From Nemertoderma westbladi (taxonomy: Eukaryota > Animalia > Xenacoelomorpha), in the NCBI GenBank assembly GCA_032718475.1, contig JAUCBJ010000071.1, positions 1 to 64,000 of the forward strand: DNA of 64,000 bases. Direction: 5' to 3'. Below are positions 1 through 64,000 of this stretch, piece after piece; the stretch's first letter is position 1, and every line of letters begins with the position of its first letter. Both the position numbers and the translations under genes were made by a program. Under the pieces are notes generated by a model that was not told where the DNA came from, did no database searches, and worked only from the letters and a program-made list of their open reading frames with translations.

Positions 1-305
1 GTGATAACCGAAGGCAAACCGGCCTTTTATACTAGAAATTGCACATGGAAACTAAACAGAAATTTCCACAGCTTCACAATCGAGCAATGAAGTACGTCGT
101 GCCCTATGATTGGCCCAGCTCATCGTTCAACGCAGTCCGGCCCTTACACTAATCAGGGACATGGAATCCTAACAGAATTTTCCACTGCCTCACATTTGAG
201 CAATAAGGTAATTTATGCCCTATGATTGGCCTGGCTCATTATCCGCTACGTTGTACGCTTCTCATTGGCCTACCAATTAGCACCTAAACGAAAATAAATG
301 GCCCC

Positions 306-387
306 AAAATACAAATTTCCCGACTGGGATTCGAACTCGTAACCTACGTAATGTAACCAACGCCTTAACCATCTGACCACTACGCCA
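306..387 (-). ncRNA. tRNA-like Pol III unit (SINE-head-like, not a canonical tRNA)
   Basis: On the minus strand: A-box-like TGGTCAGATGG (369-379), B-box GTTCGAATCC (about 327-336), then a T run; no convincing acceptor stem. Confidence 0.55.
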
Positions 388-547
388 CGAGAGTACCTAA
401 GGGTTTTATGTGTACAAATATAAATCGGCATATTACATTACTGTAATTTAATCAAATACGTCGGATTTTCAAAAGTTTTTACGCTAAAGTTAAACTACAA
501 ATGCTACCTTATAGTGAAATAATTCATCAACGTACGAAATACCCATC

Positions 548-3253
548 GTGGATCATCCAGAAATCATTTCAAACTTGGAGTTTCTTCCTGCAGTTGTTTT
601 CAGCGATATGAGTAAGATATATGATTTGCGTAGACATATTACTCAAAAGGTCGTGAACAACGTTCCACCTCATATCCAAGATTTTAAGGAACTGGATAGA
701 GCTGGTGCCGACATAGCTCCGAGTAATCTGAAAGGATATCTAACCAAGACGATTCGTTTATGGATTGGAATCGGAACCTTCGAGTCGGATACAGGTATTG
801 CCGCAGATTGGCGAGGTAAGGTTATTCGTTTCGATGAGGATAAGGATATAGAGAAGATTTGGCAACCTTCGGAAGAATTGTTGGATGAATGGACTAGGAC
901 GTTTAGATCGTTTCAGGAAAACGGTTATATGTTTTACGATAACGAGGGCGGCAGTCATCAGCAGAGTTTGACTTCTAAGACTATACAGATTAGAGCGGCG
1001 GACGGAGTTCTGCACGTTTTCAGTAGACAGAGGAGCGACAAACGAATGCCGATACCTCCAGCGAATACAAAGCGACACCATCTTATCACCGATATAGTAA
1101 AGAAGATGGACCAAGCTTGTAATATTGACGCTAGAATGCTACCGAAGATGGTAAGAAACATGATTTTAGATAAAACTGTTGTAAAGGTTGGATCAGGAGT
1201 AAGGGAGGATTTAATTAGCGACTTCGCCGGCATGACGGACAGCGATGACCGACTACCGACACCATACGTCGACACTCGACCTCTTATTCTGTGGTCTATA
1301 GAACAGGGATATTTTCGTGAGTATAATACTCAGAAGACTGGAACTGGATACATTTCCTACCTATTATTCAATTGGGATTATAAGGAAGGTAAAAGAAACA
1401 AGTATATTGAAACTTATGGAGAAGGTGATACTCCAGATATGAGTGAGTTTGAATCACAGCTTAAATGGAGAGGATGCGTGTATTGGGCTATTACGTCACC
1501 TCCAAGAGCGGTCTTACAATATTATTTAGCGATAGAGTCGTCAGTGAATGTTTGCCTAATCGCCGACATTGTGTCTCGGACTCTCAAAAGACATCCACTT
1601 TGTCTCGGAGAAGATCATACGTTCTACATGGAAGGGAGAATTCGTACCGACGTGTTTAGACGATTCCTTGAACCCTTCTACAACTCCGACGCTCAGTGTA
1701 ATGCCTTTACTCGAGCAGGATTTAGCATATTTCGAGACGTGTATCTTCGCTGTGCGGGATCTCTTATCGAAAGACCATCTATGTTTACATTGTTACCCTA
1801 TGAAGGAGAACGTATTGTGGAAATTACGGATGAATCACGGCAGACGCGCGCGCCTATCGGTCACCTCGGTGATGATTTCAACGTAACTACTACGATCGCC
1901 GACGATCCTTTAGAGGAACTTCTTGAGATAGAAAGGAACCTCCCGAAGAAATCTCAGACGGAGATTCGACAACTTGAAGCAACAGATGCTATAGTTTGCA
2001 TACAACCTTCAGAAACCTACCAACCCATAGACCCAGATGATTACGATTATAGTGTGGGAGGAAGCGCTCGACCGATTGGAGATCTTATATACGAACGAGT
2101 GTGGTACCCTGCTAATACGATGTGTAGTAAATGTGGCGTCGCTGGACATCATATGGCAAAGTGCAGTGGAAAGCACATTACTACGACTCAGCTAATCTGT
2201 GGATGGTGTGGGGATCAAGGGTCTCATACCTTTTATACTTGCTGGAGATTTATGGCTCAATGTACTTACTGCAATATAAAGGGACATCGAGCATCTGAAT
2301 GCCAACTGAGAGATATACCTTATGAACACGAATCTGTAAAACTCGTGAGGAAGTTATTTGATGAGTGGGAAGATTTAGCCGATGAACATGTATCAGCACA
2401 AAGAAGACGGTTTCCGATGAGAGCGCATCTCGGATTTTGGGCGGTAAATCCCCAGACGATGATGTCGGAAGGATATATCTCCGCTATGCCCCAATATGAC
2501 GAACTTATCGAGGTTGTCGATATTTTGCCCCACGACAGCGGATTCCGAGTGGTGCGCGAGTATCTGTTACAGATTCACCCGGATAACAAAAACACGTGGA
2601 ATTTTCAGAAAGTCGTAAATCGTATCACGTATGGTGAATTTGATCGTTTCCGAACCGAAAAGCGGAATAAAGGAGCTTGGTTAACCGTCGCATGGGCGTA
2701 CCGAGCTGCGTTTTACCATAAACGTATACGAGCGAGCGTATTCGAGGAAGAAGAGGTCCTAGAGGCGACGAATATATCAGCCACTCCGGTTGCGCCGTCT
2801 GCACGTCACCCTCGGGAGGACGGGCAGGGTAGGATCATACGGGTCCAGAAGGTGGGCCAACAATTGAAGAAAATTATTAATGTGGAAGAACGCAAGGGAG
2901 TTGAGCCGACTATTCGAGTTACTCGGGATACGGTATCACTTCCAAGAGAACCGGTAGGAGGATCGGGACATACACCAGCTGATCAACAGGGGGCGCAAGC
3001 TACTCTTGGGTCTGCGTCGTCCGCTTCTCACGCGTTCCCAGACGTTCTACCAACTGTAGCGACAACTGATCGGTCACGAGGAATTGGTCGAGGTTTTGGG
3101 ATGCCAAACAGACGAATTTGCGAGGAAATAGTTGCACCGTCTCTCAACGTCCCAAGTAAACCAGTGACTCGCCCCATTAGTCCCATATCGCGAGCAAAGT
3201 CACCTGTGCGCAGTTTTCGAGGACGCGGCAGGGCTCGATCAACTAAGCGATAA
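548..3253 (+). CDS. Unclassified protein with a DEDDy 3'-5' exonuclease-like domain, 3 CCHC zinc knuckles and a low-complexity RG-rich tail
   Basis: 901-aa open frame. FYDNEG (ExoI DxE), IQIRAADG, LPKMVRNMILDKTVVKVGSGVREDL (WRN/EXD-like ExoII), YYLAIES (ExoIII-like). Knuckles CSKCGVAGHHMAKC, CGWCGDQGSHTFYTC, CTYCNIKGHRASEC. Start uncertain (GTG at 548, first in-frame ATG at 608). Confidence 0.7.
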   Translation: MDHPEIISNLEFLPAVVFSDMSKIYDLRRHITQKVVNNVPPHIQDFKELDRAGADIAPSNLKGYLTKTIRLWIGIGTFESDTGIAADWRGKVIRFDEDKDIEKIWQPSEELLDEWTRTFRSFQENGYMFYDNEGGSHQQSLTSKTIQIRAADGVLHVFSRQRSDKRMPIPPANTKRHHLITDIVKKMDQACNIDARMLPKMVRNMILDKTVVKVGSGVREDLISDFAGMTDSDDRLPTPYVDTRPLILWSIEQGYFREYNTQKTGTGYISYLLFNWDYKEGKRNKYIETYGEGDTPDMSEFESQLKWRGCVYWAITSPPRAVLQYYLAIESSVNVCLIADIVSRTLKRHPLCLGEDHTFYMEGRIRTDVFRRFLEPFYNSDAQCNAFTRAGFSIFRDVYLRCAGSLIERPSMFTLLPYEGERIVEITDESRQTRAPIGHLGDDFNVTTTIADDPLEELLEIERNLPKKSQTEIRQLEATDAIVCIQPSETYQPIDPDDYDYSVGGSARPIGDLIYERVWYPANTMCSKCGVAGHHMAKCSGKHITTTQLICGWCGDQGSHTFYTCWRFMAQCTYCNIKGHRASECQLRDIPYEHESVKLVRKLFDEWEDLADEHVSAQRRRFPMRAHLGFWAVNPQTMMSEGYISAMPQYDELIEVVDILPHDSGFRVVREYLLQIHPDNKNTWNFQKVVNRITYGEFDRFRTEKRNKGAWLTVAWAYRAAFYHKRIRASVFEEEEVLEATNISATPVAPSARHPREDGQGRIIRVQKVGQQLKKIINVEERKGVEPTIRVTRDTVSLPREPVGGSGHTPADQQGAQATLGSASSASHAFPDVLPTVATTDRSRGIGRGFGMPNRRICEEIVAPSLNVPSKPVTRPISPISRAKSPVRSFRGRGRARSTKR

Positions 3254-3274
3254 AAGGGAGGGCAAGGGTGGACG

Positions 3275-3910
3275 GAAGACTCGTGAGCCTTTCTTATGAT
3301 TTGTGATTTATTTGAATTATATGTTTTATATTTAGAAAATTTTTTAGAAGGAACTTATATTTGAAAGATTTATGTTTCATATTTGAGATGCAAAGGTTTA
3401 TATTATTCTAAACTTATGCAGTTTATATCTATATTTAGTAAGACTACCCAAAGAGAGTTTATATTTGTAAGAATTTATATTTTATATTTGTAATTATTCC
3501 GAACTTATACAATTTATATTATTCCAAACTTATGCAATTTGTATTGTTCCGAATATTATGCAATTTATATTTTATAAGTAGTATTTGTACCTAAAGAGAA
3601 AGTTTTATAGACAGAAAATTTTGTGCTCAGAAAGACTCATATTTGTAATTATTCCAAACTTATGCAATCTACATTTAGGTACGAAAGTATTTGTAATTAC
3701 TTGAATTTATGCAGTATTTGAGATACAATAGTAGATGGAAGACTTGCGAGCCTTTCTTATTGTTTTCATTTATTTGTATTTGTAATTGTTTGAATTTATG
3801 CAATATCTGAGATGCAATAGATTTATATTGGTGAATTTAATTTAGATTTATATTGTACTTACTTAGTAAAGCCTTAAATACGTAAAGTTTGAATTTGTAA
3901 TTATTTTTGT
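3275..3910. repeat. Degenerate AT-rich tandem repeats
   Basis: Recurring TTATGCAATTTATAT and TTTGTAATTATTCC motifs; GGAAGACTyGyGAGCCTTTCTTAT occurs at about 3274 and 3737. Confidence 0.55.
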
Positions 3911-4180
3911 ATCGAATCATTACGTAGAAAGGAAGTATTGTTTGAAACTTAATTGTAAATATGTAAGTACGCCCTAAGTATTCTATAGTTTGATTGATTA
4001 TTGGTGAAAACCGTATATTTTATGCACGATAATATCCTGTTTTCATGGAGCGGTATAGAATTATATTCCCTAAAATGCCGTGGATTTTCAAAATTTTATT
4101 TTATTCGAATTAACTTTGTAAAGATTGCTTTGAGTTCTCATTAGTATTGGTTCTATCTATTATGCATCTATCGGTCAAGT

Positions 4181-4267
4181 GGTTCAGTAGCTCAGTTGGT
4201 AGAGCGTTGGAAATTATATGTGTAGTAGGTATCGAGTTCGAATCCTAGTAAGTGCGAATTATTTTTT
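4181..4267 (+). ncRNA. tRNA-like Pol III unit (SINE-head-like)
   Basis: A-box TAGCTCAGTTGG (4188-4199), B-box GTTCGAATCC (4236-4245), T6 terminator (4262-4267); the acceptor stem does not pair. Confidence 0.6.
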
Positions 4268-4319
4268 GTGCAGAATTTCAACTCATTTAAATTAACCGCT
4301 ACAAATTAATTGCATTTGT

Positions 4320-4510
4320 CTGTACCAATAAGGCTGTAGTTATTTGATTGTAACCAATGTCGTGCAAGTTATATATTAGCTGGACCAATAGCTATCTTTA
4401 AAACCTTGTTAGAATCCATAGAACAATCGAGAATTTTCTCGATTGATTGCGGCACAAATTTAGTATATAAAGGTGCGATTTGTTCATTAGTCATCACACT
4501 CACTTCAATT
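4320..4510 (+). promoter_or_regulatory. Pol II promoter-like module (three CCAAT boxes at about 30-bp spacing, then TATA)
   Basis: CCAAT at 4325, 4354 and 4385; TATATAAA at about 4464; Inr-like TCA about 30 bp downstream; AATAAA at about 4580. Confidence 0.45.
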
Positions 4511-5961
4511 TCCATCATTCACTTTCTGTCTTATTTCAGATTACATTGTTTATTGTATAATAGTTATTATATGTTTTGTAATAAAGTCAGAAATACTAGT
4601 CACATCTCTCAGCCTTTCTATCTGTTTTAATATGGTTTCACTACGGTGAACAAACTCAGGGACAGGATGGCCAGCTAGAGATCGGGCCGCAGCAATGAAC
4701 GGGAACATCACGGGAATGTAGACGAGAGACAACCCGCAATACCATCTAGTGTTATTCGCCCATCGCCTGAAAGGTTAGACAGCGTTCGATCCTTGCTACC
4801 TAAGTATAAGACCAAAAGATCAAGAGGTAGAAGTAGTGACACGCTGCAAGCCTAAAATTACATCATAGGGACTGTACTGTTTTGATTCAGGAAAAAACCG
4901 CAGTAGACCTTCATATTCCTACGGGAGGGAGAGAGCGCAGATACTAGTACGCAGATAGGACGTAGGCACCGGTACAAGGCATACACATTGGTTAGGGTGC
5001 AGCAAACTGTACGCTTAACTCTTGCTAAGTACAGGTGTGTGCGACTATTTGCAGTACGACCGTGTCTATTACATCAGAACTTGTAGGCTAGGGGGTTGCT
5101 GTGTTTTCACCTGAATTGGGATTGTACCGTTCAGGCGGTAGGGCAGTTTACGCTAGGCGCAAATAAATTGAGGCTATCAGGGATATACTAACATCTACCG
5201 TGTCCCCTCCAACGCCCTGATAGGAAGTTACCTGGACTACCTGGGTGACTAAAATTCTAGATAGGAGCCAGGATAGCTATTAGTACCCGTACGCCTACAG
5301 TAGTAAACTAACACATCTCTTCTTAGTATCAGGGACCTGGTACCTAAAATTGCCGAATTCTGGGCGTAGTATTAACCTTATGCCTGAATTTGAGTCCTGG
5401 AAATACGCAAGAGGGGAAGGAACCTTATCATTCGTGAGTATTGGACCTACAAGTTATAAAATTAGAATATTCGTAAAATGCACACCGTACCCAGTAATTA
5501 TATATGTGAAGGAGCAAAACTGCTTTGACCGTTCAGAATTAACACACGCGCGTTAGAAATTATTTACACCTCAAAATATATAAAATTAACTTTCGTCCTT
5601 ACTGCACTTTGCTCGCTAGTTAGCCATCTCCAAATCTGCTCTATACCTAGCTAGCGTCCCTTTGCCCAACCATATAAATCACACCGCGGCAAAGTATACG
5701 AGCCCCTTAGTCCGTCAGTGAGTCAGCCTGATTTTAGGATTCGCTGCGCGGGATTTTGTTTTATCGAAGTTTGTCTGCTCGTAGACTGTTTTCTGCCTCA
5801 CCGGTTAAAAGAGATCGATACTGCAATATATTCGCTTACTTGGGGTTTACTGTTTTGGTGAGAAGGTCGGATTTATGATTTGATTTACAAACTTTACAGT
5901 AGGATATTGCAGGTATTGTTACCGTCTCTTCCGATAGTAGGAATAGGCGTATCTCTCCAAT

Positions 5962-8900
5962 TTAGGCATTCCTTTAGGAAACAGAGTGGAAGGGTTTATT
6001 GTGGAAGATCACCCATGGTGGTGAACAGGCATTCCTTTGGGAAACAGAGTGGAAGGGTTTACTGCGGAAAATCACCCTTGGTGGTGAATAGGCATTCCTT
6101 TAGGAAACAGAGTGGAAGGGTTTATTGTGGAAGATCACCCATGGTGGTGAACAGGCATTCCTTTGGGAAACAGAGTGGAAGGGTTTGCTGTGGAAGATCA
6201 CCCATGGTTCTGAACAGGCATTCCTTTAGGAAACAGAGTGGAAGGGTTTACTGTGGAAGATCACCCATGGTGGTGAACAGGCATTCCTTTGGGAAACAGA
6301 GTGGAAGGGTTTATTGTGGAAGATCACCCATGGTGGTGAACAGGCATTCCTTTAGGAAACAGATTGGAAGGGTTTATTGTGGAAGATCACCCATGGTGGT
6401 GAACAGGCATTCCTTTGGGAAACAGAGTGGAAGGGTTTGCTGTGGAAGATCACCTATGGTTCTGAACAGGCATTCCTTTAGGAAACAGAGTGGAAGGGTT
6501 TACTGTGGAAGATCACCCATGGTTCTGAACAGGCATTCCTTTGGGAAACAGAGTGGAAGGGTTTATTGTGGAAGATCACCCATGGTTCTGAACAGGCATT
6601 CCTTTAGGAAACAGAGTGGAAGGGTTTATTGTGGAAGATCACCCATGGTGGTAAACAGGCATTCCTTTAGGAAACAGAGTGGAAGGGTTTATTGTGGAAG
6701 ATCACCCATGGTGGTGACAGGCATTCCTTTGGGAAACAGAGTGGAAGGGTTTACTGTGGAAAATCACCCTTGGTGGTGATTAGGCATTCCTTTAGGAAAC
6801 AGAGTGGAAGGGTTTGCTGTGGATGATCACCCATGGTTCTGAACAGGTATTCCTATGGGAAACAGAGTGGAAGGGTTTACTGTGGAAGATTACCCATGGT
6901 GGTGAACAGGATTCCTTTGGGAAACAGAGTGGAAGGGTTTGCTGTGGAAGATCACCCATGGTGGTGAGCAGGCATTCCTTTAGGAAACAGAGTGGAAGGG
7001 TTTACTGTGGAAGATCACCCTTGGTGGTGAATAGGCATTCCTTTAGGAAACAGAGTGGAAGGGTTTATTGTGGAAGATCACCCATGGTGGTGAACAGGCA
7101 TTCCTTTGGGAAACAGAGTGGAAGGGTTTGTAGTGGAAGATCACCCATGGTGGTGAACAGGCATTCCTTTAGGTAACAAGGTGGAAGGGTTTACTGTGGA
7201 AGATCACCCTTCGTGGTGAATAGGCATTCCTTTAGGAAACAGAGTGGAAGGGTTTGCTGTGGAAGATCACCCATGGTTCTGAACAGGTATTCCTTTGGGA
7301 AACAGAGTGGAAGGGTTTACTGTGGAAGATTACCCATGGTGGTGAACAGGCATTCCTTTGGGAAACAGAGTTGTAGGGTTTGTAGTGGAAGATCACCCAT
7401 GGTGGTGAACAGGCATTCCTTTAGGTAACAAGGTGGAAGGGTTTACTGTGGAAGATCACCCTTCGTGGTGAATAGGCATTCCTTTAGGAAACAGAGTGGA
7501 AGGGTTTGCTGTGGAAGATCACCCATGGTTCTGAACAGGTATTCCTTTGGGAAACAGAGTGGAAGGGTTTACTGTGGAAGATTACCCATGGTGGTGAACA
7601 GGCATTCCTTTGGGAAACAGAGTGGGAGGGTTTGCTGTGGAAGATCACCCATGGTGGTGAACAGGCATCCCTTTAGGAAACAGAGTGGAAGGGTTTACTG
7701 TGGAAGATCACCCTTGGTGGTGAATAGGCATTCCTTTAGGAAACAGAGTGGAAGGGTTTATTGTGGAAGATCACCCATGGTGGTGAACAGGCATTCCTTT
7801 AGGAAACACAGTGGGAGGGTTTATTGTGGAAGATCACCCATGGTGGTGAACAGGCATTCCTTTGGGAAACAGAGTGGAAGGGTTTACTGTGGAAAATCAC
7901 CCTTGGTGGTGAATAGGCATTCCTTTAGGAAACAGAGTGGAAGGGTTTGCTGTGGAAGATCACCCTTCGTGGTGAATAAGCATTCCTTTAGGAAACAGAG
8001 TGGAAGGGTTTGCTGTAGAAGATCACCCATGGTTCTGAACAGGTGTTCCTTTGAGAAACAGAGTGGAAGGGTTTACTGTGGAAGATTACCCATGGTGGTG
8101 AACAGGCATTCCTTTGGAAAACAGAGTGGAAGGGTTTGCTGTGGAAGATCACCCATGGTGGTTAACAGGCATTCCTTTAGGAAGCAGAGTGGAAGGGTTT
8201 ACTGTGGAAGATCACCCTTGGTGGTGAATAGGCATTCCTTTAGGAAACAGAGTAGAAGGGTTTGCTGTGGAAGATCACCCATGGTTCTGAACAGGCATTC
8301 CTTTAGGAAACAGAGTGGAAGGGTTTATTGTGGAAGATCACCCATGGTGGTGAACAGGCATTCCTTTGGGAAACAGAGTGGAAGGGTTTGCTGTGGAAGA
8401 TCACCCATGGTTCTGAACAGGCATTCCTTTAGGAAACAGAGTGGAAGGGTTTACTGTGGAAGATCACCCATGGTGGTGAACAGGCATTCCTTTGGGAAAC
8501 AGAGTGGAAGGGTTTATTGTGGAAGATCACCCATGGTGGTGAACAGGCATTCCTTTAGGAAACAGAGTGGAAGGGTTTATTGTGGAAGATCACCCATGGT
8601 GGTGAACAGGCATTCCTTTGGGAAACAGAGTGGAAGGGTTTGCTGTGGAAGATCACCTATGGTTCTGAACAGGCATTCCTTTAGGAAACAGAGTGGAAGG
8701 GTTTACTGTGGAAGATCACCCATGGTTCTGAACAGGCATTCCTTTGGGAAACAGAGTGGAAGGGTTTATTGTGGAAGATCACCCATGGTTCTGAACAGGC
8801 ATTCCTTTAGGAAACAGAGTGGAAGGGTTTATTGTGGAATATCACCCATGGTGGTAAACAGGCATTCCTTTAGGAAACAGAGTGGAAGGGTTTATTGTGG

Positions 8901-10827
8901 AAGATCACCCATGGTGGTGACAGGCATTCCTTTGGGAAACAGAGTGGAAGGGTTTACTGTGGAAAATCACCCTTGGTGGTGATTAGGCATTCCTTTAGGA
9001 AACAGAGTGGAAGGGTTTGCTGTGGAAGATCACCCATGGTTCTGAACAGGTATTCCTTTGGGAAACAGAGTGGAAGGGTTTACTGTGGAAGATTACCCAT
9101 GGTGGTGAACAGGATTCCTTTGGGAAACAGAGTGGAAGGGTTTGCTGTGGAAGATCACCCATGGTGGTGAGCAGGCATTCCTTTAGGAAACAGAGTGGAA
9201 GGGTTTACTGTGGAAGATCACCCTTGGTGGTGAATAGGCATTCCTTTAGGAAACAGAGTGGAAGGGTTTATTGTGGAAGATCACCCATGGTGGTGAACAG
9301 GCATTCCTTTGGGAAACAGAGTGGAAGGGTTTGTAGTGGAAGATCACCCATGGTGGTGAACAGGCATTCCTTTAGGTAACAAGGTGGAAGGGTTTACTGT
9401 GGAAGATCACCCTTCGTGGTGAATAGGCATTCCTTTAGGAAACAGAGTGGAAGGGTTTGCTGTGGAAGATCACCCATGGTTCTGAACAGGTATTCCTTTG
9501 GGAAACAGAGTGGAAGGGTTTACTGTGGAAGATTACCCATGGTGGTGAACAGGCATTCCTTTGGGAAACAGAGTTGTAGGGTTTGTAGTGGAAGATCACC
9601 CATGGTGGTGAACAGGCATTCCTTTAGGTAACAAGGTGGAAGGGTTTACTGTGGAAGATCACCCTTCGTGGTGAATAGGCATTCCTTTAGGAAACAGAGT
9701 GGAAGGGTTTGCTGTGGAAGATCACCCATGGTTCTGAACAGGTATTCCTTTGGGAAACAGAGTGGAAGGGTTTACTGTGGAAGATTACCCATGGTGGTGA
9801 ACAGGCTTTCCTTTGGGAAACAGAGTGGGAGGGTTTGCTGTGGAAGATCACCCATGGTGGTGAACAGGCATTCATTTAGGAAACAGAGTGGAAGGGTTTA
9901 CTGTGGAAGATCACCCTTGGTGGTGAATAGGCATTCCTTTAGGAAACAGAGTGGAAGGGTTTATTGTGGAAGATCACCCATGGTGGTGAACAGGCATTCC
10001 TTTAGGAAACAGAGTGGGAGGGTTTATTGTGGAAGATCACCCATGGTGGTGAACAGGCATTCCTTTGGGAAACAGAGTGGAAGGGTTTACTGTGGAAAAT
10101 CACCCTTGGTGGTGAATAGGCATTCCTTTAGGAAACAGAGTGGAAGGGTTTGCTGTGGAAGATCACCCTTCGTGGTGAATAGGCATTCCTTTAGGAAACA
10201 GAGTGGAAGGGTTTGCTGTGGAAGATCACCCATGGTTCTGAACAGGTGTTCCTTTGAGAAACAGAGTGGAAGGGTTTACTGTGGAAGATTACCCATGGTG
10301 GTGAACAGGCATTCCTTTGGAAAACAGAGTGGAAGGGTTTGCTGTGGAAGATCACCCATGGTGGTTAACAGGCATTCCTTTAGGAAGCAGAGTGGAAGGG
10401 TTTACTGTGGAAGATCACCCTTGGTGGTGAATAGGCATTCCTTTAGGAAACAGAGTAGAAGGGTTTGCTGTGGCAGATCACCCATGGTTCTGAACAGGCA
10501 TTCCTTTAGGAAACAGAGTGGAAGGGTTTATTGTGGAAGATCACCCATGGTGGTGAACATGCATTCCTTTAGGAAACAGAGTGGAAGGGTTTATTGTGGA
10601 AGATCACCCATGGTGGTGAACAGGCATTCCTTTGGGAAACAGAGTGGAAGGGTTTGCTGTGGAAGATCACCCATGGTTCTGAACAGGCATTCCTTTAGGA
10701 AACAGAGTGGAAGGGTTTACTGTGGAAGATCACCCATGTTGGTGAACAGGCATTCCTTTAGGAAACAGAGTGGAAGGGTTTACTGTGGAAGATCACCCAT
10801 GGTGGTGAACAGGCATTCCTTTGGGAA
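5962..10827. repeat. 63-bp satellite array (about 77 monomers) with higher-order structure
   Basis: Unit AGGCATTCCTTTrGGAAACAGAGTGGAAGGGTTTryTGTGGAAGATCACCCATGGTGGTGAAC; rare variants recur at +2203 bp. Confidence 0.97.
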
Positions 10828-11447
10828 CTACTACTAGGATCGGCATGCTGCATTGCAGCTGCATTTTTAAGAATGCTGTGCCGGCTTGTCAACAAAATTG
10901 CACCGCCACCCTACTATGCATCAGGTTCGTTATTCCGCTCCATTGTGGACCCCACCACCTCAACTTTCCACGCCTATGCAATCTAAACAGTTGATGCCTA
11001 ACAATGGTTGGCAAAGTCCTGGATATACTACATTGATGCGTCCCTCAACGCCGACATATATCCACCACAGTCACTATAACCGGGGTCCAGTTAATCAATC
11101 TTTCAACCCATTTTCTATGGACAATGGAGAATCATTTCCTGTCACTCGAAGGCCAGTGACTTCGTCTACACCCTTCCATGATGGATGAATTGATAATGCT
11201 AGAGGTGAGGGAATTTCCATTAATGTAGACCCTTAAGTGCACGATGTAGTTCCAACAGTTGCCCAAAAGATGGCGTTGTTACGTGGGTTCCTTCCCGTCT
11301 TGTTTCTTTTAGTTTATCTGCTAGGAATAGTCCTACAAAGTTTGATGTGTCAAATATCCATACAATACCTTGCATGGGACTTCCCAAGCAGCGATTCGAC
11401 TGGCCGAAATTAAAACTCATTGGTCCCACTTGAAAATCTCGATCTCC

Positions 11448-12818
11448 CTAAAACTCCCTATCACCCATGACATTTGCTAGATCATCCGCATCTTTAAGGC
11501 CAGTGTCCTTTAAGATGCGTCTCAAGAAAGTCATGGGCTGTCCACCATGCTTATTCACTCCATGAGGCTGCCAAAGTACAAGATTATGCACTGGCTGGTC
11601 CTTACGGCGAAAGCAATGTCCTGCAAAGCGGAGGCGGTTTTGTTCTAGTGTCAAGCTTGGGGGAACCAATGAGACACCTCCAATGTTATATAGTGTCTGG
11701 TTGGAGATGTGTGCATTGTACTGTACAATGAACCCGGCGTAGCATTCTTGTGAATGTGCCATCCAGAGATTTGGTGTCCTCAGCAGTTAGAGCCCAGCAT
11801 GGACTCCCGTAGAGGAGTACTGGAACTACTGCTGCTCTAAATAATCGGACCTTAAGTTTCCGATTAATTCTCGGTGACTTCCAAATCCTGGAAAGCCTAT
11901 TCAAGGCTGCCCATGCCTTTCCCTTACGTATTCGAAGGTCCTCACCTGACTTCCGGATCCATGATCCCAGGTAACAGAAGTCGTCCACATGCTCAAACAT
12001 ACCATCCTTTGAGCTTATGCTCATCCGATCAGAGACTTGCTGAGGACTTTCAAAGTTAACTGTCAGAATTTTGGTCTTTCTGGAGTTAATAAAAAGACCA
12101 ACACTAGAAGCAGCATGTTCTAATTCGCTGAGGAGCCGTTGGGCTCCCTCTAATGATTCTGAGAGTACTCCTAAGTCATCAGCAAAGTCTAGATCAGTTA
12201 GGTACTTGGCAGGATTTCCTCGACTTCTGGAGCCAGTAGGTGGAGTTATCATCACCCCATCATCATTATAATGATCTAAGGACATGCGTAGAACATAGTC
12301 AACTACAATAATGAACAAGAATGGTGCAAGTGTGTCTCCTTGGAGGACGCCCCATAACACTTCAAATGGTTCTGTGTCACCGTCAACAGTAGACACAAAT
12401 GTTGTCGAACCATCATATACTGATCTGATTGCTGCAATAATTTCATCAGGAATCCCATATAATGAAAGTATGCTGAACATACGTGAGCGAGAGACTGAAT
12501 CAAAGGCCTTGAAGAAGTCAACAAAGATAACAGCCAGATGCCTGTCTTTCTTTTTTGATAACTCTTCAATTATCCTTCTAAGTGCCAAAATGGGCTCCAT
12601 GGTCCCACGACCTTTACGGAACCCATTCTGATTTCCACGGAGCAGTCTCTCAATGGGATCCCTGATGCGATTTAATAGAATCCTATTGTATAGCTTTGCA
12701 GCAATCGAGATCAATGAGATTCCCCGAAAAGAACCATAGAGTGTTAGGTTGCCCTTCTTGGGAACTGGCACCAACTTATTTGTTTTCATTTCTTTTGGGA
12801 CTCTTGTTGTTCGGTACA
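11448..12818 (-). pseudogene. RTE-like LINE reverse transcriptase, C-terminal part (frameshifted)
   Basis: VPVPKKG, NQNGFRKGRGT, FVDFFKAFDSV, GVLQGDTLAPFLF, DFADDL, LRFAGHCFR, LVLWQP. Confidence 0.9.
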
Positions 12819-13094
12819 TGCTATGTTGTGAGGTGAGCCGAAAGATAGAACAAGAGTTTATCTGAAGCATGTACACAACATAATAATCAATATAATACAT
12901 ATATAGATGTGATAGGTAAGTCAGCAGTCAGGTGGGCGCCGACTGCATAGATATACCAGATACCGGTATGGTAGGTATCAGTATGCAATAAGAAGAACGG
13001 TACAGCAGTAAGGTATATGCAGTAAGGTAACCGACAGAACAGTATAACATACATATATACTATATGGCTACGAGTAGGTCACGAGTATCTCTCA
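12819..13094 (-). repeat. Gypsy 3' LTR (276 bp, TG...CA)
   Basis: Adjacent polypurine tract GAAAGGGGGAGA on the minus strand; the first 111 bp are identical to 22312-22422. Confidence 0.9.
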
Positions 13095-13132
13095 TCTCCC
13101 CCTTTCAGTTTTAGTGAGTCTGGGAATATATG

Positions 13133-16100
13133 TCAGTACCTCTCACCTCCCCCTTTCAGTCTGGGAGATCGTCGCGGGATGATTTTTGACCTCACCTCGT
13201 CATCGAATGTAATGTTGCGTTTGGGTGGGGACCCACGAGGTGTGTCCGGATTGGACGGTGTGGAAGGAGAGTTGCGTGCTCCGACAAAGCGACGGAGGTA
13301 TCGACGGTTGCGTATGAGTTTGCGCCCATTCGAGAGGAGGATTTCGAAGCGGCGGAACCAGAGTTTTCCCACGATAGTGCCAGTGCGGTCCCACAGGCGT
13401 GTCCGTTGACTTTGTAGACGGACCGTCTCACCGAGAGTAAGCGGTGGGAGGGGATGTGCGGATAGGTTATAACGATCAGCCATGTCCTGTTTAAGGATAC
13501 CAGCTCGAATAACAGAATCGGTGGTCGGCTTTGTGGCAAAGGAAGCAGGGTGTACTGGCACGCGGGATCGCATTGAACGTCCATAGAGTAACTGCGCAGG
13601 GGACAAACCAGTGGCAGATGGGGTGTTTCGCCACTCAAGGATGGCCTCAGCAAATGCGCGTTGATCAAGATGTTTATTAGCGGTTTGACACTTTTTTACG
13701 AGGGCCTTCATGGCATGAACCGCAGATTCGGCATGGCCATTGGATTGTGGATATTCAGGCGAGGAGATGCGGTGTGTCACCGACCAGTCGTGGAGGAAGT
13801 TGCGGAACTCCTCTGACGTGAACTGGGGCCCTCCATCTGTAGATAGTTCGACCGGGGCACCATAGTCCCGGAAGTATTGGGTAAATGAGTCAATAAGGTG
13901 GCGTGTAGAGGGGCATGTGCGGTATGCCTCAACTATGGGCCAACCAGTGTGTCAATCAGCATATACAAGGTAATATTGATATGCGTAGGAGTACAGATCA
14001 GCGGAACATTGCTCAAATGGTCGATTTGGAAGCGGGGTTGAAATTAAGTCCTCATGTGGTTGACTACGTTGGTATAGTTGACACGAATCACATGACTCGA
14101 CAGTGTTTTTGATGTCGGAATTCATGCCGGGCCAGTAGAACGCCTGGCGCGCGCGACGCTTGGTACGAACAATGCCTTGATGCGAGGCATGTAACCGCTT
14201 AAGGATTTCACGACGAATGGAACTCGGGATAATGATCCTGGCTCCATATAGAATGAGGTCGCCGTCGATTGACAGTTCCGGTAGTATACTTTTATATTGA
14301 TGGACTGACTGTTTCGGTATGTCGTCAGTGTCTTTACCATTGGCAAGGTAATGGTACAGATCCTGGTAGGGGATGTCTGTTTTAGCAGCGTTGATGATGA
14401 TGTCGAGAGCAGGGTCATGACTGGGATGTCTGTCGGCGACTGATTCATCATCTATAGCACTGACTCGTTGGATGACGGCTGTGTGGTGGTCATCTTGGAA
14501 TAATACTTCATCACTGGGTTGCGGGTCGGAGGTAGGAGCTCGTGAGAGAGCGTCGGCTGAGTGATTGTCCTTCCCTGGGACCCATTTAGCTGTAAACGTA
14601 TATGGGGCAAGTTTCTCGCGGAGGCGTTGGAGACGGGGGTTCTCAATGAGGTCGAGGGTGAACCTGTTGAGGATAGGAATTAATGGTTTGTGGTCAACTT
14701 CGATGTCAAAGTGTGCGAGGCCTTGGAGATATAACTTGCACTTTGATGCAGCCCATACGACAGCAAGTAATTCAAGCTCACACATAGCGTAGCGCGATTC
14801 GGTATTAGTTGTGAAACGAGAGCCACATTGAATGAGACGCCAGCTCGGAGGTGAGTTGAGATCAGCGTTGTGATTTTGCAGCAACACATATCCTAAGCCT
14901 TGGAGACGAGACGCGTCAGTGCGAAGGACGGTGGGCAACGCAGGGTTAAAAGGTTGAAGCACTGGTGGGGAGACCAAAGCAGCTTTAATGGCATTAAAGG
15001 CAGTGGTGTGCACGTCTAACCAGAGAAATGAGTTGCGAGTTTGCAGCAGCGGTCGTAAGGGAGCGGCAACGGCGGCAATTTCATTGGAGAACTCGCCGAG
15101 TTGGTTAACTAAACCAAAAAATGAGCGGAGCTCACGGATGTTCGTTGGGATGGGGAATTCCGAGATGGCTGATACCCGGCTGGGATCAGCTTCGACACCA
15201 GTATGGCCAACAATATAGCCAGCAAACTCAACACTTGGCTGCGCAAAAACGATTTTGTCAGGGTTTAGAGTTATTGAAGCGTTACGACATCGGGTTAAAA
15301 GTTCCGAAACAATAGTGACGTGTTCGTCAAACGTTGTTGTATAAACGATGATGTCGTCTACAATTTTTCTACTATTTGTTAGGCACTCGAGTGCAGCATC
15401 ACCTCGACGGCAATATTCATCCCCGGAGCATGATAGACCCATCGGTGCGCGAAGATACATATAGCGTCCATATGGGGTCAGGAATGTAGTGAGAGGTTGG
15501 CTGTCCTCGTCAAGAGGTATTTGCCAGTACCCATGGGTCACATCGAATTTGGAAAAGTAGCGCATTCCATGGGGAATTGAGAATACTACATCGCGGGGTG
15601 ATGGAAAGGGATGAACTGGTCGGTGTATATGAATATTCAACCGTGTATGGTCGACGCACATACGTAATTTACCGTTCTTTTTCGTTGTCACGACCAGGGG
15701 ACTAACAAACTCAGTTGGGTAGTCCACTTTTGAAATAACTCCCTTTAATTCCATCTGATTGAGGTTTTCTTTGATTTCCTCGCGGTAAGCAAATGGTATG
15801 GGGCGAGCGGCGTGGACTGCGTACGCCTCGTATCCCTTTTTCATGTAGATATGCATAGGGTCACCAGACATGGTGGGCAGTTCGACATTAGGTGAACTCC
15901 CGGCAAACACGTCATTGAATTCGCAAACAAGCTGTTGGTGGGTGTTTTCGATAGTTTTTATAGGTGTGTCGTCCGTGATTGGCGGTGGGGTTGACACAGT
16001 AAGCAGGTTCCCTCGTTGAGCGGTTATATAGCCGGGAATTGGAAATTCTGGGGCTAATAGTCCGTGCTGTTTACATACAATGTATGACATTAGAAACCCA

Positions 16101-16735
16101 TCGAAATCGGAGGTAACATATGCAACGGTGGGTATACAACGTTCATAGTAAATTATATTAATTGAAATGGAACCAAGACATTCCATTTGTGTTTTATTTG
16201 CAGCTAACAGCGGTATGACGTCAATGGGGTTGATATACTGGGTTAAACCATGGGTTTCGACAATAGAATTCGAAATTATGGTGTCATCCGCCCCAGTATC
16301 AACTACTGATGAATTTATGAAAAAGGTTGCATCATGGCAGGAGACAGAGACGCGTATCCTAGGTGGTTTCGATGAAACAGCATAAATGAATGCATTATTG
16401 TTGTTTATGTTTCCATCCTCGAGATCGGTTGCAATATAGCTATTATGGGAGGCTTTATTTGGATGCGACCGAGGGACAGGTTTAGGAGTCGTGGAGGTCG
16501 AGGTAGCGGACTGTTTCTTACCGCAAACAGGAGCTATATGACCTTGTATACCACAAGCGTGACAGGTACTGGATCGATGCGGGCACTGACTCCGTTCGTG
16601 GGCTGAGTAACACTTTTGACAAGATTTTCGCCGTTCATAAGGTTGCTGGTTGGAGCGGGGGGCGGAGGGACTCCACTCCGTCTTTGTTTGTGGCATGGGC
16701 CTCGGTACCGTGGGTTGGAGGTTGATCGACCGCGG
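13133..16735 (-). pseudogene. Gypsy gag C-terminus and pol (CCHC, protease, RT, RNase H, integrase)
   Basis: CHACGIQGHIAPVC, VDTGA, IVDD (RT), TDAS and DHKPL (RNase H), HQG..C..C, SNGHAES (integrase); stop at about 13952. Confidence 0.92.
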
Positions 16736-19700
16736 TGTTAGAATTAGAACTCATTTTAAACATTAAACTTATTGCTGTATTTTAATAACTAAACTTTACT
16801 GCTATCAGCACGTGCGCAATGCAATACATATTCACCAGTCACCAACCTAACTAACTCACAACAATACAGTAGGCACAAACTAACACAAGCATAATACTGC
16901 AGTACTCACAATCTCCCCTCATTTTTTTAAATTAAAGTTTGTTGTAATAATTGTTGCATAAAATCATAGTTTGTATAAAATCAGTTACATATAGTTTTCT
17001 TTGATCTCGAACTTCTTTCTCACATCCTTCTTTGTTAAACAATCAGCCAATTGGTTAGTTCCTGCAACCAATTTAAATGACACGCGACCAAGTTCGAATA
17101 GTTCTCTTAGTATTCCCATTTCGATCATTAAACGCTTATCACGGAGTACATTAGTGGTTTGAATTGCGGTATGTAATGATTTGTTGTTGGTGTAACAAAT
17201 TATCGGTATAGAAACATCAATAATGTTTTCAATAATTTTCGATAAGAAAATTGCCTCCTCAACACCGTCTACACATGCCAAGGTTTCTGCAGCTAATGTA
17301 GATTTAACAACCCGTCGAACTTTAGCAGATTTCCATGTCAATAAACCATTCAACTGAACCTCTCCAAATGGATATGATGATTGGGTGGAACAGTTGCTTG
17401 TTTCTTGACCATTGTTTACTGTAGCTAAAAATATCATATATCCACCTTGAGAAGAGAAACCAACTGCATTACCAAGTGAAGCATCTGTAAATACTGCTAA
17501 TGCTGCACTTGAAGGTTTAAAGTAGGTAGTATCAAATTGCAGACCAGCAGCTAATGATTGTTTGGCTTTACGAATTACCTTATTGAGGTACTTAGCATCA
17601 CCAACTATAGGATGCTTTGCCTGTGAACTTAGATAAGAAGCATCAAAACTTAAATCAGGGCGACTTTGATTGGCAAGCCATGATATAGCTCCTACTCGTG
17701 TTCGATAATCAGAGATTTCATTGGATGTTAATGGTCTATCAACTTCAGCATATTGCGAGATTGGAAGTTCTGTTAGAAGCTGAGCGTATCGAAATTGACT
17801 AATTTCAATTTCATGATCGGTTTGTTTTACATCAATACCAAGATATTTAAAAGCCAGTGCTGCTGTTGAACGAATTTCAAATATACTACATATTTTCGCA
17901 ACAATATTGTTCTTGAAGTATGAGTTACCTCCCCACAGGATATCATCAACATGAATGCATAACAACCCCTGAATTTCTCCATCTTTCTTATAATAAAACA
18001 AAGCTGGATCCTCGGGACAAGCAGTCAATCCTAAATTCGTTAAGGTCCCCCGAAGTTTCATATACCATGCTCGTGGGGCATCATTTAGACCATACACAGT
18101 TTTCATTAACTGCCAAACTCCATCTACCATAGCCTCTGGTGGTGGCTTCACGAATATTTCACGATCGATGGTGAAACCCTGTAAGAAAGCACACTTAATG
18201 TCGAGACTATTTATTGTCCAACCGTATGATGAAATCAGAAACAACACGAGACGAATATTATCTTTATTACATGTAGGCGAATCTGTTCGACCACCAAACT
18301 GTTCTTCAAATCCCCGAACTACAAGGCGGGCTTTGACAACATCATTGCCATTAACAACTTTCTCTGTAATGACCCAGCGTGTAGACACAAGAGACTGACC
18401 AGAATATGGAACAACTTTCACAACACCTTGTTCCTTCCATGTACTTAACTCCTTTTCTTTAGCATCTTTCAATCCTGAAGTTACCGTAATCATTACCTCT
18501 TCATCATCAGGAACAATTTCATAATCCGAAACTTCATCTAGATTCACCCAAGATTTACCACTAGGCAATTCAATATTCCAACAGTTCCTATATTTACCGC
18601 TTGCCTTACCAGCTCGACTTAATATTCTTCCACAAATAACATTATCAGAATCGGTGTATTTAATACGTTGCCCAGCTTTAACATTACTATTTGCAACAAT
18701 AGACACCCATGGTTGTTTTCCACTTTCGGTTTCATTTGAACTATTATTAGTAGGCAACGTCATGTCATTATGATCATTGGCATTGCCGATATCATTGTCA
18801 TCATCATCACTATCATCAACAGATCTTCGCACAACATCACCATTATTAGAGTTTCGGACAATGCTTCCATCGCCATTATTTTTAACAACACTGTCATGTA
18901 CATCATTTGTCAATCGTTCATTTGAATTATTGACTAAGCAAATTCGAGTTTTATGTACTCGAACTATAAACCCACCATGTCTCACATAAACACTTTGACC
19001 CTCAGAACCTATCACAACTCCAGGTCCCTTCCATTCTTTGTGACCTTCTCGCTTGTAAAATACACGATCCCCATTTTCACACTGAAACTCGACCGCTCTA
19101 ACATTATGCTTAAGTGCACGGCGCAATCTACTACTAGACTCATTTGCAATAAATTGTCTACGGGCCACATGCATCGCATTTAGGTTGTCTGCCACTACCT
19201 CACTCGTTGTCTTACCCTCCAAAGCAGCTAGAGAACTATTCTCTAAAATTGGAATTTTTGGATTGAGTCCAATAGCAACCTGGCTCGGTGAGAAACCATG
19301 CACATTAGTCAAACTGTTTCGTGCAACAACAGCCCAAGCAACAGCAATATTGAGATTTACATGACAATCTTGCATTATTTTAAGTACATCATCACCCAAT
19401 ACTGCATTCTGACGTTCACAGACTCCATTACTGAAAGGGGATTCTGCCGCAGTTGGTAATATCTCAATATTACAGTTATCAGCCATACTAACAAATTCGT
19501 CATTATAAAATTCTCCACCGTTGTCAGCCAAGACTTTATTTGGAACACCAAAATTTGAAATCCATCCAGTAAACATCCCTTGAATAACAGATTCAGGCTT
19601 TTTATTTGATAAAACTGCAGCTGCACGGTAACGTGTTGCTAAATCCACCATATGTAAAATAGGATGACCAGTTATAAATTTTAGATCAATAGCTAATCCT

Positions 19701-21226
19701 TCATTGAATGTTGTTGCTAATGGTTGACAAACAACTGGACGAGGTGGTGCTCTACGGATTCGCTTACAAACTTCGCAATTATCTCTCACACAATGTAAGG
19801 CTTGTTCTAATTCCGAACTCCAACACTCAGCACGCTTGAGTAAAGTGATAATACGTTTTGTGTCTGCATGTGCAAACTGTCTATGCAGCTTCAATGCAAT
19901 ATGTTTAACATCAGAATTCACATTTGATATTTGTTCGAGAAAATATGCCACATTTGAAGAACAATTAGGTGCAATATGTATACAAAAATGCCCTGCTCTA
20001 TTCCGAACTGGAGTGATTTCCTTACCCAACATGGTGATTGTTCCCTTTTCAAAATTCATATGTGTGCGAGCCTTTTGCATTGACTGTTTGCTTAATAACA
20101 AAGGAATATCACAATTCACGACTTCTGTAGAAATGAATATATTTTCATTTGCAATACATGCTGGAATTTTTACATTTTTTATCGAAGCTACTGATTCTCC
20201 AGAACCAAATCGAAATCGTACTGAAGAATCCTTTTCAACAATGCGTTCTCTCTGCTCAGATGTTAGACTATCCAAGTAGCAGCTGTACCAAGTTGTACCA
20301 CACACAGTACGACTGCAACCAGAATCCAATATCGCAAATCCCAATTCCTCAGCTACAAAATCTTCTTTATCCTCCCCAGTAAACAAAGTAATGTGAACCT
20401 CCTCGTGCTCGTACTCACCATCATCTACCTCTGTATTATAAACCCGTGTAACTTCTGGACAATCTCTCCTTAAATGAAACCTTGAACCGCACACAAAACA
20501 ACCAGGATCAAAGTTTCCATTCCCTGAAAGACGATTTGTTGACGAAGTTGTGTTATTACTACCACCAAACTGCCGTCCAGGAACATTCCACTGCCGAAAT
20601 GAACCAGCTACTCCCCCACCACGCATCTGACTGTTGGTATTAAACTGACCAGTTGGACGGCCAAATCTATTACGTGGAATTCCCCCAAGTGCTCCGCGAA
20701 AATATCCGGACCCACCACCACCGTACTGCTGGCTAAATCCTCCTCGACGATATCCCGATTGCCCATAAAAAACTTCCGACATATCCGAGTGTTCATCGCC
20801 ACCAACCGCTTCATTAACTTCTTCGAGTTTAATAATAGAGTCACCAACTTCCACCGGCGTTTTTGTTCGTTGATTCGCCAAACGCTTTAAAGTTTCACGC
20901 ATCGCATCGTAGGTGAACCTATTTACCGTAGCCCTCACGAGTTGTTCCATTGGTTTCTCGAGATTACAACCCTTCAAAAGGCGATACGCCAGAACACCCT
21001 GTGGTAAGTGCATGTTATGTCCTCGAACTTTCGCATACAGATTGTCAAACTGAATCAAATAGTCATCCAGTTTATCATTCGGTTTACGCAAATAGCTCTC
21101 AAAATTCTCGTAGGCTTCGAACGCCCTTTCATCCTCACTTTTTAAATACAACTTGTCCAACAGTTCGAGAACTTCTTGAAAACCAGTAACTGATGTTAAT
21201 ATATCTTGCTCGATCTCCATTGCTGC
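16736..21226 (-). mobile_element. Ty1/Copia LTR retrotransposon, GalEa-like, lacking its 5' LTR
   Basis: Domain order gag-PR-INT-RT-RH; 3' LTR 16736-16910 (TG...CA) with PPT GAGGGGAGAT; the ORF abuts Gypsy gag near 21225. Confidence 0.9.
16985..21226 (-). CDS. Copia gag-pol polyprotein (open frame, N-terminally truncated)
   Basis: CFVCGSRFHLRRDC, ILDSGCSRTVCG, LHRQFAH..CEVC, DNGGEF, KARLVVRGF, YGLNDAPRAWY, HVDD, QLADCLTK. The ORF track's first ~40 aa are Gypsy DNA read out of frame. Confidence 0.9.
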   Translation of the reverse strand, partial: AAMEIEQDILTSVTGFQEVLELLDKLYLKSEDERAFEAYENFESYLRKPNDKLDDYLIQFDNLYAKVRGHNMHLPQGVLAYRLLKGCNLEKPMEQLVRATVNRFTYDAMRETLKRLANQRTKTPVEVGDSIIKLEEVNEAVGGDEHSDMSEVFYGQSGYRRGGFSQQYGGGGSGYFRGALGGIPRNRFGRPTGQFNTNSQMRGGGVAGSFRQWNVPGRQFGGSNNTTSSTNRLSGNGNFDPGCFVCGSRFHLRRDCPEVTRVYNTEVDDGEYEHEEVHITLFTGEDKEDFVAEELGFAILDSGCSRTVCGTTWYSCYLDSLTSEQRERIVEKDSSVRFRFGSGESVASIKNVKIPACIANENIFISTEVVNCDIPLLLSKQSMQKARTHMNFEKGTITMLGKEITPVRNRAGHFCIHIAPNCSSNVAYFLEQISNVNSDVKHIALKLHRQFAHADTKRIITLLKRAECWSSELEQALHCVRDNCEVCKRIRRAPPRPVVCQPLATTFNEGLAIDLKFITGHPILHMVDLATRYRAAAVLSNKKPESVIQGMFTGWISNFGVPNKVLADNGGEFYNDEFVSMADNCNIEILPTAAESPFSNGVCERQNAVLGDDVLKIMQDCHVNLNIAVAWAVVARNSLTNVHGFSPSQVAIGLNPKIPILENSSLAALEGKTTSEVVADNLNAMHVARRQFIANESSSRLRRALKHNVRAVEFQCENGDRVFYKREGHKEWKGPGVVIGSEGQSVYVRHGGFIVRVHKTRICLVNNSNERLTNDVHDSVVKNNGDGSIVRNSNNGDVVRRSVDDSDDDDNDIGNANDHNDMTLPTNNSSNETESGKQPWVSIVANSNVKAGQRIKYTDSDNVICGRILSRAGKASGKYRNCWNIELPSGKSWVNLDEVSDYEIVPDDEEVMITVTSGLKDAKEKELSTWKEQGVVKVVPYSGQSLVSTRWVITEKVVNGNDVVKARLVVRGFEEQFGGRTDSPTCNKDNIRLVLFLISSYGWTINSLDIKCAFLQGFTIDREIFVKPPPEAMVDGVWQLMKTVYGLNDAPRAWYMKLRGTLTNLGLTACPEDPALFYYKKDGEIQGLLCIHVDDILWGGNSYFKNNIVAKICSIFEIRSTAALAFKYLGIDVKQTDHEIEISQFRYAQLLTELPISQYAEVDRPLTSNEISDYRTRVGAISWLANQSRPDLSFDASYLSSQAKHPIVGDAKYLNKVIRKAKQSLAAGLQFDTTYFKPSSAALAVFTDASLGNAVGFSSQGGYMIFLATVNNGQETSNCSTQSSYPFGEVQLNGLLTWKSAKVRRVVKSTLAAETLACVDGVEEAIFLSKIIENIIDVSIPIICYTNNKSLHTAIQTTNVLRDKRLMIEMGILRELFELGRVSFKLVAGTNQLADCLTKKDVRKKFEIKENYM

Positions 21227-22193
21227 AAATTTCGGAGACTGCACCAGTAGCATCGCGGCGTGATTGTTCCCAGGCTCGACAAACCTTAAGAACATCGTCC
21301 AGGGTGGGGTCATCGTACTGGTCGAATATTTTCTCCCTGAGTTCGTCATCATTGATGCCGGAAATAATTTGGGTCATAAGTTGCTGTTCCGAGCAATGGT
21401 TACAGGGTTCGGAATTACTCTGTAAGTCGGACAAGCGGACATAGTAGTCATCAAAGGATTCGCCCTGAGACTGTTTAGTGCGGGTAAACTCCACACGGCG
21501 GCACACAACGTTGGTTTTGCGACGATAATGAGCAAGGAGTTGGTCGAGAATTTCGTTGACCGTCATGGTGTCGGTGACGTGCATGATGACTCACATCGCA
21601 TCCTGAGTTTTACGGGAGATGCAGCCATAAAGGTGAACAACCTGGGCTGCGAGGTCGAGAGAGAGGATGTCGTTAACGTTATAAAAGCGTTCGAACTGTT
21701 CTCGCCAGGTTTTGAACTGCGCTAGGGTATAGTCGTTTGTTAATGGTTCGGGTTTGTAAGAGGAATCCACGCGGCGGGATGTCCTGTGGTCGCCAGCGGC
21801 AGCGGGCGCGGGGCCATGGCCGGGGGCTATGGCAGCGCAGCGCGGGCCCTGGGTACCAGGAACCGGTACAGCTGGGCGTTGTTGATCCGTGAGGAACTGG
21901 AAGAAGGCGTTTTGCTGGTCGCGTGCAGCGGCCTGCTGTTCGCGGATGAAACCCATTAACACAGCGACGGAATCACCTTCCACGGTTCGGTAAACTTCCT
22001 CCACGCCAGGGTTGGAGGTGATGTCGGACACGGTATGTTCGCGGACAAATTTCATAATTATGCAACGCATAGAATCTGTGTTCGTCTTGGCGTCGACGCT
22101 GATGCTGAACTGTGTGGCCCACTCCCGGAGTTGATCCCGTGGGGCATCAGCAACGTCAGTCAAAGATGGTAAATCTTCCAAGTTGGATGCCAT
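21227..22193 (-). pseudogene. Gypsy gag N-terminal/capsid part
   Basis: FKTWREQF, RRVEFTRTKQSQGESFDDYYVRL, IISGINDDELREKI; in-frame TGA at 21591-21593. Confidence 0.85.
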
Positions 22194-22311
22194 AACAGAT
22201 ACGGTGATACAGAAAATCTGTACGGTATGGTATTGCAGTATTGAGAACGGTATTGCAAAGTTCAGAAGTTGGGGTGTATCGCTGAGGTAGCAGACTACAC
22301 AAACTGCACCA

Positions 22312-22422
22312 TGCTATGTTGTGAGGTGAGCCGAAAGATAGAACAAGAGTTTATCTGAAGCATGTACACAACATAATAATCAATATAATACATATATAGA
22401 TGTGATAGGTAAGTCAGCAGTC
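22312..22422 (-). repeat. Truncated Gypsy 5' LTR
   Basis: Identical to 12819-12929; the PBS lies immediately adjacent at 22301-22311. Confidence 0.9.
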
Positions 22423-23102
22423 TACTATGATGGGATAGATGAGCTTTAAACACTCAGGTATTTTAAAGACCTCAGGGGGAACACCATCTACTCCACTGGC
22501 ACGATTGGTCTTAATGCTCTTTGCAGCAGCCTTCACTTCTGCAAAGGAGATATCGCCAATGGGAATATCTGGGAGTACAGACTCAGACACTTTTACTTCT
22601 ATAAAGTTATCAGGCAATACTATGTCATTATTGAGGAGCTTTTCAAAGTGGGCTTTCCAACCATTGAGGCGATCGGCTGGTGATTCAGCCTTAACCTTGG
22701 TGGTTGGTTGGCTTTTCCGCCCAGTAAGCAGATTGATCGATTTCCATGCCTGGGATGATTGCCTGCTGTCGTCAGCATCATTGATGGCATCAACCTGTTG
22801 GTTTATTAGCTCCTGTAGATTAGCAGAGTTCTGCCTGTTCAGGGACCTAGATGCAGCCTTAACTGCATTCTTGGCTGCTGTAGTCTGTTTGAGCCGGGAC
22901 TCTTTCTGCGCCTTATGAAGGTCATTTCGTCACTTCTGAATTTTGTTGTCAGTCCAGGGGGCCCTTTTCCTGTTTCGAGGGTATACAGGAACTGTTTCTG
23001 CAGCTGCTAACTTAACTGCTTCTGTAAAGGCAGTATAGCCCTCACAGTGATCTACCGCCTCAGAGGCAAGAGCCTCATAACTGTTGCTCAGCTGTGGGAA
23101 AC
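22417..23102 (-). pseudogene. RTE-like LINE ORF, upstream (linker) part
   Basis: KRAPWTD, AWKSINLLTG, RASGVDGVPPEVFK, LIYPIIVDC, which continues as YRTTRVPKEMK at 12816. Confidence 0.85.
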
Positions 23103-23168
23103 TCCTTTGGGAAACAGAGTGGAAGGGTTTACTGTGGAAGATCACCCTTGGTGGTGGACAGGTATTCC
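23103..23168. repeat. Terminal monomer of the 63-bp satellite, displaced by the nested insertions
   Basis: TCCTTTGGGAAACAGAGTGGAAGGGTTTACTGTGGAAGATCACCC matches the array unit. Confidence 0.9.
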
Positions 23169-23939
23169 CTGGATTGATGAAGGTAAAAGATTCTGACATT
23201 CTTATATAACAATTGTCTGATTTGTAAGGAGTAAAAAAATATAATATAATAATATAATTTATAATTATAATAATTTATTAATAACAAACTGTGTTTAAAT
23301 GTGTACTTAATTAAGTTAATTTCATTGCAATCAATACTCAATGTAATTATCTACTCTACCGATTGAATGTTCTCCACAACTCTCTCTTATATTTTCGTTT
23401 AAATTCTAATTATATATTCTTTACACTATAAATATATTATTTATTGATCGATGAATATTAAATAAATGTTAAATAAATAAATAACCAAGACAAAATTACC
23501 GCGACAAATCATTTAATCATAATAGTCATCTGTCCATATTAAATAACTAACTAATAAATTGGCAACTAGCTAATATGTCATTTTACTACAATTAATCTCA
23601 CAACAACAAAGGGTTATATAAAACAATAAATTATAACAGTCCCGTATAAATATACATAAATAGCGCAGACACAATATTTTATCATAATTCCAAGGCACTG
23701 AAAATTCCAGTCCATATAGAACAAACGATCTTTGGGTCACATGCAAAAAATTAATTTAGTTTATCATAAACGATTCTTCTATATCTCCTACTACCGAGGT
23801 TTACCTCGTTAAAAATAAACTTATTGATTATATTTGAACGACATTTAGGCATAGAAATTAAATGAAAGATCGTTGATCGAGGAATGATAATTCCGATCAT
23901 ATTACAGAGCCACTACTGGAACTTATTATCTATCATTAT

Positions 23940-24887
23940 TTAGGAACATTGACATCGGAGGACACAACCGTTGTAAATGTTATATTGAGACAGTTTCTTT
24001 ACATCTTCTAAAGGCGTTAGAAAAAACGTTAGACTTTGTTTCGGTACGGGGACCCCTATATTCGATTCCAACTGATCTTTTACGCTCAAAACCGTATCAT
24101 TAGGATCTGTTTGCAGTGCTATAGTTGACTTCTTTGAATCCCATTTAATTTTAATTACAATAATCATACTTTCCTTTGTTTTCAACCCCAAATAAACAGT
24201 GGAACCGTCCACAATACCGCATTGCGTTACCGAATATTCATCTTCCAAAACCTTCCCTTTGAACATGAGTTCCTGGTGGTCTGCTGGTATCCAAAGTTTA
24301 AACTCAAGGGTGAGCTTCAAGGATCCTACCGTTACTGGTCTACAGTACTCGTCATTAAATGGAACCTGAACGACACAGCCTGAGAGGGTCTGCACATTTA
24401 CATGAGTTGAATCTCCTCCCCGCAGACGCAATGCTAAAGTAAGTTCGCGTTTGTCATCAGCCACTTCGGGCCATTCCGATATTTTGAAATCATCCGGCAA
24501 CTGTTTGTTAAGGATGAGTCTTTGCTCGCTCGGGGTTATTCCCTCCCTGGATTGGATCATTGCCTTCACTATAGCCACGGTGTCATCAGGTTCCGCATAG
24601 AATCTCATGGTCTTCCCGGTGAGAGTTTTAATTTGGATTTCAATGTTGCCACCAGTACGATGCAACACCAAGTGTACGTCTCCGTAGTTGATATTATAGT
24701 CGGACAGCGTCCTGTCGTCCTGTAGTTGATGTCCGCTGAATATGAACCGTTGTTGTTCGCTAGCAGACGGCACATCTTTCTTTATTTTCTCATTAATAAG
24801 CTTTTTAACATTTTTAACCGTATCTGATAGGTTGACTTCCAAAGCTACACACTTCCCAGAGATAGTACGGACAAATATCAGAGTCAT
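23940..24887 (-). CDS. Polyubiquitin-like protein with four divergent UBL domains, intronless
   Basis: IFVRTISGK..QQRFIFSGHQLQDDRTLSDYNI..LHRTGG; IKTLTGK..EQRLI..LRLRGG; two further UBL repeats. Confidence 0.88.
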   Translation of the reverse strand: MTLIFVRTISGKCVALEVNLSDTVKNVKKLINEKIKKDVPSASEQQRFIFSGHQLQDDRTLSDYNINYGDVHLVLHRTGGNIEIQIKTLTGKTMRFYAEPDDTVAIVKAMIQSREGITPSEQRLILNKQLPDDFKISEWPEVADDKRELTLALRLRGGDSTHVNVQTLSGCVVQVPFNDEYCRPVTVGSLKLTLEFKLWIPADHQELMFKGKVLEDEYSVTQCGIVDGSTVYLGLKTKESMIIVIKIKWDSKKSTIALQTDPNDTVLSVKDQLESNIGVPVPKQSLTFFLTPLEDVKKLSQYNIYNGCVLRCQCS

Positions 24888-25160
24888 ATTGAATACTAAT
24901 TATCTGAAATTAGTAATTTATTACAGTACTAATGATACTATTACAGTTAATATAATTCATCGTAACATTCACACTAAAAATAAAGTGATATACAGACATT
25001 TATTTAAAGTACTGGTACGTAGGTGGTACAGAACATTGAAATAAATAAATATAATACTTAAGGAAAACATCAATTATGAATAATGTAATATTTATAGACA
25101 ATTATTAGTTATATTCCAACAGTCGGTATCCCCTAACGGTGTCACTGCATCCCCCTAGCG

Positions 25161-25928
25161 TTACCTACAGGAATCCCCTGTCACGTATTGTTTAAATGTT
25201 AACCAAATTAAATGGTACGGGATTATTATGTGATATAAACGCAGCGACCAGCTGTGGGTCACCATAAAGTCCCGACTGCGAGCCGCGTGACGGAAACTCG
25301 TGGCCTGTTGTTTGGAACAGGAGTGGCAATGGGGAAGGAACTCGCGTCGTGCAGCCGTGGCCACGTACAGCGGTGGCTGATGATCTGCTACGAACGGTTT
25401 CCAACCGAGTATCTGTCTGCTCCCGCATGTGTGGCACCCTAATACGCGACCCCGCCGCTGGATGGCTCTACGGCGGGCGGTGCTGGCGTAGCCGACCCCC
25501 GCGGCTATCGTTCGGTCGCATAGCAACCAGTGACGAGGTTTGGCGAACACTCCGGGGTGGAGTAGAGAACTGGGAACCAAGGAAGTAAAACGACCTCCCA
25601 ACACACGGAATGTAACTAAACTTAACGAAACACAACACCCCCATTCCGTAAATGTCAAGCCGGTTGGTTCATCTGTTAAATCTTTAGTCGTATCTCGGAA
25701 TTTATCGAATGTATATAAAGACAACGCACCACTGGTTAGGTAGGCGGATAAAAATGTTACTGCTCCGCAACACGGAGCTATGTAAGTTAGGTTGTTCGAT
25801 ATTCCAAATGTCCGGAGTATTGTCCGCTGCATGATCCCAAGAACGAGAGGGAAGTTAATGCTGTTAACGACAACAGCGTAAATTAAATTATTATAATCGG
25901 CCGTTAATGGTACCGGAACAGGAGCCAT
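25161..25928 (-). CDS. Uncharacterised protein: hydrophobic N-terminal helices and an HNH-like Zn motif
   Basis: 255 aa; GCHTCG...ADHQPP...CHSCSKQQ; three hydrophobic segments. Confidence 0.7.
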   Translation of the reverse strand: MAPVPVPLTADYNNLIYAVVVNSINFPLVLGIMQRTILRTFGISNNLTYIAPCCGAVTFLSAYLTSGALSLYTFDKFRDTTKDLTDEPTGLTFTEWGCCVSLSLVTFRVLGGRFTSLVPSSLLHPGVFAKPRHWLLCDRTIAAGVGYASTARRRAIQRRGRVLGCHTCGSRQILGWKPFVADHQPPLYVATAARREFLPHCHSCSKQQATSFRHAARSRDFMVTHSWSLRLYHIIIPYHLIWLTFKQYVTGDSCR

Positions 25929-26527
25929 AATGGTACCGGTACGATGAATCCACCGCGAGTCTGTACTTTCTGAAATTATCTTTGTATTGGAAGCCTACAG
26001 GCTGTGCGTACAATGCCTCATAATATTAGAGCACCCTCTGTGTAGCAGAAAATTTCCACCCGACCAAAAATTAACCTTCAATTCACCACCGCAATAATTC
26101 TGTCCTTGTAAATTAACATTCATTACCGGTACTTTATTTGTAAATAATTGATGAAAAATTGGTAACTCTGCATACAGTACAATTCATAAAACGCAATTAG
26201 AAGACCGTTAGGGTTAGGGCTTATTGCTGTCAAAAAACGTATATTTATTTGTTTGTATGCCTGTCTGTCTGTATGTGCACATTGATATAGCTTGGAAGCT
26301 TTTATGGCAATGAGATAGGTACCGAGCCGTAGCATATGCACTGTCTGTACGTCTGTCTGTATTTGAACACTGTAATATTTATTTTTATATATATATCTGT
26401 ATTATGGTAAATGGTATCAGACAAAAGCAATAATGGCAACGAATTCTTCTACGAAGAAACTGAAAGCAGGCGGAGGAAGAAACAGTCTTCCAGGATCAGG
26501 GAAGATTGACTTATCGAAGTTATTTAA

Positions 26528-27517
26528 TTGCGATGGTTGCTCTGCTCTATTTACCGAAAAATCCGCATTTTCACTAGCCACACTGCCACATGTGGTACCG
26601 GTAGTGACACCAGCAGCCAGCACATTGATGAAGATCCCATTAAGAATATCTGCCCACATTGCAGCAAAGTTGTGTCAGGTAAAAACTGCTTGGGTTGCGA
26701 CATATGTCATTCCTGGGTGCATAGCGCCTGTCTCATCGGATTATCAAACTCTGATGTAAATGTACTAGGCAAATGTAAAAATTGCAAAATTGTATGCAAT
26801 GTCTGTGAATCGGGTGGAAGCCTAACAATTGTGAAAGAGAATGAAACTGCGGTACAACCTACCGGTTTATCTGCAAGTGATTTTATCAAATTCACCAATA
26901 AAATGGAAGAAAGTATTGCAGCGCAATTTGGTCTCCTTAATGAAGAGATCGATAGCCTCCGCAATGATTCTAACCCAGCTGACAACTTCCAGAAAGTTGT
27001 TTCTGGAAAACGAAATCGTAAGCTAAATCAAATTGATTCCAAATATCCAAAATCGACTTCCGGTACGATCCCAATTGAAGATGTTGACAGAGAGGTTTCT
27101 GAGCAAAGAAAACGAGAACGAAATATTGTTGTCTCTGGTTTAGCGCCTCCTAGTAACGCTGTGAATGATGTTACCTTCTTGAATGATTTTCTTTATAAGG
27201 AATTCAAACAAGAGAATGCTGTCGAATCAGTCTGCTATCGTCGTCAAGCTAGTGATACCAAACAACCGATGTTTATAATCCGCCTGTCATCAATTGCATG
27301 TAGGTCTTCCATATTAAAGAATAAACGGAAACTACGCGACTCAAACTCCACACACGGTATATATGTCTCCCCAGATCTGACCAAACTGCAGGCAACACAA
27401 GCATATGTTAAACGACAAGAAGCCCGTAATGCCCGGTCTTCAATAAGTAACCCCAGTCTTCTGCAAAATGGTACACCAATAATTGAAGCTTCCATTAACT
27501 TGCCCTCACAATCCTGA
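26528..27517 (+). CDS. LINE ORF1 with a PHD finger and an RRM-like C-terminus
   Basis: CPHC..CLGCDICHSWVHSAC..CNVC; RERNIVVSGL; IYVSPDLT. Start codon uncertain. Confidence 0.8.
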   Translation: MRWLLCSIYRKIRIFTSHTATCGTGSDTSSQHIDEDPIKNICPHCSKVVSGKNCLGCDICHSWVHSACLIGLSNSDVNVLGKCKNCKIVCNVCESGGSLTIVKENETAVQPTGLSASDFIKFTNKMEESIAAQFGLLNEEIDSLRNDSNPADNFQKVVSGKRNRKLNQIDSKYPKSTSGTIPIEDVDREVSEQRKRERNIVVSGLAPPSNAVNDVTFLNDFLYKEFKQENAVESVCYRRQASDTKQPMFIIRLSSIACRSSILKNKRKLRDSNSTHGIYVSPDLTKLQATQAYVKRQEARNARSSISNPSLLQNGTPIIEASINLPSQS

Positions 27518-27523
27518 AAACAC

Positions 27524-30500
27524 GTGCACTCAGCCACTGCATCTCTAAATTATATTAAGGCTAGTCCTACACATTCCCAATATAATGTTACTGCTGATGA
27601 TGATGATGTAACTAACAATAAGACTGTAACCCCAACCCTTATTTGCATGAATTGCCGATCAATCCGGAACAAACTTTCAGCTCTGCAATTCCTACTAACC
27701 ATTCATATGGGAAACCCGCTCATAATCTGTCTTACGGAAACACATCTTATTAATGATGAATCGGACGATATATTCTCCTGCCCTGAACTGAAAGACTTTA
27801 GTATATTTAGACGAGACCGCCCGGGGACAACTAGCTCCAATCGTGGTGGTGGTGTTGCAATGTTAATATCGCAAGTACTTCAACCAATCAAGGTAGATTC
27901 TCCTTCAGTAGGTGAGTCTTTATGGGTCGATTTATATGCATATAAAACGCCAATGCGGTTGGGCACAGTATACATTCCTGATGTAACTGCTGATAACATT
28001 AACTGTATAACCTCTGACTTTGAACTGTTCTGCCCGATAGAACTTACGCGACCTGTTATCATAACTGGAGACTTTAATCTCCGCCATATCGACTGGTCCA
28101 TCCCAGCCCCATCTAATCAATGCCCATACCCAACTGTGGCCCAGCGATTTATTGATTCGATCTCTGACAGGTACCTAACACAACTGGTTCTAGAACCTAC
28201 TCACACAGAGGGTGGTATCTTAGATCTTGTTTTCGCGACTGATCCGATGCTGATAGGTGATACAGCTGTTGGCAACCGCTTTGGTATTGGGGATAAACTC
28301 AGTGACCATTTTGTTATAACTTGTTCGGGGCTTCCCCCTATAAATAATGGAAACCTATCAATGGGGGGAGGTTGAGACTGATCTATTATCGAATGACCGA
28401 GAGAAAATTTAGTTGCCAATATTTCAGCCACTATATTATAGATTGCAAAACAAACAATAATATAAATACAGGCCTTCATCAGGGCATACGGAGAGGCACG
28501 TAAGTTCATCAATAATGGAAACCTCCCCTCCAACCGGACTAGAGATTGGTCCAGAGCCAATTGGAATGAGATATGTGGTACTGCTTCGATGATTGATTGG
28601 TCTGACGTTGTCAACCCAAATTTGTCACCTCAAACAAACATTGAATCATTTGAGTTTATTCTACACTCTATTGTTTCAGACTGTGTACCCCTATCCACAC
28701 CCAACTCACGAAAGGAAATCCCTGCGATAAAGAAGCTGCTACGCTCTATTTCCCGTATTAGACAAAAACTGAAACTCTCTTCCCAACCATGGCGCACTAA
28801 AGATCTCCAAGATAAGTTATTGGTACTGAACAACAAATTGGAAGCAACATATCTTCAATCCCGAGCTGATAACGAAAACAGAATTTTGAGACACAAAAAT
28901 TCTAAGAAATTCTGGAGATACACCAAATCGAACCTCCATCGGAATAGTAATGTTTCCTCTTTGAAGGATCCTGCTGGTGTTACAGTTACAGGCGACAATG
29001 AACGCGCCAACTTATTAAACACGACCTTTCAGGCGGCCTTCACACAGGACAATGGATTAAATCCGCCACAACCCACCAAGCACCCTCCAGCTCAGAATCT
29101 ATCAAACATACAGTTTGACAAAGTTGAAGTGTATAAAATTCTCAGTAAGCTCAAAGTTAACAAAGCTGCTGGCCCTGACAGAATTACGGCTGTACTGCTC
29201 AAGAGTATTTCTGTTTGGGTTGCTGAACCAATCAGCTGCCTCTTTCAACAATGTTTCGATTCTGGTTTTGTCCCTGCATCCTGGCGGTTGGCCCACATAA
29301 TTCCAATCTTCAAGAATAAAGGCCCACGCACTGATCCGTCAAACTATCGACCTATTTCTCTAACAAGTCTACTGGTGAAAACAATGGAAACAATAATACG
29401 AAACCGTATGATTGCATACTTAGTCCGTATAAAGGTAATCAGTCCCCACCAACACGGTTTCCTCAAATCAAAATCAACTTTTACTCAACTACTTGAATGC
29501 AGCCTCGATTGGGCTACATTTCGTAACTCGAGTGTTGGTGTGGACATAATCTACACAGACTTCCAACGTGCATCCGATAAAGTTTCACACACAAAGTTTA
29601 TATCAAAACTTCAATCATATGGTATACATGGCCAGCTGTTGGTCTGGCTCTCTGCCTTCCTCGCTGATCGCTGGCAACAAACAGTAATCAATGGGTCTCT
29701 ATCCTCCCCCGTTCGTGTTACCAGTGGTGTTCCACAAGGGCGCGTTATTGCACCATTATTATTTATTGTCTATATAAATGACATCGTTGAGTCAATCTAC
29801 CAACACCTTTATCAAGATGTATGCAGATGACACTAAATTGTATCGTCCAATATATTCCCCAACAGACTCATTAGCACTTCAACAAGATATAGACTCCTTG
29901 GTTTCATGGACCTCACAGTGGCAAATGAATTTTAACATTAAAAAATGCAGTGTTGTTCAACTACAAGCCCCACAGGTACATACAATACGGAGCTACTATA
30001 TGGGTGATACAGAACTAGCCAATTCGAAAGAAGCCAGAGACCTTGGAATAATTATTTCCCCTGACCTTCGTTTCAGTGAACATGTTGCTCAAATTACAGC
30101 CAAAGCAAGAAACACCTGCTGTCAGATCCATAGAGCGTTCGGTCACCGTGATGCCACATTCCAATGGGGGTTATACTGTACTTACGCCAGACCTATAATT
30201 GAACACAATAGTTCGATATGGTGCCCTAGTCTCGTTAAAGATATAGACATTCTAGAATGTTCTCAGCGATCTTTCATCCGTTACCTTCCTGGTATGTTTG
30301 GTCTCAGCTATGCCGACAGATTAGCAAGGTTCGATGCTAAGCCCCTGGAATATCGCAGAATATTCAATGACTTAGTCGAAATGTTCAAACTAATAAACGG
30401 TCTGAGTCCCCTCAGTGCTAATAATATTTTTCGGCTTGTTACGCGATCAACCAGAGGAAATGGGTGTAAGATATTCCTTCCACGATCAACAAATTGTATA

Positions 30501-30683
30501 TTTCAAAATCATTTCGTAGTTCGGCGTATATCCGTCTGGAACAGTCTCCCATCCAATGTAGTTCTATGCACAACTGTGTCATCATTTAAATCCCGCCTCG
30601 ATAATGTGGATCTTCTACCTTACTGCAAGGGCTCTTGGAAGAACACAATGGACACTGTTTATATCCCCACACCCCGTAATTAA
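27524..30683 (+). pseudogene. LINE ORF2 (APE endonuclease + RT), disrupted
   Basis: NCRSIRNK, LTET, GDFN, LDLVF, SDH; NYRPISLTS, QHGF, SGVPQG, YADD; insertion at 28357 and a frameshift near 29800. Confidence 0.92.
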
Positions 30684-33619
30684 CAGTTCAATATCCTATA
30701 ATAATTTATTGTTAAAGTTATATTTTAAAATTATGTTTTTATCAATATCAATATAATATTTTTACTATAATTATACTGTATATTTATTTTACTTAAATTA
30801 CTCTGTGGTGCCTCATGCACGGCTGAGTGCATTTTATTGCCCTATGTACCGGTAATATTTCTTGTATGTGAAAATTTTAACTGATGTGTCATTAAATCAA
30901 ATCAATTCAATTCAATTCAGGGAAAATGCGTTACTTGTTGAGAGGTCAAGAATATGTGTCACAATAACTCTACCAAACTGTCCTTCTTAGGAGCTGACTG
31001 TCTTCTTATAGCCAGTTTGCTGTCTTTATAGTTAGGCCTACTACAGTAGGTCTAACCGGCAGCGTGGGATGCGCGAGCGAGGCCTAGCCTGTGTGCTGGG
31101 TGGAGTGCGGAGGCGCCTATTGTTTGCGCTGCTGCGCTCAAACTCCCTGTGCCTGCGTGGCGGTAGGCGGCCATGGAGGGCGCTCGGGTTTGGGGACGGT
31201 GCTGGTCTGCGGGGGTTTGACCTCCAAGACCGGTACTGAATCCAAGTTTTAGACTTGTGTTTGGTGGAGGGATGGAAAAATATTACTAAATTTAATTTTG
31301 GTGGTGGTGGAAATTAAAATTATTATTATACTACAGTAGGTCTTATATAGTAGTCTTATATATATTATTAATAAACTAATAATTTACGGTTATTTTTTTG
31401 CTTTTTCTTTTACTATAGGACTGGACTATTGTACAGTACTGTACCTATTTTTACATTGCACACGGAGGTGATGAGATTTAACTGCAGATTACAAATAATG
31501 TTGATTGTTTTTCATATCATTAGGCAGAGCGTTCAAATTTTTAATACCGTTAAAAAAATGTATCAATCAGTTTTTAAGGATTTACAATAGTTTGAAGCAC
31601 TACAGTAGCTCTGGTAGGCCTACTGTAAGAATGTGTATCGCGAACTCTGTTACATTTTTGTTGTCTGTAATGGTGAAGGCGTAGCTGCTTAACTCTAGCC
31701 TACTATCTCAGTTAAGGGGACCACCCCCAATGAAAGTGAAATTTGCGAAAATTGACGAAATAATCGAAAAAAATATTTTTCGTATATTTTTGTAGTTTGA
31801 TATATGGGCTATCATGTCGGTCACATCATATCGGTTTTCACCATCGAGTGATTTTTTCACCACAAAACAGCAATTTCATAATTTGACATTTTTGAAAAAA
31901 AAATCTTTATAAAAACAATATTAAATTAATTTCGAACATTTTGGCAATTTTCATCTATTAAATGTGAAAAATTAAAAAAATTAACCCCAAATGGCAGAAT
32001 CCAAGAATGCTCATAATATTTGTGTAAAATAAAAAGACCAACAGTGTTTATGGCTGCTATTCATAAAAAAACAGCATTTTTCTCAGATTGTCGATTTTGA
32101 CATTTTTCATCAATAAAATCCTTACTACTACAGTATTTGATTTTATAAAGATACCAAAATATTCTGTATAGCTTTATGGCTACAATCGTGAGTATTGGTT
32201 TTCTAATAGGCCATTTGGATGTTCTGGATCCGATTTGAGGCTGATAATCGTTGTCTATCTCAAGATATATGAACCCCAAAATATACACCGAACATATACT
32301 AAAACCCCCATGTCATGTACTTTTCAAAAACAATAATTCTTTGTTGAAATTTTCATAAAATATGGTCTATGTAGGTTCATTGTCCCAAACTCTTGGACCG
32401 AGAACTTCAACCCAGGCGAGGTATCCATGATCCTTCTACATGAGATATTTTACAAATAAAAGCCTGGAAATTTATACAATTTAAAAAAAAACAGGCCTGA
32501 GCACAAAAAGTGCCATATTTTTCGAACAAATGGGTTTACATTGATCATTGTGCTAAAATTTCATGTAAGCGGATTAAATTCCCTTACATTATGTACCTAC
32601 CCAAAATGGGACCAGTGGCATTTTACCAGTATAGTTGGCGATACGAGATTACCAATAATAATCTCGCCTCATAACCAACACGGGGGGGGGGGGGGGGGGG
32701 CGACACAGGCCCTAAAGCCACAGTGAGAGGTCAAACCACCTCGGAGAGAGAAGCCAGCTAGTCGAGGCTAGCAGCATGGGGTAACACCTACAGGGAGTGC
32801 CAAAGTGACAATTAGTATATAAGCCAATAGCGGGCTGGGGAGCACGTGGAGAAAGAAAGGAAAACATCCATTGGGTAGCGAAGGCCAAAGTAGAGTAGAG
32901 GTGAAACCAATATGTATGTGTATTAATCATATAGTTACTCTGATTACTGGTTTACCGGTCAGTTCATCAATCACACAGTTAGGGACCGGCAATAGTTTCG
33001 ACCGTCATTTCATATACTGCTGTTATCATTCTGTATTGCAATTTCTACTGTTATCTGTTATACATTCTGTGCTATTATCATTGGAACATTAACAACAAGA
33101 AACACAAACTTTCATTGCCCGTTCCTCGTAGCCCGTCATCTCTTGGCTTTGCCTCCTGAGAATGCCTTCCTTCGTGAGACGAAACCAACCGGATAATGTT
33201 AACGTTCGAGAAAACATTTTTCACACGTGTTTTCTCCAGACAACTCTACTATGTAATTGATATGATAACTACACTAGTATAGGCCTACCTAGATCCACGC
33301 CCCACCCCGCAAATTTGTCTACAAATCTTAATGAGAATGCATAAAAATTTGATGCAAAGATACAGTCCAGTAGTTTCACCTCCCTCCTCCTTGGGGTTAG
33401 CTAAAATTTTGATTATCTTTCAATCTTTAGCTACAAGCGTTTGAAAAGGTGTTAGAGGTCCCATTGCCATTTAAAGGAGCAGGTTACAGATGCGTGTTGG
33501 GGGAACTAAAACAATAAACAAAAGTTAACACGTGTTTTGTACAGGTCTTTAGTCTTTGTTTTGTACTCACCCTTTCATTGGGTGATTGATTGTATTATTA
33601 AATTCAAATATTAACAATA

Positions 33620-33874
33620 TTTTTAACAACGCAGATTAAGATTCAGTGGGTACTGCTGGAGAAGTAAACATGAGCAGGTCATACCAGATCTACTTTTCTG
33701 GCAACCAACTCATGGAAAGCGTAGTCGTGGACGACCGGCCATAACATATATAGATCAACTTGAAAGGGATACTGAACTTGGGAGAAACGAAATTGCGACA
33801 ACTATGGAGAATCGGGAAGCCTGGAAGGATCTCATTTCCACTGTCCGAGTTCGCTCAACCTAGTAGTAGTAGTT
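33620..33874 (+). mobile_element. 3' fragment of an RTE-like LINE
   Basis: Translates as LRFSGYCWRS..LLFWQPTHGKRSRGRPAITYIDQL..NREAWKDLISTVRVRST*, followed by an (AGT)n tail. Confidence 0.8.
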
Positions 33875-34545
33875 GGAGAATCGGGAAGCCTGGAAGGATC
33901 TCATTTCCACTGTCCGAGTTCGCTCGACCTAGTAGTAGTAGTTGGAGAATCAGGAAGCCTGGAAGGATCTCATTTCCACTGTCCGAGTTCGCTCGACCTA
34001 GCAGTAGTAGTTGGAGAATCGGGAAGCCTGGAAGGATCTCATTTCCACTGTCCGAGTTCGCTCGACCTAGTAGTAGTAGTTAGAGAATCGGGAAGCCTGG
34101 AAGGATCTCATTTCCACTGTCCGAGTTCGCTCGACCTAGTAGTAGTAGTTGGAGAATCGGGAAGCCTGGAAGGATCTCATTTCCACTGTCCGAGTTCGCT
34201 CGACCTAGTAGTAGTTGGAGAATCGGGAAGCCTGGAAGGATCTCATTTCCACTGTCCGAGTTCGCTCGACCTAGTAGTAGTAGTTGGAGAATCGGGAAGC
34301 CTGGAAGGTTCTCATTTCTACTGTCCGAGTTCGCTCAACCTAGTAGTAGTAGTTGGAGAATCGGGAAGCCTGGAAGGATCTCATTTCCACTGTGCGAGTT
34401 CGCTCGACCTAGTAGTAGTAGTTGGAGAATCGGGAAGCCTGGAAGGATCTCATTTCTACTGTCCGAGTTCGCTCAACCTAGTAGTAGTTGGAGAATCGGG
34501 AAGCCTGAAGGATCTCATTTCTACTGTCCGAGCTCACACGACCTA
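33806..34545 (+). repeat. Tandem array of about 11 x 66-69 bp made of the LINE 3' end plus its tail
   Basis: Unit GGAGAATCGGGAAGCCTGGAAGGATCTCATTTCCACTGTCCGAGTTCGCTCGACCT(AGT)nT. Confidence 0.95.
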
Positions 34546-35874
34546 AATTATATTCTTATTACTCTTTAAGAATGTTATTCTTATATTTCTAAACTATCCA
34601 TACATCTTAGATACTGATTTTGTACAATTATGTACCGGTAGCATTGGCTTGTCAAATTGCATTCAAGATAAAAATCAAAAGATTAAAGGCCCCAAGATAA
34701 AAAGTAAAATTAATATTTATTATAATCAGAGGATTTTAGGATAAATTGATGTTTAAAGGTATACAAATGTATACGATAGGCAGGGATAAGCATTTTAGAG
34801 CAAGGCAAAGCTGCCAGTTCTGGAAAAACTATGTGTATCGCAATCCCCTTATATATTTCTGTTTTTCCAAGTTTTTCCAGATTGTTTATTAAAAAGGGTT
34901 GATTTTCGATATAATAAGAACATTGAGCGAAACAATATAATTTCTAAAATAACGTTAAATTGCCCCTTTTACAAAATAACTAATTATTACCAACAGCTGC
35001 GGTACATAGCATGCTAAAGTATCACCAACTGAAATACTACAATTCCTACATTAATAGTTGTTTATTTTTAAATTCAATTAATTACGTAATTAATATTTAT
35101 AGTCAAATATAAATGAAAACCTGAAAATATCGTAAAGGAACAGCAACAGTGAAAGCAAATCTAATACTGTCGAAAGATTTATATCGAAACAACTTATTAA
35201 GACAGGAATTAATTTAATATTTTGTGAATTAATTTTCTATGCGCAGCTGATATAGTAATAGTTTGGAGTCTATTCTGGAAATATTACCCTCCATTAAATA
35301 AATGCATTTATATTGGTAATCAATACATCGATAAGGTAATATATATTGGCAACTATTTTTAGGCGTCGTAGGAAACGACTCAAACAGCTGATTGCCCCAT
35401 AGGTAGCAATATAACCTGTTATTGGCAATTATTTGCCGTTGCCATGGAGATTAACTACACAGTAGTTATCGTATATTTATTGGAGTTATGCAAATGAAGG
35501 ATAATATCAGACCAGTTTAACTGTAATTAATCACTACTTATTGAATAACGCAAAATTAATTTCTGTCAGCGGCCTATTTATTTATTTTCTATCGATACAA
35601 TTTTACGTAAAAAACGATAAAATCAGGTTTCCAAAAGAGACGGAAATAATAAGAAAAAATAAATTCCAAAATTATTACCAAATACCAAATTTAATAATAA
35701 AATTAAATTTAATACCAAATTAAATTAGACTGCGGTTTTGAGCTGATAAAACCCTTTAATGCAGATGGTAAATAAAATTTACAAGAATAAAATAAACCAA
35801 AAAACAAAACTGACTAATTCGAAAAGTCAAAACCGCATTCTAATTGAAGACGTTATTATTGTTTAATGATTCGC

Positions 35875-36025
35875 GCACAATATTTATATATAGACCTACC
35901 GGTATATGTTGGGCACAATATTTATATATAGACCTACCGGTATATGTTGGGCACAATATATATATATAGACCTACCGGTATATGTTGGGCACAATATATA
36001 TATATAGACCTACCGGTATATGTTG
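35875..36025. repeat. 38-bp minisatellite, 4 copies
   Basis: GCACAATATwTATATATAGACCTACCGGTATATGTTGG repeated. Confidence 0.9.
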
Positions 36026-36325
36026 CGAACATTTAAAAAAGTACGGTTTGTAAAATTAAAGTTATTGTATTATATATATAATATATATATATATCTGTAG
36101 TAAATTCCACAGGTAAACCTATTGGTCATATATATTATTATATATTACTTGCACAATAATAACCGATGTAGAGGTGATAATCAAGGATTTACTGGATAAC
36201 AAAGTAAACCCAATCCAGTCTTCGGTACGTCAGCTAATCAACCTGAGGTGAAAATAAAGTAACGTGGAATTTTCACCAGAATGTTGAGTTTCTTCTAAGA
36301 TCCTCGTTCGAGTCATTTTTTTTTA

Positions 36326-38260
36326 CTAAGTTCGATTGGTAAAGGCCTCGGGTGGGAGACTTCCCTTAGCGGAGACTAACTGGAAAGTCTCAATAGCTTT
36401 ACCGAATATCCAATTGGTCTCTTTAAGACAAAGCTCGGAGAAGGAGCTGGTCATTCCTGTCTGCTGACAGAGCGCCTGCACGAGGTGTTGTTTCTCTTGG
36501 GGGGTGGGTTCGGTGGAGTTGGAGGGCCCTAGGGAGACGGCGGCTATCTGGGGGACTGGGTTGGGGTAGCCGGAGTTCTGGGCCACCGGGTTGGGGTAGC
36601 CGGAGTTCTGGGGCACCGGGTTGGGGGAGCTGGACGCCGGTGGAGTCGACGACGACGCGAGGAACCGTTGCAACTCCTCCGCGGTAGGCGTCCCGATCGT
36701 TAGGTGGTCGTTCACGATCAGCAGTGTTCCCCCGCCCTTGGGATGCGGTTGGGCGATAAACATCCGGTAGAAGTGGCGCAGAACCTCGTCGCCGTTCGCC
36801 TTCTCCGTGAAGAATCCGCGGACTACGAAGGCTAGGAGGGTGGGGATGGCGAAGGGGACGTCGATGTTGAAGCTGTGGAGGTGGTGGACGGTGGATGGCA
36901 TCTTGTTGAGCAAGGCGACAACGCTAAGCTTCGTGTTGTGGAGGAGCCGCGCTCTCAACGTGGTACCGCTAACGCGCAGAAGGTTGCGACTGTTGCAAAA
37001 CACCTCGTTGCTATAGGGACGGTTTGGGGCGTTGTTGTGGGGACTGCGGGGCGCGGTAACCAAGGAGAATATCGCGTCGTCATGGTAAGCCTCGAGGAGC
37101 AGCTGTCTGTTACCGCTGTCGTACGTCGTGAAGTACTGCTGGAGGAAATTCGTTATGGGCGGGAGAACGTCGCCAAATTCGCAGAAGTTAGGCAACATCG
37201 ACGGCATATTAACGGTGTTCTCTATGCCGAACTCGATGCGAGGCGGTAAGTCGTGGTCGTCTAATCGGTTCAATGCAGGGAAGTAGCGACGCAATGACGT
37301 CACGTAGCCCTTATTATCCGGGTAGATATCGCATATCGGGTTCCCATCCAATGTCAACTCCTCCAACTTGAGACCCCGGATTTTGTCCAACTCGATGTCA
37401 GTTCGTATCGAATTGTGCGACAAGTTGAGCATTTTTATCGGCAGGATGTTGACAAACGGCACCAAGCCATCCAGGTTGTTGATTCTGTTATTGGTGAGGT
37501 TAATGCCAGTTACGTCAGGGAAGGTGGCTTTGATGATTTTAGCGACGGCAAGAAAACAATAGGGGCGGGCGAGAGCGCAGCTGAAGGAGTGAAGAGCGAA
37601 TGTCTGGTCGCTAGAGAAACGGGATAGATCAAGGATATGCGTTGTGGCGTTGTATCTACGGTAAAGGACGAGTTTAATATGGTCCAATTGGGCTTCGGTG
37701 AGGGCAAACTTGGGCTGATTTCCCCTGTTGAACCCAGAATCAACGCCAATGTCGTTAACTTTGTTTACATAGATGTTCAGTTTCATTCCTGAATGTGTCG
37801 TAATTCGCCGCGAAGCGTTCTTTAGGGCGTCAGAAACGGCGTGATTTTCAACTATAAAGACGGCAGTTTGACCCTCAAAGTGAAAGTTTTGAGAGTTAAT
37901 GTTCATGGCGGTGGTTTTCTCCAGGGCAGTTAGGAGCCAATCTTTCCCCATCCGCATGGCTTGCGGTATGTGCACCTTGTAGTGGGAGGAATTGGATCCG
38001 GGTCCATTGGTTATGGTGCGGATGTGGGATGGAGGCGGTTGGTGGCGATGGTACGGCGCAGATCCCCGTCGCGAGTAGGGCGACATTCCCGAGCGCATCT
38101 TACCACCACGACCGCCGGTAAACTCCGTGTTATCGTAGCGCATCTGTACGTCGTTGTCGGGTCGCCGTCCCAAGTAGGCGCCTCGCCCCCCTCCGCCCCT
38201 ACCTCGGTAGGGTCGACCGCGTCCACCACCGCGCCATTTCGGCTGGTATTGGGACGACAT
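36326..38260 (-). CDS. NXF1: Nuclear RNA export factor 1 (TAP/NXF family), intronless
   Basis: RGG N-terminus, RBD, LRRs (LNLSHNSI, LTLDGNPIC), NTF2-like domain (FLQQYFTTYDSGNRQLLLEAYH, IVNDHL), TAP-C/UBA (QTGM..CLKETNW..PPEAF). Confidence 0.93.
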   Translation of the reverse strand: MSSQYQPKWRGGGRGRPYRGRGGGGRGAYLGRRPDNDVQMRYDNTEFTGGRGGKMRSGMSPYSRRGSAPYHRHQPPPSHIRTITNGPGSNSSHYKVHIPQAMRMGKDWLLTALEKTTAMNINSQNFHFEGQTAVFIVENHAVSDALKNASRRITTHSGMKLNIYVNKVNDIGVDSGFNRGNQPKFALTEAQLDHIKLVLYRRYNATTHILDLSRFSSDQTFALHSFSCALARPYCFLAVAKIIKATFPDVTGINLTNNRINNLDGLVPFVNILPIKMLNLSHNSIRTDIELDKIRGLKLEELTLDGNPICDIYPDNKGYVTSLRRYFPALNRLDDHDLPPRIEFGIENTVNMPSMLPNFCEFGDVLPPITNFLQQYFTTYDSGNRQLLLEAYHDDAIFSLVTAPRSPHNNAPNRPYSNEVFCNSRNLLRVSGTTLRARLLHNTKLSVVALLNKMPSTVHHLHSFNIDVPFAIPTLLAFVVRGFFTEKANGDEVLRHFYRMFIAQPHPKGGGTLLIVNDHLTIGTPTAEELQRFLASSSTPPASSSPNPVPQNSGYPNPVAQNSGYPNPVPQIAAVSLGPSNSTEPTPQEKQHLVQALCQQTGMTSSFSELCLKETNWIFGKAIETFQLVSAKGSLPPEAFTNRT

Positions 38261-39526
38261 TATTTTGTTACAAATACTGCAGTCGAATTGATGTTAAATC
38301 GTCTATGAATATATAGCGCCAAAAGAAACGAAATATCGATTGTCGATAGCAGCTCAAATGAGTGTGTAGTTTTACAGTTTTATATACAGATAATCCACGC
38401 CGGCCAGGTAACAGGACGTTACGTACCCACACACAGGACGATTCGTACCCAACTTACTCACCTTATCTGTTATCGGCAGGACGAATCGTCCTGTCTACAA
38501 CACCTAGTTGGAATGTTTTGAATCGTTGCCAAGTAGCTGTACAGTACCAATTTGACCCTCCCCACCCCACCCCACCACACCTATCATATCAGTTATAAGA
38601 CTTTGGCAGACACCAACATGTGGATTAGGATGTCATGGCAGCAGACACAAGGTCAGAACCTGGCCTTGGCATTTTGCTCATATTCTCCATTCTCACTCTA
38701 TCTGTCTATCCTGAATCCGTACCAGTGCTGTAGTGATAAACTCCAATCCCCTGTCAATCAATCCTCCAATCCCCTGACAGCCTGATTTCTATTTCCACTT
38801 CGCGCAGCACTACCAAAATGCAAGAGTTTTTATAATTTTCACAAAAATGTAAATTTTAAAATCTGCGACATTTCCTCAATTTTCATGAAATATATCTGAA
38901 ATTCGATGTACTGTCACTGTACAGGAGTTCATCCTCCGGCATAGGTATTGAATGATGTTAAATATTATGTTCATGATCATGACGAGTGGCCAATTTTCCA
39001 TCGTATATACTCTTGTTCCATTGTATATTTTTCATGTACGGTATTACGCACTCTTCTTGAGGACTACACACAACAGCACAACACGTAAATCATACGTTCA
39101 GTCTTCAGTACATGCATGGTGCTGGTGCATTGGATACAATCACAATGCTCATTTAACAAATGAGACACCATCTGACCATCAGAATACTGCAATAATAGGT
39201 ACCGGAGCTGAAAATTTATAAATTTATTTTAACTAGTCAGCTAGTACTGTACAGTCATAGCAGCATACTGGCATAGCAACCCAACTTGTAACCTTTCTTA
39301 AGAAACAGGCTGACAGGGTTGGATATTTAGGCCTATGTATCATAGGCATAGCCCTGTAGCTGTGTAGCCTACCGGCTGACCGGTCAGCCGGTAGTGTTAT
39401 TGGACCCATCAGGCTGTCAGGCATTACAGCATTACGCCAGGCCTCGCTCGGCCAGTCAGCCAGCCCATCTGCCAGTAACTGGCCTAGTCGTTTATCATTG
39501 TTCTGTTGTTCAGTTGTTGTCGATGT

Positions 39527-40030
39527 AGGGTAAACTGGGGTGAAGTGAGCTACTTTTGTAGTTTTTCGTGTTTTAAAAATAGTTATTTTCTCATTGAGGA
39601 AATACCAATGTATTCCTTTGTGCACTAGGCCTACATTACTGCATTATTGCTCTAAACAATCTCACAAAAATTATAACATAATTTGCCTATTAAATAGGCC
39701 TAGTCAAATTATACCTTTTGTTTAGAGCACACAAGTAGCTCAATTTACCCCACTCATGGGGCAAAGTGACACTAGCTCTAAAATCATTTGCAAAACCATT
39801 TAACCCCAATCAGTGATTGCCTTATGAGAAAAATCAAGAGATAATTTGCCTATTAAATAGGCAGATTATTTATTTTTTTTGACATTTCGAATAGCTCACT
39901 TTACCCCACTCATGACAGCATGATGCATGAGGCAAAGTGAGCTTCCCTCGAAAATGAGGTCTAAAACCATTTTACCCCACTTAGTACAGTAGTAATTTTC
40001 TGGGCAGTGCAGGGGGTAAAGTGAACCATT
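39527..40030. mobile_element. Probable non-autonomous DNA transposon fragment
   Basis: Starts TA-GGGTAAACTGGGGTGAAGTGAG; several GGGGyAAAGTGA motifs in both orientations; no matching right TIR seen. Confidence 0.45.
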
Positions 40031-41339
40031 TTTTATGTTTTTAAAAAATATATAAACATACAGTAGGCTATGCTGCTATGCAGTTATAGGCCAACGAATT
40101 ATGAATTATAGAACATTACAAAATTATTAGGCCCTATTATAAATCTAAATAACCAGCAAACAAACAATAAACCTTAATACAGTCTGACAGTAGGCCTAGT
40201 AGTGGAAATTGTAGCACAACTGGCACTAATCTGCAGGCCTAAGACGTTTATTTATTAGACCGACCTCGGGCCTGACCTGACAGCTAAAACCTAGAGTTAG
40301 GTAATAGTATAACCTGATAACGTACTGACGTAGGCCGTACTGAGTAGTCGTCGTTGTTGTAAACAATTGACAGTCAGACAGTCAGACAGCAGGACAGTCC
40401 AGCATCCAGCCTACTGGCCTACCGCTACCAGCTGACCAGCAGCAGTCGTTGGTCGTTCTGTCTTTACTATCAGACTATCTGACTGTTTGATTTTTTTTTT
40501 TTACGTCAACAACAAATTATATGCACTAAACAGATAAAATCGCAATGTAAAGCGAAACAACGATGAGAAACAACAATGAATATTATATAACTATGCATAG
40601 TAGTGTACTATATGGCACGGTAACATGAGAGATGTTGCACAATTGCATTAGTTTTAAAACAAATGGGTCTCAACATCACAAGCGTAGGTAAAATATAATT
40701 AATGTTAATGTGCAGTATAAACAAGAAGGATATCGTATGTAGTGAATATAAATATAGATATGTATGTAAATATGAGTGTAAATATAATTAATGTAACGTA
40801 CTGTAAAAACAAGAAGGATAGCGTATGTAGTGACGTGTGGATGGCCTCATGAGGTTTCACCTCGTTTCCATGAGGGTCCAGAATAAAACTCAAGTAAAAT
40901 AAATATCTGTGAATATAATTAGCGGTAAGTATATAAAAGAGTAAAAAGCAGATATAATTGAATTAAAGGTAGATACTGACTGTGGTTTATCTAAGAGTAA
41001 AAAAAACAGATAAAATTGAAATAAAAGGTAGACACTGTACAGTACATTCTGTAGATGGGTTGGAACCATAGATAACGTAAGTATTGTGTGAACGAAGGTC
41101 TAAGCCTGAGATAATAACAAGAGTAGTATATATTATAAATCTAAAATACGTTAAAAATTTAATAAATAGAGATATTATTGTATCGGTCGGTCTAAAATTC
41201 GTTAAAAATTAAAAATTAGTTACTGCTGTACTGCCTGACTACTGACTACTGTCAGACTGTACACTCACATGCAGTACTGCAGTCTGGCTATCAGCCTAGG
41301 CCAGTCTGGGAAATTAGCCCAATAAGGAAACTTATTTAT

Positions 41340-41425
41340 TTCCCTATAGGGAAGTTTTTATTTCCCTATAGGGAAATCACAGTTTTTCCCTATAGGGAAA
41401 TCACAGTTTTCCCTATAGGGAAATT
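41340..41425. repeat. Four tandem copies of the palindrome TTCCCTATAGGGAA
   Basis: Seen directly in the sequence. Confidence 0.8.
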
Positions 41426-42050
41426 ATACAATATCTTGGTTTCTATTCATTTTACTTGATTTTTATTTATTTTAGACTTTAAATTTTCTGTTTCTGTTAA
41501 TAATAATGAATAATATTAAGTGCTATGATTCAAAATAAATCGGCTAATAATATTGAATATGAAACTATCGCATTTGACTGTTTGAAGTACCGTACCTGAT
41601 ATTAGATTCTTAATGTCAGAATGTCGTAGGCTATTTCTAAAAGCAGTATAAGTACATCAAATACTGGTACATACTGACATACATAAACATATGTAATTTT
41701 AATTTTTACTTGTTTCGTTATCCAGGTGGAGAGCGCAAATGGAGCATTTGCGCCGTGCGAGCGCATGGCCGACGGCGTTGGCCATGTGGTATTGTTCTAG
41801 AATATTACAGTATTATTAATCCCATGTAAAGTTAAAAGTTAAAGCCCATATTGCTGATGGAAAATAACAAATGCCTACCTTGATTTTGTTAAGGTCAGTT
41901 TTGTTTATACTTGAAGGCTTACATATATAAGTATACATGGGCATAATATTCCAAATACTTTTGTTGCGCCTGTCGATTCGTATGAATCGACAGGCGCATA
42001 GACCCCCCCAATTTATATTACTTGCGCATGTACATTAGTAGGCCTACAGA

Positions 42051-43850
42051 AGTACTTGGGTATTCCTGTATTCACAATATTCAACTACCATATATGAAGA
42101 TAGGGTACGTTTTGACTAAAATTCTGCATCTGATGTAACGTTTTGACTAGGCCTATCTGCCAAAAGAACCTCCACTATATCTGCCCTACATGTAGGCCTA
42201 CCATATTATTAAATTATTATTTATACTTCAAAAATTTGTGGCACGAAACACATCACACGAAATGGAATTACAATAAAAGCAGGCCATTTAAAACCATCTT
42301 CAATCAATTAATTCAGCACCTTGGAAAACCTAATAAAAAAAATTATTCAAATTTGTTGAATTGACAAAGGTGGTTCTGAATTAACGAGACGAGGGTGGAC
42401 CCAGAGCTATCGAGGGTGGTCCCTGAATTAACGAGTGAGGACCCAGAGTTAATAGGGATATTCCCTGGATTAATAAAAAATAATTAATACCAAAACTAAT
42501 AACAAAAAAAACACCCAAAATATAATACCAGCAAATACAGAAATATACTCATATTAACAAATAACACAAAAATAATTATTTAATAAAAAATTTAATATTG
42601 AACTTTTAAAGCTCTAAAATCATAAAGAAAACCCATGAAGGTGTATTCCAATTACAATTGTTCAACCCCAGTGATTTTAAAATACACCAGACATGTCAGA
42701 GAGCATTGTAAGTATTATTTCCTTTGTGCAAAAATTAATTCTTCTTGATATATTATATGCAAAATTTTCATGCATATTCAAACAATCAAAAGCGTGAAAC
42801 CGGTAGTCATACAGCAATTGGATGTCTTTAGTAGGATCGGAAACACTCTAGAGAACATTTAAAATAAACTTCATCATTCCAAAGTGAATACTTCTTGAGA
42901 TATAGCCTTTCAAAAAATTAACCAATCATAGACCACGTAGCAAAACCCGACAATCCAACAGCTATAAAACATCGTCAGTGAGTTAGGGCATACTCCAGAG
43001 AATATTCTTAGCTTTCAAACTTCATCCCAAAGTGAAGCAAACTCGAGTTATCGTCGTTCAAAGCATTAGCCAATCAGGCGCCGTATCTGATGACCACGGT
43101 ATGGGGGTGACTTGGGACCTCAACGCGAGATTCAGAACACCATCCAAAACATATTCGCATAAAATCTTATCACTAATTGTCAAGGCCTAGGTAAGTTTTC
43201 AGCGTTTGAATATTTGAGCCAATCAGGTGCCAGATACAGTGACCACGGTACGCGCATGACCTGAGACCCCAATGGAAGGTTCAGAGTACTGGCCAAAACA
43301 TTTTCGCATCAAATTGTACCGTAAAATGTTACTGCATATCAGCAAAGTCACCTACCGGTATTTGATCAGCAAAAGATCAGGTCTGACTGTGTGATTTGGG
43401 TCTGATCATATTTTCCTTTGCATGCATAAGAAGCCCTTCAATGGTCACTATCCGCTACATTGATCTAATCCATATCGTCAGATAGCCCGTGTTGCTGTTA
43501 TAAGATTTATTTTGATTTGGTGCGATTTGGGTAATTTTAGTTTTTTTGGGGTAAACTATGGTATTAATAACTTCCAGTAAAATCCCAACGTTAAGAACAT
43601 TGCTAGAAACGTCAATCATCTATAGCCTACAAACTAAGGGTAACTATCAGCCAGTTACTGTACATGGGCAGATGGGTATACTATAAGTACAGGAGTACCC
43701 AGTACTTGGATATTCCTGTATTGACAATACTCAACTATATAAAGATAGGGTACGTTTTGACTAAAATACGGCATCTGATGTAACGTTTTGACTAGGCCTA
43801 TCTGCCAAAAGAACCTCCACTAAATATGCCATACATGTAGGCCTACCATA
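42051..43850. repeat. Pair of ~150-bp direct repeats (42051-42205, 43701-43850) flanking degenerate 149-bp CCAAT units
   Basis: Shared GATAGGGTACGTTTTGACTAAAAT..GCATCTGATGTAACGTTTTGACTAGGCCTATCTGCCAAAAGAACCTCCACTA. Confidence 0.85.
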
Positions 43851-43951
43851 CCTGCACCGGTGCTCACTACAGACTGTGGAGATAGCTACCGGCAAGAGGT
43901 GCTTGGTATATAGTTTTAGTCAGTAATGGCATACAGCAACTACTGACTTTA

Positions 43952-44275
43952 ATAATAATAAATGAATTGTTGTGGGGTGAGTGACGTTGAATTAAATATA
44001 TAATGTAGATAGGACAATATGATAATGCTCTCCATAGCGAAAAATATCAACCGGCCCTATTGGGGCTCGAACCCGGTACCTAGGTTTCAAACTTCTGGTT
44101 ATCATCAGCCGGGTGACTGTACTGAGCTACCAGACCGGATGAATATTTCGCTGTGGAGTGGGAGATCATATTTAGGCCAACTAATCACTCAAATACCGGG
44201 TTCGAGCCCCAATAGGGCCGGTTGATATTTTTCGCTATGGAGAGCATTATCATATTGTCCTATCTACATTATATA
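43952..44275 (-). mobile_element. tRNA-derived SINE with an 82-bp inverted duplication
   Basis: On the minus strand: A-box TAGCTCAGT, B-box GGGTTCGAGCCC, (TTA)n tail; TSD-like AACTACTGACTTT on both sides. Confidence 0.75.
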
Positions 44276-45390
44276 ACTACTGACTTTATGATTTCATCAA
44301 GTTCATCAAACCAGGCTGACGACTCAGCTGTTTAATTAATTGCAGCCGGATTGGATAAATTATTAATTAATTTGGGAAACTTTACTAATTAGTAAAATCG
44401 TTAATTAGTTCGATTTAAAAGATTTTAGAATTTGTAAAATAGTAAACCGCTTTGATACACCTTGTGAATAAGGATTTGGGGGCGGGGGGGACAAAGCCCC
44501 CCCGCCAATTAGGTAATTAAGTAATTAGTTAATTACTAATTAACGGTAGGAGATACGGCATCGGCGCCAGAGACTTTTTTGTGTAGAATAAAATTCCGAA
44601 CAACTTTGTGATGTTACGTTTTTTCATAGCTCTTAGTGTTTTCGAGTTACGACGCTAATTAGTTTTCGGCTAATTAGTACTAATTAACAGTAATAGGAGG
44701 GCCATAGCGATGACTGAACTTTTTTTAGATCTTACCGAGATGAACAAAAAAAAACACCGTTGCTAGGGGAAAAATCAAATACTTTTCGAGAAAAATCAAT
44801 TAGAAATCTTTAATCGCTAATTACTAATTAATTAATTAACAGATTTTTTCCACAAAAACTCCTAGCTAGCGCGCTAGGGCCATCTACCAGATCGCGCAAA
44901 CAGAATCGTTCTAGCTTTCGCCGTTCTCCTGGAAAAATCCTTTAAAGATCCACCTAAAAAAAGATCAAAGCAAAATGCCTACTTGATAAGGAGTGATACT
45001 AGACCGTTAAATTATGAGGTTTGAAGTTGGTGTTGATGTTGGTTTCTATGTTCCGTTAAATAGGCTGCAGTATCTATACCTCATAATTCTCTGTCGAGCC
45101 TTGGGCTCTCCTGTTGCAGCCGAACCATCGAGTTGATATTTCATTGATAATAGGCCTAACTGCCTAATGTTCTTGTGTCTTGGTTAGGCTTACATTAGTG
45201 TTCTAGTGTTCCCGGAAGAGAAACTGGGCGATTTTTCAATTAATTTCCTATTAATTTTAAATGTTTAATATTGGTTATGAAATAAATAGGCCTAAATGAA
45301 ATCATTGTTTTCGTTGTCGTTAGATGTTTTTTGGGATTTGAAAAAATGAAACTAATAGTTACTGCAGCTAAATTTTAATAAAGATATCGT

Positions 45391-47638
45391 TGTAGGGTAG
45401 GCCTGTGACGTCCGCCATGAAAATGTTAGACCGAAGTTAATTTTGATTTAGTTAAAGTAGGAATTCTGATAGTTAAAAGAGATGATTGGCGTTTAGCGAG
45501 ATGTGTTATTGTGTTAAATATGTTTATTATCTTTATAGTACTGTAGTTGCATGTGGTATTTTGCCTCAAGTATTGACTTTAGTAAACAAACATAACTGTC
45601 AAACTATCAGAAACAGGGCGTTAAACTACTGTATACGAATATGAGATACAACCTCTACTGCGATTGGACACTCGTTTTAGTGAAACTATTATAGTGCGTT
45701 AATTATTTAGTATAAAAGCTTTGAATGTAAGTTTTTAGTTTTAGTAGTGATGAATTTGTAGTTTAATTCGTAATTTAAATATTCAAATTCGAACCCACTC
45801 CTAGCTTACCCAGGATTTGGTAAGCTAGATCGTTTTCGTAAATCGTTATTAGTTTTTAAGAAACTAAATCGTTATTCGTTTCAGTAAACAAATACTGTTA
45901 TTCGTTATATTCCGTTTGCATCATGTGTTTACCTAGGTTTTGGTAAACTGGTGCCGTTATAGGTAAAACTCCGTTGCGTTATTGATATTGATATTATTCG
46001 TTGATAATATCCGTTCCGTTAATGTCGTTAATCGCGTTTAATAAACTATACCACTGAACCGCCTTGTAACGAACGTTTTGAACGCGTGGGACTACACATT
46101 TTGGTGCACTGGCCGGGAAATATTCGACTAGTTTCAGACTGCTTTTATGTCTCGATCGCGTGATGGTAGTCCTACAAATACTCACATGGATGTCACAGGT
46201 GAAACAGAGCCAGATACATCCGGTTCACCGACTCAGTAGGGTGAGTGAGGGAGACTTGACTTTAGGGAGACTTGATTTTTTTTTAATAACTCAAAAACTA
46301 TTGTAAATTATTTAACAATACTACACAAAAATGTGTAAAATACATGTAGGCTACACCCGCGCAACAATGTTTTATTACCTTTTGGTTATTTTTTGTTTTA
46401 TTGTCAATAAACGTTTTCTGGGTTCAAAAGTAAATTTTTGCCCTTTACAACGAATGAAATATCGCATCCTTATTTTACTGTATGTTAATTGTAATTCACA
46501 ACATGTGTTGACTAATTATTGCACTATCCTGCCATATATTGTTTTCCAGTTTTGGTTCAGCCGTTTTGAAATTATATCAATTAATATAAAAAAAGCCCAT
46601 GTGGGGAGACATGACGCCCGAGTGTGAGGGAGACTTGAAGCCTTCAATCCTGACGTCTACCTAGAGATACACCCACGTAGAGAACCATTACACCAGAGCA
46701 CTCCAACTAGTGGATCGGCACTTACACAGACCAAGCTATCAATGGAATGTGAATACAATGGAGTGGCCAGGAGAGAGAGAGAGGCCTTGATAAACCCAGG
46801 AAGCCAACCAACTCTTCCTTCCCTCTTTGCAATGTAGTTAGTAGCCCGCCAACTGGGTGATTGACAGCTTAAACAAGATGCCACTTCATCAGAAAGCGGC
46901 ACACATCAATAGAATTACAGATGTGCCTGGATTGAAAATTATACAAGATATTCATTAATAAAAAGTACCTTCCCGCGTTAAATTTTAATGCGGTTTTAAT
47001 GAACTATTATTTATTCAGTTCTTGTTGGGAGAACCATGTGAACGACCACCTAAATTTGTATAAAATTTTGGATAATAATTTAACAATCGCATTTTTTTAA
47101 ATTTTTTTGCTCTACTAGAAAATAGACATGTTGAGCATGTAATTATTACACTTCTTCTGCATTTCTGAACGAATTTACAAGTATGCGAGGTGGGGTTCAA
47201 GTCTCCCACCCTAGGTGTCAAGTCTCCCCCATTGAGGGAGACTTGACGCTTTTTCGAAAATACGAATAATTGGTTTAATTAAAAAAGTTTAAGAGTTGAA
47301 ATTCTCAAACTCTCACATACAGTAATGATAGCAATCATAAATGTAATGTGAAAAAGTAAAAACGGCATTGAAAAATGTATTTATCTCTTCTTTAGAGCGA
47401 TTATAACTTTTGGGGTTCAAGTCTCCCTCACTCACCGTATGGACTTAAAAAACTGCGTGACAAAGTCAGAGATGGAATCTCAAGGAAGATTAATGATATC
47501 ACCAACCTTATTCAGACTCGTGGAGGCCGTTCGGCATTGCGATTATTAATAAAGGGACTGGAAGAAGCCCAGGGAGAATGCCTAGAAGCTCGTGATCTAT
47601 TCATAAACTCGCTAGGCAAAGATGATGATGATTTCATC
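45391..47638 (+). mobile_element. 5' part of an LTR retrotransposon (BEL/Pao-like): LTR, PBS and gag start (left boundary approximate)
   Basis: ...TACACA followed by TTTTGGTGCACTGGCCGGG (PBS-like, about 46099); ATG at 46147; the frame MSRSRDG..TQ|YGLKKLRDKV.. is restored when the MITE is removed. Confidence 0.6.
46239..47437. mobile_element. MITE / non-autonomous Tc1-mariner/pogo-type DNA transposon
   Basis: TIRs GGTGAGTGAGGGAGACTTGA / TCAAGTCTCCCTCACTCACC, TA duplication, internal GGGAGACTTGA repeats. Confidence 0.85.
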
Positions 47639-48933
47639 AGTAGTAGATAAAGCATGGCCCCCAACAAAGTCCTCCCTAAGCCTGGGCTATGCACATTCCA
47701 TTCGGAGGGCTATTCAAAAATGCCAAATTCCGGTGCTAAATTGCGGTGAGCGCCACATCTGTCACCACCATCCATCGATCGGCAGTTGCCATCAACCAAG
47801 CGTAGCGTAGCGTAGCCTAACTCGACTACTGACTAACTAACTAACTAACTAACTACTAACCCTAATGTTATTCACCTTTTCGCCACGTCATCACCACCAT
47901 CACCACCGCTGTATACTGTATATGATGGTGACAACTACACGCATATACCCTCGATATTATATTATATTATATCGATTGCCAACTCAACGATTTAGCCCCC
48001 GCTAGCTAGCGCTACTCCTTGACGGATGTCACCAACCTCCTAGTATGATACATGAAATTCCATTCCGTTCCAGCTACGCGTATACAAGCATTAGTGATTA
48101 TTATTATTACGCAATAATTTTTGTTGTTTATACAGTAGTTCCCCACCGGCTAATCAACCAATCAATAAACCGAATTTAGGCTACTTCTCAGTTTAAGACC
48201 TGTATTATTTTTGAAAATATCTTATATATAATCTCTTGCTTTAATCACAATTAATCATTTGTAATGGTTTTAGTTTAAAAGTTTTTACTTTGTTTGTTTG
48301 ATTTACAATAAAATAAATTAAATAATGTCTTCTGATTCCGATATGGTTATGCCAATAGTAAGGCATTCATTTTTTGCAGAAGATGGTCAAGCCTATATTG
48401 TTATTGATTATACAATTTAATGTCAGGGAGATGATAAATATAAAATTGAGTTTTCTGAAAAAGCCAGGAAAGTTTTAAGCTCAATTGATATTGATGCTTC
48501 TGATAATAGTATTCATCTCTTAGATTACAACCTGAAAGTTGAGCATGAGGGAAAATTAAGCAACATCTTACTATTATCCATGATAGAGGGATTTATTGTT
48601 ATTACACAATACAACGAAGCTGGTGAAAAGTTTGAAATACGGCTAAATCGGCATAGCCCCTACGAAATTATGTCTTTCTTTATTGTAATGATTTCAAAAG
48701 AATCCTTTGTCGAAACTGAAGAATCAACGGATAATGTTGAATATGTTGATAATATCATTGATTCTTGACTTTTCCCCCTATATTATAAATATTTTATGAT
48801 TATATATAAAATTTTGTTGTTTTTAAATAATCGAAAATTGTAGTAGTATTTGTATATACTGTATAACAGTTTTGTTTGTTGTTGTTGTTGTGTATTGCGG
48901 TAATTATTTTCAATTTACTTTAAAATTTGGAAA

Positions 48934-59557: not shown

Positions 59558-62500
59558 CAATACCATCGTCTTTTGGTTCTTCATAAATTGGTATATTTGA
59601 TATTTTTATAGGTTTTTTGAGGTTTGTTTTATAGTGCCCCCAAGGAAGCGAATGATTTTTATTAACCCAATAAAGTTTATCGTCAAAGCTACTGAGTGCA
59701 AATTTATTTTGCTTTAAGGTATAAATACGATGTAATTTAGTTTGAAATCTGTTATATGTTTTTTTTCATTTCTTCATTTGAGTTATATGCTTTTAAATAT
59801 TCTTCATGTGTAATATTCGTTTCCACAACAGCTCTTGTAATACCTTTTGCTCTACGAATATTTTTGTTATTCCATTTCAAAATTGAATATAATTTTGGTC
59901 TTAAAAATACTGCTTGTTTAATTTCACGTGAGGCTAGTTCGTCTTTACAGTAATAGAGTTGGGACTTATTTTTATCGCTGTAAAGAGGGTGATCCTTAGG
60001 GTAATTGGAAGTGTCTAAAATATTATTTTTAATTAAGGCTTTTAAAAAATTATTCTGCGATGTATTATAATAACAACCTATTAAAGAGTCAGTGTCTGAT
60101 GCAGCAATTTCAATACGACAGTTTAATTCTTTCTCAATAGGTAGCAATTTATTGTAAAACAGCTCATACATATCCAATTTAGCCAAGTCCAACACAGCGC
60201 TACCAATAAATATAGGCTTATCGAGAGTTACAGAGTCTTTCACAAATAAATGTCCCGATAATGTATTATTGTATATTATAAATTGTTCATGATTATACAA
60301 TTTACCAATTGATCGCATTTATCGTTGCTATTTGCGATACGAAAGTTACATCGATCTCTTATCTTTTCTATTGATTTGCCAAACAGTGAATTATTGAGCA
60401 ATTTCGCGACAGCTGTTTCAATGTAACTTTTTGCTAGGCGCCTTTGATTAATATTAAAATCTATGTAGGGCTTAAATACAAAGTCTTGATGGAAAGAATA
60501 TAATTTATGGAGCTTAGTAACAATTAATCCATGTTTTATATAAAATTTTAACAGTACAAATGTAAATGATAAAACTCTATCAAATTGCGTCAGCAAGAGT
60601 TTTGGTGTAGACATCCTATATTTACGGGAGGTACCTCTTTGTATTGACAAGTTATTAAATTGTTCCCGCATATAAGGTGAAAGCATTGATTCATTTATAC
60701 TTAAATGCTCAGGGGCTAACGGTAATTGTAATGTTTGATCGTGAATAGCCTTGGGATAATTTAAATCACATATTAAAAAATATCCGGTAGATCCATCAAT
60801 GTCTAAATCTACCAAGTACTCGATTAGTTTTTCTGGAATTGCATTCACTAAATGTTTAATACTTACTTCTTTGAATTGCGAGGTGGGTAGTTTTTTACTT
60901 AAATTCCCAGAATATAAAGAGTTGAAATCAATATTAAAAATATGGCATTCTTCCTTAGTAGAATCATATGTACTTGTTCCTTGTATATTTGATTCTATAT
61001 AATGCTTTCGACAAAATGAAACACCACCCCTAATTGATTTTTCAAAATCTCTATATGTCTGATAATCCTTTATTAATTCTATTTTACATTTATTATATTT
61101 TAGCGCGCAATCATAGGTAAATGACGCGATACTACAGTAAAAAACCACTTCTAAATCGTAATTTTGTTTACAAACATTCCTAAAATTCTCAAATATATCG
61201 GCAAGCAAACAAACATCGAGTTTTAAATAGGCTAAAAGATAATCTTTGAGATTCACACAGTCGAATTCAACCCATGATAATTCCGCAAACCTATAATCTT
61301 CAATTGTATATGTTTTTTGACTTAAGTTACTAAAAAAATTATTTATAGAGGGCAAACTAGTATCATTAAATTTATTAATATCTGTCAAGTACTCGTATGG
61401 AAATACTCCTTTCCGTTTAATTGTTGAGTTATTCAAGTTTGGATAAAAATATTTCATTTCTTGTAGAGTAATAGGTAAAATTGAGCTTATATCATGACTC
61501 GCTACATCCTTTATTGAACACTCAACTAAATTACTTAAAGAAAAGCTTAAAAATTGATATGTGTCCAAGAAACGTAACTCAATTTTTTTAGAAGTGTTTT
61601 TAATTGGGATAAATGCACTCAGTGAAATATATCGTTCTGTATTTCTCGGTATAACCTTTATATCCCAATCTGTGTATTTCTTATCTCTAAATCCGGTTTG
61701 TAATATACAATATATATCGTAGTTGTTGGAATTGTGCCCGCAAAGTACATACAGGTATCGTTACAATGATAAACTTCGGTTACAACTATTACAGGCTGCC
61801 GCAATATATTTACCAGTAATATGTGAATGGTGTCTGTTTTTCCCAACATTATTATTTAAAGTAACATTACAATAGAAACAGAATTTTGCTTGTTCAAAAT
61901 TTACAAAATCAATATTAGTAAATGACATGGTTTTATGAGTGTATATGTCTGACCAACAACATAATTCAGTTAAATCAGTATATAATGAATCTAAGAAATC
62001 TTGAATACAATTATTATTATTATTTGTCTTTACAAATGTTTTCAAATGACATTTTGGTGGGTCAATTAATTCAGTATTGGGAACAATTAAATAACTCACA
62101 GCGCACGGTATATGCTCCTGTATAAATTGATTATTAACTGAAGGTTGTAAGATACATTCTATATCAAAGTAGGTGACAAACAATGGGGATAAGGTTCTAT
62201 CTAAATTTGTAAAACTAATGTGTGTTCTTTTTTTATTAGGTAGTTTCTCACGCTGACTTCTTCCTTGGTAGCAGGCGAGACGGTATCGATGAAGAACTTC
62301 CGCTCGAAAAAAATGAGCCAAGCACCTTTCACAAAATTGCCTACCTCGGGTATGAAGAGCTCTCGTATTCAGCAATAGATTCAAGTTAGTAATGCAAACA
62401 TAATGATTCAGTTTAGGTACATTGTTATTTTTTACTACAAGTAATATATTTAATAACTGTTTATCAGGTGTAATTTTACTAAACGGAGGTTGTCTTAATA

Positions 62501-63586
62501 TAGATACAGGGGTGCGTTTGTTGTTGTTATTCCAATATAGTAAATTAATTATATATTTTGAATTTTGTTTTTCAAAAAGTTTAATCGCTAACTGCCACTC
62601 TGATAATCTTTGTTCCCATTGTCAAAAATGAAATGACTCATATAATTTTTGTACAATTAAGTATGGTTTTTGTTGTTTTTCACTTTGCTACCAAATTTTG
62701 CGGATATAATAGCCCATTTGAAACAATCATTATCAGCTGTTTGTATATTTATTGTACATTTTTTAGCTGATAAAGCCTTAGGTAATTCCATATATCCATG
62801 CCCCTTATATAGTAACGACCTACACTTAGATTCAGCTAATTTAATTTCAACCCTTAATAAAGATTTACTACGCCACCCCGAACCACGTGTGTTAAAGATG
62901 GCTATTTTTTGTAATATATTTCCCAGCACATACTCAAACCATGAGTCAAAACTTTGCGGCGAATCTACAGTATTAATAGCACCACCGGAAGAATTAAAAT
63001 AAAAGGTTTCCAATTGCTCGCCTTCTGAAAAATGTGATCTGTACATTAATACATTTAGACCTAACCACAGTCTAAGAACATTCATTTCTTTCAATCTATC
63101 TAATATTAACTGAAGAATATTACCTCGAATTTGTGCTAATGCTGTTTCTACATCGGGATAATCTCTAGAAGTTGGTAGGTCGTGGACATAAATTTCAAGA
63201 CGATTATCGTGAGCTTCTTGTTCCCGCGTAAAAATTGTTGCGCATGTACCAAGAGCCACCCTTAAGTTTTTTCTGGATAATATATTTTTATGTTGCGGAA
63301 ATTTACGCTTTCTTGTGTAGTAACATTTCAAGTGACAGTCGTGTCGTATATAATTCTCATATGTATACTCTTTATTACAGGTAGAACAAGTCAATTGATA
63401 GGTGCGGAACTCCATTTCTTTACAACCAGTAGTTGATTCATGTCGTTTACAAATTTCGCTGCATGAAGTCACGACATGACACTTAAAACAAGAATAACCT
63501 TCAAAATGTGACCGTAGGTGGCGTAAGTAATTATGTCTAGTTACATTCATATGACAGAATGAACAACATATTGTTATTTTATCCAT
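59532..63586 (-). pseudogene. Protein-primed DNA polymerase B with N-terminal Zn fingers and an HNH/EndoVII-like insert; several frameshifts
   Basis: YFDIE, HHSHITGKY..CNSCN, RKGVFPYEY, DVCLLADIFENFR, IRGG, DFNSLY, KLLNNSLFGK, SDTDS, RAKGI, FDDK. Confidence 0.95.
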
Positions 63587-64000
63587 GTTAAAGTTTGTTT
63601 AGATAAATAATAATAATAATAATAATAAAATATCTCCAAAGATTAAAATAAAATGAAATGATATGATATTGACTATATCTAAACATTTATATGCTAGCGA
63701 GTGAAATAATTTTAAACCAATCACAAATCGCATATGACCATTGGAAACCACAAAGAGTTTAACTTATGATCAGGTTTACATGTTAGGATAATAATCAGGT
63801 TTCCATGGAGAATTAGTAACAGGCTCTACTAGAACTGGGTTACTGACAACTTTCTGTTTCTTTGCAGGTGATGCGTTGGTAAATTTACTCGATGATCTTG
63901 GCTTCCGAGGTAATATTTCAGGAAAGACCTGTTGCGGTTGAGAGCAACTCTCTTCAACATCCGGATTAGGTGATGGGATCTCTACGAACGCTTTAGGTTT

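What the first reader, a model, noticed from the sequence alone, without database searches (positions are those of the whole stretch)
1..4640. Orphan exonuclease-knuckle gene inside a mirror-symmetric cassette of tRNA-like + CCAAT + TATA modules
Seen: both sides of the 901-aa ORF carry the same architecture facing outward. Left (minus strand): A/B-box unit at 387-306, CCAAT at about 265, 226 and 109, TATAAAAG at about 31-24. Right (plus strand): A/B-box unit at 4181-4267, CCAAT at 4325/4354/4385, TATATAAA at 4464. The TATA contexts resemble each other (GTGCAATTTCTAGTATAAAAGG vs GCACAAATTTAGTATATAAAGG). The modules share layout more than sequence. Inference: an unclassified mobile element or viral cassette, in which Pol III units insulate or enhance divergent Pol II promoters or produce decoy small RNAs. 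It does not match any element family I recognise.
Basis: partly seen in the sequence, partly recalled or inferred. Interest (0 to 1): 0.78.

Follow-up and report, generated by a model that had tools for sequence, protein, structure and literature searches.

The report
Retrotransposon with tRNA-box ends and exonuclease
The mirror-image layout is not one unit but the meeting point of two different many-copy repeats in an animal genome, most likely the ends of two related jumping genes, one inserted backwards into the other's extra gene, which is predicted to encode an RNA-trimming enzyme; both ends carry a tRNA-like promoter motif ahead of an ordinary promoter.

Summary
The mirror cassette is not a unit. 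Public contigs show all of 1-5950 is a many-copy repeat with a sharp break at 529/530. Other copies of the left module run on into mixed host DNA, and other copies of the ORF run on into one constant sequence. The left module starts with TG at 529; in some copies it adjoins the same 17-base purine-rich motif that precedes the right module (4037-4053). This is the signature of long terminal repeats (LTRs): 4054 onward is likely the 3' LTR of the ORF's element, and 529-1 the LTR of a sister family inserted backwards into the ORF. The protein is not an orphan. It has three distant relatives, a DEDDy-type exonuclease motif set, three zinc knuckles, and mostly synonymous variation between copies. 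Exonuclease accessory genes (rotifer LTR elements) and tRNA-like LTR segments (Helenus) are each published; I did not find them together in print. No gag or pol was seen, so the superfamily and the LTR's 3' end stay open.

The parts
1..529 (-). Upstream (U3-like) part of the likely LTR of a sister family, starting TG at 529 and inserted backwards into the ORF; the window begins about at its predicted transcription start
   Evidence: Mixed long loose ends behind 529 in 4 of 4 runs (agreement 0.56-0.69 where several contigs); depth step at 529/530
306..387 (-). tRNA-like A/B-box unit with a T4 run; not a tRNA gene
24..268 (-). Three CCAAT boxes (two inside a 116-nt duplication) and a TATA box
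529..530 (.). Junction between the two elements; it cuts the 5' part of the ORF region
530..3253 (+). Accessory ORF region (GTG 548, first ATG 608): predicted DEDDy-type 3'-5' exonuclease at about residues 67-346 from the ATG, three CCHC-like knuckles at about 506-565, a short conserved motif at about 585-635, and a low-complexity basic tail
3254..4036 (+). AT-rich 3' untranslated region (GC 0.26) with degenerate 25-45 nt repeats that differ in number between copies
   Evidence: joints
4037..4053 (+). 17-nt motif ending in a short purine-rich tract, likely the polypurine tract; the same motif adjoins the left terminus in other copies
   Evidence: Loose end behind 529 in X5 (exact match by eye) and the X1 majority (one difference)
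4054..4488 (+). U3-like part of the likely 3' LTR: A/B-box unit 4181-4267 with T6, CCAAT at 4325/4354/4385, TATA at 4464
   Evidence: Offsets from the terminus match the left module (B box 181 vs 192, T run 208 vs 220, CCAAT 271/300 vs 261/300); depth rises across about 4050
4489..4631 (+). Likely R region: initiator-like site near 4489 (consensus recalled) and AATAAA at 4580
   Evidence: X4 depth falls after the 4379-4577 bin (weak hint)
4632..5963 (+). Non-coding many-copy continuation (no stop-free stretch over 90 codons): a long U5, or the leader of a tandem copy
5964..10827 (+). 63-nt tandem array (77 copies), cut at 10827 by a nested block with an 11-nt target duplication; possibly inside the LTR
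23103..23198 (+). Rest of the array and candidate LTR 3' end (ends in CA at 23198; GC falls from 0.45 to 0.13 after it)
   Evidence: tentative

Best explanation
The window shows a junction at 529/530 between two different many-copy repeats, most likely two sister LTR retrotransposon families, one inserted backwards into the other's accessory gene, so the mirror symmetry is likely an accident of nesting. Element A reads left to right: accessory ORF, AT-rich untranslated region, purine-rich tract at 4037-4053, 3' LTR from 4054. Element B's LTR starts at 529 on the minus strand; it has no tract beside it here, so it is a 5' or solo LTR. How each would work (inferred): Pol II starts about 25 nt after the TATA box of the 5' LTR and ends near the AATAAA of the 3' LTR. 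The tRNA-derived A/B-box unit lies in U3, so it is copied into both LTRs at each cycle. The T run right after the B box would stop Pol III after about 85 nt, so Pol III would not make the genomic RNA. My best guess is that the unit recruits TFIIIC and Pol III to keep the neighbouring Pol II promoter open in silenced, repeat-rich chromatin (about 0.4), rather than working through a small decoy RNA (0.25) or being an idle SINE remnant (0.35). The ORF product is likely an RNA-binding 3'-5' exonuclease that trims the element's own RNA ends or host silencing RNAs; I put catalytic activity at about 0.55. Shown: motifs, many copies, the break, the two kinds of continuation, homologous proteins. Inferred: LTR identity, transcription, every function.
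For: Many copies: 8,755 contig pieces of X1 and 3,161 of X3 lie on 1-5950 and cover 30 of 30 bins; one 255-nt X3 piece inside the ORF has depth 7,012 with 1 difference, while diverged pieces in that run have depth 12-53. Break: depth at 499-509 vs 543-553 is 209,174 vs 21,441 (X1), 182,509 vs 19,164 (X2), 113,885 vs 26,059 (X3) and 2,031 vs 291 (X4). Behind 529 the loose ends are long and mixed (X1 5 contigs, agreement 0.69; X2 5, 0.61; X3 4, 0.56; X4 1). Before 530 they agree (0.98-1.0) in 4 of 4 runs, and one X4 contig carries 943 more letters. The left terminus reads TG. Some copies put the window's 4037-4053 motif next to it. The two modules are colinear from their termini. Protein: three relatives with the same domain order; D111, E113, D201 and D222 are invariant in 4 of 4, and Y306/E310 sits where the third motif should; the top fold matches are DEDD exonucleases, best EXD2 at Z 7.5, rmsd 4.6, 106 aligned; ESM Atlas lists PF01612 at 0.91. 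10 of 15 listed differences between copies in the ORF are synonymous, against 0.325 expected (p=0.007). Precedent for this gene position: PMC5408684.
Against: No gag, RT or integrase linked to this element was seen, and no genome is held, so no paired LTRs or target duplication could be checked. The right terminus reads TA, not TG, and its first 22 nt match the left terminus only weakly (tied rank 3 of 2,688 positions). No loose end at 4054 is among the 22 listed of 548. The purine tract is short and imperfect. The LTR's 3' end and a primer-binding site were not found. Only 32 of 554 pieces were listed, so rare bridging contigs in X1-X3 are not excluded. Pfam gives no exonuclease hit at E 0.1 for the ORF or its 3 relatives. 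The folded model is poor (mean pLDDT 32.8), no Foldseek match reaches E 0.001, and no Z reaches 8. The 15 differences are the best-supported rows only, not all.
Confidence: 0.8

Rival explanations
1. One symmetric mobile cassette, with the ORF between two outward-facing Pol III plus Pol II modules.
For: Both modules are real, face outward and share a tRNA-like core.
Against: Both sides of 529/530 have other continuations in 4 of 4 runs, depth drops about 4- to 10-fold across the junction, and 0 of 32 listed pieces bridge it. The modules are too diverged to be the inverted repeats of one young element, whose copies are mostly over 95% alike.
Confidence: 0.04
2. The terminal segments are split direct repeats or pseudo-LTRs of a tyrosine-recombinase (DIRS/Ngaro) or Penelope-like retroelement, and the junction is an inversion or truncation.
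For: DEDDy ORFs also occur in Penelope-like Athena/Terminon elements (PMC5408684). The repeat runs on in many copies well past 4631 with no clear end. No integrase was seen.
Against: A sharp TG terminus that adjoins either mixed host DNA or one constant purine-rich motif is typical of integrase-type LTRs (established knowledge). No hammerhead core lies in either module or in 4054-5963.
Confidence: 0.1
3. The LTR reading holds, but the 529/530 junction is an assembly mis-join of two repeat families rather than a real insertion.
For: No listed contig bridges the junction in any of 4 runs; both sides are many-copy repeats.
Against: The break falls exactly on the natural terminus of the left repeat, as an insertion would; only 32 of 554 pieces were listed, and a single-copy junction can be private to one individual.
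Confidence: 0.06

Closest known systems
DEDDy exonuclease ORF3 of bdelloid rotifer LTR retrotransposons Juno and Vesta (Rodriguez et al. 2017, PMC5408684; abstract and 11 passages read)
   Same: A DEDDy-type exonuclease ORF at the 3' end of the internal region, in sense, before the 3' LTR; function untested there too.
   Different: Here the acidic set reads D-E-D-E (the paper reports DEED), three CCHC-like knuckles and a long tail follow, and the best structural match is EXD2, weakly. Kinship with the rotifer proteins was not tested. The word tRNA does not occur in that paper's main text.
Helenus TRIMs (Kojima 2024, PMC10886601; parts 1-3 of 6 and 12 passages read, supplements not read)
   Same: A tRNA-derived segment inside the LTR that keeps boxes A and B but is mostly not a working tRNA. 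The paper also says that 'not a few LTRs' in Repbase hold part of a tRNA-like sequence.
   Different: Helenus elements are short (longest 1,263 bp), non-coding, and thought to use Pol III for the template RNA. Here the element has over 3.5 kb of internal sequence with a protein gene, a T run right after the B box, and a CCAAT/TATA promoter downstream.
Pol III small-RNA genes in foamy virus LTRs (PMC3993851; 12 passages read)
   Same: A Pol III unit with A box, B box and terminator inside an LTR that is also transcribed by Pol II.
   Different: Those units make hairpin microRNA precursors in vertebrate retroviruses. The units here are tRNA-derived, do not fold unusually well (z -1.8 and -1.1), and no small RNA is shown.
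Nested LTR retrotransposon insertions in repeat-rich DNA (general knowledge)
   Same: One element inserted into another, in either orientation; the same window holds further nests.
   Different: Nothing essential; the nesting itself is ordinary.

Membership tests
LTR retrotransposon | Dispersed, many-copy element | tested here: met
   Thousands of contig pieces over the whole stretch in X1 and X3
LTR retrotransposon | Terminal repeat that adjoins host DNA in some copies and a constant internal tract in others | tested here: met
   Left terminus at 529: mixed flanks plus the 17-nt motif. For the right terminus this is inferred from the shared motif and layout.
LTR retrotransposon | TG...CA termini | tested here: inconclusive
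   Left starts TG, right starts TA; the candidate CA end at 23198 is tentative
LTR retrotransposon | Polypurine tract before the 3' LTR | tested here: inconclusive
   Right position and shared between the families, but short and imperfect (4037-4053)
LTR retrotransposon | Two direct LTRs, primer-binding site and target-site duplication | not testable with these tools
   The other ends lie outside the window and no genome is held
LTR retrotransposon | gag, RT, RNase H and integrase genes | not testable with these tools
   The region upstream of the ORF is displaced by the insertion; searches for loci of the relatives found none
DEDDy 3'-5' exonuclease (PF01612-like) | ExoI D-x-E and ExoII D | tested here: met
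   D111, E113 and D201 invariant in 4 of 4 aligned proteins
DEDDy 3'-5' exonuclease (PF01612-like) | ExoIII Y-x3-D | tested here: inconclusive
   Y306-x3-E310 here; Y plus an acidic residue in 3 of 4 rows at these columns
DEDDy 3'-5' exonuclease (PF01612-like) | DnaQ-like fold or profile match above threshold | tested here: inconclusive
   Best rows are DEDD enzymes but below thresholds: EXD2 E 0.011, Foldseek E 0.002 at best, Z 7.5, no Pfam hit
DEDDy 3'-5' exonuclease (PF01612-like) | Nuclease activity | not testable with these tools
   Needs an assay
Helenus / TRIMp3 | tRNA-derived A and B boxes inside the LTR | tested here: met
   (given the LTR reading)
Helenus / TRIMp3 | Short and non-coding | tested here: not met
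   Over 3.5 kb of internal sequence with an 881-aa ORF
tRNA gene | Cloverleaf passing ARAGORN or the Rfam cut-off | tested here: not met
DIRS1-type element with inverted terminal repeats | Near-identical inverted ends belonging to one element | tested here: not met
   The ends are diverged and the left one is not attached to the ORF in the other copies seen

The most novel reading that the evidence does not exclude
An undescribed, recently expanded clade of protein-coding animal LTR retrotransposons that carries a two-part counter-silencing kit: a Pol III unit kept under selection in U3, acting as a built-in chromatin barrier or decoy-RNA gene for the Pol II promoter, and an active exonuclease with three zinc knuckles that destroys host silencing RNAs. 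It could also be the missing protein-coding kind of element behind tRNA-bearing TRIMs such as Helenus.
Probability: 0.2. Interest if true: 0.65.

Novelty: new variant of a known kind. Interest (0 to 1): 0.36.

Why it matters
The headline claim, a new symmetric cassette, falls, and the nesting is ordinary. What remains is a usable case for two open questions. First, what DEDDy accessory genes do for retrotransposons: this family is abundant, its copies are very alike, and its ORF shows signs of purifying selection. Second, why LTRs keep tRNA promoter boxes: here two diverged sister families keep the A/B-box core while its flanks have drifted, next to an intact Pol II promoter, so a simple reporter test can ask whether the boxes act as a barrier or enhancer. 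It is also a caution for genome reading: an LTR inserted backwards into a sister element mimics a designed bidirectional cassette.

Tried and rejected
No genome is held, so copy number, paired LTRs and target duplications could not be read directly. Word-indexed protein searches found nothing with the ORF or with alignment A1 (lengths near the query only, so longer fused forms were not searched). P0002 (a plant protein) matches only through knuckles and was left out of the alignment. Single-sequence folding failed (pLDDT 30.8). The Atlas search with the knuckle region gave nothing at 0.9 or above. No related loci were found in viral contigs or metagenome contigs. No RNA holder was listed. X4 is labelled DNA by guess; its depth climbs toward about 4400 and falls after about 4580, and one of its contigs has a run of A>G changes at 5504-5622, which looks like polyadenylated, edited RNA, but contigs cannot show this and I use it only as a hint. 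TGG at 4632 was considered as a primer-binding site: the bases after it fold into a small hairpin, I had no tRNA set to test it against, and depth in X1 and X3 does not fall there, so I left it open. Rfam found no family at cut-off in 1-6000 (one chance-level row). No second copy of either module lies in the window. The NXF1 search placed the host only as an animal distant from named records (30-39% identity for most rows). Literature: searches found the two parts separately and no paper on the combination; most subscription journals and Repbase entries are not covered, and Kojima's supplements were not read.
Full report
Observation. The motifs are at the stated places. The left module on the minus strand has an A box near 385-375, a B box from 337, a T4 run, CCAAT boxes at 264, 225 and 109, and TATAAAAG at 31-24. 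The right module has an A box near 4188, a B box at 4235, T6 at 4262, CCAAT at 4325, 4354 and 4385, and TATATAAA at 4464. A full module appeared in 0 of 2,000 shuffles of the non-coding flanks, against 2 observed, though the pattern was set after seeing the data. The ORF is 901 aa from GTG 548 and 881 aa from ATG 608. The units are tRNA-derived in look but are not tRNA genes (ARAGORN 0; Rfam tRNA 12.2 bits against 29 for the right unit and no tRNA row for the left). Their cores are homologous (score 77, reached by 0 of 500 shuffles), while the block before them is not (49 of 500) and the block after is marginal (12 of 500).

Setting. The host is an animal distant from named records (NXF1 about 35% identical), and the window is full of nested mobile elements. 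No assembly is held, so I used contigs of public runs.

Many copies. On 1-5950, X1 gave 8,755 pieces, X3 3,161, X4 558 and X5 26; X1, X3 and X4 cover 30 of 30 bins and X5 25 of 30. Summed depth is not a copy number. Still, a single 255-nt X3 piece in the ORF has depth 7,012 with one difference, while diverged pieces in the same run have depth 12-53, which suggests hundreds of near-identical ORF copies (inference).

The break. Laying four runs (three samples) on 400-700 shows a step at 529/530. Depth at 499-509 against 543-553 is 209,174 / 21,441 (X1), 182,509 / 19,164 (X2), 113,885 / 26,059 (X3) and 2,031 / 291 (X4). Behind 529 the loose ends are long and disagree (agreement 0.69, 0.61 and 0.56 for 5, 5 and 4 contigs; one contig in X4). 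Before 530 they agree at 0.98-1.0 in all four runs, and one X4 contig has 943 further letters; by eye the 30 letters shown hold no stop in the ORF's frame, so the ORF may be longer in other copies. None of the 32 listed pieces, of 554 laid, bridges the junction. In X4 the depth from 532 on is exactly one contig's depth, so nothing crosses there; in X1-X3 a rare bridge among unlisted pieces is possible and would be expected for a real single insertion. So the left module and the ORF belong to different repeats.

Why LTRs. On the minus strand the left repeat starts TG at 529. In some copies it adjoins a fixed motif: the X5 loose end is the exact reverse complement of window 4037-4053 (compared by eye), and the X1 majority differs by one letter. 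In others it adjoins unrelated DNA. A terminal segment with either host DNA or a constant purine-rich internal tract beside it is how 5' or solo LTRs and 3' LTRs differ (established knowledge). The same motif in the window ends at 4053, so the right LTR would start at 4054. Measured from these termini the modules are colinear: B box at 192 and 181, T run at 220 and 208, CCAAT at 261/300 and 271/300, TATA at 498 and 410, the left one carrying a 116-nt duplication. Depth also rises across about 4050 (X1 75,357 to 130,303; X3 37,401 to 75,093). Against this: the right terminus reads TA, its first 22 nt match the left only at tied rank 3 of 2,688, and no loose end at 4054 was among the 22 listed of 548.

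The LTR's far end is open. One candidate is 4631, followed by TGG, but depth in X1 and X3 does not fall there and the next bases form a hairpin. The other is 23198. The 63-nt array that starts at 5964 is cut at 10827 by a nested block with an 11-nt target duplication and resumes at 23103; it is followed by a short stretch that ends in CA, loosely mirrors the LTR start by eye, and precedes a fall in GC from 0.45 to 0.13. I favour a long LTR but cannot show it.

The protein. Pfam gives only a weak zinc knuckle (E 0.012), and two word-indexed searches found nothing. The exhaustive search gave 4 hits. Three unnamed metagenome proteins (E 3e-6 to 8e-4) share the domain order; the fourth matches by knuckles only and was dropped. 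D111, E113, D201 and D222 are invariant in 4 of 4, and Y306-x3-E310 fits the third motif, with Y plus an acidic residue in 3 of 4 rows. The profile's best solved match is EXD2 (E 0.011). The Atlas lists PF01612 clusters at 0.91 with 160 shared features, a lead only. The model is poor (pLDDT 32.8), yet its best matches are DEDD exonucleases over residues 67-346 (best E 0.002; best Z 7.5, rmsd 4.6, 106 aligned). Each line is under threshold; together with the motifs they make the assignment likely. Of the 15 listed differences between copies in the ORF, 10 are synonymous against 0.325 expected for transitions (p=0.007), and none of the 12 listed indels, of 46, falls in the ORF. These are the best-supported rows only.

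How it would work. Inferred throughout. Pol II would start about 25 nt after the TATA box, where both modules end in a similar initiator-like block, and stop near AATAAA 4580. The A/B-box unit lies in U3 and so is copied to both LTRs. Its T run would end a Pol III transcript after about 85 nt, so Pol III would not make the genomic RNA, unlike the model for Helenus. The core is kept between two families whose flanks have drifted, which hints at selection on the boxes. I rank a TFIIIC-dependent open-chromatin or barrier role first (0.4; such roles of tRNA genes are recalled, and one search was seen as a listing only), then an idle SINE remnant (0.35), then a decoy RNA (0.25). The exonuclease, held on RNA by its knuckles, would trim the element's RNA ends or host silencing RNAs.

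Comparison. DEDDy ORF3 genes are published for rotifer Juno and Vesta elements and for Penelope-like Terminons (PMC5408684, passages; PMC6431247, passages). tRNA-like LTR segments are published for Helenus, and that paper notes that not a few Repbase LTRs hold one (PMC10886601, parts 1-3). Pol III genes inside LTRs are known in foamy viruses (PMC3993851, passages). Searches found no paper joining these features in one element, but Repbase and most subscription journals are not covered. Earlier unchecked notes of this scan report exonuclease accessory genes in LTR elements of other genomes and abundant tRNA-headed repeats in this genome; they lower the surprise and are not used as support. No look-alike of this stretch was on record.

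Verdict. Observation confirmed, interpretation partly supported. The mirror is most likely a nested insertion of one LTR family into a sister family's accessory gene (0.8). What is left is a new variant of a known kind: a likely LTR retrotransposon clade with a tRNA-derived box in U3 and an exonuclease-knuckle accessory gene. Interest 0.36.

Noticed in passing
window 5964-10827 and 23103-23170: 63-nt tandem array (77 copies plus about one), G-skewed, whose units give long open frames of up to 485 codons; split by a nested block with an 11-nt target duplication (10817-10827 / 23103-23113). It may be part of the LTR.
   Followed up: partly
window 10828-23102: Three-level nest: a non-LTR element with a (TAG)n tail (RTE-like, label recalled) holds a Gypsy-type element with identical 113-nt repeats (12817-12929 / 22310-22422), which holds an RVT_2 (Copia-type) element at 16985-21352.
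   Followed up: partly
window 5504-5622: One contig of run X4 (depth 37, 69 differences) has a dense run of A>G changes mostly absent from X1 and X3; it looks like A-to-I hyper-editing of sense RNA, but the run is not shown to be RNA.
   Followed up: no
window 4636-4652: Small hairpin with a C-UACG-G loop (stable tetraloop type, recalled) just after the predicted poly(A) region.
   Followed up: partly
window 43997-44275: tRNA-headed repeat on the minus strand with a hammerhead-type CTGANGA core and an exact 82-nt inverted copy; it fits the tRNA-hammerhead repeats noted elsewhere in this genome. The LTR units lack that core.
   Followed up: partly
window 48900-63600: Gene-dense AT-rich block with an rve integrase (50928-52019) and ORFs that look like a Polinton/Maverick polymerase, protease and capsid (these labels recalled; Pfam gave no family for the two tested).
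   Followed up: no
window 36326-38260 (-): Complete NXF1 mRNA export factor in one unbroken 644-codon frame, only about 35% identical to named animal proteins.
   Followed up: partly
window 23940-24887 (-): 315-aa ORF with four diverged ubiquitin-like domains.
   Followed up: no
window 33805-34545: Eleven tandem 69-nt units, each ending in a (TAG)n run like the tail of the non-LTR element at 10828.
   Followed up: no
loose end behind window 529, run X4: One copy of the left LTR sits next to a short stretch of TTAGGG-type telomere repeat.
   Followed up: no
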